Made by a program: the position numbers and the translations under genes. Shown here in pieces: positions 1 through 59,538 of a stretch of DNA of 59,538 bases. Under the pieces are notes generated by a model. It had not been told where the DNA came from, did no database searches, and saw nothing but the letters and a program-made list of their open reading frames with translations. How positions within the stretch are numbered: the stretch's first letter is position 1; every line of letters begins with the position of its first letter. Location of the stretch: positions 1 through 59,538 of the forward strand of contig JAFTJB010000054.1 of assembly GCA_017456625.1 (NCBI GenBank). Direction: 5' to 3'. This stretch comes from Clostridia bacterium (GTDB lineage: Bacteria > Bacillota > Clostridia > Oscillospirales > CAG-272).

Positions 1-30
1 AAAAGCGCGCGTTTGCAAACGCGCGCTTTT
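1..30. terminator. Bidirectional rho-independent terminator (GC palindrome flanked by an A-run and a T-run) downstream of the malic enzyme gene
   Basis: Read directly: aaaaGCGCGCGtttgcaaaCGCGCGCtttt. It lies 4 nt beyond the minus-strand stop codon at 35-37. Confidence 0.75.
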
Positions 31-34
31 TCTC

Positions 35-1210
35 TTAGATCCGATTGACGCCCGTTTTGTGCGCCGCTTCGATCACGGCTGCCGCAACTGCGGGGGCAAC
101 GCGGCGGTCGAGTGCGGTGGGAATGATGTTTTCGTCACTTAATTCCTCGTCCGGGATAAGCGCGGCAAGGGCATAGGAGGTGGCGATCTTCATTTCCTCG
201 TTGATGCAGGTCGCGCGACAGTCCAGAGCGCCGCGGAAAATGCCGGGGAAGGCGAGGACGTTGTTGATCTGATTGGGGAAATCCGAGCGACCTGTGCCTA
301 CGATGCGAGCGCCTGCGCGCTTTGCGGCATCGGGCATGATCTCGGGTGTGGGATTTGCCATGGGGAAGACGATGGCATCACTTGCCATGGAGGCGACCAT
401 TTCCTCGCTGACGATGTTGGGAGCGGAAACACCGATGAAGACGTCCGCGTCCTTCATGGCATCCGCAAGTGATCCGCGGAGATGGCGTGGATTGGTTATC
501 TCTGCAAGCGCGCGGTGTGCCTCATTGAGCCCCTCCATGCCACGGCAGATGATGCCGAAGCGGTCGACCATTATCAGATCGCGCACTCCGAGTGTCAGCA
601 GATGCTTGCCGATCGCGCAGCCTGCGGCACCCGCACCGTTGATCACGACACGCACCTTGGAGATGTCCTTTTTGACCACCTTAAGCGCGTTGATAAGTGC
701 GGCGGCGAGTACAATTGCGGTTCCGTGCTGATCATCGTGAAAAACGGGAACGTCGCAGATCGCCTTGAGCTTTTCTTCAATTTCAAAGCAACGGGGTGCG
801 GCAATGTCCTCGAGGTTAATACCGCCAAAGCTGCCCGAGAGGAGGTAGATCGTGCGAACCAGCTCGTCTACGTCCTGTGTACGAATACAGAGCGGAAAGG
901 CATCAACGTCCGCGAATGCCTTGAAAAGCGCACATTTGCCCTCCATGACAGGCATGCCCGCCTCGGGACCGATGTCGCCAAGACCCAAAACCGCGCTGCC
1001 GTCGGTGATGACCGCGACGAGATTGCTTCTGCGTGTCAGATCATAGGATTTGTCGGGGTCTGCCTGGATTTGGAGGCAGGGCTCGGCGACACCGGGGGTA
1101 TAGGCAAGTGAGAGATCGCGGCGATCATTGACGGAACAGCGTGCAACGACCTCGATCTTTCCCTTCCATTCATAATGCTTTTTGAGGGATTCTTCACGGA
1201 TGTTTTCCAT
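35..1210 (-). CDS. NAD(P)-dependent malic enzyme, short form without a PTA domain
   Basis: 391-aa ORF. Translation shows malic-enzyme hallmarks: LAYTPGVA, VITDGSAVLGLGDIGP, FHDDQHGTA and a Rossmann GAGAAG motif. Confidence 0.9.
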   Translation of the reverse strand: MENIREESLKKHYEWKGKIEVVARCSVNDRRDLSLAYTPGVAEPCLQIQADPDKSYDLTRRSNLVAVITDGSAVLGLGDIGPEAGMPVMEGKCALFKAFADVDAFPLCIRTQDVDELVRTIYLLSGSFGGINLEDIAAPRCFEIEEKLKAICDVPVFHDDQHGTAIVLAAALINALKVVKKDISKVRVVINGAGAAGCAIGKHLLTLGVRDLIMVDRFGIICRGMEGLNEAHRALAEITNPRHLRGSLADAMKDADVFIGVSAPNIVSEEMVASMASDAIVFPMANPTPEIMPDAAKRAGARIVGTGRSDFPNQINNVLAFPGIFRGALDCRATCINEEMKIATSYALAALIPDEELSDENIIPTALDRRVAPAVAAAVIEAAHKTGVNRI

Positions 1211-1229
1211 AGGGGGTGCCTTTCTGATT

Positions 1230-2819
1230 TTACAAATTGATTACAGCCATGATCAACCAAAGCGCGATGCAGACCGCCGTAACGGGAGATGCAAGTGCGC
1301 GAAGGAAGATCTTCGGGATCTGCTTGAGGGGAGGATTGGTGGTGTATGCGGAGGAGAGATTGGCGCGGGCATAGAGGTGATAGATCTTGCGCGCCTCGCC
1401 CGTCGCAAATGCCGAGAAAAGCAGGAAGAGCGTGACGACGCAGAACATAAAGATGTCGTTGCTTCCCGCGTGAACGTAGAATGCCGAGAGATAGGGCTGT
1501 CCGAAGAGACAGAAAAGATTGTAGAGAAAATGCAGGACAAAGACTGCAAAGAAGGAGCGTGTCGCGTAGAGGACCGAGGCGAGCAACGCGCCGAGGAGCA
1601 GATAGGTTAAAAAGAGCGGGAAGGAGAAATGGAGCATGGCGAAGAAAAGCGAGCTTGCCGCAATGGAGATCGCAACGCCGAGATGCTCGTATTCGGCACA
1701 CAGATAGGCGCGGAAGACCAGCTCCTCGCAGAACGCGGGGACGAGCGCGTAGGCAATGATGAGCGCAGAGATGCCGAGAAAGTCGCCGCTGCTTTGCGCG
1801 CTGAAGGTGTTGTATAGGACAACGCCACCTGAGAGGGAGGAGATACCGCCCGTTAAGATGCTTGCGAGCATGCTTCCCGTGATCATGACCACAAGGATGC
1901 ACAGACAAAACCAAAGCTGTGAGGGCTTTGGGAGCGTGAGGCGGATCCGTTTGGTGAATTTCTCTCCGCGCAAGGCAGAGTAGAGCACCGACGGAACGAC
2001 GAAAATGAGGATCTGCAAAAGCACCGCGCCGATCGCCTCGCTTCCGCGGTCAAGGAGCGCCGTGTCGATCAGCCTTGCCAGAATGAGAAGCAGGAAGGAG
2101 CAGAGGACGAGCGCGGGTGGGAGATGGAGCACGCGGACGTGAGAAAGCTCGGAAAGCTCCTCTTTACTCGGTTGGAGCGAGCGAAGCCAATTGAGTGCTT
2201 GATTTACGTAGGTCGCGAGCGGCGTCGCGGCTTTTTTTCTTTTTACGATGGCGTTGCAATCGATCACGCCGCGCTCGGTAAAGAGCAGAGAAACGGAGTG
2301 ATCATGCGCCTCGGTGGGGAGCCTTTTGCAGAGCATCGCATCAAGGACGGCTCCTACGGCAATGCCGGGGAAGGTGTCGAGAAAGCGGTCGTAATAGCCT
2401 TTTCCGTAGCCGATCCGTGCGCCGTTTGGCGTAAAGGAGAGCCCGGGGAGGATGCAGAGCGTGCGCTCTGTCGGCTTTGCGATGGGCGCGTCTGCGGGGG
2501 GCTCGGGAATGTTATAGGTGCCTGCGTTCAGCCGCTGATCCTCCTTTAGAATGCGGAAGGTGAGGGTACAGGTCTCGGGATCGCTGATGGGGAAGGCAAC
2601 GGGGATTCCCTTTGCGCGAGCGACACGGACGAGCGGGAGGAGATTGAGCTCCTTGCCGATGGGCGCGTAGAGAAGCAGGAGATCGGCGTTTGCAAGCTGC
2701 GAGGATGCGGCAATGCGGGAGACGATCTGTTGACTCCGCTCGCGGAGCTGCTCGTTGGAGATCTGTTCGCGGCGCGCGCGAAGCTTGGCGCGCACCTCTT
2801 TTTTTGCGTTTTCGTTCAT
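1230..2819 (-). CDS. Fusion protein: N-terminal 5-formyltetrahydrofolate cyclo-ligase plus C-terminal CPBP (CAAX/Abi-type) intramembrane protease
   Basis: Start moved from 2912 to the ATG at 2819 (MNENAKKEV), 1 nt after the DJ-1 stop. N-terminal part: PGLSFTPNGARIGYGKGYYDRFL. C-terminal polytopic part: EELVFRAY, FFAMLHFSF, VLHFLYN. The frame is continuous. Confidence 0.8.
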   Translation of the reverse strand: MNENAKKEVRAKLRARREQISNEQLRERSQQIVSRIAASSQLANADLLLLYAPIGKELNLLPLVRVARAKGIPVAFPISDPETCTLTFRILKEDQRLNAGTYNIPEPPADAPIAKPTERTLCILPGLSFTPNGARIGYGKGYYDRFLDTFPGIAVGAVLDAMLCKRLPTEAHDHSVSLLFTERGVIDCNAIVKRKKAATPLATYVNQALNWLRSLQPSKEELSELSHVRVLHLPPALVLCSFLLLILARLIDTALLDRGSEAIGAVLLQILIFVVPSVLYSALRGEKFTKRIRLTLPKPSQLWFCLCILVVMITGSMLASILTGGISSLSGGVVLYNTFSAQSSGDFLGISALIIAYALVPAFCEELVFRAYLCAEYEHLGVAISIAASSLFFAMLHFSFPLFLTYLLLGALLASVLYATRSFFAVFVLHFLYNLFCLFGQPYLSAFYVHAGSNDIFMFCVVTLFLLFSAFATGEARKIYHLYARANLSSAYTTNPPLKQIPKIFLRALASPVTAVCIALWLIMAVINL

Positions 2820-2820
2820 A

Positions 2821-3360
2821 TCAATCCGCCAATACCGCGCGGCGCAGCTCGTCCGCGGTGTCCTTGCCCTTGAGAGCGGAAACGAGCGCAAGCCCGAATT
2901 CGAGTGCAACACCCATGCCCGCGCCTGTAATGATCTTGCCGTCGGTCACCACACGTTCGTCGGCTAACGTAGCGCCCTCCAGATATTCTTCAAAGCCGGG
3001 GAAGCAGATCGCACGCTTGCCCGCAAGGTATCCGCGCTTACCGAGCACCATGGGAGCGGCACAGATCGCGGCAATGAACGCATTGTTCCTCGATGCGGCG
3101 CGGAGTGCGCTTTCCACGGTCGTGGAGGCATCGAGATGCTTTGTGCCCGGCATACCGCCCGGCAGAATGACCATATCGGGCTTGCTGTCGCGATACATCG
3201 TGTCGGGGATATCGGCTTGTACGGTGATGCCGTGCGCCCCCGTGATGCTCTCGCCGCCGATGCCGACCGTTGTGACCTGCACCTCCGCGCGGCGCAGAAG
3301 GTCGAGCGGACAGAGAGCCTCGATCTCCTCAAAGCCATTTGCTAAAAACATATATACCAT
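2821..3360 (-). CDS. DJ-1/PfpI (ThiJ) family protein
   Basis: 179 aa. Contains VILPGGMPG and the nucleophile-elbow-like AAICAAPMVLG typical of the DJ-1 family. Confidence 0.8.
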   Translation of the reverse strand: MVYMFLANGFEEIEALCPLDLLRRAEVQVTTVGIGGESITGAHGITVQADIPDTMYRDSKPDMVILPGGMPGTKHLDASTTVESALRAASRNNAFIAAICAAPMVLGKRGYLAGKRAICFPGFEEYLEGATLADERVVTDGKIITGAGMGVALEFGLALVSALKGKDTADELRRAVLAD

Positions 3361-3383
3361 GGTTCTTGATCCTTTCTTTTGGA

Positions 3384-3713
3384 TTATTGCAGCCCTGCGG
3401 TGAGACGAATGAGCAGGGAGCGGTTATCGGGTTGATTTTTTGCGTCGTACGCCGCACGGTTGCGGTGGATCTCGCCGCACTTGGTGCAACGGTGGTAGAT
3501 GATGAAGCCGTGCTTGGCATCGGGCTCGGTGCGGATCGGCTGCATCTGCCCCTTGCAGGGATTGGCGCGATCTCCGGGGTTGACGTCAACGTGAAGAGAC
3601 CAGAGGCAGAAGGGGCAATGATTGCGCGAGGTAAAGCCGAGAGGCAGGACCTCCTTGCCGCAGTGCTCGCAGACAAAGCCGCTATCATTTTTGGTAAACC
3701 GTTTTTGCTCCAT
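3384..3713 (-). CDS. RNHCP domain protein (small Cys-rich zinc-ribbon-like protein)
   Basis: Literal RNHCPFC motif plus CEHCG and CTKCG cysteine pairs. Start set at MEQKRF (ATG 3713). The upstream part of the 160-aa track ORF is AT-rich promoter-like DNA. Confidence 0.7.
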   Translation of the reverse strand: MEQKRFTKNDSGFVCEHCGKEVLPLGFTSRNHCPFCLWSLHVDVNPGDRANPCKGQMQPIRTEPDAKHGFIIYHRCTKCGEIHRNRAAYDAKNQPDNRSLLIRLTAGLQ

Positions 3714-3879
3714 AGGCCCTCCGTGTATATAATAAATGTACAGAATAATCTTATCACAAACATGGCGGGATGTCAAGCCCTTTCGTTTTTTGAGAATTGT
3801 GGAAAAAACAAGACGGTTATTTTTAGAGGTAGCAAATTTAACATAATTTTGGATGTTTTTTATCATTTCTTTGTATGTA

Positions 3880-3908
3880 TTGACAGGGGTGGGGTAACCT
3901 GTTAAAAT
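3880..3908 (+). promoter_or_regulatory. Sigma-70-type promoter for the micro-ORF and giant gene 1
   Basis: TTGACA (3880-3885), 17-nt spacer, TAAAAT (3903-3908). Confidence 0.65.
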
Positions 3909-3951
3909 GAGAGTGGGACATACCCGTTATAAGAAGAAAGGAGGATCTTCT

Positions 3952-4125
3952 GTGAATATGAAACACGAAGGAACGAGAAAAGCATATTTCGAACCACAGG
4001 CGGACGTTGTTTTGATGCTTCAGAACGACATCGTAACACTCTCGAGCGGCGAGGATCACGGCGGGAACATTCCCACCAAGCCGGACGAGGACTGGGATCT
4101 CGGCGAATACGTCATTACGCGATGA
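3952..4125 (+). CDS. Micro-ORF family member 1 (55-57 aa), unknown function
   Basis: GGAGG at 3940-3944. In-frame GTG at 3952 (7-nt spacing) or ATG at 3958. Peptide: MKHEGTRKAYFEPQADVVLMLQNDIVTLSSGEDHGGNIPTKPDEDWDLGEYVITR. It has paralogues at 9521 and 57799. Confidence 0.6.
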   Translation: MNMKHEGTRKAYFEPQADVVLMLQNDIVTLSSGEDHGGNIPTKPDEDWDLGEYVITR

Positions 4126-4176
4126 CGGTTAGATCTCGGTGACATGAAACACAGAATATTCAGAAAGGAAATCGAC

Positions 4177-7100
4177 ATGAAACATTCAAGAAGAGTTTTA
4201 TCAATGATTTTGGCGATCCTGATGGTCTTCTCCTCTATGGTCGCAGCGACCACGGTCAGCGTCAGCGCTGCGGAAGAGGCGGAGGATCACGGAACGCAGC
4301 CCACCACCTGGTGGCATGACGTGGTCATTTCCACGTACGGCGCAGACGCAAAGCCTGCGGACGTATTCTCCAATCCTACCAACAACGACGGTACGTCCGA
4401 TGCTAAGGCATGGCTGATCGATAATCCCACTCAGCTTGCATACATGGCATACTACCTTGAGAGCGGCGCGCTCAACGGTGCAACCGCTATAACCTACTTC
4501 TATATCAGAGGTAACGATTGCGGCGGCGTATTCGATATGTCCGCGCATCAGTGGAAGCCCGTTTACGCTCCGTATAAGTTCAAGCTTTCCGGTCGCGCGA
4601 CCTGTAAGATCACGGGCCTGAAGCTGACGGCGAGCGAGGCGATCTCCGGCTATCAGTACGAGAGAGGCTGCGCAATGTTCTCCGCTTTGAGCGACACCGC
4701 AGTCGTTGAGAACCTCAACCTTGAGGTCAAGATCCTCAATCCCGTGCTCACCTCTACCGCATCCTTGAATAACAGCGTAGGTGTTGCGGGTATCGTTGCG
4801 TATGCAACCGGCACCTCGCAGATCAGAAACAGCACCGTTACCCTGGATCTCGACGTCAACGGAACGGGCGGTGCATACATCTATGCGGGCGTGGTTGCTT
4901 ACACGGCATCCAATGCGGCTGTTACGGGCTGTACCGTAAAGGGTGATATGAAGATCACGGCTCCCGCTTCCAAGGAGGTTTGGGTCGGCGGCGTTCTGGG
5001 CTACCACACCGGTGCTGCACTGAACACGATGACGAACGAGGCGACCATTGCCGTTACCTCCGCTTCTCAGGTAAACGTTGGCGGCTTGATCGCAAAAACG
5101 GGAACCTTCGCGAGCGGCAGCACAAATACCAACAAGGGTGCGATCAACGTAACCCTGACCGGTGCCACCACCACCTATTCCATGATCGGCGGTGTGGTCG
5201 GCGCATCTCATGCGATCCCCTACTACTTTGCAACCCTGAAGAACGAGGGTGCCGTTACCGTTACGACGAGCGGCGCTGCCGTATACCTTGGCGGTATTAC
5301 GGGCGGATTCTCCAATACCGGTGCTAAGAACACGATGACCGGCGGTATGACCAATACCGGTGCGATCACGCTGAACGTCAACGCGAAGTCGTCTGCGAAC
5401 CAGTACGTTGGCGGTCTCTTCGGTATTTACAACGCAACCGTTGCGGGCTCTACGCTGAAGAACGCGCAGAACTCAGGTGCGGTTAGCGTGGTTGCTGTGG
5501 ACACCGTGGTTGAAACCGTTGAGACCGGTGTCGGCGGCTTGATCGGTCAGATGATCCATCTCGAGGTCACGGGCTGTAAGAATGACGGTCCCATTACCGT
5601 TACCAACTCCAGCGTCGGTAAGTTCCACGTCGGCGGTATCGCGGGCTTGATGCACCGCTCCTCGAGCGGCGGAAACGCGCTGATCAGCTGTGAAAATACG
5701 GCAAACGGTAAGATCACCCTGACCGATAAGAGCTCTTATGACGGCAACAGACAGACCCGTTACGTGGGCGGTATCGTTGCGTACTTCCTTTCCAACACGA
5801 TCAAGGATTGTGTAAACAACGGTGATATCACCTACAACTGCTCCGAGCTTGGTTCTGTCGGCGGTATTCTGGCAGCATTCGGTGACCCCAACCTGACGGT
5901 CAGCGGCTGTACGAACAACGGTAACATTACCGTTGCCAACTCCATCAGCTACGGCTCTGTCGGTAAGGTCGCAGGTATCGCTGCGGAGATGCAGAAGACG
6001 GGCGCCGTAATCGACAATTGTACCAACACCGGTACCGTTCGCCAGACGAAGGGTACGGGACAGAACTACGTCTACATGGGCGGTATCGTTGCTCAGCAGA
6101 AGGACGGAACCGTTAAGAACTGCGAGAACAAGGGTATCATCAAGACCGATAACCTTACCAAGGGCGGAAACGAGAGACACGCGCTCCACATCGGCGGTCT
6201 CATCGGTTACGCGGGCAATGCGGCAACGCTGACCGACCTTACCAACAGCGGTGCGCTCAGCATCACCTTCACGCAGGGTGCGAAGGAAGCCACCAACGTG
6301 GGCGGCATCGGAGCTACCAACACGGGTAACTACATCGCGGGTGTTGTAGGTCTCGCAGAGGGAACCACGACCCTGACGAATATCACAAACAAGGTGGATG
6401 TTATTGCGACCACGCAGGATGGACGCGAGGACAACTCCACTCTTAAGCTTGGCGGTGTTGCAAACCTCCGCGGAAGCACGACCGCGACCAACGTCTCCAA
6501 CCTGGGCTCCAAGGTTGATTTCACGAGTAACAAAGGCGCATCGCTCTTTATCGGCGGTGTATTCGGTGAGCTTGCCGATACTGCAAAGGCTACGACTGTA
6601 GTCAACTACGCAACCGTCAACGCAAGCAAGACCTCTTGGACCGGAACCGATGCAGGCGGTATCGTCGGACGCATCTACGCCGGCGCATTGCTTGACGGTG
6701 CTATCAACTATGCAAACGTATCCTCGACCACCACTTCGGACAGTGACTGCAGCGCAGGCGGTATCGTCGGTGTTGCAATGCCCGTAGCGGCGGCTGCTGC
6801 AAGAGGCGTTTACAATGCAACCAACTACGGTGAAGTTGCGATTGCAGGTCTCGGAAACAACGCGGCTGCAGGTATCTGCGCACGTGTATCCGCAGGTACT
6901 GTTGCAGGCGACATTCACTTCGAGAACTGCTTCACCGTCGGTGACGTTGAAAGCATTCCCATGTCCGGCGGCATCATCGGTCACACCCGTGCGGAGTCTG
7001 TATCCGGCGGCGTTGTTACCAATGCCTACACCGTTTACCTCACCAACTGCATCAGCTACGGCACCGGCGCGGCATACTCTCTCGTCGGCTCTCTCCGTAA

Positions 7101-9342
7101 CGATGCGCTCGTTCTTGAGAACTGCTTCGGTAACACCGAGTATTTCCTCAACTACTTCAACCAGAACAGTGCAAACAAGGATTCCGTCGGTCAGCAGTTC
7201 CTCGTAACTGTCAATGGTGTTAACGTCGAGGGTAACTCGATCGCGTACAACCCCGACGACGATACCTGTGCACACGTTGAGATCGCTACCCTGGATAAGG
7301 CTCGCGTCCGTCTGGATGCAGCGGGAACCGATGAGTCGGGTATCCGCTTCGATAGCTACATTACCAAGGAGAGCTACGATGAGATCAAGGCAATGACGAA
7401 TGTCGATATCGACTTTGATACGATCATTGCTCCCACGCAGAATCTTGCGATCACCTCCGTTGCAAACGCATACGATAAGCTCGAGGCTATGAACGCGCTC
7501 GGCGGTAAGCGTTACACGGTCATTCCCTTCGATCAGGAATTCCTGGATCCTGCGGAATACGGTGATACCTCCGGCGATAAGTACTACTTCGCAGGTGCGC
7601 TCAACCAGATCAAGACCACGAACTACAACCTTTCCTTCACCGCGATCGCGTGCATCACGATCACCATCGACGATATGCTCACCTTCAAGCTCTACGCAGA
7701 TTATGACGTAGCGAACACCGAGCGCGCACGTAGCATCGCACAGGTTGCAACCATGGCATTTGAGGACCGTGCAACCGAGCGTGTCACCATTGACGGTATC
7801 GACTACAAGTACCTCGCAAACGAGGATCACGAGTGCTATCTCGGCAATTACAGCTTGTACTCCAACGCACAGCTCGCAAAGCTGAAGACATACAGCAGCT
7901 ACGACAACACGGGTAAGGAAGCTCCCACGGGTCTCTCCGTCAACGGCGTTTCTATCTCCGAGTATAAGATCGTATACGCGCAGAGCCCCATCTACAGCAC
8001 CTACGGCTCTACCTCCGGCAAGACCCTCTACGGAGATCTCCACAACGTCACGCTGGCGCTTGACGACGGCACGGGCAGCATCGAGTTTGGTGACGTGCTC
8101 TTCGGCGCAACCTACGATTACGACTTCCAGACCGCGATCGCGATCCGCGATGCGATCAAGGACACCTTCGGCGTTGAGCTTGAGGTCGTTCCGGATTATG
8201 ACATCGGCGGCGATGCAAGCGTTCCCACCGACGACGTGATCACCCCTGAGGGACAGTACGAGATCCTCGTTGGTCAGACCAACAGAGCAAAGACGCAGTC
8301 CGCTGCGATCTTCGCACAGGATCCCGATGAGTTCACGCTCATGATCAACGATGATGATATCGTTGTATGCGGTGGCTCCTACGGTGCAACCTGGCATGCA
8401 GCTATGGCTCTCAAGGCTATTCTCGGTGAGCATGCAGGCGAGAACTACAACCTCAAGATGGCAGGCAATATGTCCGCAAAGGCAGACATGACCATCATCG
8501 CGTGCATCGGTGACTCCATCACCCGCGGCTCGCAGGCACTTCCCGATAACGATTTCGGCGGCAACAGCGGCGCGAATGATCTCTTCGGCGGAACTACCAC
8601 GGCAATCTATCTTGAGCAGTTCCTCTCCTATCCCGCAAATCTCCAGAGAATGCTTTGGAAGGATGCATACGTTTACAACTTCGGTCGCGGCAACTCTACC
8701 GCGGGCAACTACAACAACCCCGGTAACTACTACGCAAGCACCGATCACTGGAACAACTGCTACAACACCTCCAACTCCGACGTTGATTTCGATCTCGTAT
8801 TCATGATGCACGGAACCAACGACTCCACCCGTCCCGGCATGTACAGCCAGGCAACCGGTGCCTACAACTGGATCGAGGAGGATAAGGCAGCGTTCCGCGC
8901 AGAGGTACAGAACCTCATGGATAAGATCCTCGAGGGCTCGCCCAACGCAACCTTTATCTTCAACAACATTCCGCACAGATTTGATACCGATTCCAACACG
9001 GAAGAGCACAACACCATGGCAATGGCAGCAATCCAGAAGGAAATGGTAACCATCTTTGCAGAGACCTATGACGTATATCATTACGACATGAACAGCTTTA
9101 CTCGCGAAAATCTTGTCAATACCTCCTGCGAGTGCTACGATGCTCCTGCCGAGAACATCGATTCGACCGCAGAGGAGGCAGCTCACGGCTATTACTACAA
9201 CTGTGAGACCCCGAACGGCAAGCATGACGGTACGCACCCGAACTTCCGCGGCTACAACAAGATCGCAGAGGCTGTTTACTCCGTCGTTGACTATATTCTC
9301 AACGGTGCGGAGAAGCCGGTTTACATGATCGACGTTCAGTAA
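4177..9342 (+). CDS. Giant secreted protein: signal peptide, long GLUG-like beta-helix repeat region, alpha/beta module, C-terminal SGNH/GDSL esterase
   Basis: Start at ATG 4177 (MKHSRRVLSMILAILMVFSSMVAATTVSVSA). I counted at least 22 GG[IVL]xG-type repeat cores by eye. SGNH blocks: IGDSITRGS, FGRGNS, HGTNDS, DGTHPNFRGY. Confidence 0.85.
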   Translation: MKHSRRVLSMILAILMVFSSMVAATTVSVSAAEEAEDHGTQPTTWWHDVVISTYGADAKPADVFSNPTNNDGTSDAKAWLIDNPTQLAYMAYYLESGALNGATAITYFYIRGNDCGGVFDMSAHQWKPVYAPYKFKLSGRATCKITGLKLTASEAISGYQYERGCAMFSALSDTAVVENLNLEVKILNPVLTSTASLNNSVGVAGIVAYATGTSQIRNSTVTLDLDVNGTGGAYIYAGVVAYTASNAAVTGCTVKGDMKITAPASKEVWVGGVLGYHTGAALNTMTNEATIAVTSASQVNVGGLIAKTGTFASGSTNTNKGAINVTLTGATTTYSMIGGVVGASHAIPYYFATLKNEGAVTVTTSGAAVYLGGITGGFSNTGAKNTMTGGMTNTGAITLNVNAKSSANQYVGGLFGIYNATVAGSTLKNAQNSGAVSVVAVDTVVETVETGVGGLIGQMIHLEVTGCKNDGPITVTNSSVGKFHVGGIAGLMHRSSSGGNALISCENTANGKITLTDKSSYDGNRQTRYVGGIVAYFLSNTIKDCVNNGDITYNCSELGSVGGILAAFGDPNLTVSGCTNNGNITVANSISYGSVGKVAGIAAEMQKTGAVIDNCTNTGTVRQTKGTGQNYVYMGGIVAQQKDGTVKNCENKGIIKTDNLTKGGNERHALHIGGLIGYAGNAATLTDLTNSGALSITFTQGAKEATNVGGIGATNTGNYIAGVVGLAEGTTTLTNITNKVDVIATTQDGREDNSTLKLGGVANLRGSTTATNVSNLGSKVDFTSNKGASLFIGGVFGELADTAKATTVVNYATVNASKTSWTGTDAGGIVGRIYAGALLDGAINYANVSSTTTSDSDCSAGGIVGVAMPVAAAAARGVYNATNYGEVAIAGLGNNAAAGICARVSAGTVAGDIHFENCFTVGDVESIPMSGGIIGHTRAESVSGGVVTNAYTVYLTNCISYGTGAAYSLVGSLRNDALVLENCFGNTEYFLNYFNQNSANKDSVGQQFLVTVNGVNVEGNSIAYNPDDDTCAHVEIATLDKARVRLDAAGTDESGIRFDSYITKESYDEIKAMTNVDIDFDTIIAPTQNLAITSVANAYDKLEAMNALGGKRYTVIPFDQEFLDPAEYGDTSGDKYYFAGALNQIKTTNYNLSFTAIACITITIDDMLTFKLYADYDVANTERARSIAQVATMAFEDRATERVTIDGIDYKYLANEDHECYLGNYSLYSNAQLAKLKTYSSYDNTGKEAPTGLSVNGVSISEYKIVYAQSPIYSTYGSTSGKTLYGDLHNVTLALDDGTGSIEFGDVLFGATYDYDFQTAIAIRDAIKDTFGVELEVVPDYDIGGDASVPTDDVITPEGQYEILVGQTNRAKTQSAAIFAQDPDEFTLMINDDDIVVCGGSYGATWHAAMALKAILGEHAGENYNLKMAGNMSAKADMTIIACIGDSITRGSQALPDNDFGGNSGANDLFGGTTTAIYLEQFLSYPANLQRMLWKDAYVYNFGRGNSTAGNYNNPGNYYASTDHWNNCYNTSNSDVDFDLVFMMHGTNDSTRPGMYSQATGAYNWIEEDKAAFRAEVQNLMDKILEGSPNATFIFNNIPHRFDTDSNTEEHNTMAMAAIQKEMVTIFAETYDVYHYDMNSFTRENLVNTSCECYDAPAENIDSTAEEAAHGYYYNCETPNGKHDGTHPNFRGYNKIAEAVYSVVDYILNGAEKPVYMIDVQ

Positions 9343-9354
9343 TTTAAGAAAATT

Positions 9355-9386
9355 GAGAGGCTCCTTCGGGAGTCTCTCTTTTTTTG
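9355..9386 (+). terminator. Rho-independent terminator after giant gene 1
   Basis: gagaggctcc-ttcg-ggagtctctc stem with one G-U pair, followed by a T7 run. Confidence 0.8.
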
Positions 9387-9432
9387 TTGGAAATGACTAA
9401 AAAAATCTGTTTGATTTGTGTGGATTTGACAC

Positions 9433-9461
9433 TTGCCTCAAATGGCTGAAAATGGTATAAT
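9433..9461 (+). promoter_or_regulatory. Extended -10 promoter for micro-ORF 2 and giant gene 2
   Basis: TTGCCT (9433-9438), 17-nt spacer, TGgTATAAT (9453-9461). Confidence 0.6.
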
Positions 9462-9520
9462 AATTGTGTATACCAAAATGCGGAGAGTAATACTCTCGAG
9501 AACAGGAAAGGAGGATTCCT

Positions 9521-9676
9521 ATGAAAAGGTATTCAAAACCGCAGGCAGAACTGGTCTTTTTGACAGCGCAGGATATTCTGACAGCGTCCGTCGGCGAGGA
9601 GCACGGCATGGAGGTGCCTGCTGTAACCGACAAGGATTGGCAGATCGGTGAAATCGGCGAGATTCCCGGCGCGTGA
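9521..9676 (+). CDS. Micro-ORF family member 2 (51 aa), unknown function
   Basis: Too short for the supplied ORF track. aaaGGAGGa lies 6-7 nt upstream of ATG 9521. Peptide: MKRYSKPQAELVFLTAQDILTASVGEEHGMEVPAVTDKDWQIGEIGEIPGA, stop 9674-9676. Confidence 0.6.
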   Translation: MKRYSKPQAELVFLTAQDILTASVGEEHGMEVPAVTDKDWQIGEIGEIPGA

Positions 9677-9719
9677 CCCCCAAAAAGATCATTTTTGAAT
9701 TTGAGAAAGGAAACAAATC

Positions 9720-12700
9720 ATGAAAAACGCAAGAAGAATTATTTCTATGCTTCTGGCAGTTTTGATGGTCCTCTCCTCGATGGTCGTTGCGACCACGGTC
9801 AGCGTCAGCGCTGAGGAGGATCACGGAACCCAGCCCACGACTTGGTGGGACGAGAAGACAACGGCAACTGCATTTGCAGGCGGTGACGGTAAGTCCGAGG
9901 CTACGGCATATCAGATCGCCACGGCAGATCAGCTTGCATATTTTGCAAAGTACCTTGAGGGCGGCGCTCTGAACGCAAAGGCAGAGAAGACCTACTTCAA
10001 GCTGACGGCAGACGTCGATATGTCCGCGCATCAGTGGAGACCGATCGGTCACTCCGCAACGTTGCTCGGAACCGCCGAGTACGTTAAAGACAATGCGGCT
10101 CTCGGTACGAACACGCTCTATAACGCAGTGTTTGACGGTGGAAACTTCACCGTCAGCGGCTTGAAGCTGACCGCAGGTGCAGACTATCAGTACGCAAACG
10201 GATGCGCACTCTTTACTTCTATTCAGAAGTCTACGATTCAGAACCTCAAGCTTGAGGTCAAGATCCTTGACCCCCAACTGAAGGAATACGGAATGCCTTC
10301 GCTGAAGAGCAACGGTTCTGCTATGAGCAATTGTAAAAATGCCGTAGCTACCGTAGCGGCACTTGCTGTAAATTCTACGGTCAAGAACGTAACCGCAACC
10401 GTGGATATTGACGTTCGAGACATCGGTGGTGTTTGCGTGGTCTCCGGTTTGGTTGGATCGGTCTTTGGTACAGATCTTTCCGGCTGTACCGTAAAGGGTG
10501 ATATCAACAGCTCGAGCGCAGATCGGGTCTTCGTTGCAGGTGTGCTTGCATACTATCAGGGCGGAGCGCTTACCAACCTTGTCAACGAGGCGAAGATTAC
10601 CGTTGTTAGCACCAAGGCGGGGGCTGAACTGCACTATGGTGGTGTCGTTGCATCCACTACGCAGGGACCTTGGGGCTCCGGCCTGGTCAACAAGGGTGAT
10701 ATGAACATTACTTTAAACGCATCGAACGGTAGCCCCGCAAACATCGGCGGCGTTTTTGGTTGCCCTGCAGTACTGCGCTCCGCAATGGGTGCGTGCCGCA
10801 ACGAGGGTGATATTACCGTAACGACCACAAACTCATCCATCGCAGTCGGCGGTGTCGTCGGACGTACCTCTCACAAGGAGTGCAATTTCACCGGCTACAC
10901 CAATACCGGTGACATTACGGTTACCAAGAGCGGTGGCTCCAGTAACACGATCGTTGGCGGTATCATCGGATATTTCTCCGGCTCGGCGGCAGGCGCAAAG
11001 CTTGTTAACGCCGAGAACACGGGTAAGGTTACTCTTACGTACACCAACGGCGCGGCCAACGCACCTTGGGTTGGCGGCTTGACGGGTGTGCAGAATTGCT
11101 TGACGGTTTCCGACAGCGTAAACCGCGGTGACGTGACCGTAACGGGACTTGGCGCCGGGGCACAGATCGGCGGTCTCACGGGTCATATCCAGTCGGGTGC
11201 AGACGGCTCTGTATCCAATTCCACCAACTACGGTACCGTGACCGTAAAATCCACAGATACGGCTGCCGGCAACTGCCTGGTTGGCGGTCTTGTCGGTAAG
11301 GTAGAACCCAAGACGACCTTTACCAAGGTGGTTAACGAGGGTGACATCATTTGTGAGGGTGCTGAAGCAACTTGGCTCATCGCCGGTATCGCTGCGACCA
11401 TGGCAGCGGGCACCATCAATGACGCAACCAACAACGGTATGATCAAGTGCAAGGCGCAGGTAACGGGAGTTTGCTCGGTTACCGGTATCGTCGGAAATGT
11501 CGCGTCTGCTGTGATCAACACGGCAGTCAACAACGGCGAGATCATTTGCGAGGGCAATGCAAGTCCTTGGAGGATCGCCGGTATTGCGGGAAATCTTAGC
11601 GCGGTACAGATAGATAACGTTAAGAACTATGGAAATATTACGCTGAGCAAAGCCAGCGGTGGCGAACGCAGAATTGGCGGTATTAACGCTGACGTATCCT
11701 CCGGTACGACATGGATCAGAAAGGCAGAGAATCACGGTGACATCACCGCAGAGGCTGTTAATAACGCAGGTACCTTCTGGGTAGGCGGTATCTCCGGCCA
11801 CTGGATTGGAAACTCTACTTATAATGAGGTTTCCAACTATGGAGATATTTATGCATCCAAAGGAAGCACCCACTACCTTGGCGGTATTGCGGGCGGCGTG
11901 AACGTAAGCGCTGATGCAACCACTGCGGCAGAGATGGAAAATCTCTACAATGAGGGCTCGGTCAATGGCGTCGGTGCTACCAGTAACCAAGCGTACGGCG
12001 GTATCATCGGACGTATCTCCAACGACAACCAAAGAACCAATCTTCCCGTACACGACATCGTAAACGCGTTTAACATCGGTGCGGTTAAGTCCGGCTATCT
12101 CTCCGGCGGTATCATCGGTTACGCAGGCTCCTCGAGAAACGGAAACCCTGAAACCGCACGCCGTTATACGGTCAACCTCCGCGAGTGCATTGCGCTTAAC
12201 ACCAACGGCACCTACGGTCTTGTAGGCTCCGCACGTTGCGCATATATGGACATTGAAGACTGCTTCACCGATGCAGAAGATTTCATGACCTACTGCAACC
12301 AGGATACGCTCTATGTGGGCGGTACGGGTATCACCGTCAACGGTGTGCTTTACCCCGAGCACTATAACCTGGGTGATTTCAAGCTCAACCCCGAGGGTGT
12401 TGCTTATATCGATATCGAAACGCTTGACAAGGCAAAGGTCCGTCTCGACTCGATGGCAACCGACGAGTCCGGTATCCGCTTTGACAGCGCGATCTCCAAG
12501 AAGACCTATGCGGATCTGAGAGCAATGGACGTCGACTTCGAGTTCGGTACGCTCATCGCTCCTACCGACAACCTCAACCTTGCAAAGGTCGTAGCATCCT
12601 ACGATAAGATGGATGCACTCGACGCTCTTACCGGCGCGGGCAGGACCATGTACGTGCTCGTTCCTTACGAGCAGGAATTCCTCTCCGAGGATGTGGATAA

Positions 12701-14456
12701 CTACTACTTCGCAGGCGCGCTCAACAAGATCAAGGACGCAAACATCAATCTGTCCTTCTCTGCGATCGCATACCTGACCGTTGAGTACGGCAACAGAAGC
12801 TTTACCTTCTACGCAGATTACGACGATACCAACAAGGACCGTGCGCGCAGTGTCGCACAGGTTGCGAAATCTGCGTTTGAGGACCGCGCAACCGAAGAGA
12901 CGACCATTGACGGTATTGACTATAAGTTCCCCGCAATGGCAAGTAACGAGTGCTACCTCGGCGGCTGGAGCTTGTACTCCAACACGCAGCTCGCACGTCT
13001 CAAGGCATGGAGCAACTATGACAACGAGGGTAAGGTCGTTCCCAACGGACTCACCGTCAACGGCGTTTCCATTTCCGAGTATAAGATCGTATACGCACAG
13101 AGCCCCATCTACAAGACCTACGGCTCCAATTCCGGCAAGACCCTCTTTGGTGATCTTAGCAACGTAAGGATGCAGATCTATACCGACGCTACTACCCCGA
13201 CGGGTCAGTATGTTGAGTATGGCGATACGCTTCTCGGTGCAAGATACGATTACGACAAGCAGACCGCAGAGAGACTTCGCGATTTGATCTACGCAGAGTA
13301 CGGTGTGATGCTTGAGGTCGTTCCGGATTACGACATCGGCGCAGATCCTGCATTCACCTCCGATGACGTGATCACTCCCGAGAGCGATTACGAGATCCTT
13401 GTCGGCTTTACCAACCGCGCAAAGTCGCAATCCGCAGCACTTGCACGCATGCTCGACGATGATTACACCTTCAAGATCGATGATACCAAGATCGTCGTTT
13501 GCGGCGGTGCATTCGGTACAACCTGGCACGCAGTCGACGCGCTTGAGGAGCTCTTCGCAACGCTGGAAAACGGCGTGGATTACAACCTCAAGATGGCAGG
13601 TAACCTCTCCGGCACTTACACGATGCAGAAGATCGCGACCATCGGTGACTCTATCACCCGCGGTTCGCAGGCACTTCCCGACGGTAACGATTACGGCGGT
13701 CCCGGCGGTGCGTCTACTCTCTTCGGCGGCAACGCAACCGAGACCTACTACAGATACTACCTCTCCTATCCCGCAAATCTCCAGAGATTGATGTGGAAGG
13801 AAGGCGTGGTCTACAACTTCGGTCGCGGCGCTTCCACGGCAATCAATCTGGGTAACTCCAACTACTACGGCGGTAGTGCAGAGTGGAACAAGTGCAAGGT
13901 TACGATGGAGACTGTTGCGTTTGATCTCGTATTCCTGCAGCACGGCACCAACGATGCCGGCTCTGTTGCGGCAAACGCTCAAAGAGAGACCGAGTATCGC
14001 AACGAGATCAAGGCGATCGCGGATGAGTTCCTTGCAAACTCCAACCCGAACTGCAAGTTTGTGATCAACAGCGTTCCTCACGCATTTGACGGAGTCGGCT
14101 TCAACAGAAACGAGGCGAATGACGAGAATATGCGTCGCGTCCAGAAGGAGACCGCAACGGCTCTCAAGGCAGAGGGATATGATTTCTATCACTTCAACAT
14201 GGGCGAGTACACCAAGGATAACCTTGTAAACGAGGGCGCAGAGCCTTGTCCCGGTCACACCACTGCAGGCGACTACGCTGAGCAGGAGAAGGCATGCCAC
14301 GGCGACTACTACAACATCCACACGCCTTACACCAAGAACGAGGGTACGCACCCGAACTTCCGCGGCTACAACAAGATGGCTGACGGTGTGTATACGGTTG
14401 TACAGTACATTCTCGCAGGCGGTGCAAAGCCCATCTACATGATTGATATTGGCTAA
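9720..14456 (+). CDS. Giant secreted protein, paralogue of 4177..9342 with the same architecture
   Basis: Signal peptide MKNARRIISMLLAVLMVLSSMVVATTVSVSA. At least 17 GG[IVL]xG repeat cores. SGNH blocks: IGDSITRGS, FGRGAS, HGTNDAG, EGTHPNFRGY. Confidence 0.85.
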   Translation: MKNARRIISMLLAVLMVLSSMVVATTVSVSAEEDHGTQPTTWWDEKTTATAFAGGDGKSEATAYQIATADQLAYFAKYLEGGALNAKAEKTYFKLTADVDMSAHQWRPIGHSATLLGTAEYVKDNAALGTNTLYNAVFDGGNFTVSGLKLTAGADYQYANGCALFTSIQKSTIQNLKLEVKILDPQLKEYGMPSLKSNGSAMSNCKNAVATVAALAVNSTVKNVTATVDIDVRDIGGVCVVSGLVGSVFGTDLSGCTVKGDINSSSADRVFVAGVLAYYQGGALTNLVNEAKITVVSTKAGAELHYGGVVASTTQGPWGSGLVNKGDMNITLNASNGSPANIGGVFGCPAVLRSAMGACRNEGDITVTTTNSSIAVGGVVGRTSHKECNFTGYTNTGDITVTKSGGSSNTIVGGIIGYFSGSAAGAKLVNAENTGKVTLTYTNGAANAPWVGGLTGVQNCLTVSDSVNRGDVTVTGLGAGAQIGGLTGHIQSGADGSVSNSTNYGTVTVKSTDTAAGNCLVGGLVGKVEPKTTFTKVVNEGDIICEGAEATWLIAGIAATMAAGTINDATNNGMIKCKAQVTGVCSVTGIVGNVASAVINTAVNNGEIICEGNASPWRIAGIAGNLSAVQIDNVKNYGNITLSKASGGERRIGGINADVSSGTTWIRKAENHGDITAEAVNNAGTFWVGGISGHWIGNSTYNEVSNYGDIYASKGSTHYLGGIAGGVNVSADATTAAEMENLYNEGSVNGVGATSNQAYGGIIGRISNDNQRTNLPVHDIVNAFNIGAVKSGYLSGGIIGYAGSSRNGNPETARRYTVNLRECIALNTNGTYGLVGSARCAYMDIEDCFTDAEDFMTYCNQDTLYVGGTGITVNGVLYPEHYNLGDFKLNPEGVAYIDIETLDKAKVRLDSMATDESGIRFDSAISKKTYADLRAMDVDFEFGTLIAPTDNLNLAKVVASYDKMDALDALTGAGRTMYVLVPYEQEFLSEDVDNYYFAGALNKIKDANINLSFSAIAYLTVEYGNRSFTFYADYDDTNKDRARSVAQVAKSAFEDRATEETTIDGIDYKFPAMASNECYLGGWSLYSNTQLARLKAWSNYDNEGKVVPNGLTVNGVSISEYKIVYAQSPIYKTYGSNSGKTLFGDLSNVRMQIYTDATTPTGQYVEYGDTLLGARYDYDKQTAERLRDLIYAEYGVMLEVVPDYDIGADPAFTSDDVITPESDYEILVGFTNRAKSQSAALARMLDDDYTFKIDDTKIVVCGGAFGTTWHAVDALEELFATLENGVDYNLKMAGNLSGTYTMQKIATIGDSITRGSQALPDGNDYGGPGGASTLFGGNATETYYRYYLSYPANLQRLMWKEGVVYNFGRGASTAINLGNSNYYGGSAEWNKCKVTMETVAFDLVFLQHGTNDAGSVAANAQRETEYRNEIKAIADEFLANSNPNCKFVINSVPHAFDGVGFNRNEANDENMRRVQKETATALKAEGYDFYHFNMGEYTKDNLVNEGAEPCPGHTTAGDYAEQEKACHGDYYNIHTPYTKNEGTHPNFRGYNKMADGVYTVVQYILAGGAKPIYMIDIG

Positions 14457-14479
14457 TATCGGCAGAAAACAATCTTTTT

Positions 14480-14510
14480 CGAGAGGTCCTTCGGGACCTC
14501 TCGTTTTTTT
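14480..14510 (+). terminator. Rho-independent terminator after giant gene 2
   Basis: cgagaggtcc-ttcg-ggacctctcg perfect stem followed by a T7 run. Confidence 0.85.
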
Positions 14511-14584
14511 GTTGTCATTTTTTCCAATTTTGCATTTTTGATTTTGTTGACAATTTACAAGTTGTAAAAAAATATATCTTTCGG

Positions 14585-14613
14585 TTGACAAATATGATAT
14601 GATTTGGTATAAT
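14585..14613 (+). promoter_or_regulatory. Consensus promoter for the short SGNH paralogue
   Basis: TTGACA (14585-14590), 17-nt spacer, TATAAT (14608-14613) with an upstream TG. Confidence 0.7.
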
Positions 14614-14671
14614 TATAGTTGAACATTTGTCCCTAAAAGTGAATCAATCTTTTGTTTGAAGGAGAGATAAC

Positions 14672-16447
14672 ATGAAAAAAACAAAATGGATGAGTTTTCT
14701 GACCGTTTTGCTTGTCGTTTGCATGCTTTGCACCTCGTGCTTTGGCGGCGATGAGGACGTGAAGGGAACCACCGATGACGACGAAACGACGGTGACTACC
14801 CCCGAGGAGACCACCCCCGGTGTCACCACGACCAAGAAGCCGACCACCACGACGGCGCCCCCCGTGACGCAGGCACCTACCAACGATCCCGAGCCCGAGG
14901 ATATGCCTCACAACGAGGAGCTCCTGCTCGGCGGTGTAAATATCACCTCCTACAAGATCATTTACGGTCGCTCTCAGATGGAGAAGACCTACAACTCCAG
15001 AACCGGTAACACCGCGTGGGAGGATCTGATGGAGAGCGGATTTGAGGGCTATGAGAATCTGCTTCTGGGCGATAACAACAAGGCGGATTTCGACTTTGAG
15101 ACCGCAATGCGCTTGCAGAAGTTGATCTTGGATAACTTTGGCTACGAGATCCCCGTATACAAGGATTCCGACCCGCTGGTAAAGAATGAAACCCGTTACG
15201 AGATCCTCGTTGGATTTACCGCAAGAGCGGCTTCTACCAGGACTGCGGCAAACCTGAAGATCGACCAGTATTTCTGCGGCTTCAACAGCGATGTTGAGAC
15301 CGAGTATGCAACGCAGTACATCATCTGCGGCGGCTCCTACGGTGCAACCTGGCATGCGATCGACGAGTTTGAGCGTGTGCTCGCTGATCCCGATGCGTAC
15401 ATTCCCGAGGAAACGCCGGAGCCTATCGATCTTTCCAACGTTCCTCACGAGGACGATACGGATTATCTCGCAGACAACAACGATAGCGGATTCTCCCCCA
15501 CGGCTATCAACATCACCAAGGAGATGAATTTCACCAAGGCGTATGATTTCAAGGCAGTTGCAACCATCGGTGACTCGATCACCCGTGGCTCTCAGGGTGT
15601 CCCGGACGGCAACAACTACGGTGATCCGAGCGGCTTTGCACAGACCATTATGGGAAGCGCGACCGCTACGTATCTCGAGCAGTTCCTCAGCTGGCCCGCT
15701 GTTCTTCAGAGAGAGCTTTGGAAGGATTATCTGATTTGTAACTACGGTCAGGGTAACTCCACCCTGCGTGACCCCGACCAGACGGTTTATCCCGACAAGG
15801 GTCCGTACTACTACAATGATACCGCAAAGTTTACAAGCCTATTGGCAGAGTCCGACAGAGAGGATTTTGAGTTTGATATGGTCCTCATCATGCTCGGTAC
15901 CAACGATGCAGGACGTGACAGCGGCGCAGCATCATGGAAGTGGACTCTGAAGGAGGAGTTCTACCAGGAGGCAAAGCTTTTGCTTACCAAAATCTCCGCA
16001 GGCTCTCCCGATGCTACCTTCGTATTCATGAATGCGCCTCACCGTTGCGACGGTAAGACCGATACCACTGCAGGCGGGACCGAGAGAAATGACGCGGCGA
16101 TCCGTGTCATTCAGCTTGCAACCGCAGAGAGACTGCTTGCTGAGGGCTACGACGTGAAGTTCTATGACATGGAGCGCTACACGGTTGAAAATCTGACCGG
16201 CGAGGGCTTGACCTGTGCGGAAAAGTCGGAGGATTTCGCAGATAAGACCGAAGCGGAGATTCTCGAGGCAGAGAAAGAGGCACACGGAGATTACTACAAC
16301 ATCCATACCGATACGGGTACTCCCGATACCACGCACCCCAACTGGCGTGGATACGGTAAGATCGCAGAGGGTATGGAGGCAATGCTCCTGCACCTGTTTG
16401 AGGGCGCAGAGGCACCTGAGTATATGGTAGCTCTGAGAGGTCAATAA
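14672..16447 (+). CDS. Short paralogue: Cys-containing signal peptide, Thr/Pro-rich linker, alpha/beta module, SGNH esterase. It has no beta-helix repeats.
   Basis: MKKTKWMSFLTVLLVVCMLCTSCFGG. Linker: TTPEETTPGVTTTKKPTTTTAPPVTQAPT. YEILVGFTARA and ICGGSYGATWHA match the giants. SGNH blocks: IGDSITRGS, LGTNDAG, DTTHPNWRGY. Confidence 0.8.
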   Translation: MKKTKWMSFLTVLLVVCMLCTSCFGGDEDVKGTTDDDETTVTTPEETTPGVTTTKKPTTTTAPPVTQAPTNDPEPEDMPHNEELLLGGVNITSYKIIYGRSQMEKTYNSRTGNTAWEDLMESGFEGYENLLLGDNNKADFDFETAMRLQKLILDNFGYEIPVYKDSDPLVKNETRYEILVGFTARAASTRTAANLKIDQYFCGFNSDVETEYATQYIICGGSYGATWHAIDEFERVLADPDAYIPEETPEPIDLSNVPHEDDTDYLADNNDSGFSPTAINITKEMNFTKAYDFKAVATIGDSITRGSQGVPDGNNYGDPSGFAQTIMGSATATYLEQFLSWPAVLQRELWKDYLICNYGQGNSTLRDPDQTVYPDKGPYYYNDTAKFTSLLAESDREDFEFDMVLIMLGTNDAGRDSGAASWKWTLKEEFYQEAKLLLTKISAGSPDATFVFMNAPHRCDGKTDTTAGGTERNDAAIRVIQLATAERLLAEGYDVKFYDMERYTVENLTGEGLTCAEKSEDFADKTEAEILEAEKEAHGDYYNIHTDTGTPDTTHPNWRGYGKIAEGMEAMLLHLFEGAEAPEYMVALRGQ

Positions 16448-16449
16448 AC

Positions 16450-16487
16450 AAAAAAGGAAGCAACCAAAACGGTTGCTTCCTTTTTTT
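16450..16487. terminator. Bidirectional terminator between the convergent SGNH and GH78 genes
   Basis: aaaaaaGGAAGCAACCaaaacGGTTGCTTCCttttttt. Confidence 0.85.
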
Positions 16488-16492
16488 GTTGC

Positions 16493-18733
16493 TTAGTTTT
16501 TGTCGGCGAGAGAAAAGGTGCCACCTGTGAGCAATGTTTTGTAGCCCGAGGGGAGCGTGACGTGTGCAGTCATGCCTGCGGGGATCTCGAATTCATAGTA
16601 AACGTCGTCTCCCTTGTAGTACCAATGCGCGCGAAGGGTACCGAGCGCGGTGTCAATGGAGGTGTCGGCAAAGCCAAGGCACTTGTTTGGTTGAGGCGCA
16701 ATGGAGACCTCACGGTAAGCGGGGGAGAGAGGCTTGATGCCGCAAGCGACACCGAAGATCCAATCGTATACCGCTCCGTACGCGTAGTGGTTAAAGGAAT
16801 TCATATCGGTGCTCCAGAAGGTGCCGTCCTCCTTGCGGCTGTTCCAGTGCTCCCACATGGTGGTGGCACCGTGAGTAACGGAATAGAGCCAGGAGGGGTT
16901 CTTTTCCTGCATCAGAAGCGCGTAGGCGACGTCTGTGTAGCCGTTTTCCGAGAGCGCGTGGAGAATGTAGGGCGTACCTACAAAGCCCGTGGTCATGCGC
17001 ATATCAAAGTCACGGATCAGCTCTACGAGCTTTGCGGCAAGTGCGGGACGCTCGTCATCGTTGCAGAGGTTGAAGTGCAGAATCAGAGTCAGAGCGGTCT
17101 GTGTCACACCCTTTCGTACCGTGTCAACGGGGGCACGGCCTCCGACGGAGATCTCCGTGAAGGGGAATTCCTCCTTTGGCATACCGTTTTCCATAAAGTA
17201 CGCGCGGAATGCCCGGCGGACATTTTGGTGAAGCGTGCGATATTCGCTCATATCCTTGCCAAGTGCCTCGCCCGCCTTGATCAACAGTTCCGTGGAATAC
17301 GCGAAAAATGCGGAAGCAATAAGGTCATTGGAGGTTGCGCCAACGTAGGAATCCTCACCCGCATCCATTGCGAGCCAGTCGCCGTAGTGGAGTCCCTGCA
17401 GCCACAAAAATTCTTCGTTGCCGGCACTGTGAAGATAATCTACCCACTTCTTCATAGTGGGGAAGTGGCGCGCAAGCAGCTTTTTGTCGCCGTACGCGAG
17501 GTAGATCTCCCACGGCACAATGCACGCGCAGTCTCCCCATGCGGCAGAAATGCGCTTGGGACGCGCGTTGGGAGCGTCGGGAACGACACCGTGAACGGCA
17601 CCGTCCTTTCCTTGCTCCAGCGCAACGTCGTTCATCCATTTATTAAGGAATTTTTTGACGTTGTAGTTGATCGCGGCAGTACGGCAGAATACCTGCGTGT
17701 CACCCGTCCAGCCGAGGCGCTCGTTTCTCTGCGGGCAGTCGGTCGGAATATCGAGGTAGTTGCTCTTCTGTCCCCAGATGACGTTGTGGTAGAGCTGGTT
17801 GATCTTCTCGTTTCCGCAACGGAAGCGACCCGTACGCGCCATTTCGGAGTGTACGGCAATGGCGCAGAAGCTATTCAGGTCGACCTCGTCGAAGGGATAT
17901 TCTTCAATGCGGATGTAACGGAAGCCCTGGAAGGAGTATGCGGGCTTGAAAACATCCTTGCCTCCACTGAGCACGTAGGTCATTTCGTTGCGTGCCAAGC
18001 GGTAGTTCTCATTGTAGAAATTGCCGTCGCGGTCAAGCACCTCTCCATGATGGAAGAGCACACGGCTGCCGCGCGGTCCTTGGATAGTGACCTCAACGTA
18101 GCCCGTCATGTTCTGACCAAAGTCGATTACGGTCTCTCCCTTTGGAGTGCGGATCAGCTCAATGGGGGTAATGCGGTCATTTTCAACGATCCATTCACCC
18201 TCCTGCGCGACGAGACGGGTCTTGATGTCTGCGGCGAGAACTGCCTTGCCAAGGTGACGGATCTCGGCGGTTTTGTCCACCGTCTCGCCGTTGTAGATCT
18301 CGGCAAACAGGACTTCGTTGGTGTAAACGTCCCAGGAGGCATCGGTTGCCACAGCTTCGCTCGTTCCGTCTGCATAGACGACGTCCATCCACGCAATGAA
18401 GGCGATCTGATCGCGGTAGCTGTGCGTGGTCTGCATCAGGTGTCCCACAGCCCAACCGCTGCCAACTCCAAAGGAGAGCGTGTTGGATGCCTTGAGAGCG
18501 TCGGTCACGTCATAGGTCTGGTATTGAACGCGCTTGGGGTAACTCGTCCAACCCGGGGCAAGCACACCTTTCCCAACGCGCGCGCCGTTGAGAGAAAAGG
18601 TGTAAACGCCGATCGCGGATGCGTGGACGGTCGCTTTTTTGATTTCCTTTTTTGGAAAAAATTCGGTTTGGAAGGTTACAACGGAATATTCGGGATCAAT
18701 GGGGGAAGTGATCCATTTTGCCATGTTCTTCAT
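16493..18733 (-). CDS. Alpha-L-rhamnosidase (GH78 family)
   Basis: 746 aa. N-terminus (WITSP..., YTFSLNGARVGKGVLAPGWTSY) and the catalytic-domain motif DIPTDCPQRNERLGWTGD are typical of GH78. AAGGAG SD upstream. Confidence 0.85.
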   Translation of the reverse strand: MKNMAKWITSPIDPEYSVVTFQTEFFPKKEIKKATVHASAIGVYTFSLNGARVGKGVLAPGWTSYPKRVQYQTYDVTDALKASNTLSFGVGSGWAVGHLMQTTHSYRDQIAFIAWMDVVYADGTSEAVATDASWDVYTNEVLFAEIYNGETVDKTAEIRHLGKAVLAADIKTRLVAQEGEWIVENDRITPIELIRTPKGETVIDFGQNMTGYVEVTIQGPRGSRVLFHHGEVLDRDGNFYNENYRLARNEMTYVLSGGKDVFKPAYSFQGFRYIRIEEYPFDEVDLNSFCAIAVHSEMARTGRFRCGNEKINQLYHNVIWGQKSNYLDIPTDCPQRNERLGWTGDTQVFCRTAAINYNVKKFLNKWMNDVALEQGKDGAVHGVVPDAPNARPKRISAAWGDCACIVPWEIYLAYGDKKLLARHFPTMKKWVDYLHSAGNEEFLWLQGLHYGDWLAMDAGEDSYVGATSNDLIASAFFAYSTELLIKAGEALGKDMSEYRTLHQNVRRAFRAYFMENGMPKEEFPFTEISVGGRAPVDTVRKGVTQTALTLILHFNLCNDDERPALAAKLVELIRDFDMRMTTGFVGTPYILHALSENGYTDVAYALLMQEKNPSWLYSVTHGATTMWEHWNSRKEDGTFWSTDMNSFNHYAYGAVYDWIFGVACGIKPLSPAYREVSIAPQPNKCLGFADTSIDTALGTLRAHWYYKGDDVYYEFEIPAGMTAHVTLPSGYKTLLTGGTFSLADKN

Positions 18734-18767
18734 TTGTTTGTCTCCTTAAAAAAATTAAAAAATCCTC

Positions 18768-18797
18768 TTGCATATAGTATAGCAAATGTGATATAAT
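18768..18797 (+). promoter_or_regulatory. Extended -10 promoter for the AraC-family gene
   Basis: TTGCAT (18768-18773), 18-nt spacer, TGaTATAAT ending at 18797. Confidence 0.5.
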
Positions 18798-18836
18798 AAA
18801 ACAACCGATATTGTTGCTTTTTTGGGGGGCGTTTTT

Positions 18837-19718
18837 ATGCAAACGATAGGGGTGACACCCAAGCTTGGACGAATCGACGCGATCTTGGCGAGAGAGAAGT
18901 TTTATTTGGAGACACATCTTGCGCAATTTCACGTCAATATGCACGAGCATAATTTTTTGGAGCTGACCTACATTACGGGAAACGCCGTGGAGCATAATCT
19001 CGACGGGCAGAAGGTGGTTTTGCGTGAGGGGGATTACTGCATTGTGGACTACGGAAGCAGACATAGCTATTCCAGCATGGGAAGCAATGGGTTTTCAAAC
19101 ATCGACTGTCTGTTTTTGCCGGAGCTGCTTGATCCCGTGCTCAAGGATACCAAGAGCTTGCGCTCGGTGCTGGAGCATTATCTTTTGGATTTTAATATGC
19201 AGGCGATGGTGCAAAATCCGTCGCGCACGGTATTTCACGACGATACGGGCGAGGTGCGTGCTCTGCTCGCCAAGATCGAGGAGGAGATGCAACGCCATGC
19301 GGCGGGCTATCGAGCCTTGATCCGTTGCTATCTGATCGAAATTCTGATGCTGACGATGCGCAGGATCGACGGTGTTCAGGCGGCGGCGACAGGGCAGAAT
19401 ATCAGCTCGTTTTTGACGGAGTATATCGCCGAGCACTATATGGAGCCACTGACGCTTCATGAGCTTGCCACACGCCTCAATTACAGTCTGCCATACATCA
19501 GTAAGCGATTTAAAGAGGATACGGGGGTGTCCTTTGTCAATTATCTGCAAAATTATCGCGTGATGCAGGGCTGTCGCTTGCTCTCCGCCACCAAGCATTC
19601 GCTCTCCGAGATCACGGAGATGGTTGGTTATCGAGACGTGAAGTTTTTCTCCGAGCTGGTCAAGCGGATGACGGGACTCTCACCGCGCGATTTCAGAAGA
19701 AGATACCGTAGAGGATGA
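18837..19718 (+). CDS. AraC-family transcriptional regulator (cupin-type sensor plus HTH)
   Basis: C-terminal AraC-type double HTH: LHELATRLNYSLPYISKRFKEDTGVSFVNYLQNYRVMQGCRLL...GYRDVKFFSELVKR. Start at ATG 18837 is preferred over TTG 18822. Confidence 0.85.
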   Translation: MQTIGVTPKLGRIDAILAREKFYLETHLAQFHVNMHEHNFLELTYITGNAVEHNLDGQKVVLREGDYCIVDYGSRHSYSSMGSNGFSNIDCLFLPELLDPVLKDTKSLRSVLEHYLLDFNMQAMVQNPSRTVFHDDTGEVRALLAKIEEEMQRHAAGYRALIRCYLIEILMLTMRRIDGVQAAATGQNISSFLTEYIAEHYMEPLTLHELATRLNYSLPYISKRFKEDTGVSFVNYLQNYRVMQGCRLLSATKHSLSEITEMVGYRDVKFFSELVKRMTGLSPRDFRRRYRRG

Positions 19719-19730
19719 TGTCGCGCGCAT

Positions 19731-19773
19731 GGGCACGGATACACCGAAAGAAGGTGCGATCCGTGCCCTTTTT
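19731..19773 (+). terminator. Rho-independent terminator after the AraC gene
   Basis: gggcacggat ... atccgtgccc stem followed by ttttt. Confidence 0.7.
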
Positions 19774-19827
19774 ATGGCTTTTTTGCAAAAAGTTTGCGGG
19801 AAACGCAGATACGTCTTGCTCGTCCTC

Positions 19828-19856
19828 TTGACAACGGTGCAATTTTAGTCTATAAT
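19828..19856 (+). promoter_or_regulatory. Consensus promoter for the transketolase genes
   Basis: TTGACA (19828-19833), 17-nt spacer, TATAAT (19851-19856). Confidence 0.7.
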
Positions 19857-19912
19857 ATAAGGTGAAGTAAAATACACCGTGCCAGGTGAAAAAAACAGTC
19901 AGGAGGACTACA

Positions 19913-20734
19913 ATGGAACAAACCAGAAAAGAACAGCTCCAAGCGATCGCTCGGAGAATTCGAAAGGGCATTATTGAAGGTACTCACGAGGCGAAATCGG
20001 GACATCCCGGCGGATCGCTCTCCATTACCGATATTCTTACTTATCTGTATTTCGAGGAAATGAATATCGATCCCGCAGATCCCAAGCGCGCGGATCGCGA
20101 CCGCTTCGTTCTTTCCAAGGGACACTGTGCACCCGCACTTTATGCAACGCTCGCAGAGCGCGGCTTTTTCCCCGTGGAGGAGCTCAAAACGCTCCGTAAG
20201 ATCGGCACGCGCTTGCAGGGACATCCCGATATGACGCTCACCCCCGGTGTGGATATGTCCGCAGGCTCTTTGGGCCTTGGCATCAGCTCCGCGGCGGGAA
20301 TGGCGCTGGCAGGAAAGATCGACAAGAAGGATTACCGCGTTTATACCGCTGTCGGTGACGGCGAGAGCCAGGAGGGACAGGTCTGGGAGGCTTGCATGTT
20401 TGCAGCACACTACAAGCTTGATAACTTCTGCGCGATCTTCGATTGCAACGGACTGCAGATCGACGGACCGGTTACCGAGGTCATGAATCCTTATCCGCAC
20501 GACAAGAAGCTCGAGGCGTTTGGCTTCTACGTGATCCGCATCGACGGTCATAACTTTGATGAGATCGAGGCTGCGTTCAACGAGGCGAAGACCGTCAAGG
20601 GCAAGCCCACCGCGATCGTTGCAAGGACGGTCAAGGGCAAGGGTGTGTCCTTCATGGAGAACAAGGTCAATTGGCATGGCTCTGCGCCTAACGATGAGCA
20701 GTACGCGCAGGCAATGGCAGAGCTGAATCAGTGA
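19913..20734 (+). CDS. Transketolase, N-terminal (thiamine-diphosphate binding) subunit
   Basis: AGGAGG SD, ATG 19913. Motifs: SGHPGGSLS and VGDGESQEGQVWEA. Confidence 0.9.
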   Translation: MEQTRKEQLQAIARRIRKGIIEGTHEAKSGHPGGSLSITDILTYLYFEEMNIDPADPKRADRDRFVLSKGHCAPALYATLAERGFFPVEELKTLRKIGTRLQGHPDMTLTPGVDMSAGSLGLGISSAAGMALAGKIDKKDYRVYTAVGDGESQEGQVWEACMFAAHYKLDNFCAIFDCNGLQIDGPVTEVMNPYPHDKKLEAFGFYVIRIDGHNFDEIEAAFNEAKTVKGKPTAIVARTVKGKGVSFMENKVNWHGSAPNDEQYAQAMAELNQ

Positions 20735-20749
20735 TAGGGGGAAAAGAAA

Positions 20750-21688
20750 ATGGCAGAGAAGATTGCAACCCGCGAGGCTTACGGCGCAGCGCTTGTAGAG
20801 CTCGCAGATAAATATGATTTCGTAGTCATGGATGCCGACCTCGCAGAGGCAACCAAGACGGTAAAATTCAAGAAGGCATATCCCGAGAGATTCTTTGATT
20901 GCGGCATCGCAGAGGGCAACATGATGAGCGTTGCGGCAGGAATCGCGACCACGGGAAAGACCGTATTCGCATCCAGCTTTGCAATGTTTGCGGCAGGAAG
21001 AGCGTTTGAGCAGGTCCGTAACTCCATTGGATATCCTCACCTCAACGTCAAGATCGGCGCGACTCACGCGGGCATTACCGTCGGTGAGGACGGTGCGACG
21101 CATCAGTGCAACGAGGACCTTGCGCTTATGCGCACCATCCCCGGAATGACGATCGTCAATCCTGCGGATGCGGTTGAGGCAAAGGCTGCCGTTGAGGCGG
21201 CTCTGTCGACCGAGGGCCCGTTCTATCTGCGCTTTGGCAGATACGCGGTTCCGGTCATCAACGATAACGCCGACTACAAGTTTGAGCTTGGTCGCGGTGT
21301 GAAGGTTGCGGACGGCAAGGACGTGACGATTGTTGCAACGGGTATTATGGTTGCGATGGCACTTGAGGCACGCGAGCTTCTGGCGGCAGAGGGTATTGAC
21401 GCGCGTGTTGTCAATATCCATACCATTAAGCCCATCGACCGTGAGATCATCGAGGCGGCTGCTCGTGAGACGGGTGCCGTTGTGACCGCGGAGGAGCATA
21501 ACATTATCGGCGGACTCGGTTCTGCCGTTGCCGAGGTGCTTTGTGAGACCTGCCCCGTTCCCATGGAGCGCGTTGGAATGAAGGATACCTACGGACATTC
21601 CGGTACGGTTCCCGCACTGCTTGAGGCATACGGTCTGACTCCCGCAAATATCGCGGAGGCGGCAAAGACTGCCATTGCGCGCAAGTAA
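20750..21688 (+). CDS. Transketolase, C-terminal (pyrimidine-binding) subunit
   Basis: 312 aa. Motifs: FFDCGIAEGNM and GATHQCNEDLALMR. Sits immediately downstream of the N-terminal subunit. Confidence 0.9.
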   Translation: MAEKIATREAYGAALVELADKYDFVVMDADLAEATKTVKFKKAYPERFFDCGIAEGNMMSVAAGIATTGKTVFASSFAMFAAGRAFEQVRNSIGYPHLNVKIGATHAGITVGEDGATHQCNEDLALMRTIPGMTIVNPADAVEAKAAVEAALSTEGPFYLRFGRYAVPVINDNADYKFELGRGVKVADGKDVTIVATGIMVAMALEARELLAAEGIDARVVNIHTIKPIDREIIEAAARETGAVVTAEEHNIIGGLGSAVAEVLCETCPVPMERVGMKDTYGHSGTVPALLEAYGLTPANIAEAAKTAIARK

Positions 21689-21756
21689 AAGATCCGCATA
21701 CAGCGGCACGGGAAATCCTTCTCTTGCCGCTGTAAGGGCTTTCTTGAGAGGCTGAT

Positions 21757-22344
21757 ATGAATTTTATTTTGGCATCAAAATCCCCCAGACGGCGCGAGAT
21801 CTTGCAAAATCTTGGCGTGCGGTTTGAGGTGGTGACCGCGGACACGGACGAGAGCAGCACGCTGACCGACCCGTGTGCGCTGGTAGAGGAGCTGTCGAGG
21901 CGAAAGGGTCTTGCGGTGCTCGAGCGATTGGAGGCAGAGGGCAGAGACCTGACGGATACGGTCGTGATCGCATCGGATACCGTTGTTTCGGCAGACGGAG
22001 GGATCCTGGGAAAGCCGCGCGACGCAGAGGATGCGGCAAGGATGCTTCGTATGCTTTCGGGCAGAGAGCACGAGGTCATCAGCGGGATCGCGCTGATCGG
22101 AAAGGATACGCTCGGGGTGTCGCATGACGTCACGCGCGTGAAATTTGCGCCGCTGACCGAGCGGCAGATCGCGTTTTATCTGCAATCGGGTGAGCCCTTC
22201 GATAAAGCGGGGGCTTACGCCATTCAAGGGCTGGCGTCCATGTGGATCGAAGGAATTCGCGGCTGTTATTTTAACGTCGTGGGCTTGCCCGTGCACAGGA
22301 TGTGTACCCTGTATTCCGAGCTTTTCGGAGAAGAATTTTTATAA
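21757..22344 (+). CDS. maf: Maf-like nucleoside-triphosphate pyrophosphatase (septum formation protein Maf)
   Basis: ILASKSPRRREIL at the N-terminus. GKPRDAEDA and KAGAYAIQG motifs. Confidence 0.9.
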   Translation: MNFILASKSPRRREILQNLGVRFEVVTADTDESSTLTDPCALVEELSRRKGLAVLERLEAEGRDLTDTVVIASDTVVSADGGILGKPRDAEDAARMLRMLSGREHEVISGIALIGKDTLGVSHDVTRVKFAPLTERQIAFYLQSGEPFDKAGAYAIQGLASMWIEGIRGCYFNVVGLPVHRMCTLYSELFGEEFL

Positions 22345-22376
22345 ACGAGCCAAACGGCAGAAGGGAGGTGCGCGCA

Positions 22377-23387
22377 ATGCCAAAGCAGATCGGTATTGAT
22401 CTCGGTACGTCAAATACAATGATCTATCTCAAGGACAAGGGAATCGTGATGCGCGCACCCTCTGTCGTGAGCATCGATCGCGCAACGCATGAGGTCATTG
22501 CGTCGGGAAGAACAGCCAAGCTGATGCTTGGCAAGACCCCCGGCAACATTCGCGCGCTCCGTCCGCTTAAGGACGGCGTGATCACCGACCTTCAGGTCAC
22601 CTCAATGATGCTGCGCGACTTTTTTGAGCGTCTGGACATGATCTCGCTCTTCAACCGTCCCTCCGCGCTTGTGTGTATTCCGTACGGGATCACTGAGGTC
22701 GAGCGGCGCGCGGTGGAGGACGCGACCTTTGAGGCGGGCGCGAAGAACGTGGGACTGATCGATGAGCCGATCGCGGCTGCTGTCGGTGCGGGTATCCACG
22801 TGTACAAGGCGAGAGGCGCAATGCTTGTCGATCTTGGCGGCGGTGTTTCGGAGTCGGCGGTCATTAGCCTTGGCGGCGTGGTGCAGTCCAATTCCATCCG
22901 AATCGCGGGAGATGAGATCGATATCGCGATCGTCAATTTTCTAAAGCAGTACCGCAACGTGCTCATCGGTGAGATCACGGCGGAGAAGCTAAAGGTTCGC
23001 ATCGGAACGGCGATCAAGGGCATTGATCGCGGTAGCATGCAGGTTTGCGGCAGAGACCTCAAGACCGGGCTTGCCACCACGATCGAGGTTACGACCGACG
23101 AGATCCGTGAGGCGATCCGCGAGCCTATTTCGGAGATCATTTCGATGGTCAAAATGACTCTGGAGGAAACGCCTCCCGAGCTTTCGGCGGACATTTTCGA
23201 TCTCGGTATCGTCATGGTGGGCGGAGGCTCGCTTTTGCCCGGACTTGACGAGGCGATCCGCAAACGGACAGGTGTGCGCGTGATCGTGGCACCCAAGCCC
23301 ATGGATTGCGTATGCGCGGGACTTGGCAGAATGCTGCAGAGCACGCACGGAGATTTCTCCGAGTTTGTACGTTACAAGGTAAAATAA
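22377..23387 (+). CDS. mreB: Rod-shape-determining actin homologue MreB
   Basis: Start at ATG 22377 after GGAGG (MPKQIGIDLGTSNT). Contains the actin-fold phosphate motif VDLGGG. Confidence 0.9.
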   Translation: MPKQIGIDLGTSNTMIYLKDKGIVMRAPSVVSIDRATHEVIASGRTAKLMLGKTPGNIRALRPLKDGVITDLQVTSMMLRDFFERLDMISLFNRPSALVCIPYGITEVERRAVEDATFEAGAKNVGLIDEPIAAAVGAGIHVYKARGAMLVDLGGGVSESAVISLGGVVQSNSIRIAGDEIDIAIVNFLKQYRNVLIGEITAEKLKVRIGTAIKGIDRGSMQVCGRDLKTGLATTIEVTTDEIREAIREPISEIISMVKMTLEETPPELSADIFDLGIVMVGGGSLLPGLDEAIRKRTGVRVIVAPKPMDCVCAGLGRMLQSTHGDFSEFVRYKVK

Positions 23388-23469
23388 GTCACTTTGAGAA
23401 TGGTTTTGGGGAAACGTCCGACATGGAGGTTTCCCCGAATGTATCATATTTTTCTTTTTTGGAGGCAGT

Positions 23470-24426
23470 ATGCTTGATATTCGAAGGGGCAGAAGAGATA
23501 TTGGATTTATCGCGCTGGCGATCGCGTTTATCTTTCTGTTTACCATTGCAATTCAGATTTTTGTCAGCATCGCGGTCGTTCAATTCGCGCCTTGGATGTT
23601 TGATGATGCGTTTTGGTCCTGGGCGATCAGTTCGGTGCCGATGTACGCGGTTGCCATGCCGCTTTCCATCTTTTTCTTCCGCCGGTGCAGGGAGGTAAAG
23701 AGACCGGAGAGGCAGCGGATCGGAGGGCTCAAATTTTGGGGGATCCTGTCGATCTGTTTTGTAGGCGTTTACGTTTGCAATATCATTGGCACGGCGGCAA
23801 ACGAGGCGTTTTCCGCACTTCTCGGCAGAGAAGCGATCAACGAGATCGAGCAGGTCACAATGTCCTCGCCCTGGTGGGTGAATCTCATTTTTACCGTCTT
23901 GCTCGCGCCCGTATTTGAAGAGCTGTTTTTGCGTAAGCTGGTCATCGATCGCTTGCTCCCGTACGGCGAATTGCCCGCCATTTTGCTCTCGGGCATTGCG
24001 TTTGGACTCATTCACGGCAACTTCAATCAGTTCTTCTACGCGGCGGCGGTCGGCATGATCTTCGGGCTTGTGTACACGCGAACGGGCAATATTCTGTACA
24101 GCATCGTCATGCACATGATCCTCAATCTGGTTGGAGGCGTGTATGCGGCAGAGGCGCAGAAGCTGATGGAGGGCGCGTCGTGGGGTGGAATTTTTGCATC
24201 GATCCCGTCTGAGATCATTGGAATTGTGATGATGGCGATCTATATGCTTGCCCTGCTGGCGGCGCTTGTCGGTGCGATCATTGCGTTTTTGAGCTATCGA
24301 AAGGAATTTTGGCCCCTGCGCCAAGGAATCTACACGGTCACCGCGCGTGAGTGGGTACAGATGCTTGTCATCAATCCATCGGTGTGGGTATTTTTGGCGG
24401 TGTGCGCTTTGATGTTCGTAATATAA
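23470..24426 (+). CDS. CPBP family intramembrane glutamic endopeptidase
   Basis: Polytopic protein with FEELFLRKL, GIAFGLIHGN and VMHMILNL motifs. Confidence 0.8.
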   Translation: MLDIRRGRRDIGFIALAIAFIFLFTIAIQIFVSIAVVQFAPWMFDDAFWSWAISSVPMYAVAMPLSIFFFRRCREVKRPERQRIGGLKFWGILSICFVGVYVCNIIGTAANEAFSALLGREAINEIEQVTMSSPWWVNLIFTVLLAPVFEELFLRKLVIDRLLPYGELPAILLSGIAFGLIHGNFNQFFYAAAVGMIFGLVYTRTGNILYSIVMHMILNLVGGVYAAEAQKLMEGASWGGIFASIPSEIIGIVMMAIYMLALLAALVGAIIAFLSYRKEFWPLRQGIYTVTAREWVQMLVINPSVWVFLAVCALMFVI

Positions 24427-24461
24427 AAAGACTAAAAATCATGGGAAAGGAGTGAGGCGTT

Positions 24462-26555
24462 GTGTGGAAGAGGACGGCACGGGATTATACGTTCCGATAT
24501 TTGATCATATCCGTTTTGTTTTGCGTGGTGTGCGTGTTTTTCCTCGGCAGACTGTTTTATATCCAGATCTCGGGACGGCAGAACAGCTATGACACCGGGA
24601 CCACGACACAGCGCGTCACGGTGCAGGCGGTGCGCGGTGAGATCTATGACCGAAACGGCAACAAGCTGGTCTCCAACCGCTATACCTACGATCTTGTGCT
24701 CTCGCACGCATCCTTCTCCAAAATGACGGTATACAGATCGAACGAGGCGAGTTTGAAGCTGCTTGAGGCGATCGCGGTATGCGGAGAGGGCACGTCGCAC
24801 AAGGAGATCTATTTCCCGTTTGCGGGGACGTACCCGCATTATACGCCGACGGCGGAGTTCGCGGGCGGGGATTCCATTCCGTATTACCGCTTCAAGCGCA
24901 TTGTTGCCGATCTTAAGCTGGATGAGAATATCACGCCGCAGGGCTTGGTGGAATACTATACGGAAAAGTACGGTCTGCTCGATACCGACGTGCTGGGCGA
25001 GCGACTGTTTACCGATGCGGAGGTGGATCGGCTTTTGCGCCTGCGCTATGACATGGATGCGCTTCGCTTCAATGCGTCCAACGATTATAAGCTGGCGGTC
25101 GAGCTATCCTCGTCCTCACAGCTCATTCCCTACGTTTCCGAGCTTGGCGTTGCGGGAGCGGATTTTACCGCGAACGTCACGCGCGTGTACGAGTACGAGG
25201 GGTATGCGTCGCATATCCTCGGTCAGGTCGGACCGATCTATTCCGAGGAATGGAAATATTACAACAGTCTGGGCTACCAGATGAACGCGATCGTTGGAAA
25301 ATCGGGTTGTGAGCTTGCGTTTGAGTCCTATCTGCGCGGAAGTGACGGTGTCATGGAGATTGAGGTCGATTCCGACGGACGTGTGATCAAGGAAACGATG
25401 ATCACGCCGCCCATTTCGGGAAAGAACGTCTATCTGACCATTGATATCGATTTGCAGATCGCGGCGGAGGACGGACTTGCGGAGAACGTGCAATACGTGG
25501 TGGACCGTTCGGCGGGATATGCGATATACGGTTACGGATGTAATGCCGGAGCGGCAGTCGCGATGGATCCCGAGACCTTTGACGTGCTTGCCATCGCGTC
25601 CTATCCGACCTACAACCTCGCAACCTTTAACAGAGATTACGATTCGATCGTCGCGAATGAGGCAAAGCCCTTGATCAACCGCGCGCTCAACGGACTCTAT
25701 GAGCCCGGCTCGACCTACAAGCTCGGCATTGCGGCGGCGGCACTGATGGAGGCGGAGATCTCTCCTTCTTCGGTCATCAATTGCAGGGGAGAGTACCCCT
25801 ACGGCAGCGCATGGGCGATCGATTGCTCGACCTTTGGCATTGCGCACAGAGGGGACACAGGACTTGTGACAGCGATCGCGCAATCCTGCAATACCTTCTT
25901 CTGTGAGCTTGGCGATCGTTTGGGAATTTCCAAAATAGAGGATTATATGGGGCGCTTCGGCTTTGGACGGGATACGGGCTTGGAGCTCGGCGGACAGAGC
26001 GGCGTTCTGGCAGGACCTACCTACCGTCAGGAGGCAAACATCGGCGAGATCTGGCGCGACGGTAACACGTGGCAGGCGGCGATCGGGAAGTCGGACAATC
26101 AGGCAACGCCCCTGCAGCTCGCGACCTACGTAGCAACGCTCGCAAACGGAGGCACGCGTTATTCCGCGCACCTGCTTCATAGCGTTTATGAGTTTGGAAA
26201 AAGCGAGCCGATGTTCACGTTTACCCAAACCGAGGAGACGGTGCTCGATACGATCCAACTTTCGGATTCGGCGCAAGGCGTGATCTTTGAGGGCATGGAG
26301 CAAGTGATTGAGGATCACAGCCGCATCAAAAATTGGCTCAAATCCGTTCCCGTAACAGTTGGAGGCAAAACGGGTACGGCGCAGAACAGCCTGGCGTGCG
26401 ACAACGCGCTGTTTGTGGCGGCGGCACCCTCGGATAAGCCCGAGATCGTGATCTCGGTCGTTTTGGAGCAGGGCTACATGGGTGAATACGCGGCAATGAC
26501 CGCCGCGCGCATTCTGGAGGCGTTCTACAACGGCGCAGACAGCGGTGTAGGATAA
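24462..26555 (+). CDS. mrdA: Penicillin-binding protein 2 (peptidoglycan D,D-transpeptidase)
   Basis: GTG start after AGGAG. N-terminal TM anchor. Transpeptidase triad: STYK, SCN, KTGTA. Confidence 0.85.
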   Translation: MWKRTARDYTFRYLIISVLFCVVCVFFLGRLFYIQISGRQNSYDTGTTTQRVTVQAVRGEIYDRNGNKLVSNRYTYDLVLSHASFSKMTVYRSNEASLKLLEAIAVCGEGTSHKEIYFPFAGTYPHYTPTAEFAGGDSIPYYRFKRIVADLKLDENITPQGLVEYYTEKYGLLDTDVLGERLFTDAEVDRLLRLRYDMDALRFNASNDYKLAVELSSSSQLIPYVSELGVAGADFTANVTRVYEYEGYASHILGQVGPIYSEEWKYYNSLGYQMNAIVGKSGCELAFESYLRGSDGVMEIEVDSDGRVIKETMITPPISGKNVYLTIDIDLQIAAEDGLAENVQYVVDRSAGYAIYGYGCNAGAAVAMDPETFDVLAIASYPTYNLATFNRDYDSIVANEAKPLINRALNGLYEPGSTYKLGIAAAALMEAEISPSSVINCRGEYPYGSAWAIDCSTFGIAHRGDTGLVTAIAQSCNTFFCELGDRLGISKIEDYMGRFGFGRDTGLELGGQSGVLAGPTYRQEANIGEIWRDGNTWQAAIGKSDNQATPLQLATYVATLANGGTRYSAHLLHSVYEFGKSEPMFTFTQTEETVLDTIQLSDSAQGVIFEGMEQVIEDHSRIKNWLKSVPVTVGGKTGTAQNSLACDNALFVAAAPSDKPEIVISVVLEQGYMGEYAAMTAARILEAFYNGADSGVG

Positions 26556-26567
26556 CAAAGAAAGGAT

Positions 26568-27107
26568 ATGGCAATGAAGGACAATCTGACTCCCGATTAT
26601 ATGTTCGGGACCTATCGCGAGATCACGCCCGAATTCCTCAAGGAAAAGGGAATTCGCGCGCTTTTGATCGATATTGACAACACACTTGCACCCTATGAGC
26701 AGCCCGACCCCGACGATGCGATCCGTGCGTGGTTTGAGTCGCTCAAGGAGAACGGCATCCGTGCGGCATTGGTGTCCAACAATCACCCGCCGCGTGTAGA
26801 GCGGTTCAACGAAACGCTGGGACTGCTTGCGTTTTCCGACAGCGGAAAGCCTTCGCGCAAGACCTTGGAAAAAGCGATGAAAACGCTCGGCGTGACACAC
26901 GGGGAAACGGCAGTTTTGGGCGATCAGCTTCTCACCGATGCCTACGGCGGCAAGCACATCGGTCTCCCTGCCATCATCGTTCCGCCAATTCATGATAAGA
27001 CCAATCTTTTCTTCCGCTTCAAGCGACTTTTGGAGCGCCCCTACATTCGCAAGTACGCAAAAAAACACGGTGCAGAGCCGTGGATGGCGTTCTGGAAGGT
27101 AAAGTGA
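26568..27107 (+). CDS. yqeG: YqeG-family HAD-IIIA phosphatase
   Basis: LLIDIDNTL (HAD motif I), VSNN, GDQLLTD. The start could be the second ATG at 26574. Confidence 0.8.
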   Translation: MAMKDNLTPDYMFGTYREITPEFLKEKGIRALLIDIDNTLAPYEQPDPDDAIRAWFESLKENGIRAALVSNNHPPRVERFNETLGLLAFSDSGKPSRKTLEKAMKTLGVTHGETAVLGDQLLTDAYGGKHIGLPAIIVPPIHDKTNLFFRFKRLLERPYIRKYAKKHGAEPWMAFWKVK

Positions 27108-27120
27108 GGAACGGAAAAAC

Positions 27121-27182
27121 CTTGAGAGGGAGGAACTTCTTGAAAGAAGTTCCTCCCTCTCAAACTCTCCCACCTCAAGAAC
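27121..27182 (+). repeat. Dispersed 3'-UTR stem-loop repeat, copy 1
   Basis: ttGAGAGGGAGGAACTTCTT-ga-AAGAAGTTCCTCCCTCTCaa followed by the tail aactctcccacctcaagaacc. Starts 14 nt after the yqeG stop. Confidence 0.85.
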
Positions 27183-27197
27183 CTATACAAGGGTGGG

Positions 27198-27812
27198 TTA
27201 CTGTACGGATTGGTTCATATAATTAAGAAATCCGTTCAAATCAAACAATACAATATTTGAGGAGCAAATGCAATCCCCTGACGATATTTCCTCGCTTTTT
27301 GCAGAATCGGAAATGCGATTGGGCAATTTATTCATAACGATCATTCGTCCATTTTCCTTTTCGGGGGTTAAGGTGTTCCAAGAAATTGTCGTCTTTCCAA
27401 CCATTCTCGTGTCAACGGCACCTCTTGCAATGTTTCCTGCCATATTTCTTTTGGTGACCAGACGGGTGGATTTCCACCATTCAATATGATTTTCATCGCT
27501 GAAATGTTGGCGGCAGTAATTTTTTCTTCGAAGCAGGAGGAGAACCTCGACGGTTTCTTCTTTGTTTTTTGCAACAATGTAACCCGTTCGAATGAAAAGA
27601 CGTGTAATTTTTGCTTGAAATCCTTTCCTTTTCAGCTTTTTCTTTACCTTGTGCGCAAGAAGCAGAAGGGATAGAAAATTGTATGCGAGGAAAATGGCGA
27701 TGCAACCTAAAATTCCGAGCAAAAGCGGAACATTGCGTATTCCGGAATCTCTGTGAGGCAGAAAGAGGGCACCGGCGATCAAAGCCAAAAAGAAATAGCC
27801 AAACCACTTCAT
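27198..27812 (-). CDS. Hypothetical membrane-anchored protein (two N-terminal TM helices) in an AT-rich islet
   Basis: 204-aa ORF with a GGAGG SD. Codon usage is rich in AAA/AAT/TTT, unlike its neighbours. I recognise no family motif. Confidence 0.55.
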   Translation of the reverse strand: MKWFGYFFLALIAGALFLPHRDSGIRNVPLLLGILGCIAIFLAYNFLSLLLLAHKVKKKLKRKGFQAKITRLFIRTGYIVAKNKEETVEVLLLLRRKNYCRQHFSDENHIEWWKSTRLVTKRNMAGNIARGAVDTRMVGKTTISWNTLTPEKENGRMIVMNKLPNRISDSAKSEEISSGDCICSSNIVLFDLNGFLNYMNQSVQ

Positions 27813-28034
27813 GTGAGGACCTCCTTTTTTTGATTAGCATATAAAAATCTTTCCATCTCAATTATAACATAAGCGGATGCTTTTTTCAATAGAAAAATAG
27901 TAGGACTCTTTTCACGAGCGGACTCTGAACCGAACTTCGGCGCAATGGAAGGATAGGACATCAAATAGAGGCAGTTATTTGCGCCTCGTCTGCAATTTTT
28001 GCATACAAAAATTGCGTGCGGTCAGCGTAATGGA

Positions 28035-28095
28035 CCATGGTGCGCCAAAGAAGCCCTCAACGCAACGCGTTGAGGGCTTCTTTGGCGCACCATGG
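28035..28095. repeat. 29-bp perfect inverted repeat (3-nt loop) whose right arm includes the last 13 nt of tRNA-Arg
   Basis: ccatggtgcgccaaagaagccctcaacgc (28035-28063), loop aac, gcgttgagggcttctttggcgcaccatgg (28067-28095). Confidence 0.9.
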
Positions 28096-28159
28096 CGGAC
28101 TCGAACCGTCGACACCAAGCGTCGGAGGCTTGTGCTCTATCCATCTGAGCTAATGGTGC
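28083..28159 (-). tRNA. tRNA-Arg (anticodon CCG), CCA encoded
   Basis: Reverse complement: GCACCAT-TA-GCTC-AGATGGATA-GAGC-A-CAAGC-CTCCGAC-GCTTG-GTGTC-GACGG-TTCGAGT-CCGCC-ATGGTGC-G-CCA. Cloverleaf folded by eye; one A-C mismatch in the T stem. Confidence 0.85.
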
Positions 28160-28268
28160 ATATGAGTTTGACCTGTCTATTATAGCATATATTTTTTTCC
28201 TTTGCAAGCATTTTTTGCCGAAATATGGTATTCCGCTATGAGAATTTACAGTTTTTTTTCACGTAGGA

Positions 28269-28297
28269 TTGACAAAAGCCCGCGTTTCGGTTATAAT
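28269..28297 (+). promoter_or_regulatory. Perfect consensus promoter for the glutamine synthetase gene
   Basis: TTGACA (28269-28274), 17-nt spacer, TATAAT (28292-28297). Confidence 0.75.
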
Positions 28298-28343
28298 AAA
28301 TTATTAAAGTGTAAAAGCAAGGGAAAGGAGTCATGGATCCCCT

Positions 28344-30434
28344 ATGACAAAAAACGTATCCGAAATCTTTGGCGCAATGGTCTTTAACGACGACGTGATG
28401 CGCGAAAGACTCCCCAAAGAAGTTTATAAATCACTGACCAGAAGCGTTGCAACGGGAAAGACGATCGATCCCTCCATCGCCGACGTGGTCGCAAACGCCA
28501 TGAAGGATTGGGCGGTGGAGAAGGGCGCTACGCACTATACCCACTGGTTCCAGCCTCTGACCGGCGTGACCGCAGAGAAGCACGATGCCTTCATTGCCCC
28601 TGTCGGCAACTGCAAGGTCGTTATGGAATTCTCCGGCAAGGAATTGATCCGCGGCGAGTCCGATGCTTCCTCCTTCCCCTCGGGTGGCCTTCGCGCGACC
28701 TTTGAGGCGAGAGGATATACCGCATGGGATCCCGCGTCCTATGCCTTCGTCAAGGACGGCACGCTCTACATTCCCACCGCATTCTGCTCCTATACGGGTG
28801 AGGCGCTTGACTCCAAGACACCTCTCCTCCGTTCGATGGACGCGATCAGCCACGAGGCGCTTCGCCTGCTTCGTCTCTTCGGAGACACGCAGTGCCGCCG
28901 CGTAGAGGTTACGGTCGGCGCGGAGCAGGAGTATTTTATCATCGATAAGGCAATGTACGATCGCCGCAAGGATCTGGTCTACACGGGACGTACGCTCTTT
29001 GGTGCGCCCGCTCCCAAGGGACAGGAGCTGGAGGATCACTATTTCGGCCCTCTCAAGACGCGTATCGCGGCATTCATGTCCGATCTCGATGAGGCACTTT
29101 GGAAAATGGGCATCAACGCCAAGACCAAGCACAACGAGGCGGCTCCCGCACAGCACGAGCTGGCTCCCATTTACGCAACCGTCAACATCGCGGTAGACCA
29201 GAATCTTCTGACGATGGAATACATGAAAAAGATCGCGGAGCGGCACGGGCTTGTTTGCCTGCTTCACGAGAAGCCCTACGCGGGTGTGAACGGCTCGGGT
29301 AAGCACAACAACTGGTCGATCACGGCAAACGGCAAAAATCTGCTCGATCCCGGTAAGACCCCCGAGGAAAATGCAAAATTCCTGCTCATTCTCGCAGCGG
29401 TTATTAAAGCGGTTGACGACTATCAGGATCTGCTCCGTATCTCCATTGCGCACGCGGGCAACGATCACCGTCTGGGCGCAAACGAGGCGCCTCCCGCCAT
29501 CGTATCCATCTTTGTCGGCGAGGAGCTCGGAACGCTGATCGATTCGATCGTGGACGGTACTGCCTACAAGGGCGCGAAGGCGGCGATGATGGACCTCGGT
29601 ATTCCCACCGTTCCCGTGTTCCGCAAGGATACCACCGACCGTAACCGTACCTCTCCCTTCGCGTTTACGGGTAACAAATTCGAGTTCCGTATGCTGGGCT
29701 CGTCGCAGAACATCGCAATGCCCAACACAGTCCTCAATACCGCTGTTGCGGAGGTCTTCTGTCAGTTTGCGAACGTGCTCGAAAAGGCAGAGAACTTTGA
29801 TGCTGCGGTCGCAAAGCTGATCAAGGACACCTTCACCGCGCACCGTCGCATCATCTTCGACGGCAACGGCTATTCGCAGGCATGGGAGGAGGAGGCTGCA
29901 CACCGCGGTCTGCTCAATCTCCGTACCTCGGTCGATGCCTACAAGACCTTTATGGATCCCAAGAACGTCAAGCTCTTTGCCTCTCACGGTGTTATGAGCG
30001 AGACCGAGATGCGCTCGCGTGAGGAGATCTTCTTTGAGAACTATTCCAAGATCGTCAACATCGAGGCGCTGACCATGATCGTGATGGCAACGCGCGATTA
30101 CATTCCTGCCGTGGAGCAGTACATCGCTGAGCTTGCCGACGTTGCGGTCAAGAAGCAATCGATTGCGGCAAACATTTCCTGCCGTGTGGAAAGCGAGCTG
30201 ATCCGCCGTCTGTCCGACCTCAATACCAAGGCGTTCAACGCAATGGAGGCACTCAAATCGATCGAGACCTCTGCGGCGGCGATTGCGGATGCAAAGCTCC
30301 GTGCGGAGTGCTATTGCGACAAGGTCCTGCCTGCTATGAAGGTGTTGCGTGACGCGATCGACGAGATGGAAACGCTCACCGCATCCAAGCATTGGCCTGT
30401 TCCCACCTACGGAGACATGATGTTCCGCGTATAA
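28344..30434 (+). CDS. glnN: Glutamine synthetase, type III
   Basis: 696 aa. The N-terminus (FGAMVFNDDVMRERLPKEVYKSL...ATHYTHWFQPLTG) and the length are characteristic of GS type III. Confidence 0.85.
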   Translation: MTKNVSEIFGAMVFNDDVMRERLPKEVYKSLTRSVATGKTIDPSIADVVANAMKDWAVEKGATHYTHWFQPLTGVTAEKHDAFIAPVGNCKVVMEFSGKELIRGESDASSFPSGGLRATFEARGYTAWDPASYAFVKDGTLYIPTAFCSYTGEALDSKTPLLRSMDAISHEALRLLRLFGDTQCRRVEVTVGAEQEYFIIDKAMYDRRKDLVYTGRTLFGAPAPKGQELEDHYFGPLKTRIAAFMSDLDEALWKMGINAKTKHNEAAPAQHELAPIYATVNIAVDQNLLTMEYMKKIAERHGLVCLLHEKPYAGVNGSGKHNNWSITANGKNLLDPGKTPEENAKFLLILAAVIKAVDDYQDLLRISIAHAGNDHRLGANEAPPAIVSIFVGEELGTLIDSIVDGTAYKGAKAAMMDLGIPTVPVFRKDTTDRNRTSPFAFTGNKFEFRMLGSSQNIAMPNTVLNTAVAEVFCQFANVLEKAENFDAAVAKLIKDTFTAHRRIIFDGNGYSQAWEEEAAHRGLLNLRTSVDAYKTFMDPKNVKLFASHGVMSETEMRSREEIFFENYSKIVNIEALTMIVMATRDYIPAVEQYIAELADVAVKKQSIAANISCRVESELIRRLSDLNTKAFNAMEALKSIETSAAAIADAKLRAECYCDKVLPAMKVLRDAIDEMETLTASKHWPVPTYGDMMFRV

Positions 30435-30446
30435 TTCTATATAGAG

Positions 30447-30488
30447 GAAGCGAAAAAACGCAGTTCTGTTGTTTTTTCGCTTCTTTTT
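30447..30488 (+). terminator. Rho-independent terminator after glnN
   Basis: gaagcgaaaaaac-(11-nt loop)-gttttttcgcttc followed by ttttt. Confidence 0.75.
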
Positions 30489-30596
30489 CTTGCTTTTCTG
30501 CAAACTCTTTGAAGGAATTATGAAAAAATCATTGCTTTTTATGCTGTAATGTGGTATGATAAAGGTATCAATGAGAAAGGGAAGACGGTGTGGACG

Positions 30597-31298
30597 ATGC
30601 GTGAAAGGTTGAAGTCTGTGATCGATTTTATACTGCCGAAATATGCGTACGTTCCCATTGTTGCCGCCGTTGGAACCAATATGCTGGTCTATTTTGCGAC
30701 CAAACCCTTTGTGTCGCAGGCGGAGCACTACGACCTGTCCATCTTCATTGACGATCGTTTGCCTTTCGTTCCCTTTTTTATTTTGTTTTACGTGCTTGCA
30801 TACCTTCAATGGGCGTGGCATTATATCTACCATTACCGCAAGAGTCGCGAGGATTGCTATCACTACGCTACGGCGGATGTGATCGCAAAGCTTCTTTGTC
30901 TCGTATTCTTCTTGGCACTTCCTGCCGAGATCGAGCGACCGACACTGACGGGAGATGGCTTTTGGGAGTATCTGACGGGCTTGATCTACGCGGCGGATTC
31001 TCCGCACAATCTCTTCCCGTCGATCCACTGCCTCGCAAGCTGGCTCTGCTTCCGCTCCGCGTTGGAGATCAAGACCGCGCCGCGGTGGTATGCACCGGCG
31101 CAGCTGGTCTTCTCGCTTTTGGTATTCGCATCTACCGTGCTGGTCAAGCAGCATTTCTTTGTGGATATCTTTGCGGGAATTGCCGTGGTCGAGATCGCAT
31201 GGTTCCTCTCGAGGCGGCTTCGCCTGTGGCGCGTGTTTGAAAAAATCGAGCTTCCGTTCGTTCGTCGCGCCGATACTAATTTAAAAAAGGACGGTTGA
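30597..31298 (+). CDS. PAP2-superfamily integral membrane protein (lipid phosphatase / phosphotransferase type)
   Basis: FPSIHC and QHFFVD motifs (PAP2 C2/C3-like) in a polytopic protein. The start is uncertain (ATG 30597 versus 30549). Confidence 0.6.
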   Translation: MRERLKSVIDFILPKYAYVPIVAAVGTNMLVYFATKPFVSQAEHYDLSIFIDDRLPFVPFFILFYVLAYLQWAWHYIYHYRKSREDCYHYATADVIAKLLCLVFFLALPAEIERPTLTGDGFWEYLTGLIYAADSPHNLFPSIHCLASWLCFRSALEIKTAPRWYAPAQLVFSLLVFASTVLVKQHFFVDIFAGIAVVEIAWFLSRRLRLWRVFEKIELPFVRRADTNLKKDG

Positions 31299-31300
31299 TT

Positions 31301-32407
31301 ATGAAATCTGAACAGGATCGCGAGCGCATTGAGGCGAATGCGACGGAAACACCCGCGCAGCCCGAAAGACCGCCCGCGAAAAAGCAATGGATGTGGACCA
31401 TTATCTTCATCCTGATCGCCGCAGTCAGCGTGCTTGCGGTGGTCCTGCAAAGCAGGGAATTCTCACTCTCGCAGTTCTGGAGCTATCTGACCGAGGCATC
31501 CCTGCCTTGGCTCGGTGTATCTCTTTTGGGTATGCTTGGATTTATCTTCTTTGAGGGCTTTGCGTTGCTTATTATCTGCCGTGCGTTCGGTTATCGGCAA
31601 AAGATCGGTCACGGCTATATCTACTCCGCATCCGACATTTATTTCTCGGCGATCACTCCCTCCGCGACGGGCGGCCAGCCTGCCAGCGCGTACTTCATGA
31701 TGAAGGACGGCATCCCCGGTATGGTGGTTACGGTTGCTTTGGTTGCAAATCTCTGTATGTACACGCTTGCCATCGTTGCCATCGGTGCGATCTGCTTTAC
31801 CTTCCATTTTGACGTTTTCTTAAGCTTCAATTTGGTATCCAAGGTTTTAATTTTGGTCGGCGTGGTCATGCAGCTTGGCTTGGCGCTTTTCTTCTTCCTG
31901 CTTCTCAAAAACGGCGCGCTTTTGCATCGCATCTGCCGTGCTGTCATTCACTTTTTATGTAAGATCCGTATTCTGCGCCACGAGGAGCGCAAGCAGGCAA
32001 AGTTGGATGCCTCTATGGAGCGCTACCGCGGATACGCGCACGTTCTCTCGGGACACCGCAAAACGCTGATCTTTGTATTTTTGTTTAATTTCCTGCAACG
32101 CGCGTCTCAGATTGCTGTGACGATGTTTACCTACCTTGCATCAGGCGGCTCGCTTTCTCGCGCGGGAGAGCTTTGGGCAATGCAGGGCTACGTGGTCATC
32201 GGCTCGAATTCGATCCCGATCCCCGGTGCGATGGGTGTATCCGACTATATCATGCTTGACGGCTTCCGCTCGATCATGAGTGAGAGCGCGGCAGTTAATC
32301 TGGAGCTGCTTTCCAGATCGTTCTCGTTCTATATCTGTATTTTCCTGTGCGGAATTTCTACTTTGATTCAATTTCAGCGGCTAAAGAAAAGGAGGACCTT
32401 ATCATGA
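31301..32407 (+). CDS. Flippase-like membrane protein (lysyl-phosphatidylglycerol-synthase TM-region family)
   Basis: Polytopic. ITPSATGGQPAS and IPIPGAMGVSDY motifs are typical of this family. ATG 31301 lies 2 nt after the upstream stop. Confidence 0.6.
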   Translation: MKSEQDRERIEANATETPAQPERPPAKKQWMWTIIFILIAAVSVLAVVLQSREFSLSQFWSYLTEASLPWLGVSLLGMLGFIFFEGFALLIICRAFGYRQKIGHGYIYSASDIYFSAITPSATGGQPASAYFMMKDGIPGMVVTVALVANLCMYTLAIVAIGAICFTFHFDVFLSFNLVSKVLILVGVVMQLGLALFFFLLLKNGALLHRICRAVIHFLCKIRILRHEERKQAKLDASMERYRGYAHVLSGHRKTLIFVFLFNFLQRASQIAVTMFTYLASGGSLSRAGELWAMQGYVVIGSNSIPIPGAMGVSDYIMLDGFRSIMSESAAVNLELLSRSFSFYICIFLCGISTLIQFQRLKKRRTLS

Positions 32408-33123
32408 TTGGAATTTATGACTATACTGTGGTGCTGACGTATCTGTCGCTCATGTCCGCGGGTACGGGTATCGTGGTCTCGCTCTCGGGCGGCGGACATC
32501 CCTATTGGGGCGTTTTCTTCTTGCTTTTGTGCGGTCTGTTTGATGCATTCGACGGCAGAGTCGCAAGAATGAAGAAGAACAGAACGCAAATGGAATGTAA
32601 TTACGGTATTCAGATCGATTCCTTGGCGGATGTGATCGCGTTTGGTGTGCTTCCCGCAACCATTGGCGTTGCGCTTCTCCGTACTTCCCCTATGCTCTCC
32701 GGGAAGGGCATCTTTATCGACGATTATTTCTCGGTCCATTGGACAGCGGTGCTGTTCAAGACGGTCTGCTATGCGATCTTGATCCTTTATATCCTCGCGG
32801 CACTGATCCGCTTGGCATATTTTAACGTGACCGAGGAGGAGCGTCAGCGCACCGAGGGCGGAAAGAGAAAGACCTACACGGGGCTTCCCGTAACCTCTGC
32901 ATCTCTCATCTTCCCGAGTGTGCTCCTGCTTCGCTACATCCTTCCCATTGATATTTCCATCGTGTACGTTCCCGTCGCGCTGATTACGGCATTCCTGTTC
33001 TTATCCAAGATTCAAGTGCCAAAGCCCGGCTTGCGCGGAATATTGATCATGATTGGAATCGGTGTGTTGGAGTGCGTTGCGCTTGGCGTGTTCCTGTATC
33101 TGAAGCTGAATAATCTGATATGA
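32404..33123 (+). CDS. pssA: CDP-diacylglycerol--serine O-phosphatidyltransferase (CDP-alcohol phosphatidyltransferase family)
   Basis: DAFDGRVARMKKNRTQMECNYGIQIDSLAD matches D-G-x2-A-R-x8-G-x3-D-x3-D. ATGA overlap with the upstream stop. Confidence 0.75.
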   Translation: MIGIYDYTVVLTYLSLMSAGTGIVVSLSGGGHPYWGVFFLLLCGLFDAFDGRVARMKKNRTQMECNYGIQIDSLADVIAFGVLPATIGVALLRTSPMLSGKGIFIDDYFSVHWTAVLFKTVCYAILILYILAALIRLAYFNVTEEERQRTEGGKRKTYTGLPVTSASLIFPSVLLLRYILPIDISIVYVPVALITAFLFLSKIQVPKPGLRGILIMIGIGVLECVALGVFLYLKLNNLI

Positions 33124-33971
33124 CGGAGCCGATGATGAGAGCGGGAGTTCAACCGCCCGAGGATAGCGGCGCACTGAAATTCCTCTATCGGACCGCGATA
33201 GGACGCGTGTTTCTCAAGCTCTTGACGGCGAGGTGGATCTCAAAGCTGTGCGGCGCGTTTTTGAACAGCAGGCTCTCCAAGCCGCTGATCAAGCGCTTTG
33301 TGGAGGGAAACGGGATCAACCTGGACGACTTTGAGACGGATGGCTTCCGTTGCTTTAACGATTGCTTCTGCCGCAAGATCAAGGAGGGACTTCGCCCGAT
33401 CGATGACGATCCCGAGGTGCTTGTCGCACCCTGTGACGGACTTTTGAGTGTTTATCGCATTGAGGACGAAACGGTCATGCCGATCAAGCAAAGCGTGTAT
33501 ACGGTAAAGTCGCTTCTCGGGAACGAGGCGTTGGCAGAGCGGTATCGCGGCGGTGTTTGTCTGGTTTTTCGTCTTTGTGTGGATCACTATCACCGTTACT
33601 GTTATCCCGTAGATGGGCAAAAGGGAGAAAACGTCTTCTTGCGCGGCAGACTGCACACGGTGCGCCCCATCGCGCTTGAGACCTATCCCGTATTTGCGCA
33701 GAATTGCCGTGAGTACACGGTCGTGGAGAACGGTCGGTTTGGCGCGGTGCTTCAGATGGAGGTCGGTGCCATGCTGGTTGGAAAGATCAAAAATCTGCAC
33801 GGCGCGAAGGACGTGAAGCGCGGCGAGGAGAAGGGAATGTTCCTCTACGGAGGCAGCACCGTGATCCTTATGCTGGAGAAGGACCGCGTCACGCTTCCCG
33901 ATATCCTTTATCAAAATACGAAAAACGGTCTGGAAACACCTGTGAGAATGGGTGAGCGGATCTCGAAATAA
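33120..33971 (+). CDS. psd: Phosphatidylserine decarboxylase proenzyme
   Basis: C-terminal FLYGGSTVI self-cleavage-type motif. ATGA overlap with the pssA stop. Confidence 0.8.
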   Translation: MTEPMMRAGVQPPEDSGALKFLYRTAIGRVFLKLLTARWISKLCGAFLNSRLSKPLIKRFVEGNGINLDDFETDGFRCFNDCFCRKIKEGLRPIDDDPEVLVAPCDGLLSVYRIEDETVMPIKQSVYTVKSLLGNEALAERYRGGVCLVFRLCVDHYHRYCYPVDGQKGENVFLRGRLHTVRPIALETYPVFAQNCREYTVVENGRFGAVLQMEVGAMLVGKIKNLHGAKDVKRGEEKGMFLYGGSTVILMLEKDRVTLPDILYQNTKNGLETPVRMGERISK

Positions 33972-33995
33972 AGGGCTTTTTTGAGCCCTTTTTTC
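33970..33995 (+). terminator. Rho-independent terminator after psd
   Basis: aagggct-tttttg-agccctt followed by tttt. Confidence 0.7.
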
Positions 33996-34004
33996 GTTTT
34001 GCTA

Positions 34005-34033
34005 TTGACATTTTGCGCTATGAGGAGTACAAT
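34005..34033 (+). promoter_or_regulatory. Promoter for the MFS transporter gene
   Basis: TTGACA (34005-34010), 17-nt spacer, TACAAT (34028-34033). Confidence 0.65.
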
Positions 34034-34066
34034 ATAGTGGTAAATTCGGAAAGTAAGGGGTTTTGT

Positions 34067-35314
34067 ATGAGTCAACTGATTCGAAGTCGCGCCAAGGCAA
34101 TTGCGTGGACGTTGATGCTCGTTTATTTTGCGAGCTACGTCACGCGCATCAATTTTGCGGGGATGATGGTCAAGATCTGCAGTGATATGAATATGGAAAA
34201 GACTGCTTTGGCGATCGTGGTGACGGGCTTGACCGTGACCTACGGTGTCGGACAGATCATCAGCGGCTTTATGGGTGACAAGATCCGCGCCGAGTATATG
34301 ATCATGGGTGGGCTTATGATCGCGGGCTTGGCAAACATTGCGATGACCTTTTGCCAATCGGTCGTTTTGATGACGGTGGTTTGGTGTATCAACGGCTTTG
34401 CGCAGGCAATGCTCTGGCCGCCTATCGTTCGTTTGATGTCTACACATCTGACCGACGTGGAATACGGCTACGCGGCTGTGCGCGTGTCTTGGGGCTCCTC
34501 CTTTGCGACCGTACTGCTTTACCTTGTATGCCCGCTGTTGCTGTACGTGATGAATTGGCGCGCGGTCATGCTTTGCTGTGCCGTTTTGGGACTTGGTGTC
34601 ATGGTGCTTTGGCGTGTGCTGTATCCCAAGCTTTTGGTCGATCCCATTGCTGTGAGTAAGGGAAATGAGGAGGGCAAGGCGGAAAAGGCTGCTGCGATCC
34701 CATTGCCGCGGTTTGTTTATTTGCCTGTTGTACTGATCATGCTTGGAATTCTGATGCAAGGTGTTTTGCGCGACGGTGTGACCAACTGGATGCCCTTTTA
34801 TATGCAGGAGACCTTTGGAATTCCCGAAGAAAATGCGATCATTTCTACGGTCGTTTTGGCGATCTTCAGTGTTGTGAGCTTTTCGTTCTTTGATCTTCTG
34901 CACCGAAGAGTATTCAAAAACGAGGTGTTCTGCTCAGCTGTCATCTTTTTGGCATCCGCGATCTGCTCTGTTGTGCTTTATTTTGCAAATGCCGCAAACG
35001 CGCCTGCCGTTGTGCCCATGCTTTTTATGGCGATCATTGTGGCGTGTATGCACGGTATTAACCTCATGCTCATTACCATTGTGCCCAAGAGATTTATCAA
35101 AAGCGGAAAGGTTTCTACCTATTCGGGGATACTTAACGCGTTTACGTACGTTGGCGCCGCGCTTTCGACCTACGGCTTTGCTGCTCTTGCGGATGCCTTT
35201 GGCTGGGGTGTGACGATCTTGACATGGGTGATTGTTTCGCTCGTTGGCTTGCTCCTTTGCTTGGTCGCAACGCCTCTCTGGCGCCGTTTCCGCTCTGAAT
35301 ATTGTGATCGGTAA
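34067..35314 (+). CDS. MFS transporter (organophosphate/sugar-phosphate antiporter-like)
   Basis: Start at ATG 34067 (MSQLIRSRAK). About 12 TM segments. AWTLMLVYFASYVTRINF and GFMGDKI resemble GlpT/UhpC-type MFS proteins. Confidence 0.7.
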   Translation: MSQLIRSRAKAIAWTLMLVYFASYVTRINFAGMMVKICSDMNMEKTALAIVVTGLTVTYGVGQIISGFMGDKIRAEYMIMGGLMIAGLANIAMTFCQSVVLMTVVWCINGFAQAMLWPPIVRLMSTHLTDVEYGYAAVRVSWGSSFATVLLYLVCPLLLYVMNWRAVMLCCAVLGLGVMVLWRVLYPKLLVDPIAVSKGNEEGKAEKAAAIPLPRFVYLPVVLIMLGILMQGVLRDGVTNWMPFYMQETFGIPEENAIISTVVLAIFSVVSFSFFDLLHRRVFKNEVFCSAVIFLASAICSVVLYFANAANAPAVVPMLFMAIIVACMHGINLMLITIVPKRFIKSGKVSTYSGILNAFTYVGAALSTYGFAALADAFGWGVTILTWVIVSLVGLLLCLVATPLWRRFRSEYCDR

Positions 35315-35338
35315 GGTGTTGAGAAGGAATGAGATATT

Positions 35339-35404
35339 GGAGAGGGAGGGAACTTCTTAAGGAGAAGTTCCCTCCCTCTCCAAGCCTCTCCCACCCTCAA
35401 GACC
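35339..35404 (+). repeat. Dispersed 3'-UTR stem-loop repeat, copy 2
   Basis: GGAGAGGGAGGGAACTTCT-taagg-AGAAGTTCCCTCCCTCTCC plus the tail aagcctctcccaccctcaagacc. Starts 25 nt after the MFS stop. Confidence 0.85.
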
Positions 35405-35414
35405 TTTACCAAAC

Positions 35415-35455
35415 AAAAGAGAGCGCACATTCCATTGGAATGTGCGCTCTCTTTT
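35415..35455 (+). terminator. 19-bp perfect hairpin ending in TTTT, likely terminator of the MFS transcript
   Basis: aaaagagagcgcacattcc-att-ggaatgtgcgctctctttt. Confidence 0.65.
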
Positions 35456-35456
35456 G

Positions 35457-35486
35457 GCAAACGCCTCTCGGTAGAGAGGCGTTTGC
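35457..35486. terminator. 13-bp hairpin of the GCCTCTC...GAGAGGC type between the convergent MFS and pcrA genes
   Basis: gcaaacgcctctc-ggta-gagaggcgtttgc, 6 nt beyond the pcrA stop. The core is similar to the hairpin at 48569..48595. Confidence 0.55.
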
Positions 35487-35492
35487 GGAGTT

Positions 35493-37979
35493 TTATAGCT
35501 TTGTCAGCTTTGCGTAAGTAGCCATGAGCTTTTTGGTACCGACTCGATCAAAGATGATCTCATAAAGGATATCGGCTCCCATGGGCTTTGCGGAAAGGAT
35601 CTCTCCTGTTCCAAAGGTCATATGCTTGACGCGGTCTCCCGGCCGGAAGGCGGTCTTTGCGGTATCCTTTTTTGGGGTGGTGAGCGGCTTGCCGACGGTG
35701 ATGTCGTTTGCGGGGTTGCGTTCGGAATAATAGGTGCGCTTCTGTGTGATGGGTGCCTCTGCGCCGCGCTGTCCGTAAACGTTGCCGCCTGCCATCGCGC
35801 CGCGGTAGGTGTTGTACGCGCCTGTTGCCACGCCGAACGTGCCGCGCGGTGCCGTCTTCATTGCGTACGGATCCTCCTTCTTTTCAATGAGCGAAGAAGG
35901 GATCTCGCTGACAAAGCGGGAAATGGGGTTATACATAGTCTGTCCGTAGAGGAGTCGGCTGCGTGTGTGCAGGATGTAGAGCTGCTTTTTTGCGCGCGTG
36001 ATCGCGACGTACGCGAGTCTGCGCTCCTCCTCCATCTCTGCTTCTCCCGCAGTCACGGTCTGCATACCGGGGAAGAGCCCGTCCTCCATACCGGGGAGAA
36101 AGACGTTGGGGAATTCCAGCCCCTTTGCGCTATGGACTGTCATGAGGACAACGGCATCGGCGCTTTCATCGTATCGGTCAACATCGGCAACGAGAGCGGT
36201 CTCCTCCAAAAATCCGGTCAGAGTCGGCTCTTCGTTTTCCTTCATGAATTCGAGAATACCCGATTTGAACTCATCGAGGTTTTCCAATCGCTCGGCTTCC
36301 TCGGCGCCCGCATCAATGAGCATCTGGCGGTAGCCCGATCGGTCGAGCATCATATCGAAGAGCACGTCGGGGGCTACGGTCTTTGCAGCCTCGGTCAGTC
36401 CCTCAATGAGGCTTGCGAACTGCAAAAGTGTGTTGCGGCTACGGTCGAGCGCGGTGTAGCGATCTGCCGTGGCAATGACCTCAAATTGGCTGCAATTCTG
36501 CTCTGCGGCAATTGTGGCGATCGCCTCAAGGGTCTTGTCTCCGATCTTTCTCCTTGGCTCGTTGATGATACGGCGGAGACGGAGATTGTCGTCGTGGTTG
36601 TTGATGAGCTGAAGATATGCGACAGCATCACGGATCTCCTTGCGATCGGAGAAGCGTGTGCCGCCAATGACACGGTAGGGAACTGCCGCGCGCGCGAACG
36701 CCTTCTCAATGCTCTGCGCTTGTGCGTTGGTTCGGTAAAGGATAGCAAAATCGCGGTAGGTCGCTTCCTTTTTGGCGACTGCGCGGTTGACGGTGTCAAT
36801 GATCTGACGCGCCTCGGCGTTTTGATCGTCACAGCAGATCTGTTGGATCTTCGCACCGTCTCCCTGTGCGGTCCAGAGCGTTTTGCCCTTTCTTCCCGCG
36901 TTGTGGGCAATGACCGCGTTTGCCGCGTCGAGAATGGTCTGCGTGGAGCGGTAATTCTGCTCTAACTTGATGACCTTTGCGTTGGGGAAGGTACGGTCAA
37001 AGGAGAGAATGTTTTCAATGGTCGCACCACGGAATTTGTAGATGCTTTGGTCGTCGTCTCCGACTACCATGAGATTTTGATAGAAGCCCGAGAGCAGGAC
37101 GGTGAGCTGAAGCTGCGCGATATTGGTATCCTGAAACTCATCCACGCAAACGTAGCGAAAGCGTTGCTGATAGGATTTGCGGACATCCTCGTGGTTTTTC
37201 AGCAGCAGAACGGTCTGCATGATCAGGTCATCAAAGTCAAGCGCATTGGATTCGCGCAGGAGCATCTGGTAGGTCTCGTAAACGCGGGAGATCTGCTTTT
37301 TGCGGAAGTCTCCGCCTGCCTCCATTGCAAAGAGATCGGGAGTGAGGAGCGAGTCCTTTGCGCGGCTGATCGCGTTCATCACGCCCTTGACGGGGAGGAG
37401 CTTTTCATCGATGGAGCAACGGCGCATTGCTTCCAGCATTGCTTTCTTGGTGTCGTCCGTATCGTAAATGGTAAAGCCGTCGCGGTAGCCCATGCGATCG
37501 CCGTGACGGCGTAGGATGCGCACGCAGACCGAATGGAAGGTGCCCGTGACGATCTCGGAGGCAGTCGCCTCGTCGTCGGGAAACATTTTGGAGAGGCGTT
37601 CCTTGATCTCGTTTGCCGCCTTGTTGGTAAAGGTGATGGCAAGAATACGGTAGGGGGCGCAGGCATCGCTTGCAAATTGCGGGAGGATGAATTCCTCGAT
37701 CTCGGATGTGGGGAGCGTCAACGCGTTTTCCAGCTCCGCCACGCGACGTTCATCCACTCCATAGGGGATATATTCACTGTAATACGCGTTGCCGTAACGG
37801 ATGATGAATGCGATACGGCGAACGAGGACGGTGGTCTTGCCGCTTCCCGCACCCGCCAGAACGAGGAGCGGATCGTTGACGGTAAAGACCGCATCGCGCT
37901 GCTTTTCGTTGAGCGATTGATAGACCTTATCAAATAATTTTTGCTTGATCTCAAGATATTTTTGTTCGATATGTTCCAT
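35493..37979 (-). CDS. pcrA: ATP-dependent DNA helicase PcrA (UvrD/Rep superfamily 1)
   Basis: Walker A AGAGSGKT, VDEFQDTN, VGDDDQSIYKFRGA, plus a C-terminal Tudor-like tail. Confidence 0.9.
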   Translation of the reverse strand: MEHIEQKYLEIKQKLFDKVYQSLNEKQRDAVFTVNDPLLVLAGAGSGKTTVLVRRIAFIIRYGNAYYSEYIPYGVDERRVAELENALTLPTSEIEEFILPQFASDACAPYRILAITFTNKAANEIKERLSKMFPDDEATASEIVTGTFHSVCVRILRRHGDRMGYRDGFTIYDTDDTKKAMLEAMRRCSIDEKLLPVKGVMNAISRAKDSLLTPDLFAMEAGGDFRKKQISRVYETYQMLLRESNALDFDDLIMQTVLLLKNHEDVRKSYQQRFRYVCVDEFQDTNIAQLQLTVLLSGFYQNLMVVGDDDQSIYKFRGATIENILSFDRTFPNAKVIKLEQNYRSTQTILDAANAVIAHNAGRKGKTLWTAQGDGAKIQQICCDDQNAEARQIIDTVNRAVAKKEATYRDFAILYRTNAQAQSIEKAFARAAVPYRVIGGTRFSDRKEIRDAVAYLQLINNHDDNLRLRRIINEPRRKIGDKTLEAIATIAAEQNCSQFEVIATADRYTALDRSRNTLLQFASLIEGLTEAAKTVAPDVLFDMMLDRSGYRQMLIDAGAEEAERLENLDEFKSGILEFMKENEEPTLTGFLEETALVADVDRYDESADAVVLMTVHSAKGLEFPNVFLPGMEDGLFPGMQTVTAGEAEMEEERRLAYVAITRAKKQLYILHTRSRLLYGQTMYNPISRFVSEIPSSLIEKKEDPYAMKTAPRGTFGVATGAYNTYRGAMAGGNVYGQRGAEAPITQKRTYYSERNPANDITVGKPLTTPKKDTAKTAFRPGDRVKHMTFGTGEILSAKPMGADILYEIIFDRVGTKKLMATYAKLTKL

Positions 37980-37989
37980 TGAAAATCCT

Positions 37990-38841
37990 TTACTGTAGTG
38001 CCTTTTCGTAGGCTTTTTTCATATAGAGCGCATCCTCTGCCTGCGTGCCCGCGGACTCGCAAATGATGCGCGGCGTTACGCCCTCGCGCACGATCGCCTC
38101 GGCAAGCGGCTCAAAAAAGGGACCGAATTCCTCATCTGCAAAGGTGAGGTGCTTTTTTTCTCCCGCATTGGTGTATGCAATCTTGGAAAAATGGCAGTGC
38201 AGGTCCTTGGCATAGTGATCTCCGAGTGCCGAGCCGATCTCGTCAAAGACACGGCGATAGCTGTCGACGTCGGGGAACGCACCGCCAATGTTGCGCGCGT
38301 TAAGATGTCCAAAGTCGACGACGGGTGCGAACAGGGGAGAGACGCGGCATTGCTCAATGACCTCCCCGAGTGTACCGAGCTGATTGACCTTTCCCATTGT
38401 CTCAATGCCGAGACGGATCTTGGTGTCGGCAAATTCCGCCGCAACGCGCGCCAAGGTATCGCAAGAGAGCGCCATTGCCTGCTCGCGGGAGATCTTTGCG
38501 GCGCTTCCGCTGTGGATAACGACGGTGTCGGCACCCAGCAGCTCTGCTGCCCAGAGCGATTTGCGGATATACTCGATGCTTTTGAGGCGCTTTTCCTCCT
38601 CAACGCCCGAGAGCGAAATAAAATAAGGGGTATGAAGCGACATGAGAATGTTGTGCTCACGCGCCTTGACACCAATGGCGCGCAGGGTCGATTCTCCCGC
38701 GCTGATGCCGTTGCCCGCCTCGTATTCAAATGCGTCAAGCCCGTATTTTTCAAGCCAACCGGGAGATTGAAGGGTAGATTTGTTGCCCTCCGCGTAAAAA
38801 AGGTCGCCGTTTCCGCCCGGCCCGAATGTTGCACGATCCAT
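37990..38841 (-). CDS. TIM-barrel protein of the endonuclease IV / xylose-isomerase-like family
   Basis: Start at ATG 38841 (MDRATFGPGG). Contains LHTPYFISL, VVIHSG, HFSKI. Lies 10 nt upstream of pcrA on the same strand. Confidence 0.6.
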   Translation of the reverse strand: MDRATFGPGGNGDLFYAEGNKSTLQSPGWLEKYGLDAFEYEAGNGISAGESTLRAIGVKAREHNILMSLHTPYFISLSGVEEEKRLKSIEYIRKSLWAAELLGADTVVIHSGSAAKISREQAMALSCDTLARVAAEFADTKIRLGIETMGKVNQLGTLGEVIEQCRVSPLFAPVVDFGHLNARNIGGAFPDVDSYRRVFDEIGSALGDHYAKDLHCHFSKIAYTNAGEKKHLTFADEEFGPFFEPLAEAIVREGVTPRIICESAGTQAEDALYMKKAYEKALQ

Positions 38842-38920
38842 AATTTTTCTCCTCCGTTTGCTTCGTATCAATATCTATATTATATCCCAATTGCCCCGAA
38901 AAGTCAAGACGGGGAGAGAC

Positions 38921-38952
38921 AAAAACCCCACCGAAGGCGACTTTCGGTGGGG
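38921..38952 (-). terminator. Canonical rho-independent terminator inside a divergent intergenic region, with no intact gene to terminate
   Basis: On the minus strand: ccccaccgaa-agtcgcc-ttcggtgggg followed by ttttt. Confidence 0.7.
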
Positions 38953-38957
38953 AAGGA

Positions 38958-39131
38958 TCAATTGTATTTTTCCATAAATCCATTGACAATGGAGTGTATA
39001 TGTACATCGAGATGCTCGGCAACCATGCCTTTTTCGGATGCGTCCATTCCGTAAAATGCTTCTGTGACTGCGCCTGCCTCGTCGAGGAATTTCGTGTGGA
39101 CGAAACGTGTAAAAAAATAGGACTTGAAATT
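38958..39131 (-). pseudogene. Possible 3' gene remnant: 57 sense codons with no usable start
   Basis: Minus-strand frame reads NFKSYFFTRFVHTKFLDEAGAVTEAFYGMDASEKGMVAEHLDVHIHSIVNGFMEKYN-stop, directly followed by the terminator at 38921..38952. The only in-frame ATG (39047) would give 29 aa. Confidence 0.35.
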
Positions 39132-39151
39132 TTAAAATGCGATGATATAAT
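39124..39151 (+). promoter_or_regulatory. Extended -10 promoter for the GH127-like gene
   Basis: TTGAAA (39124-39129), 16-nt spacer, TGaTATAAT ending at 39151. Confidence 0.55.
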
Positions 39152-39201
39152 GAAAATAAGAGCGTGTTCATGTACGCGAAAGGATGAAGGAAGGACGAAA
39201 A

Positions 39202-41133
39202 ATGGATTATAGTATCAAAGACCGTGTGATCCCCGCAAAGCTGTGCGACATTGAGCTTGGCAGTATGTCGCGCGTGCTTTCCGATCGCTTTTTTGAAGAG
39301 CGGATTTTCTCGGATTTTGCGAAAGAGGTGATCTACAAGGAAGCGGAGGATGCCTTTGCCAATCAGATCGATGATGAAGGATACATCGGTGTATGGCAGG
39401 GTGAATTCTGGGGAAAATGGGTCATTGGTGCCGCGGAGGTTTGTAAATACACCCAAAGCAAGGAGCTGCTTGAGTTCCTTCGTCGGGGCTGCTACAAGCT
39501 TTTGACCTATGCACGTGAGGACGGGTATCTCAATACCTATAAAAATTCTCTCAACGTGTTCCGCGTGGATCGCGATGAGGCAAAGCTGAGATGCAATATG
39601 CGCGTGGATTGGAATTGGAATATCTGGTGCCGAAAGTATACGCTTTGGGGACTGCTTTCGGTTTATGAGATCACGGAGGATCAAAAGATCCTTGCAGGTG
39701 CGCGTGCGCTTGCCGATCAGCTCATTGACGAGCTTGCGGCGAATGGGATCGAACTGAGCGATACGGGAACGTTCGTCGGTATGCCGAGCTGCTCGATCCT
39801 CAAGCCGATGCTCATGCTCTACGGCTTTACCGACAGCAAAAAATACCTCGATTTTTGCATCGAGCACATTGCAAGCAGATGGGAAAGGGAGGACGGCGCT
39901 TGCCCAAATCTCATTACCAACGCGCTCTCGGGCAAGCGGCTGACCGAGTGGTACCCCAATTCCGATGCGTGGGCAAAGGCATATGAGATGATGTCCTGCT
40001 ATGAGGGTGTTTGCGAGCTATATCGCTATACGGGTACGGAAAAATATCTCAAGGCAGCAGAGGGCATTTACGAGATCTTGAAAAAATATGAGATGAATCC
40101 CTCCTTCAGCGTGGCATACAACGACGTGTTTGCCGATGCGGCAGACGAGATCAATCTGATCAGCGAGCCCTGCGACGCGATCCATTGGCTCCGTCTGTGC
40201 TACGAGCTTTTCTGCCTGACGGGTGACGTCAAATACATGGATAGCACCGAATTGACCTATTACAACGCGTTTCTCGCGGGTGTATTTAAGGATGGACGTT
40301 GGGGCGCGCGCGGTATTCGCGGTGCGGGTGCTCCCATGTGGGCAGAGCAGCAGGCCGGTATGCAGTATCAGCATTGCTGTGTCAACAATATGCCCCGTGC
40401 CTTTATGCGGATCGCGGAGACGGCGGTCATGCAGACGGAGGAGGCGATCCTTGTCAACCTCTACGAGGCAACGAGCGTCACAATTCGCTATGAGGGAGGA
40501 TCGGCAGAGGTCACGGTCAGCGACGGATATTTTGAAAGCGGAAGAGTGGCTGTGCGCGTTGCGTACACGGGCGAGAGAAGGCCACTTCGCTTCCGTATTC
40601 CCGCTTGGTGCGAGCACGCGGAGGTGACGGTTGACGGAACCGAGATCGAGACCGCGAGCGCGATCGGATACGTAGCGGTCGAGCCTTTTGCCGATGCTTG
40701 CACGGTTGAAATCGATTTCCACTTTGAATTGAAGCTTGTAGCGTTTGATAAGCCCGTGCCGCAGTACGATGAGCTGATCAACGGGAAGCCGCACTGGAAG
40801 GTTGCACGCTGGATCAACAGGAAGACGAAGGGCGAAACGACCGAGGATCTGTTCCTGCGCGAGGCGCGTTGCAGACTCATGTACGGTCCGCTTCTTTTGG
40901 CACGATCCAAGGAGATCGGCAGCACCGAGGAGGAGATGTTTGGAGATCAGTGCGTGGATGGTTCCTACACCGCAAGGGTCATTGCCGCGCGCGGCGAGAG
41001 TGAAAACGTACGTCTGATGCTTGACGTAGAGCTTTCAAACGGAACTGATACGGTGAACACGACGGTATGTGATTTTGCGTCTGCGGGCAATCAAAAGCTT
41101 GACGATACGCGGTATGTCAGCATGTATTTATGA
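39202..41133 (+). CDS. GH127/DUF1680-like glycoside hydrolase (beta-L-arabinofuranosidase family)
   Basis: Start at ATG 39202 (MDYSIKDRV). (alpha/alpha)6-like N-terminal half and a QHCCVNNMPR cysteine motif resembling the GH127 Zn/Cys site. Confidence 0.6.
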   Translation: MDYSIKDRVIPAKLCDIELGSMSRVLSDRFFEERIFSDFAKEVIYKEAEDAFANQIDDEGYIGVWQGEFWGKWVIGAAEVCKYTQSKELLEFLRRGCYKLLTYAREDGYLNTYKNSLNVFRVDRDEAKLRCNMRVDWNWNIWCRKYTLWGLLSVYEITEDQKILAGARALADQLIDELAANGIELSDTGTFVGMPSCSILKPMLMLYGFTDSKKYLDFCIEHIASRWEREDGACPNLITNALSGKRLTEWYPNSDAWAKAYEMMSCYEGVCELYRYTGTEKYLKAAEGIYEILKKYEMNPSFSVAYNDVFADAADEINLISEPCDAIHWLRLCYELFCLTGDVKYMDSTELTYYNAFLAGVFKDGRWGARGIRGAGAPMWAEQQAGMQYQHCCVNNMPRAFMRIAETAVMQTEEAILVNLYEATSVTIRYEGGSAEVTVSDGYFESGRVAVRVAYTGERRPLRFRIPAWCEHAEVTVDGTEIETASAIGYVAVEPFADACTVEIDFHFELKLVAFDKPVPQYDELINGKPHWKVARWINRKTKGETTEDLFLREARCRLMYGPLLLARSKEIGSTEEEMFGDQCVDGSYTARVIAARGESENVRLMLDVELSNGTDTVNTTVCDFASAGNQKLDDTRYVSMYL

Positions 41134-41135
41134 GC

Positions 41136-41168
41136 CAAAAAGATCCTCTCGTTGAGAGGATCTTTTTT
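41136..41168 (+). terminator. Rho-independent terminator after the GH127-like gene
   Basis: aaaaagatcctctc-gttg-agaggatcttttt. Confidence 0.8.
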
Positions 41169-41237
41169 GCTTTGGGCTTGACTTTCCACCCGAAAGTGCT
41201 ATAATGAGATTGACGGCTTTGAATGGGAGGAAATGCT

Positions 41238-41981
41238 ATGAAAATTACGTTTTTAGGTACGTCACACGGAGTTCCTGCGGCGGATAGATTCTGCTCGTGC
41301 AGTATGATCGAGGCAGGGGATGCGGTATATTTTATCGATGCGGGTGCGCCGCTTGTCGAATCTGTGCTCAAGGCCGGACGGCAGGTGTCGGACGTTCGCG
41401 CGCTCTTTACCACACACGTTCACGGAGACCACACAGCGGGGCTTTTCCATCTCGCGGATCTGGTGGATTGGTATTATAGGGAGCACAGTATGGACTTTTA
41501 CGTTGCGGACGGTTGCCTTGTCGACGCGACCAAGGGGATGATCGTTGCTTGCAATGGCGGAAAGGCGGTTCACGAGGACCGTGTGCGCTTCCACGTGATC
41601 GATCCCTCTGTTCCTTATGAGGACGAAAATATTAAGATCGAATTTATTCCCACCAAGCATATGCCCGAGCCCTACCACTCCTATTCGATGCTTGTCACCG
41701 AGGGGGATCGCCGCGTTTTGTTCTCGGGCGATTTTTCCAACAGGCTTGCAAAGGCAGACGTTCCCGAGCTTCTCTCCGAGGAGCCCGTGGATGCGTTTAT
41801 TTGCGAGATGGCGCACTTTGGTGTGGAGGATATCAAGCCTTATCTCGATACCTGCAAGGCAAAGGCGGTCTATTTTCAACACGTTTTTCCTCTTGTCAAG
41901 TATGATGGCATCAAGGAGATCAGCAAAAGCTACGATTTCCCGATCTACACACCGAACGACGGAGACTCGTTCGAGGTTTAA
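41238..41981 (+). CDS. MBL-fold metallo-hydrolase
   Basis: Start at ATG 41238 (MKITFLGTSHG). HxHxDH motif THVHGDHTAG. Paralogue of 53505..54305. Confidence 0.8.
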   Translation: MKITFLGTSHGVPAADRFCSCSMIEAGDAVYFIDAGAPLVESVLKAGRQVSDVRALFTTHVHGDHTAGLFHLADLVDWYYREHSMDFYVADGCLVDATKGMIVACNGGKAVHEDRVRFHVIDPSVPYEDENIKIEFIPTKHMPEPYHSYSMLVTEGDRRVLFSGDFSNRLAKADVPELLSEEPVDAFICEMAHFGVEDIKPYLDTCKAKAVYFQHVFPLVKYDGIKEISKSYDFPIYTPNDGDSFEV

Positions 41982-41982
41982 T

Positions 41983-42020
41983 AATAATGGGACTCTCTTT
42001 GAACAGAGAGTCCCATTATT
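41983..42020. terminator. Bidirectional 16-bp hairpin terminator between convergent genes
   Basis: aataatgggactctct-ttgaac-agagagtcccattatt. Confidence 0.75.
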
Positions 42021-42022
42021 GT

Positions 42023-42811
42023 TTATGAGATCGAGAGCTTTTTCCATCCCATGCTTCTGCCGATCGGATCGGCGGGAGCAAAAAGACCGAGGGCGCAGAG
42101 CGCGCGAACAGCGGAATAGGCATCTCTGCCGCGAATCTTGGCAAGATCCGAGAATTGCTTGACCGTGAAGTGATCGGGGAGTGCCTCGGGGATCATAAAG
42201 ACAAAATCGCAGGGGCGCGAGAGTGTAAGATCGTCAAGGAGGGCGAGCGGGATCCGCTCGTATTTCTTTGCGCCGAGCTTGCGGTTCTTCTTCCTTCCCG
42301 AGAGCAGGCGGAAGTCCTCTGCCTCAATGAGCAGAATGCGGAAGCGCAGACGTGGATTTCCAAGCGCGGGGAGAAGTCCGTATAACTCGGCAAGCAGATC
42401 CTCGGGTCGTCCCCTTTGCGGCGAGCGCTTCCTGTCTGTCAGCTCTCCCGTTTTGGGATCCATCCATGACACCCATTTTTTGACCGCGATGGGGTGAACG
42501 ACCGTGATTGTGCAATCGGTGTGCGCAAGGTAATGGAGGATCTTTTTCTGCATGGGATAAAACGCGCCTGTCTGCACCTCAAAGATCTCGTTTTCGATGC
42601 GAACGTCGGACACGTATCTTGTATTCGGGACACCGACCTCGTGAAAATCCTCGTTTTCGCAGAGATATCGCTTGATAATAACGTGCAGTCTCTTTTCGGC
42701 AAGTGTGCCGATACCCGCCTCGCCCGAGGTGTGCTTTTGCAGCAGCATCTCACGGCAGAGCCGTGCAAAGCGAGCCTGCTTTTCCGCAAATAAAAGCTCG
42801 TCGAGTGGCAT
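42023..42811 (-). CDS. Conserved-looking hypothetical protein with a putative PD-(D/E)xK-like (E-x-Q variant) nuclease core
   Basis: Start at ATG 42811 (MPLDELLF), 1 nt after the upstream stop. Contains RYVSDVRIENEIFEVQTG and a basic C-terminal half. The family assignment is inference only. Confidence 0.5.
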   Translation of the reverse strand: MPLDELLFAEKQARFARLCREMLLQKHTSGEAGIGTLAEKRLHVIIKRYLCENEDFHEVGVPNTRYVSDVRIENEIFEVQTGAFYPMQKKILHYLAHTDCTITVVHPIAVKKWVSWMDPKTGELTDRKRSPQRGRPEDLLAELYGLLPALGNPRLRFRILLIEAEDFRLLSGRKKNRKLGAKKYERIPLALLDDLTLSRPCDFVFMIPEALPDHFTVKQFSDLAKIRGRDAYSAVRALCALGLFAPADPIGRSMGWKKLSIS

Positions 42812-42812
42812 A

Positions 42813-43139
42813 TCAGCGATAGTAAACGTAAAAAACGATGATGGTGCGCTCGCGTCCGCCGTGCTCAAGGTCGGGAGCGGTAATGACCACGCCGTCCTTG
42901 GAGAGAAGCTCCCACGCTTGCATCTGTTCCACCTTGCAGCGGAGGATGACGTCGGAGGAGGCAAAGACGATCAGCTCGTCGTCGCGGATATTGAGTCCGC
43001 CGTTGCGACCGATGACCTCATCTACGCCGTTGATCTTTTCCGTAACGTAGCGGATGTGGTGATTGCACATTTGCTTTGCCATTTCCCAGCGGTATTGCTT
43101 GCTGTTGGGATTTTTCTTTCTGCCAAAAAGCTTGAACAT
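42813..43139 (-). CDS. Small hypothetical soluble protein (108 aa)
   Basis: ORF in operon context. Predicted beta-rich, with no motif I recognise. Confidence 0.5.
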   Translation of the reverse strand: MFKLFGRKKNPNSKQYRWEMAKQMCNHHIRYVTEKINGVDEVIGRNGGLNIRDDELIVFASSDVILRCKVEQMQAWELLSKDGVVITAPDLEHGGRERTIIVFYVYYR

Positions 43140-43166
43140 GGTAGCTTCCTTTCTGTGTAAAGCGGT

Positions 43167-43817
43167 TTAAGGCTCCGTTGCGGCGGAGCGTTTCTTATAC
43201 AAGCGGAACATATCGAGACGGAGCGATTCCTGCAGGGGGAGCGTGAAGAAAAACAGGAAGAGCGAGAGTGCCGTGACGATCGCGAGGATAAGCTGATCGG
43301 GGATGCCGAAATAGGTGATCTCCATAGGCATGCCGAGTCTGCTGTCGTAGAGGGCAAGCAGGATCTGCGGGAAGAAGGAGAGGACGAGCGGAATAAAATG
43401 GAAGATCGCGTAGCAGGGATGGTTGAACCAAACGAAGCCGAAGAGCTTTTTTGCGCGATTGGAAAGGGTGGAAGTCGGAGCGGCGTGGAATGCAAAAATT
43501 GGGCAGAGCAGGGAGTGCAACGCCAATATCACAAGCCAGACGAGCCCGATCCAAAACACGGCGGTAAAGAAGAGCATGACATACGCAAAAACCAGCGCGT
43601 TGGGTCCGATCCCCGTGGTGTCAAGCGCATCTTGACAGCTATTCCACGTGTTGGAAACGAGCGAAAAGAGTCCCATTCCCTCGTGTGTGATACCCGCGTA
43701 GGTAAAATAGAAGCGGGGAAGGGCGCAGAGCAGTATTGTGACGGCGCAGAGCAGGACGGGGGCGAGATAGGCGCACCAAACGGCAAGCACGGCGCGTACG
43801 TTCTTCTCTTTTGACAT
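43167..43817 (-). CDS. Hypothetical polytopic membrane protein (about 5-6 TM segments)
   Basis: Start at ATG 43817 (MSKEKNVRAVLAVW), overlapping the HD-gene stop (TAATG). Confidence 0.55.
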   Translation of the reverse strand: MSKEKNVRAVLAVWCAYLAPVLLCAVTILLCALPRFYFTYAGITHEGMGLFSLVSNTWNSCQDALDTTGIGPNALVFAYVMLFFTAVFWIGLVWLVILALHSLLCPIFAFHAAPTSTLSNRAKKLFGFVWFNHPCYAIFHFIPLVLSFFPQILLALYDSRLGMPMEITYFGIPDQLILAIVTALSLFLFFFTLPLQESLRLDMFRLYKKRSAATEP

Positions 43818-44407
43818 TATTTTCCGCCTGCCAGCTTGCCTTCCATGAGGAATGCCGCCTCCATGTCCGCACAGCAAAGCGCGTAGGCGAGCGGGAACAT
43901 TTCCAGGGCACGTCCGACGTTGCCGGGATCCTCGGTGCCCGAGAAGCCCATGTGATAGCGGATCGCGAATGCCTCATCGCGGGTCAGACGCAGAAAGCCC
44001 GAGACGATGTAGACCGACTTTTCTCCGTGCCCGTAGGGGAGATTGTCCTCAATGGTGTAGTAGGGAACGCTCACCCATTTTCCGTTTTCGTCCTTGGCGT
44101 TGCGGAAGGAGGTCTTATAGAAATTGACCTTGCAGATGTCGTGCATGAGTGCGGCGATGGCAATGCTCTCATCGCTGTATTCAATACCGTACAGCTCCTT
44201 TACGCGCGGACGGTTGAGAATGTCAACGAGGCAGTCGTAGACGTTGAGGCTGTGGGCGAGCAGACCACCCTCGCAGGCGCCGTGGTAGCGCGTGCTGGCG
44301 GGAGCGGTGAAAAAGTCGCTTTTTTGCAAAAATTCGAGGAGCTTATCCGCACCCTCGCGCTTGATCTTATCATTGTAGATCTCCAAAAAACGTTCTTGAT
44401 TGGTCAT
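43817..44407 (-). CDS. HD-domain phosphohydrolase
   Basis: RYHGACEGGLLAHSL and AALMHDICK (H...HD...D pattern). AAGGA SD upstream. Confidence 0.75.
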   Translation of the reverse strand: MTNQERFLEIYNDKIKREGADKLLEFLQKSDFFTAPASTRYHGACEGGLLAHSLNVYDCLVDILNRPRVKELYGIEYSDESIAIAALMHDICKVNFYKTSFRNAKDENGKWVSVPYYTIEDNLPYGHGEKSVYIVSGFLRLTRDEAFAIRYHMGFSGTEDPGNVGRALEMFPLAYALCCADMEAAFLMEGKLAGGK

Positions 44408-44562
44408 GGTCTTATCCTTTCCAAACTGAATTGATTGCTTCTATTTTACCATGCGAGGAGGAAGTTGTAAAGAATTATTTACAAAAAAATTGAAAAGACA
44501 TAAAATATTCATAATTGTAAGATATAATGAACTTAACACAGATTGAAACGGAGGACGTTGAA

Positions 44563-46671
44563 ATGCTTGAACATGCAAGACCGATTTGGATTTCCGGAAA
44601 ATTGAAAGAGATGAACACACTGGCGGCGTTTCGGACGGTACTGACCGAGGCGGGTGAGGCAGAGCTTTACGTTACGGCGGCGTACTATTACCGCGCGTTT
44701 TTGGACGGAAAATTTTTGGGCTACGGACCGGCGAGAGCGGCGAAGGGCTATGCAAGAGTAGACCGCCTTTGCTTTGCGCTTGACGGCAAGCCGCACGAGC
44801 TTGTGATCGAGGCGGAGGGCTTTTGCTGCGAGTCGCTTTCGGTCGTTTGGGAGCCTGCGTACTGCATGGCGGAGGTGCTTGTCAACGGCAAGAGCGTTGC
44901 GTGGACGGGCAGAGATTTTGAGGTGTTTGAGCCTCTGTATCATGTTCAAAAGGTCATGCGATACAGTGGTCAGAGGCACTTTACCGAGGTATATGACTTT
45001 AGACGAAGCCTTTCCTCGACTGATCCTGCAGGTCGTGCGGAGATGGCGGTCTTGCACCGCGAGAACAAGCTTTTGGAGCGTGCCGTTTCGTATCCGAGGT
45101 ACGACACGGTCGCACTTGGCGCCGGGGTGGGATACGGTAAGCTGGAGCATGATGCCTCGGAGGAGGCGATGCTGATCGAAAAGCACGACAAGCCCTTAAA
45201 TGATAATAGTATCCGTTGGGGTAATTTCGCGCCCGAGGAGATCGATACCAAGCCCTACATCTGGTCGCTTTCACAAAAGCTGATCCCTGTTGGCGGTATG
45301 TTTGATTTGCCCGTGGAGCTTGACGAAAACGAATACGCACTGTTCGATCTCGGCATGGTCGAGACCGGATTTTTGCAGGCGCGCTTTGAGGCATTGGCGG
45401 ATGCGGACGTGATCGTTGCATACTGCGAGTATCACGAGGGTGAGCAGTTCAAGATCAGAGGCGGTGTCAAGAACGTACTGGAGTATTTTGCAAACGAGGG
45501 GCAGAAGATCAATACGCAAAGCTTCGAGCCCTATTCCTTCCGCTGGATGCTTGTGCAGGTCAAAAAGGGTAAGATCCGTCTTGACGGGCTTGGGATTATG
45601 CGATTTGAGAACCCCGTTGTCGGCGTGGAATATCCCGAATTCGGAAACGAATTGCGCGATCTGATCTACAAGGCGGCGATCAGAACGCTGGCACAGAACT
45701 CGGTCGATATCTATATGGATTGCCCCTCCCGTGAGCGCGCGGGTTGGCTCTGCGACTCCTATTTTACGGGACGAGTGGAGAAAAAGCTGCTTGGAACGAG
45801 CACTGTGGAGCGCGCGTTCCTTGAAAATTTCCGCTTGTTTGAGAACCGAGGAGAGATCCCCGAGGGCGCTTTGCCTATGTGCTATCCCGCGGGCTTTATC
45901 AACAACAACGATTTCATTCCGCAGTGGGATATGTGGTACGTTCTTGAGGTCGAGGAGTATCTGACATGCCGCGAGACGGAGGTGGATCGCGAGATCTTCC
46001 GCGCGAGCGTGATGGGCGTGTTGGATTTCCTCTCCCGCTACGAGAACGAGGACGGATTGCTTGAAAGGCTGCCCTCCTGGAACTTCGTTGAGTGGTCGAG
46101 AGCAAACAAGTGGACAAAGGACGTCAACTATCCCACAAACTTCCTCTACGCGCGCACGCTTCTGGCGGCGTACAATCTGTACGGCGGTGAGGAGCTGCGA
46201 GAGAAGAGCCGTCGCGTTGCGGCGGAGGCGAAGAGACAGTCCTTCAACGGCGAGCTCTTTACCGACCACGCGATCCGCGGAGAGGACGGAAAGCTCTACA
46301 ATGCGGGGGATATTTCGGAAATTTGCCAATACTACGCGATCTTGCTTGCCGATTTGGACCTGCAGGCGCCCGAGTACGCAAAGCTTCTTGACATGGTAAA
46401 GAACGTGTTTCTTCCCACGAGAGTGGCAACGCCCGAGTTCGACGTTGAGCCGATCAATGCCTTCATCGGTGTGTATCTGCGTATGGATACGTTGCTCAAG
46501 CTTGGATATTACGAGCAGGCGCTGGCGGAGTGCGAGGATTTCTTCGGCGATATGGCAAGGGCAACGGGAACGCTTTGGGAGAACCGTACGCCCTCGGCAA
46601 GCTGCAACCACGGCTTTGCGTCTTATGCGGCGGTCGTTATGATGAAATGCGTTGAGGAACTGAAAAAATAA
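44563..46671 (+). CDS. GH78-related (alpha-L-rhamnosidase-like) six-hairpin glycosidase
   Basis: GGAGG SD, ATG 44563 (MLEHARPIW). YMDCPSRERAGWLCDS parallels the DCPQRNERLGWTGD motif of the GH78 gene at 16493..18733. Confidence 0.65.
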   Translation: MLEHARPIWISGKLKEMNTLAAFRTVLTEAGEAELYVTAAYYYRAFLDGKFLGYGPARAAKGYARVDRLCFALDGKPHELVIEAEGFCCESLSVVWEPAYCMAEVLVNGKSVAWTGRDFEVFEPLYHVQKVMRYSGQRHFTEVYDFRRSLSSTDPAGRAEMAVLHRENKLLERAVSYPRYDTVALGAGVGYGKLEHDASEEAMLIEKHDKPLNDNSIRWGNFAPEEIDTKPYIWSLSQKLIPVGGMFDLPVELDENEYALFDLGMVETGFLQARFEALADADVIVAYCEYHEGEQFKIRGGVKNVLEYFANEGQKINTQSFEPYSFRWMLVQVKKGKIRLDGLGIMRFENPVVGVEYPEFGNELRDLIYKAAIRTLAQNSVDIYMDCPSRERAGWLCDSYFTGRVEKKLLGTSTVERAFLENFRLFENRGEIPEGALPMCYPAGFINNNDFIPQWDMWYVLEVEEYLTCRETEVDREIFRASVMGVLDFLSRYENEDGLLERLPSWNFVEWSRANKWTKDVNYPTNFLYARTLLAAYNLYGGEELREKSRRVAAEAKRQSFNGELFTDHAIRGEDGKLYNAGDISEICQYYAILLADLDLQAPEYAKLLDMVKNVFLPTRVATPEFDVEPINAFIGVYLRMDTLLKLGYYEQALAECEDFFGDMARATGTLWENRTPSASCNHGFASYAAVVMMKCVEELKK

Positions 46672-46690
46672 CCTATCCGCGGAGGTGTTT

Positions 46691-47755
46691 ATGATAGCGA
46701 AAAGTGTGTATGGTATGGAACCGTTTCTTGCATCCTTGCCCGATCCCACGGCGATGGACAGGCGCGAGATCGTGGATCTGCTGTTGCGGGAGGAATACGG
46801 CTATCTGCCGCCCGCTCCCACGTCCGTCGAGGTCTCTGTTGAATACAGAAAGGCGGATAAGAGCTTTTGCGCGGGCAAAGCAGCCCTCTCGCATCTGACC
46901 TTTCTCTGCAAAGGGGAATTCGGTGAGTTTTCCTTCCCCGTGCGTTGTGTGATCCCCAAAAACACTACGTCTCCCGTACCTGCCTTCGTGCAGATCAATT
47001 TCCGTCCCGACGTTCCCGATCGCTATCAGCCTACCGAGGAGATCGTGGATAACGGATACGCAATTTTGTCCTTCTGCTATCACGACGTGAGCACCGATGA
47101 CGGCGACTTTACCAATGGGCTTGCGGGTGTTGTCTATCCCAACGGTGAGAGAAAGCCTGACCAATGCGGCAAGATCGGCCTATGGGCTTGGGCGGCGATC
47201 CGCGTGCTGGAATACGCGCTCACGCTCCCCGAATTGGATCATTCTCGCATTTGTGTGGCAGGACATTCCCGACTTGGCAAGACCGCACTTTTGGCGGGGG
47301 CGCTCGACGAACGCTTTTACTGTGCGTTCTCCAACAATTCGGGCTGTAGCGGTGCCGCGATCTCTCGCGAAAAGGAGGGAGAGACCGTTGCGCTGATCAA
47401 TAAGACCTTTCCATATTGGTTTTGTGAAAACTACAAAAAATACGCCGATAACGAGCAGGCGTTGCCCTTTGATCAGCATTATCTTATTGCGGCGAACTAT
47501 CCGCACCGTGTTTACGTTGCGAGTGCCGCGGAGGATCTTTGGGCATCTCCGAAAAATGAGTTTTTGGCGTGTGTCGCGGCGAGTAATTACTATCTATCGC
47601 GCGGTGAAGTGGGATTTGTCCACGGCGGAGAATTGCCAAGGGTGGGAGATCGCTTTCATGAAGGGAAGATCGGCTACCATCTCCGTGCGGGTCTGCATTA
47701 TTTCGGCCGTGAGGATTGGTTGCGATATTTCGAATATCTTGCTTTGCAAAAATGA
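46691..47755 (+). CDS. CE15-like alpha/beta hydrolase (glucuronoyl-esterase-like)
   Basis: GGAGG SD, ATG 46691. Nucleophile elbow VAGHSRLGKTALLAG. Sits in a CAZyme neighbourhood. Confidence 0.55.
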   Translation: MIAKSVYGMEPFLASLPDPTAMDRREIVDLLLREEYGYLPPAPTSVEVSVEYRKADKSFCAGKAALSHLTFLCKGEFGEFSFPVRCVIPKNTTSPVPAFVQINFRPDVPDRYQPTEEIVDNGYAILSFCYHDVSTDDGDFTNGLAGVVYPNGERKPDQCGKIGLWAWAAIRVLEYALTLPELDHSRICVAGHSRLGKTALLAGALDERFYCAFSNNSGCSGAAISREKEGETVALINKTFPYWFCENYKKYADNEQALPFDQHYLIAANYPHRVYVASAAEDLWASPKNEFLACVAASNYYLSRGEVGFVHGGELPRVGDRFHEGKIGYHLRAGLHYFGREDWLRYFEYLALQK

Positions 47756-47760
47756 GGTGA

Positions 47761-48447
47761 ATGGTAATGAATCGATATGAATTGCATATTCATACCGCGG
47801 AATGTGATAAGGCTGCGGCAATGCCGGCGGCGGAGCTCGTGCGCCGATACCACGAGGCGGGCTATGCGGGTATGGTCGTGACCGATCATTATTTTGATAT
47901 TTTTGACGAGTGGTTTGCGGACGAATTGAAGGGCATGAGCCGCAAGGAGTATATCCACCGTTGGCTCAAGGGCTACTATGCTGCGCGTGAGGAGGGCGAA
48001 AGGCTTGGCTTTGTCGTGCTTCCCGGTGCGGAGGTCCGCTTTAAGGATACGAAAAACGATTATTTGATCTATGGCGTGGATGAGCAGTTTTTCTATGATT
48101 CACCACCGCTCTCCGAGCTTGGAAGCGTGGAATGGCTTGTCAACGCGTTGCCCAAAAACGCTTGTGTCGTACAGGCGCATCCCTTCCGTAACGATATGAC
48201 GGTGAGAGTCCCGACGCCGCTCTTCGGTCTGGAGGGCTTTAACGGCGGAAATTCGCGCTTCCGTAACCAAATGGCGAAGACCTTCGCAGAGCATTACGGA
48301 AAGCCGATCACCTCGGGCTCGGATTACCACGGAGGCAAGCACCGCTTTGCCGTTGGCGGCATCGAAACGCCAAAGCTCATCAAGACCCCCAAGGATCTGA
48401 CTGACGTACTGCGAAGTGGAGAATATACTTTGATAGAAAAATACTGA
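47761..48447 (+). CDS. PHP-domain metal-dependent phosphoesterase
   Basis: YELHIHTAECD, VVTDHY, AHPFR, SGSDYHG. The start may be ATG 47767. Confidence 0.7.
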   Translation: MVMNRYELHIHTAECDKAAAMPAAELVRRYHEAGYAGMVVTDHYFDIFDEWFADELKGMSRKEYIHRWLKGYYAAREEGERLGFVVLPGAEVRFKDTKNDYLIYGVDEQFFYDSPPLSELGSVEWLVNALPKNACVVQAHPFRNDMTVRVPTPLFGLEGFNGGNSRFRNQMAKTFAEHYGKPITSGSDYHGGKHRFAVGGIETPKLIKTPKDLTDVLRSGEYTLIEKY

Positions 48448-48459
48448 TGAAGGAAAAAT

Positions 48460-48519
48460 TTGAGAGGAGGAAGCCTCTTGCAAGAGGTTCCTCCTCTCAA
48501 ACTCTCCTCCTCCAGAACC
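48460..48519 (+). repeat. Dispersed 3'-UTR stem-loop repeat, copy 3 (diverged, one bulge)
   Basis: ttGAGAGGAGGAAgCCTCTTG-CAAGAGGTTCCTCCTCTCaa plus the tail actctcctcctccagaacc. Starts 13 nt after the PHP stop. Confidence 0.8.
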
Positions 48520-48532
48520 TTCAACGCGAACA

Positions 48533-48564
48533 GGCATAGATACCAATGGGTATCTATGCCTTTT
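48533..48564 (+). terminator. Rho-independent terminator for the PHP-gene transcript
   Basis: ggcatagatacc-aatg-ggtatctatgcc followed by tttt. Confidence 0.8.
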
Positions 48565-48568
48565 CGTC

Positions 48569-48595
48569 AAAGCCTCTCTCGCAGAGAGAGGCTTT
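48569..48595. repeat. 12-bp perfect hairpin of the GCCTCTC...GAGAGGC type
   Basis: aaagcctctctc-gca-gagagaggcttt. The core is related to 35457..35486. Confidence 0.7.
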
Positions 48596-48599
48596 GAGA

Positions 48600-48636
48600 C
48601 AGCAGTCACTCCATTCTATGGATGGGGTGACTGCTG
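48600..48636. other. 10-bp stem hairpin with a structured 17-nt loop
   Basis: cagcagtcac-(tccattctatggatggg)-gtgactgctg. Confidence 0.6.
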
Positions 48637-48650
48637 TGCTGATAAGATTT

Positions 48651-48712
48651 CTTGAGGGTGGGAGAGGTATGGAGAGGGAGGGAACTTCTTGCAAGAAGTT
48701 CCCTCCCTCTCC
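48651..48712 (-). repeat. Dispersed 3'-UTR stem-loop repeat, copy 4 (inverted, so sense to the minus-strand M20 gene)
   Basis: The minus strand reads GGAGAGGGAGGGAACTTCTT-gc-AAGAAGTTCCCTCCCTCTCC plus the tail atacctctcccaccctcaag. Starts 16 nt after the M20 stop. Confidence 0.85.
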
Positions 48713-48728
48713 ATTGGTTTATCCACTC

Positions 48729-50165
48729 TTAACAAAGCTTCATCAGGCGAATATAGAATTCGCAGGCATTGCAGGCGGTTTCAATGCGGATGCGCTCGTT
48801 GTTGCCGTGAATGGTTGCTCGCTCGGCACTTGTCAGATCCATCGCGGAGAAGCGATAGACATGATTGGAGATCTTACCGTAGTGGCGCGAGTCGGAGCAT
48901 TGCATCATGAGATAGGGCGAAACGATACAGCCCTTCCAGGTGGATGCCACCGCTGTTGCGACCTTGTCCCATGCGGGGCAATCGGTCTCGGAGATGGGGC
49001 TGGGCTCCATGCCGTAAATGACGGATACGTCCACGTTCTCGTTGTTGACCGTCTTTTTCAGATATGCGGTCGCGCTTTCGATCGAGTCGAAGGGATTGAG
49101 ACGGATGTTGGATACCATCTCCGCCTCGGGGGGAATGACGTTGGAGGCGGTGCTCCCCTTCATCTGCGTAAAAGCGACCGTGGTGCGCATGAGCGCGTTG
49201 AGCTCTCCACCGCTCTTTTTGCAGATCATATCGAGCAGGGGAGAGAAGCACCAGAGATTGGCAAAGATCATGCGATAGACGAAATTGGAGTGTCTGCCAA
49301 GCGTGTCAAACATCTTTGCGACGGGTGCGGAGAGGTGCGAGGGAAAGGGATGATTTTCAATTTTGCAGCATGCCTCGGAGAGGATTCCAACAGGGGTGTG
49401 CGGCTTGGGCGCGGAGGCGTGACCGCCTGCCGATTTCGTCTTGTAGGAAACGTCCATCATACCCTTTTCGGCAATTCCAATCATGCCACAGGGCAGGGCT
49501 ACACCGGGAAATACGTTTTCCACAACAGCTCCACCCTCATCGACTACGAGCGCTGGCTTGATGCCGTTTTGCTCAAAGTAAGAGACGATATTGGGCGCGC
49601 CCGGTCCGTTGACCTCCTCGCCGCCCGAGAACGCGAAGTAAATGTCGTTTTCGGGTACAAAGCCTTGGGAGATCAGTGTATCTGCGGCAAAGAGCACACC
49701 GTTGATCGTGACCTTTGTGTCAAGTGTTCCGCGCCCCCAAAGCACGCCATCCTCGAGAATTGCCTCAAACGGAGGCTTTTCCCAAGCCTCCTCATTGACG
49801 GGAACAACGTCGTAGTGCGCCATGAGTACGGTTGGCTCGAGAGAGCTTTTTCCTTTCCAGCGGTAGAGCAAGCCGCGGCCGTCAATGCGCGTCAGCTCAC
49901 AAAGTGCGGCTACGTTTGGATAGAGAGACGGCAGAGCGGCGATCAGACCTTCAAATTCCGCATCGTCCTCCAAGGAGGGATCACGGTAGGAGACGGTTTT
50001 GTAGCGAACCAGGGTCTGTAGATTGGAGACCGCGCGGTCACGGTCGAATACCTCCTCCGCATCGATCACCGTGGGCTGCTTGTGCGGCTTGAAGTTGATC
50101 GTGCGGATGAGAATAATTCCGACAAAGAGCGCAAGAAGCGCCAAAATACAATACAGTACGGGCAT
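48729..50165 (-). CDS. M20-family metallopeptidase/amidohydrolase with an N-terminal membrane anchor
   Basis: N-terminal TM segment (VLYCILALLALFVGIILI). MAHYDVVP, RGTLDTK, GGEEV, GGHAS motifs are typical of M20. Confidence 0.75.
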   Translation of the reverse strand: MPVLYCILALLALFVGIILIRTINFKPHKQPTVIDAEEVFDRDRAVSNLQTLVRYKTVSYRDPSLEDDAEFEGLIAALPSLYPNVAALCELTRIDGRGLLYRWKGKSSLEPTVLMAHYDVVPVNEEAWEKPPFEAILEDGVLWGRGTLDTKVTINGVLFAADTLISQGFVPENDIYFAFSGGEEVNGPGAPNIVSYFEQNGIKPALVVDEGGAVVENVFPGVALPCGMIGIAEKGMMDVSYKTKSAGGHASAPKPHTPVGILSEACCKIENHPFPSHLSAPVAKMFDTLGRHSNFVYRMIFANLWCFSPLLDMICKKSGGELNALMRTTVAFTQMKGSTASNVIPPEAEMVSNIRLNPFDSIESATAYLKKTVNNENVDVSVIYGMEPSPISETDCPAWDKVATAVASTWKGCIVSPYLMMQCSDSRHYGKISNHVYRFSAMDLTSAERATIHGNNERIRIETACNACEFYIRLMKLC

Positions 50166-50176
50166 ATCGTCACCTC

Positions 50177-50854
50177 TTACAGCTTTCCGCGGTTATAAAG
50201 GATACGCGCGACGGCAACCGTGAATACGACACCGACGGGGACCATAATACCGACCGTGCTTGCGTTGAGAGCGGGGACAAAGATGAAGAGCGCGAGCATG
50301 AGGATAATAGGTGCAATGGAGAGCTTTGCGTTCTTGGAGATGAATACGACAGCAAGTCCGCCGAAGAGCGCGGGCAGGATCATATCAAACGCGGGAGTGA
50401 GGATCGGAGCCTCGAGCAGGGGCGTGAGCGGTACGATCAGAATGACACCGAGAATGATGATCACGGTGGTCACAATGCTTGATACTGCGATGGAGATAGT
50501 GGAAATGATCTCTCCCTCCTCTTGGCTGGGCTTGACGTTTGCTCGCTCCATGGCATCCAATGCGCAGGGGAGCTTGAGATTGGAGATGTTACCCGTGACA
50601 AAGGAGAGGTACGCGCCGCCTGCGCCAAGCATGGGGACGTAGGTAAACATCTCTACAATGCCGACCGCCCAATACATGGGAAGGATGGCGAGAAGTCCCT
50701 TGAAAAGCGCGTTCCATTGCGGCAGGACGTTGAAGATCAAGCAGATCGCAATGGGAAAAAGCAGGATCAAAGCGAAAAGGGAGAGACCCCACACACGACC
50801 CCAATAGTGCGTGCCGTCGAGATAGCTCATGGGCTGTTTGTTTGTCTTTTTCAT
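50177..50854 (-). CDS. Hypothetical polytopic membrane protein B (about 6 TM segments)
   Basis: AGGAGAG SD. 225 aa. No family motif that I can name with confidence. Confidence 0.6.
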   Translation of the reverse strand: MKKTNKQPMSYLDGTHYWGRVWGLSLFALILLFPIAICLIFNVLPQWNALFKGLLAILPMYWAVGIVEMFTYVPMLGAGGAYLSFVTGNISNLKLPCALDAMERANVKPSQEEGEIISTISIAVSSIVTTVIIILGVILIVPLTPLLEAPILTPAFDMILPALFGGLAVVFISKNAKLSIAPIILMLALFIFVPALNASTVGIMVPVGVVFTVAVARILYNRGKL

Positions 50855-50873
50855 GATATTCTCTCTCCTTTCT

Positions 50874-51608
50874 TTATGCTAACCAGCCCGTGATCGGGAT
50901 GGCTGCTGCCATGCCGCCGATGAGGCTGATGGGAAGTGCGTAATCGGTGATCCAGCGGATCTTGCATTTTTGGGAGATCAGTCCGCAGACGAGCATGAGA
51001 ATTGCAGAGACCGCCATGACACAAACGGGGATCAGTCCCGAGGTGTCACCCGAGAAGATCGTGGAAACGTCGCAGAATACGTAGCCGAGGAATGCGGAAA
51101 TCATACCGAGGAACATGGCGTTGTTGAAGATCTCGCCCCAACGGGAGTCCTTTTTCTCCATTTTCTTAAGTCCCTTCTGAATGCGCTTGGCGCAGAGCGG
51201 GACGAGTAAAAGACCGATGGCGATACCGACGGTCATGACCCAAAGGTCGGTGACGTAATCGGAGTCATTGTTCAGTGCCTGCCCTGCGGGGAGATTGAGC
51301 TGATCGATGGTGGTTTGCGAAGCAACGGTTTCATAGCTGAGTGAGCCGACCACCGAGAGACGGAGCCAAGGAAGCGCGACTCCGAGCTGCTTGGAAAGAA
51401 TGACTACGCCGACCAGGATGGAAACGGCGGGAGCAATGGTGAAGATCGCGGAGGAGGTGATGGTCTTTTTGATGATGCCGCCGTCCATCCCAAGCTCCTT
51501 CGCGCGCTTCATTGCACGGAAGAGGAAGAAGAAGGACTGCGCCAGCACCGCAGCGATGATCACACCCGCGATGACGTAAAGAATTGGATGGTTAATAGAA
51601 AATTCCAT
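50874..51608 (-). CDS. Hypothetical polytopic membrane protein A (possibly DUF5058-like)
   Basis: 244 aa. The N-terminus MEFSINHPILYVIAGVIIAAVLAQSFFF...AMKRAKELGM resembles my memory of a DUF family. This is unverified. Confidence 0.55.
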   Translation of the reverse strand: MEFSINHPILYVIAGVIIAAVLAQSFFFLFRAMKRAKELGMDGGIIKKTITSSAIFTIAPAVSILVGVVILSKQLGVALPWLRLSVVGSLSYETVASQTTIDQLNLPAGQALNNDSDYVTDLWVMTVGIAIGLLLVPLCAKRIQKGLKKMEKKDSRWGEIFNNAMFLGMISAFLGYVFCDVSTIFSGDTSGLIPVCVMAVSAILMLVCGLISQKCKIRWITDYALPISLIGGMAAAIPITGWLA

Positions 51609-51623
51609 GATGGATCTCCCTTC

Positions 51624-53480
51624 TTATTGATCTAACAGTAGTGCCGCGGCACCGAGAATACCTGCACGGTTGCCGAGCGCGGCGGTGAGAACGGGCACTG
51701 CGGGACCGTCGGAGCCGGCGAAAATCTCTTCATTTACAAGTGACTGCAGGGGCTTGGTCAATCGCTCGCCCTCTGCGCATACACCGCCACCGAGCAGGAT
51801 CGCCTCGGGACGGAGCTCGTTTGCGAGATTGGTGATGCCGCACGCGAGTGCCGCGATATAAGAATCGACTACGCGCTTTGCACTTGCGTCAACGTCGGAA
51901 TAGCGGAACGCGGTCGAGCCATCTACGGCATCGAGTGCGCCGATCTCCCACATTTTACTTGCTTTGTCTGCCTCCATTGCACGCTTGGTATCGCGGATCA
52001 GTCCGGTTGCGGAGGCATAAGCTTCAAGACAGCCGCGTCTTCCGCAGGTGCATCTCTCTCCACCCATGCAGATGACCGAGTGACCGAGCTCTGCGCCCGC
52101 CGAGCGGTTGCCCTCAAAGAGCTTGCCGTCCAAAACGATACCACCGCCGACACCCGTGCCGAGTGTAAGCATGACCGTTGTGCGGTAGTTCCTTCCGCTG
52201 CCGAATTTGGTCTCGCCCAACGCCGCGACGTTTGCGTCGTTTGCGATCTTGACGGGGAGGGAGGTGAGCTCCTCTACAGTCTTGCCGATCTTAAAATTCT
52301 TCCAGCCGAGATTGTTAGAATAGACTACCTCGCCGTTGGCACTGTCGATCATACCCGGAACACCGATGCCGACACCAACCGCATCCTCTGCGGTCAAATT
52401 GAGTGAGGACAGGAGCGAATTGGTGAGCTTGGCGATGTTTCTTGCCACAGCGAGATCGCCTCCCTCGCGCTCGGTGGGGATCTTGTCCGAAACGATCAGA
52501 CGACCGAGGTCATCTACGATACCGCCCTTGATAAAGGTGCCGCCGAGATCGATACCGACGTAATATTTGCGCAGAGAGGAGATGATCACGGTCATATCGC
52601 CGTCCAGCTCGTATTCCTCGTCACACGCGGAGAGAAAGTAGGTATCTCCCTGCTTGAAATCCTTTTTGCAAAGCGTACCGTTGCCGCGTACACAGGTAAG
52701 GGCACGGAAGCTTGCGCGGTCGCCGCGGAGCGTTGTTTTTTGGTTGATCTCCAGACGGGAGACGGTAAAATACTTGTTTGCGGCAAGCAACTCGCCTTCT
52801 TCGGTGCGCGCGGAGATCGTAGCGGGCGCATAGGGGGAAAGATCGGTGACCTTGAGTGCTTGCTCGACGTGGAGCTCACGCTCCTTGCCGTTTTTATCGA
52901 CTCTGCCGTAATCGTAAACGCGATATGTAAGATTGCTGTTTTGTTGGATCTCGCAGATCAAGCATCCGCTCGCAATCGCGTGGATCGTTCCCGAGGGAAT
53001 GAAATAAACGTCGCCTGCGTGTACGGGATAGAAGTTGAGCAGGTCGGTCAGTCGCTTTTCGCGGATCGCACTCTCGTATTCCTCCTGTGTGACTGCGCTC
53101 TTAAAGCCGAGATAGAGTCCGGCACCCTCGTCTGCCTCCACGACGTACCACATTTCGGTTTTTCCCAGGCTGTTTTCGTGCTTGAGCGCGTAGGAGTCGG
53201 AGGGATGGACCTGTATGGAGAGATCCTGTGCCGCATCGATGAATTTGATGAGCATAGGGAAGCGGTCGAAGCCCGAGAGATTGGTGCCAAGCTCGTTGGC
53301 GGTGACGGCTTGTGAGAGGTGCGTGCCATTCTCAAGCTTAGTGGGTCCGTCCGGGTGGAAGGAGAGCTCCCAGGATTCGGCACAGGGGGAGGCATCGGTG
53401 ATCTTTCCGTAGCGCTCCTTGAGCTTGGTGCCACCCCAAAGGTTGTCCTTGCATTCGGGATAGAGCTTTTCAATTCTCAT
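51624..53480 (-). CDS. Fusion protein: class I mannose-6-phosphate isomerase (N-terminal) plus ROK-family sugar kinase (C-terminal)
   Basis: N-terminal half: SWELSFHP, LSIQVHPSD, AGDVYFIPSGTIHA. C-terminal half: VGIDLGGTFIKGG, GTGVGGG, GHSVICMGGERCTCGRRGCLEAYAS (ROK Zn motif). Confidence 0.8.
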   Translation of the reverse strand: MRIEKLYPECKDNLWGGTKLKERYGKITDASPCAESWELSFHPDGPTKLENGTHLSQAVTANELGTNLSGFDRFPMLIKFIDAAQDLSIQVHPSDSYALKHENSLGKTEMWYVVEADEGAGLYLGFKSAVTQEEYESAIREKRLTDLLNFYPVHAGDVYFIPSGTIHAIASGCLICEIQQNSNLTYRVYDYGRVDKNGKERELHVEQALKVTDLSPYAPATISARTEEGELLAANKYFTVSRLEINQKTTLRGDRASFRALTCVRGNGTLCKKDFKQGDTYFLSACDEEYELDGDMTVIISSLRKYYVGIDLGGTFIKGGIVDDLGRLIVSDKIPTEREGGDLAVARNIAKLTNSLLSSLNLTAEDAVGVGIGVPGMIDSANGEVVYSNNLGWKNFKIGKTVEELTSLPVKIANDANVAALGETKFGSGRNYRTTVMLTLGTGVGGGIVLDGKLFEGNRSAGAELGHSVICMGGERCTCGRRGCLEAYASATGLIRDTKRAMEADKASKMWEIGALDAVDGSTAFRYSDVDASAKRVVDSYIAALACGITNLANELRPEAILLGGGVCAEGERLTKPLQSLVNEEIFAGSDGPAVPVLTAALGNRAGILGAAALLLDQ

Positions 53481-53504
53481 AGATGTAATCCTTTCTTGAT
53501 CGTA

Positions 53505-54305
53505 TTAAAACCAAAACGTGTCACCGTCGTGCGCGATGGCAACGGGGTAGGGGAAGTCCTTGCAGGTCTCAAGGAGTGCCGCCTCGCCGCGCTCCACGTT
53601 CCAGCGGTCACGGACGAGATTGTGCCAGCGGTCGCCGATATGAATGAAGATGAGACGGTCGAATTTCGATTTCATAAAGTACGCGGTAGAGTCCTCGGGC
53701 TTGTAGTGGGTCGCCTCGCACAGACAAACGTCAAAATGCTGCTCCATGGCGATCTTCGGGAAATCCGAAAAGTCTCGGCAGAGGTCTCCCGTGTGCAGAA
53801 CGGTCAGATTTTCTCTTTTGAAATAGAGAACGTAGGCAAAGCTGCAGGGATCTCCCTCTGTACGCCCCTTGGTGCGCAGATGCGCTGTGCGGATCGCGCT
53901 GACCTTGATGTTTTCGTCCTCATAGACGTCTCCGTCGTCGGTTGCCTTGTATTCCAGGAGCGGATTATGCGCGTTCTCGTGTACGGCAAGGAACCAACCC
54001 TGAAGCGCGGGGATCGCGTTTGCCTCGGGAAGATGGAGGGTGAATGGGAACTCACGTCCTGCGGGGTATTTGATGATCTGCTTCATCAGCCCCGTCAGTC
54101 CGCCTGCGTGATCGTCGTGCATATGCGTGACGAATGCGGCGCGGACGTTCTTGATCTCAAAGCCCTTTCGGCGGATGAGTGCCTCTACGGGGGCGCCTGC
54201 GTCGATCAGATAGAGCTTACCGTCCTCACACTCATAGAGCGTGGAGGAATTGAAGCGGCTGAAGGTGGAGTTACCATGACCCGTGCCTAATGTATGGATC
54301 TTCAT
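53505..54305 (-). CDS. MBL-fold metallo-hydrolase (paralogue of 41238..41981)
   Basis: MKIHTLGTGHG, LIDAGAP, THMHDDHAGG. Confidence 0.8.
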   Translation of the reverse strand: MKIHTLGTGHGNSTFSRFNSSTLYECEDGKLYLIDAGAPVEALIRRKGFEIKNVRAAFVTHMHDDHAGGLTGLMKQIIKYPAGREFPFTLHLPEANAIPALQGWFLAVHENAHNPLLEYKATDDGDVYEDENIKVSAIRTAHLRTKGRTEGDPCSFAYVLYFKRENLTVLHTGDLCRDFSDFPKIAMEQHFDVCLCEATHYKPEDSTAYFMKSKFDRLIFIHIGDRWHNLVRDRWNVERGEAALLETCKDFPYPVAIAHDGDTFWF

Positions 54306-54337
54306 AGTGTATACCTCTAAAAAATATTCTTTAAATC

Positions 54338-54366
54338 AGTATATCATAAAAACGCGGGCAAGTAAA
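54338..54366 (-). promoter_or_regulatory. Extended -10 promoter for the five-gene minus-strand operon
   Basis: Minus strand: TTTACT, 17-nt spacer, TGaTATACT. Confidence 0.5.
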
Positions 54367-54409
54367 GGCTTCAAAGGGATTTTTTACAATTTTCTTCCTA
54401 AAATAGTAT

Positions 54410-54442
54410 ATAAAGAGGAGCCCTCTCGGTTGAGAGGACTCC
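54410..54442 (-). terminator. Terminator after the secreted metallophosphoesterase gene
   Basis: Minus strand: ggagtcctctc-aacc-gagagggctcc (one mismatch) followed by T-rich sequence. Confidence 0.6.
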
Positions 54443-54459
54443 GTGAATTTGAAATAAGA

Positions 54460-57400
54460 TTATTTCGTGATCGCGATGGAAACTTCCTGGAGAACAGGGT
54501 TGGACATATTCAAGCCGCCGTTGCCGTCGTTGGGCTTGAGCATGAAGACGATCAGAACGTCCTTATCCGTATTGTTGGTGTAGGACTTCTTCCAGTTTGC
54601 TTTTCCTGCGGTCGTGTAGTCGGTGTAGAAATCACCCGTGTTGCTTCCTGCGACAGGAGTCAGCGTGGTGTAAGCCACCATCAATGCGCTGGAACTGCCA
54701 TTGGTCATTGTGACGTTGGCAGGGCAGGTAACGGTGATGGTCTCGCCTGCCTTGACTGTGAAGACATTCGAGGTCAGACGGGTAGGCTTGGTTACCGTGT
54801 GGCTCTCTCCCGCCCAATCGGACATGGAGCCGTTATAGGAGCCGTTGATCCAATCGTTTGCAACGTTCTTGTAACCTTCGTTAGCGGTGTACATTGCACG
54901 GTAGGTGTTTGCCTCGGAGACAAATACCTTTGCGGTTGCGGTGGTCGCAACGGTCGTGCCGGTCTTATCGACCCAGTGAGAGAAGGTGTGACCGGAGATC
55001 TCGATCGCCGTGAGCGTGATCTCGGTATCAAGCTCTACGGTTGCGTAGCTCTTGCCGTCGGTGGTACCGTTGTGGACTCTGACGGTAGTGGTGTCAAAGT
55101 TCTTGGAGTCAATATCGAGAGAAGTGGAGGTGCCAATGTTATCACCGTAGCCGTATATCAGATCACCACCTGCACCGAAGCGGGTGAGATAGATCATCTG
55201 GGACTTGGTATCGACTTGAATGAAGCTAAAGCTCTGCTCCATGATGCTACCGGGAGCCATCTTATAGCTGGTTGCGGAGTTGGAGTTGCCGAATGCGTCA
55301 CAGTTGAGAGAGACGATGCGAATCTTGTTGCCTGCGCTATCCTTTGCGATAACGTTGCGGTCCTCGTGTACGTGACCGTTGATCCAGATCGCGATCTCAG
55401 CATCAGCCTCGCCCTGAAGCGCGAGGATCTTCTTAACAACCTCGTAGTCCTTATCGGTGTACTCGTTTGCATTGCCCTCGGAGGAGCAGAAGATACCGTG
55501 CGTGATAAGAACAACGGTCCAATCCGCATCAAGCTCCTTGATGCGCTCGGATGCCCATGCAAGACTGGAGTCGACGTATCCGTCCTCGATCATGCCGTGC
55601 TGGCTACCTGCAAAGTAGAACTGTACGTAACGAACCTTGTTAGCGGTGTCGTCGTAGTAGCTCTTGCTAGGGTCACCGGGAACGGTCGTACCGAATTTCT
55701 CGACACGCTTCATGTAGAGATCGTATGCCTCCTGCTCGGTGAGACGGAGCGCAACGTCGGGGCAGTTGGAGGAGCCGTTACGGTCGTGGTTGCCGAGCGT
55801 GGTGAAGATCTTGAGCTGCTCACCGACCTCGGCGTAGTTTTCGAATGCGTTGTAGAATGCATTGATCTCATGATCGATCGCGTTCTGCTTGACTGCGTTA
55901 TAGCGTCTGATGATGTCACCGCCGAAGATTACGTTGTGCGTGCCAACCTTCTCGGCGATGTAGGTAACGAGTGCGGGAGAATAGCCTGCGTTGTCGGGCC
56001 AGTGGCTATCTGCGAGATAGAAGAACTCGGAGAGCCCCTCGGTGCCGAGCGTCTCACGGTTTGCCTCGATCTTTGCAATACCGTCGGTCAGCTCTGCCTG
56101 CCAGTAGGTGCCCGCGGCAATATCGGTCTCGTCGTCAATAAGGGTGATGACGAAGCCGAGGATCGTATCTGCGTGATTTGCAACGGTAATGGGATTGGTG
56201 GCAGCGTGGTTGGCGGACTTGACGGTTATCATCATCAAGGTGTCCTCGATTGCCGTATAGGAGAAGGAGTGGTTCTTCCAATCGAGTGCCTGGACGGTGT
56301 ATCCGGAAATGATGTCGGTCTCCTCGGGGGTCTTTGCGGTCAGGATCATGGGACAAGCCGAGAAAGCGCATCCGCCGGAGCAGGGATTGGTGCTATCATT
56401 GGTATCCTTGGCAAAGGGACAATCCTCGGGATCGGAGAATTCCGGAGGCATTACGATCTGGAAGGTCGAGCCTGCGGGAATGAGGATCGGAGTCTTGAAG
56501 GATACGCGTCCGGTATCCGTGGTGGGGTTCCAGGAGGTGAGCTTGCCGTGGATACCGCCCTGCTCCCACATTGTAATGTCGTTGTAAACGCGCGTTCCGA
56601 CAACGTCGCCGAAGCCGAGCTCGTAATATGCCTTGTAGGTGGTCTCACCGGTAACGGTGACGGTGGAGGTGCGCTCGGTACCGACAACGGTGCCGCTTGC
56701 ATCCTTCCAGTGCTTGAATACAAAGCCATTGGGACCCTTTGCCGCCTTGAGCGTGAGTTGGGAGCCGACGAGCGCGTCAATGGAGGTCTCACCGTCGGCA
56801 GTCGCACCGTTCTTCACGCTGACGGATACGAGAGAGCCGTATACGGGGGTGAGGGTGATGTTCTCATTGCCTGTGACGGTGTAGGTGAGGGCTGCGGTGG
56901 AGCCGACCTTTGCGCCGTTTGCCATCCACGCGGAGAAGGGCTTGCCATCGGGATCCTGTGCGGGAGCGGACAGGGCGATGGTGTCATCCTTGAGGTAGAA
57001 GCCCGCGTTCGTTCCGTCGGGAAGCGTGGTGCCGTTGACGGTTACGTAGAGGAAGTCTGCGGTCGCGGGGCGATCAGCCTTGTAATCAAAATATTTCTGA
57101 GCGGCGGTACCGTATTCGAGCATCTCGCCAAGGAGAAGCTGAAGATCGGTATCGGTGGTTGCGTCATTGCCGATGTAGCCGAGCTTGGTGTAAGCGTATT
57201 CCAAAACGCTGAACTTTACGAGGTCACTGTAATGGGCCTCGCCACCCTTCTCTGCGTAAACGCGGACGTAGAGATCGTCCGTCATCTGCTTTGCGGTGAG
57301 ATCGGTGTAATAAAAGCGGAGCGTGTCGGCATCTACCGTGTAAGGGGTGAGTGCGACACTCTCGGTGCCTGCGATATAAGCAGTCTGTGGCGCAGTCCAA

Positions 57401-57600
57401 ACGAGAAGTTTGACGTTTGCTGCTTCAACGTTTTCATAATAAACGTCAAAAACGGGCTGTACGTTGTCCTTGAGCGAGAGATTCTTGCTCTCAATGCCAA
57501 GAACGGGGGCAGCGTTGCTGTTGGTAGCAAATACTGCCGCAGGGATGCTGACCATCAGAACGGTGGCGAGCAACAGCGAAATCAATAAGCGCTTTCTCAT
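54460..57600 (-). CDS. Large secreted protein: calcineurin-like metallophosphoesterase core flanked by B-repeat-like (InlB/Listeria-Bacteroides type) modules
   Basis: Signal peptide MRKRLLISLLLATVLMVSIPAAVFA. Phosphoesterase motifs: LADSHW, FGGDI, LGNHDR, LITHG, NGHVHED. Repeats: GFVFKHWKDASGTVVG...YKAYY, GHTFSHWVDKTGTTVA...YRAMY, GKPFSAWMANGAKVG. Confidence 0.8.
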   Translation of the reverse strand: MRKRLLISLLLATVLMVSIPAAVFATNSNAAPVLGIESKNLSLKDNVQPVFDVYYENVEAANVKLLVWTAPQTAYIAGTESVALTPYTVDADTLRFYYTDLTAKQMTDDLYVRVYAEKGGEAHYSDLVKFSVLEYAYTKLGYIGNDATTDTDLQLLLGEMLEYGTAAQKYFDYKADRPATADFLYVTVNGTTLPDGTNAGFYLKDDTIALSAPAQDPDGKPFSAWMANGAKVGSTAALTYTVTGNENITLTPVYGSLVSVSVKNGATADGETSIDALVGSQLTLKAAKGPNGFVFKHWKDASGTVVGTERTSTVTVTGETTYKAYYELGFGDVVGTRVYNDITMWEQGGIHGKLTSWNPTTDTGRVSFKTPILIPAGSTFQIVMPPEFSDPEDCPFAKDTNDSTNPCSGGCAFSACPMILTAKTPEETDIISGYTVQALDWKNHSFSYTAIEDTLMMITVKSANHAATNPITVANHADTILGFVITLIDDETDIAAGTYWQAELTDGIAKIEANRETLGTEGLSEFFYLADSHWPDNAGYSPALVTYIAEKVGTHNVIFGGDIIRRYNAVKQNAIDHEINAFYNAFENYAEVGEQLKIFTTLGNHDRNGSSNCPDVALRLTEQEAYDLYMKRVEKFGTTVPGDPSKSYYDDTANKVRYVQFYFAGSQHGMIEDGYVDSSLAWASERIKELDADWTVVLITHGIFCSSEGNANEYTDKDYEVVKKILALQGEADAEIAIWINGHVHEDRNVIAKDSAGNKIRIVSLNCDAFGNSNSATSYKMAPGSIMEQSFSFIQVDTKSQMIYLTRFGAGGDLIYGYGDNIGTSTSLDIDSKNFDTTTVRVHNGTTDGKSYATVELDTEITLTAIEISGHTFSHWVDKTGTTVATTATAKVFVSEANTYRAMYTANEGYKNVANDWINGSYNGSMSDWAGESHTVTKPTRLTSNVFTVKAGETITVTCPANVTMTNGSSSALMVAYTTLTPVAGSNTGDFYTDYTTAGKANWKKSYTNNTDKDVLIVFMLKPNDGNGGLNMSNPVLQEVSIAITK

Positions 57601-57628
57601 CTGTGTTCTCCTTTTTTTGTTTTGTTTT

Positions 57629-57799
57629 TTACAGCATGGGCTCGAGAAGGTCGGGATCGTCCGGTGCGACGGGAATGCTCGGAACGGGAGGGACCGTTGT
57701 TATGGGGGGATTGTCGGGTTGGAGCGATGAAGCGGTCAGGACGTCCGCGGAGGACAACTTGATAACTTCAACCGTTGTGGGGGTATAGTGCTTTTTCAT
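57629..57799 (-). CDS. Micro-ORF family member 3 (56 aa), unknown function
   Basis: Not in the ORF track. AAGGAAGGA SD. Peptide: MKKHYTPTTVEVIKLSSADVLTASSLQPDNPPITTVPPVPSIPVAPDDPDLLEPML. Its stop is 28 nt upstream of ATG 57600. Confidence 0.5.
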   Translation of the reverse strand: MKKHYTPTTVEVIKLSSADVLTASSLQPDNPPITTVPPVPSIPVAPDDPDLLEPML

Positions 57800-57839
57800 T
57801 TCATCCTTCCTTTCTTAGTGTATTATTCGATCCGATTTT

Positions 57840-57869
57840 ATTATATCATAAATCGAAAATGCTTGTAAA
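57840..57869 (-). promoter_or_regulatory. Extended -10 promoter for micro-ORF 3 and the metallophosphoesterase gene
   Basis: Minus strand: TTTACA, 18-nt spacer, TGaTATAAT. Confidence 0.55.
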
Positions 57870-58030
57870 TGGGCGATTTGGTCATTTACACGGATAAAAT
57901 GGATAATTTAGCTATTTTTTATATTTTTAAATGCGTGCGTTTTTGCCAAATCAACCGTCGAATTGCAAAAGGAGACGGATAATCTATCCTTTGCATATTA
58001 TATAGGGGGGTCCGTTGCTCTGTAAAGAAT

Positions 58031-58064
58031 GAAAAAAACGGTCCCCCTTGAAAAAGGACCGTTT
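58031..58064 (-). terminator. Rho-independent terminator after the DUF4363-like gene
   Basis: Minus strand: aaacggtcc-(11-nt loop)-ggaccgttt followed by ttttttt. Confidence 0.75.
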
Positions 58065-58068
58065 CTGT

Positions 58069-58413
58069 TTATTCCAATCGCTTCATATCCTTGACCGTAT
58101 CGTAAAGAAGTGCGCGTGCGGCGCGAAAGCCGTAGAGGTCTCCGCACTCGGCGGAAGTGACCAGCAATGCAGCTTGCTCGCTCATATAGTCTACGATTGG
58201 ATAACTGACCGAGAGACCGACCAGCGGGGCGGCGTCTTCCCAAAATGCCGAGAGCTCCCGTGCTGCCTCTGCGCAGCCTGCATCTCGTGCATCGGGAAGC
58301 GTGTCAAGACGCGCGGTCAGCTCGGTTGCTATCCTTTTAATATATAAGGCGTTACACAGGATCGCAGCGATCATTAAAACGAAGAGCACAAGAGTCAAAA
58401 AAAAGGATCTCAT
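58069..58413 (-). CDS. DUF4363-like small membrane-anchored protein
   Basis: AGGAGG SD, ATG 58413 (MRSFFLTLVLFVLMIAAIL). ATGA overlap with the upstream gene. This pairing with a DUF421 gene is typical of spore-forming Firmicutes. Confidence 0.6.
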   Translation of the reverse strand: MRSFFLTLVLFVLMIAAILCNALYIKRIATELTARLDTLPDARDAGCAEAARELSAFWEDAAPLVGLSVSYPIVDYMSEQAALLVTSAECGDLYGFRAARALLYDTVKDMKRLE

Positions 58414-59087
58414 GCCGTTTCCTCCTTTGGAATTACGTAGAGCTTTCCGTTGGCATCCGCGGTGATACAAAAGACGTGAGATTCTTCGATGCCTTGTTGT
58501 TTCATCTCCTCTCGTAGCCAGCTTTCGTTCTTGCCAATGAGAGAGAGTCCTGTTTGACTAATCGCACCGTTGTTATATACAATGTGCATCAAGGCGGTCG
58601 GCGGTAGAGAGAGATTTAGGTCGGCGGCGGTGGGGGGCGCGTAGGCAGACTTGGGGAGAAGCGTGAGCTTGCCGTTTTTTTCCACGATGGCGCAATCGAT
58701 CTGTTCGAGGGAGGTGTAGCCCTGTTGGCGCAGCTCGCTTACCAACTCGTCCATAGAGATCCGCAATGCGCGCAATGCTGCTTGACGCAGTTCTCCCTTT
58801 TCGATGATCACGGTCGGTCGCGCCGAGACGAGAAACTTGAGCCTTGGAAAGCGAATGAGGACGACCGAGGAGGTCACCTCCAAAAACAACAATGTTACCA
58901 TGGGGATGATCGCGTAGGAGATCGGGAGCTCCTGATTGGTGATGGGGAGAGAGGCGATCTCGGAGAGCAGGAGTGTGGTGACGAGATCCGTGATCTCCAA
59001 TTCTCCGATCTGGCGCTTGCCCATCAGCCGAAGAATCAGAAACAGAATGAGATAGATGAATAGCGTGCGAAAAAGGATGGTTTGCAT
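58410..59087 (-). CDS. DUF421 (YetF-like) membrane protein
   Basis: MQTILFRTLFIYLILFLILRLMGKRQIGELEITDLV... is the characteristic YetF/DUF421 N-terminus. Confidence 0.7.
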   Translation of the reverse strand: MQTILFRTLFIYLILFLILRLMGKRQIGELEITDLVTTLLLSEIASLPITNQELPISYAIIPMVTLLFLEVTSSVVLIRFPRLKFLVSARPTVIIEKGELRQAALRALRISMDELVSELRQQGYTSLEQIDCAIVEKNGKLTLLPKSAYAPPTAADLNLSLPPTALMHIVYNNGAISQTGLSLIGKNESWLREEMKQQGIEESHVFCITADANGKLYVIPKEETA

Positions 59088-59171
59088 AGCGTTCTCTCCA
59101 TGGTGTTTTTATTTAGTATCGGGAGGAAAAAGTAAAATATACAAAAAAGTAAATTTTTTTCAAAAAAGGGG

Positions 59172-59200
59172 TTGACAAATGAGATGAGAAGTGATAGAAT
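59172..59200 (+). promoter_or_regulatory. rRNA operon promoter P1
   Basis: TTGACA (59172-59177), 17-nt spacer, TAGAAT (59195-59200), preceded by A/T tracts. Confidence 0.65.
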
Positions 59201-59282
59201 AGGCAAGCTGTCCAAAAGCGGATGGCTTTTGCGCGGATCAAAAAAATGTCGAAAAAATTTTTAAAGAAATTTAAAAAAGTAC

Positions 59283-59311
59283 TTGACAAGAGATTTGAAA
59301 AGTGCTATAAT
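59283..59311 (+). promoter_or_regulatory. rRNA operon promoter P2
   Basis: TTGACA (59283-59288), 17-nt spacer, TATAAT (59306-59311). An UP-like A/T-rich block lies at 59241-59280. Confidence 0.7.
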
Positions 59312-59517
59312 AAGAAAGTCGGCCGCAAGAAGGCGGGCGAAAATGATCCTTGAAAATTGAACAACAAGAGAGAAGTACAAAGCATACGTTCTGAGAAGAA
59401 CGAGTATGTGCGAACGAACTCAATTCAAAAGAGAATACTACTCAAACAAAAGTAAAAGAAGCTAAGAGAAAAACTCGAAAGCAAGATTAGATCACCGCAT
59501 TGTGTTTTAATAGAGAT

Positions 59518-59538
59518 GATTTCGAGAGTTTGATCCTG
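59518..59538 (+). rRNA. rrs: 16S rRNA gene, extreme 5' end (runs off the window)
   Basis: The window ends in gAGAGTTTGATCCTG, the universal 16S 5' (27F primer) sequence. The start position is estimated by alignment to the E. coli 5' end. Confidence 0.8.

Follow-up and report, generated by a model that had tools for sequence, protein, structure and literature searches.

Three small genes in front of large secreted proteins

The window, by which we mean the whole 59.5-kb stretch of DNA that was analysed, contains three small genes, m1, m2 and m3. Translation of the window recovered all three reading frames at the positions and with the peptide sequences that an earlier note had reported. Each lies in front of a co-oriented gene for a signal-peptide protein of more than 1000 amino acids (G1, G2 and G3; Table 1), and the distances to the start codons of these genes agree with the same description: 51 nt from m1 to the ATG at 4177, 43 nt from m2 to the ATG at 9720 and 28 nt from m3 to the ATG at 57600. 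The Shine-Dalgarno sequences attributed to the individual small genes are present as well (AAGGAGGA or GGAAGGA), and a promoter scan placed a strong sigma-70-like promoter just 5' of each of them. m1, m2 and m3 each belong to a separate unit composed of promoter, peptide gene, giant gene and terminator.

Table 1. Positions of the three peptide genes, their large downstream genes and associated signals in the window.
Feature	Position	Strand	Remarks
Promoter-like site, unit 1	3880..3908	+	TTGACA-17-TAAAAT, extended -10 TG; 11/12 matches
m1	3958 (ATG) or 3952 (GTG)..4125	+	55 aa, or 57 aa from GTG; leader HMM E = 1.8e-9
m1 leader	ATG 3958 to ~4044	+	up to the invariant Ser (translation)
m1 tail		+	acidic, SGEDHGGNIPTKPDEDWDLGEYVITR (translation)
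G1	4177..9342	+	1721 aa; signal peptide, repeat-rich, C-terminal GDSL lipase domain (Pfam)
Promoter-like site, unit 2	9433..9461	+	10/12 matches; preceded by the G1 terminator at 9355-9378
m2	9521..9676	+	51 aa; leader HMM E = 3.8e-12
m2 leader	9521-9589	+	translation
m2 tail		+	VGEEHGMEVPAVTDKDWQIGEIGEIPGA (translation)
G2	9720..14456	+	1578 aa; G1 paralog, signal peptide, C-terminal GDSL lipase domain (Pfam, BLASTP)
Intrinsic terminator, end of unit 2	14480..14503	+	terminator scan
Intrinsic terminator, end of unit 3	54417..54442	-	terminator scan
G3	54460..57600	-	1046 aa; signal peptide, Metallophos and Flg_new_2 domains (Pfam)
Partner module in G3	57085..57297	-	residues 102-172, ...FSVLEYAYTKLGY...DLQLLLGEMLEYGTAAQKYFD; module HMM E = 1e-7, full-length
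m3	57629..57799	-	56 aa; leader HMM E = 2.9e-11
m3 leader	57728-57799	-	translation
m3 tail		-	Pro-rich, ending in PDDPDLLEPML (translation)
Promoter-like site, unit 3	57840..57869	-	TTTACA-18-TATAAT with TG; 11/12 matches; preceded by a terminator at 58034-58066

G1 and G2 share about 40% identity. Because they are paralogs, m1 with G1 and m2 with G2 represent a single duplicated unit, and the window therefore holds two independent associations of a peptide with a giant rather than three. G3 showed no similarity to G2 in BLASTP and is unrelated to this pair. The order of a peptide gene followed by a GDSL giant is kept in three other lineages (loci L001, L102 from JAZQWH01 and L133 from GCA_965335625.1), and the giant of L133, likewise preceded by a family peptide, is 39% identical to G1. 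An identical m3 gene, followed by the same large gene truncated at the contig end, occurs on contigs of three other samples, and tails of the m3 type are also found in the peptides P0027, P0029 and P0046.

A leader HMM built from other genomes matches m1, m2 and m3 with E = 2e-9 to 4e-12, so that the motif shared by the three peptides lies far above chance. The next match of this model in the six-frame translation of the window has E = 0.14; m1, m2 and m3 are its only family members in the window.

A large family of short acidic peptides

The three small genes are translated members of a large family of peptides with 32-67 residues in gut and rumen Clostridia. Word-indexed protein searches with peptide profiles returned few matches. 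With a threshold of E ≤ 1e-3, exhaustive HMMER searches yielded 62 cluster representatives; nearly all have 35-67 aa and match from residue 1. A back-translated degenerate DNA pattern located at least 120 genome loci. The family comprises at least 116 members in at least 99 assemblies, with several copies in some genomes (at least five in SVRZ01 and at least four in JAZRDI01). As had been suspected from the three sequences, this is a genuine family outside the known ones: m1, m2 and m3 have no match in Pfam or NCBIfam, and neither the literature searched with motif strings, ScmC and cassette keywords nor the family libraries describe the peptides or their pairing with giants.

Members begin with a leader of 24 residues (MKKxYxxPxxEhhxLxxxDhhTxS) that is followed by an acidic tail. 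Tyr, Asp and Ser are invariant in the leader (61/61 each) and Thr is found in 56 of 61 aligned members. Across an alignment of 63 members a conserved leader precedes a variable core, which fits the pattern by which RRE-dependent RiPP precursors are generically recognized. Cysteine occurs in 5 of 115 tails among the matches listed. The peptides were said to lack a signal peptide, and this is borne out by the leader, in which Glu is conserved at Y+6 and Asp at Y+14 and uncharged runs do not exceed about seven residues; the h-region that follows the basic N-terminus of Sec or lipoprotein signals, some 10-15 uncharged residues, is missing from the leaders of m1, m2 and m3.

The coding status of the family is certain because 115 of the 116 readable pattern matches, among the matches listed, lie in frames of up to 110 codons with an ATG start and because dN/dS is low. 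A comparison of m2 with its orthologues in L001 and L102 gave values of 0.09-0.16, leader and tail alike. Selection thus acts on the peptide and not on an RNA, in line with the original reading of the synonymous codon differences. An RNA element was considered and rejected on the basis of these values, the empty Rfam result for the regions and the lack of a structure common to the m1 and m2 leaders.

Genomic placement and a partner-specific terminal module

The earlier note had defined the family by its position just upstream of giant secreted enzymes. This definition does not apply in general: among the matches listed, 76 of 116 members have the stop codon of a co-oriented gene no more than 60 nt before their start, typically 13-20 nt (mode 13-18), and only about 20% precede a signal-peptide protein (21 of 104 members have one within 150 nt downstream). 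The genes tightly upstream encode signal-peptide-like proteins in 28 of 36 cases compared with 58 of 327 in the background (p = 4e-13); their products reach 800 aa or more in 15 of 36 cases compared with 17 of 327 (p = 8e-9), both comparisons being among the matches listed.

This placement bears on the suggestion that the small genes act as regulatory leader peptides whose translation governs how the downstream giant is transcribed or translated. Each peptide of the window does lie in the 5' leader of the giant that follows it, and the m1 leader RNA folds better than shuffled sequences (z = -3.6) owing to a hairpin across the m1 stop codon. However, the m2 leader RNA is unremarkable (z = -0.9), two thirds of the members among the matches listed are located downstream of genes rather than upstream, and purifying selection extends over the whole peptide including the tail. 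Regulation by a leader peptide would also leave the linkage to the enzyme cassette described below unexplained. We consider this role, which the earlier note had listed, quite improbable, also given the majority placement downstream of a large secreted protein.

A second link between peptides and giants is a terminal module of the partner proteins. Its type-i form was detected in 38 of 80 partners, about half, and in 5 of 545 other genes (p = 6e-33), and in upstream partners it is always located at the extreme C-terminus; nine partners carry a type-ii domain, all figures referring to the matches listed. G3 contains the module, and this is the sole six-frame match in the window to a module HMM that was built before G3 was added. 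It sits on the m3-proximal side of G3, and the same domain ends giants encoded just upstream of peptides elsewhere. A single-sequence AF2 model of G3 residues 1-205 shows the module as beta strands followed by helices at low confidence (pLDDT 52). The module HMMs detected nothing in G1 and G2; a type-ii domain in G1, suspected from a BLAST match to L047, was not confirmed by HMM iteration. That the peptides serve as export or folding partners of the giants, an idea put forward earlier, stays alive because they are paired almost obligately with this partner-specific terminal module.

Cassette, maturation and possible function

Genes for PqqD, an HprK/ScmC-like protein, an S26-like peptidase or NTP_transf_5 adjoin about 13 of 120 peptide loci among the matches listed. 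When approached from the kinase gene, four of four independent cassette loci (L128, L129/L131, L130 and L132) contain a family peptide (E = 1e-11 to 1e-14). Their common gene order is a module-ended signal-peptide giant, the family peptide and an acidic lipoprotein, here called X, followed by PqqD, NTP_transf_5, ScmC, an S26-like protein of about 142 aa and an ABC exporter. The kinase-like protein bears the precomputed Pfam label ScmC (PF27840) and retains the P-loop; the S26-like proteins retain the G.SM.PL catalytic box and have no N-terminal membrane anchor. All cassette proteins score below the curated cut-offs of NCBIfam, so that their activities are deduced from distant similarity. The role as a secreted or RiPP-like peptide, one of those proposed for the three window peptides, gains direct genomic support from the members whose operons also carry the cassette genes, from PqqD to the ABC exporter. 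Most members among the matches listed, m1, m2 and m3 included, have no cassette nearby. Since PqqD, ScmC, an S26-like protein, NTP_transf_5 and a dedicated ABC exporter are all absent from the 59.5-kb window, we assume that processing in the source organism takes place in trans.

We favor the interpretation, with a probability of roughly 0.55, that the peptides are precursors of the RiPP type: they would be tailored, cut after the invariant T-x-S and exported, and would act together with the co-expressed giant. The conserved 24-residue N-terminus would serve as the leader and the variable acidic tail would become the product. The first half of the leader ([K]-x-Y-x-x-P-x-h-E-h-h) resembles the strand-motif type that PqqD-type RREs bind in lasso leaders of Firmicutes, and the RRE of the cassette would most probably bind it. 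The tail could then be modified by phosphorylation and/or by nucleotidyl or glycosyl transfer. The leader would be cut off after the invariant Ser, and the product exported. A second hallmark of the family is that the peptide is closely co-expressed, at about one to one, with a large surface protein or enzyme secreted by Sec, usually by way of the partner-specific terminal module. Outside the cell, the tail would act with this giant, for example by binding the module, and probably not as a free-standing antibiotic. Against this interpretation stand the missing module in G1 and G2, the missing cassette in the window and the low scores of the cassette proteins.

The cassette most closely recalls Firmicute lasso systems of the paeninodin/pseudomycoidin type. 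These share a short precursor whose leader has a similar start (MK.[WY]..P.hE), an RRE of the stand-alone PqqD type, a tailoring enzyme resembling HPr kinase, an NTP_transf_5-type nucleotidyltransferase and an ABC exporter, and they occur in the same host taxa and habitat as the family (PMC7533575). Rumen lasso leaders from Butyrivibrio, Lachnospira and Ruminococcus clusters read MK.W..P.hE.L.I..T.. ahead of G (PMC7533575). Still, that the family members are themselves precursors of Firmicute-type lasso peptides is highly improbable despite the similar start of the leader and the typical set of genes. Pfam lists neither an asparagine-synthetase-like cyclase nor a transglutaminase-like B2 protease up to 7 kb from the kinase-like gene of L128-L132 or in the window; the cassette has the S26-like serine peptidase instead, and its operon starts with genes for the large secreted protein and the acidic lipoprotein X, both absent from lasso clusters. 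Family leaders exceed lasso leaders by about five residues and close with D-h-h-T-x-S, where the latter have T-x before G. Thr stands two residues before the invariant Ser, and would occupy position -2 only if the core began at that Ser. A ring-forming acidic position is lacking: an acidic residue is present at core positions 7-9 in 60-65% of the tails compared with 54% expected from composition, and m1 has none in either register. Only one of 12 published precursors matched the leader HMM at E < 0.01, and over the first half only. We therefore rejected membership in the lasso class on account of the missing cyclase and B2 protease, the acidic position and the result with the leader HMM.

S26 maturation peptidases such as the NiSOD protease SodX and SipW-type enzymes provide a parallel for the predicted cleavage, as they too are small S26-like enzymes with a G.SM.P box encoded beside their presumed substrate. 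The closest NCBIfam models of the S26-like protein are sigpep_I_arch, SipW and sod_Ni_protease, with scores under the curated cut-offs. The invariant T-x-S at the end of the leader (D-h-h-T-x-S) fits the -3/-1 small-residue rule of S26-type serine peptidases and makes this the predicted cleavage site. In contrast to SodX and SipW, the cassette protein has no membrane anchor and its putative substrate has no hydrophobic signal-peptide core. The kinase-like protein of the cassette, labelled ScmC and encoded together with a PqqD-family protein, also recalls SynChlorMet ScmC and HprK-related systems (TIGR04249, TIGR04352, TIGR04355; PF27840), but it reaches only 33 bits on TIGR04249, whose cut-off is 125, and Pfam lists no radical-SAM/SPASM partner for any of the five cassette loci that lie on long contigs (L128-L132).

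Prochlorosins, class II lanthipeptides of Prochlorococcus, are made by one maturation system from many scattered precursors with a common leader. The family is organised similarly, with a conserved leader, divergent cores and multiple genome copies, most of them far from any maturase. It differs in its chemistry, as there is almost no Cys, in the tie of each copy to a gene for a large secreted protein and in that tails within one genome can be near-identical. The latter is seen in SVRZ01, where the tails are near-identical across different giant-peptide pairs (L014, L044, L075, L117 and L120); this suggests an accessory factor made in stoichiometric amounts rather than a natural product that has diversified, and it counts against the favored interpretation. 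In a survey of the Hungate1000 rumen genomes, antiSMASH reported 'RRE-containing' clusters without a product class in the same taxa; they are the second most abundant type according to the text, with two counts, 22 and 153, that disagree (PMC13289728). The cassettes described here would probably be flagged in this way, and the survey does not describe this precursor family, the S26-like peptidase or the pairing with giants (PMC13289728).

An unmodified accessory partner is a less probable explanation, yet one to be taken seriously. The peptide would be a stoichiometric subunit, chaperone, pilot or anchor adaptor, docked as a beta strand on the terminal module of the giant, and the RiPP-like cassette would serve a subset of members or another purpose. 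The spacing of 13-20 nt to the stop codon of the giant among the matches listed implies approximately one-to-one co-translation, the module lies at the peptide-proximal terminus in both gene orders, near-identical peptides accompany different giants in SVRZ01, and no cassette is found near most members among the matches listed, including all three in the window. On the other hand, the giants are Sec substrates and the peptide has no signal peptide, which would leave the two in separate compartments unless an exporter exists. Complete operons hold giant, peptide, ABC exporter and peptidase together, so the giant and cassette contexts are not separate. G1 and G2, moreover, have no module.

In some loci, the tail resembles a neighbouring protein. 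The peptide tail of L132 (...GENELPGIDPFA) copies the C-terminus of lipoprotein X (...DENELPGVDPFA; p ≤ 0.0005), and in L129 the tail likewise repeats the C-terminal end of the lipoprotein X encoded with it (p = 0.0025). Cross-locus permutation does not make this a general rule, neither for upstream C-termini and downstream N-termini (mean z about 0) nor for lipoprotein X (mean z 0.2-0.5), and the mimicry is confined to L008, L129 and L132. In the window, a resemblance of the m1 and m2 tails (GE[DE]HG..P..DW) to the mature N-termini of G1 and G2 (EDHGTQPTTWW) was not significant against shuffles (p = 0.07-0.8).

The peptides could also be secreted pheromones or bacteriocin-like RiPPs, with adjacency to giants reflecting shared regulation or a mobile cassette and no functional tie. 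In L130 and L132 the operon has LytTR response regulators and a histidine kinase as flanking genes, and in L129 a GerE-type regulator. Recombinases, a relaxase and MobC surround L128, and an ABC exporter is part of the operon. Nevertheless, we regard this as unlikely, as it does not explain terminal domains that are nearly exclusive to partners (p = 6e-33 among the matches listed), a module that always abuts the peptide gene and the copying of the lipoprotein X C-terminus in L132 and L129.

Returning to the favored interpretation of a tailored and exported peptide, we tentatively extend it to a two-component extracellular system of gut Clostridia that had not been recognised before. A short acidic peptide, tailored and exported by the cassette, may bind the module of the giant or compete with the look-alike C-terminus of lipoprotein X. 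It could in this way determine whether very large adhesins and enzymes are anchored, released or active. If true, RiPP machinery would here produce a dedicated ligand of surface proteins and not an antibiotic or pheromone.

Many very large and poorly understood surface proteins and enzymes of gut and rumen Clostridia appear to come with a tiny unannotated companion gene (at least 116 members in at least 99 assemblies). This gene has the hallmarks of a modified, exported peptide, and a candidate machinery is now defined. The leader HMM and a simple motif provide annotators with a missing gene family. For natural products, the findings point to a predicted RiPP class that is related to lasso peptides but has no cyclase and would use an unusual leader peptidase of the S26 type. 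Cultured hosts such as Ruminococcus sp. FC2018 and Porcipelethomonas ammoniilytica exist. For microbiome biology, the family offers a testable way into the control or display of giant adhesins and hydrolases.

The three units and the peptide family

Translation of the window bore out the coordinates and sequences that the earlier note had given for three small-ORF peptides, m1, m2 and m3. In each unit, a sigma-70-like promoter and a strong Shine-Dalgarno sequence precede the peptide gene, which is followed after 28-51 nt by the gene of a signal-peptide protein of >1000 aa (the giants G1, G2 and G3) and an intrinsic terminator; the claim that every small ORF has its own promoter and ribosome-binding site just 5' of a giant thus holds in all three cases. 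G1 and G2 are paralogs and G3 is unrelated to them, so that the peptide-giant association is seen independently twice in the window, the G1/G2 case being a duplication. In a six-frame search of the window, the leader HMM, derived from other genomes, picked out m1, m2 and m3 alone (E = 2e-9 to 4e-12; next E = 0.14). A third GDSL-lipase gene 3' of G2 has no peptide gene in front, so that what the peptide accompanies is the giant architecture of G1/G2 and not the lipase domain by itself. The window also encodes two Rce1/CPBP-type intramembrane proteases, a type that in Firmicutes has in some cases been connected with immunity or the maturation of peptides.

Coordinates of the features in the window and in loci from other genomes (L-numbers)
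Feature	Position (strand)	Size	Remarks
m1	3952/3958-4125 (+)		peptide
m2	9521-9676 (+)		peptide
m3	57629-57799 (-)		peptide
G1	4177-9342 (+)	1721 aa	C-terminal GDSL-lipase domain; ~40% identity to G2
G2	9720-14456 (+)	1578 aa	C-terminal GDSL-lipase domain; ~40% identity to G1
G3	54460-57600 (-)	1046 aa	Metallophos + Flg_new_2
Third GDSL-lipase gene	14672-16447 (+)	591 aa	3' of G2
Its promoter	14585-14613 (+)		sigma-70, 12/12, extended -10
Rce1/CPBP gene	1230-2912 (-)		fused with 5-formyltetrahydrofolate cyclo-ligase domain
Rce1/CPBP gene	23470-24426 (+)
tRNA gene	28086-28159 (-)
Hairpin across m1 stop codon	~4090-4141 (+)		inner stem CGUCAU/AUGACG at 4110-4127
G1 mature N-terminus	4270-4310
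G2 mature N-terminus	9800-9850
L029, leader copies	~850-1340		Synergistaceae MAG
L040, fusion gene	433-2184	583 aa	S26-like peptidase + NTP_transf_5
L128, operon	1-14729
L129, peptide and X	4947-5512
L132, peptide and X	6269-6986
L134, tandem small genes	7809-8147	54, 48 aa	after LRR_5 giant
L135, tandem small genes	3431-3769	54, 48 aa	after LRR_5 giant

That the peptides form a genuine family was confirmed well beyond the window. HMMER, run exhaustively against 1.84 billion representative proteins, gave 62 clusters with E <= 1e-3, and these are with few exceptions peptides of 35-67 aa that match from their first residue on; a back-translated DNA pattern specifying neither start nor stop codon found at least 120 loci in species-representative genomes. 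Among the matches listed, the reading frame spans at most 110 codons in 115 of 116 readable cases, and nearly all have an ATG at the expected position or a few codons upstream. Neither Pfam nor NCBIfam, both scanned, holds a model for the family. Its consensus is MKKxYxxPxxE[VIL][VI]x[LF]xxxD[IV][LIV]TxS with invariant Y, D and S and nearly invariant T. This leader is followed by an acidic tail of 6-38 residues rich in Gly, Asp, Glu, Asn, Thr and Pro; a Trp close to the end occurs in about 40% of tails, and Cys is all but absent. Among the matches listed, the great majority of hosts are Clostridia of gut and rumen (Oscillospiraceae, Ruminococcus, Acutalibacteraceae, Scatosoma, Christensenellaceae, Lachnospiraceae), with a few Synergistaceae or other groups, and cultured isolates are among them; several genomes carry at least four or at least five copies. 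Two tandem small genes in L134 and L135 have only the first 16 leader residues in common with the family (MKKIY.EPE.EIV.L) and lack D-h-h-T-x-S. They form a divergent branch that kept the RRE-like half of the leader and not the putative cleavage motif.

Selection acts on the peptide, as the earlier note had argued: compared with the L001 and L102 orthologues, m2 has a dN/dS of 0.09-0.16 in leader and tail alike, with synonymous sites near saturation. The m1 leader folds better than shuffles (z = -3.6) owing to a long hairpin across the m1 stop codon. The m2 leader has z = -0.9 and no structure in common with it, and an Rfam scan of the window matched a tRNA gene only and nothing at the peptide leaders, which together refute the alternative of an RNA element. 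The m1 hairpin could tune how m1 and G1 are coupled.

Pairing with large secreted proteins

The family had been defined by a position just upstream of giants. This did not hold, since most members sit downstream of them. Among the matches listed, the stop codon of a co-oriented gene lies at most 60 nt before the member's start in 76 of 116 cases (mode 13-18 nt), and a signal-peptide protein within 150 nt 3' of the peptide is found for only ~20% of members. With neighbour genes called by a crude greedy ORF method, signal peptides scored by a heuristic and all other genes of the same loci as background, 28 of 36 complete upstream partners among these matches have a signal-peptide-like N-terminus (58/327 in the background, p = 4e-13) and 15 of 36 reach at least 800 aa (17/327, p = 8e-9). 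The partner bodies are diverse (BspA-type LRR, DUF285, subtilase, Ig/PKD, Laminin_G, Metallophos). The family is thus closely tied to large secreted proteins, which for most members lie on the side opposite to the window layout. The layout of the window recurs with other giants in L025, L049/L125, L053, L114 and L115, and the order of a peptide followed by a GDSL giant is kept in three other lineages (L001, L102 and L133, the last from an NCBI genome) whose giants are 39-44% identical.

About half of the upstream partners among the matches listed end in a module of ~65 residues (...tYSvlSY....L..L.KALY.Y..AA..Y; type i), for which there is no Pfam model and which leaves 0-17 residues before the stop codon wherever a partner carries it. 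After HMM iteration it was found in 38 of 80 partners and 5 of 545 other genes among these matches (p = 6e-33); as the loci were selected via the peptide, this count is no unbiased measure of how often a module comes with a peptide, save for the kinase-side cassettes described below and a few chance second pairs. One of the five non-partner genes precedes a family peptide missed by the pattern, two are truncated where the locus ends, one has a lipoprotein gene between itself and the peptide gene, and one has an internal module. A second, equally partner-specific C-terminal domain (type ii) occurs in nine further partners among the matches listed. An HMM built before G3 was added matched a full-length type-i module at G3 residues 102-172, just past the signal peptide and a beta-rich segment, as its only match in the six-frame window (E = 1e-7). 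The m3-G3 unit therefore keeps the module beside the peptide gene in mirror-image order. Structure prediction of G3 1-205 without alignment was uninformative (pLDDT 52), and HMM searches found neither module type in G1 or G2.

A putative maturation cassette and a proposed pathway

L029 has two peptide genes in tandem and, after them, genes for an HprK-related kinase-like protein, PqqD, an S26 signal-peptidase-like protein and NTP_transf_5; two intact and at least two degenerate leader-coding copies (..IEVIRFASEDVITDS.., ..IEVIHFSSEDIITRS..) form a small tandem array upstream of this cassette. By tblastn, at least one cassette gene adjoins family members in 13 of 120 loci among the matches listed, and L100 has the full set including an ABC exporter. 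The RiPP-like role considered in the earlier note gains support from this linkage elsewhere, and is weakened by the window itself, where tblastn and domain searches found no cassette gene in 59.5 kb.

For the reciprocal direction, the kinase-like protein served as query. Its family is very large (at least 8000 clusters; Pfam label PF27840 'ScmC', precomputed), and we examined the contexts of five matches on long contigs. All four independent loci (L128; L129 and the syntenic L131; L130; L132) share one gene order: a giant of 656-1002 aa with a signal peptide and, at its end, the module (E = 1e-14 to 1e-26), a gap of 14-32 nt, a peptide of 32-41 aa matching the family (E = 1e-11 to 1e-14), X, an acidic Ser/Thr-rich lipoprotein or membrane-anchored protein, and then PqqD, NTP_transf_5, ScmC, an S26-like protein of ~142 aa and an ABC exporter. 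The G.SM.PL catalytic box is conserved in the S26-like proteins, which lack an N-terminal anchor, and the kinase-like protein retains its P-loop. All cassette proteins score under the NCBIfam cut-offs, the nearest models being the lasso PqqD chaperone, ScmC, signal peptidase I/SipW/NiSOD protease and bacteriocin-type ABC exporters. LytTR- or GerE-type regulators lie beside some operons (L129, L130, L132), and in L130 and L132 integrase genes and LytTR regulators adjoin the operon. The complete giant-peptide-cassette operon of L128 stands between serine recombinases, a relaxase and MobC and is therefore on a putative integrative mobilisable element. In L040, a fusion gene directly 3' of a family peptide is followed by Wzz/BY-kinase capsule-type genes.

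Where leader and tail meet, the invariant T-x-S agrees with the -3/-1 rule that S26 peptidases follow at the cleavage site. The leader resembles, in its first half, the published motif of Firmicute lasso leaders, MK.[WY]..P.hE.L.I..T..|G (PMC7533575). HprK-like kinases and nucleotidyltransferases are known to tailor lasso precursor C-termini, as in paeninodin and pseudomycoidin (PMC7533575), and the cassette has their counterparts in the ScmC/HprK-like kinase and NTP_transf_5. Taking these likenesses together with the cassette PqqD, we propose that the leader would be bound by the PqqD RRE, the tail tailored, the peptide cleaved after the Ser of T-x-S and the product exported by the ABC exporter. 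A lasso system proper is rejected. Neither a lasso cyclase nor a B2 protease is encoded in the window or, in L128-L132, up to 7 kb from the gene of the kinase-like protein; Asp/Glu at core positions 7-9 is not enriched (60-65% observed, 54% expected), and the leader HMM gives published lasso precursors hardly any score.

Possible relation of the product to the giant

The near-obligate pairing with the giant and its terminal module, and the recurrence of near-identical peptides beside different giants in one genome, suggest that the peptide product works together with the giant. A hint at the nature of this joint work comes from tails that copy the extreme C-terminus of X, in L132 (GENELPGIDPFA and DENELPGVDPFA, shuffle p <= 0.0005) and L129 (DDLLERD and DDFLERD, shuffle p = 0.0025); comparison across loci showed that such mimicry of X or a neighbour is not general. 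Several X proteins of other loci end in ELPFVP. The mature N-termini of the GDSL giants (G1, G2, L001, L102, L133) carry [ED][ED]HG.QP.TWW and the peptides upstream of them G[ED][ED]HG...P...D.DW, a co-occurrence in 5/5 units that are all related by descent; in the G1/G2 clade, this likeness is not significant against shuffles (p = 0.07-0.8).

Our literature search found no paper with the peptide motif or with the cassette described together with a precursor. A survey of rumen isolates from 2026 reports 'RRE-containing' clusters to which no product class is assigned, the second most abundant in its text, with differing counts of 22 and 153 (PMC13289728). Judged by gene content, RRE-dependent RiPP logic would be the known part of the system, and the S26-like peptidase and the apparent lack of a class-defining cyclase its unusual features. 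The genetic linkage of such peptide genes to giant secreted proteins is without precedent in the literature searched.
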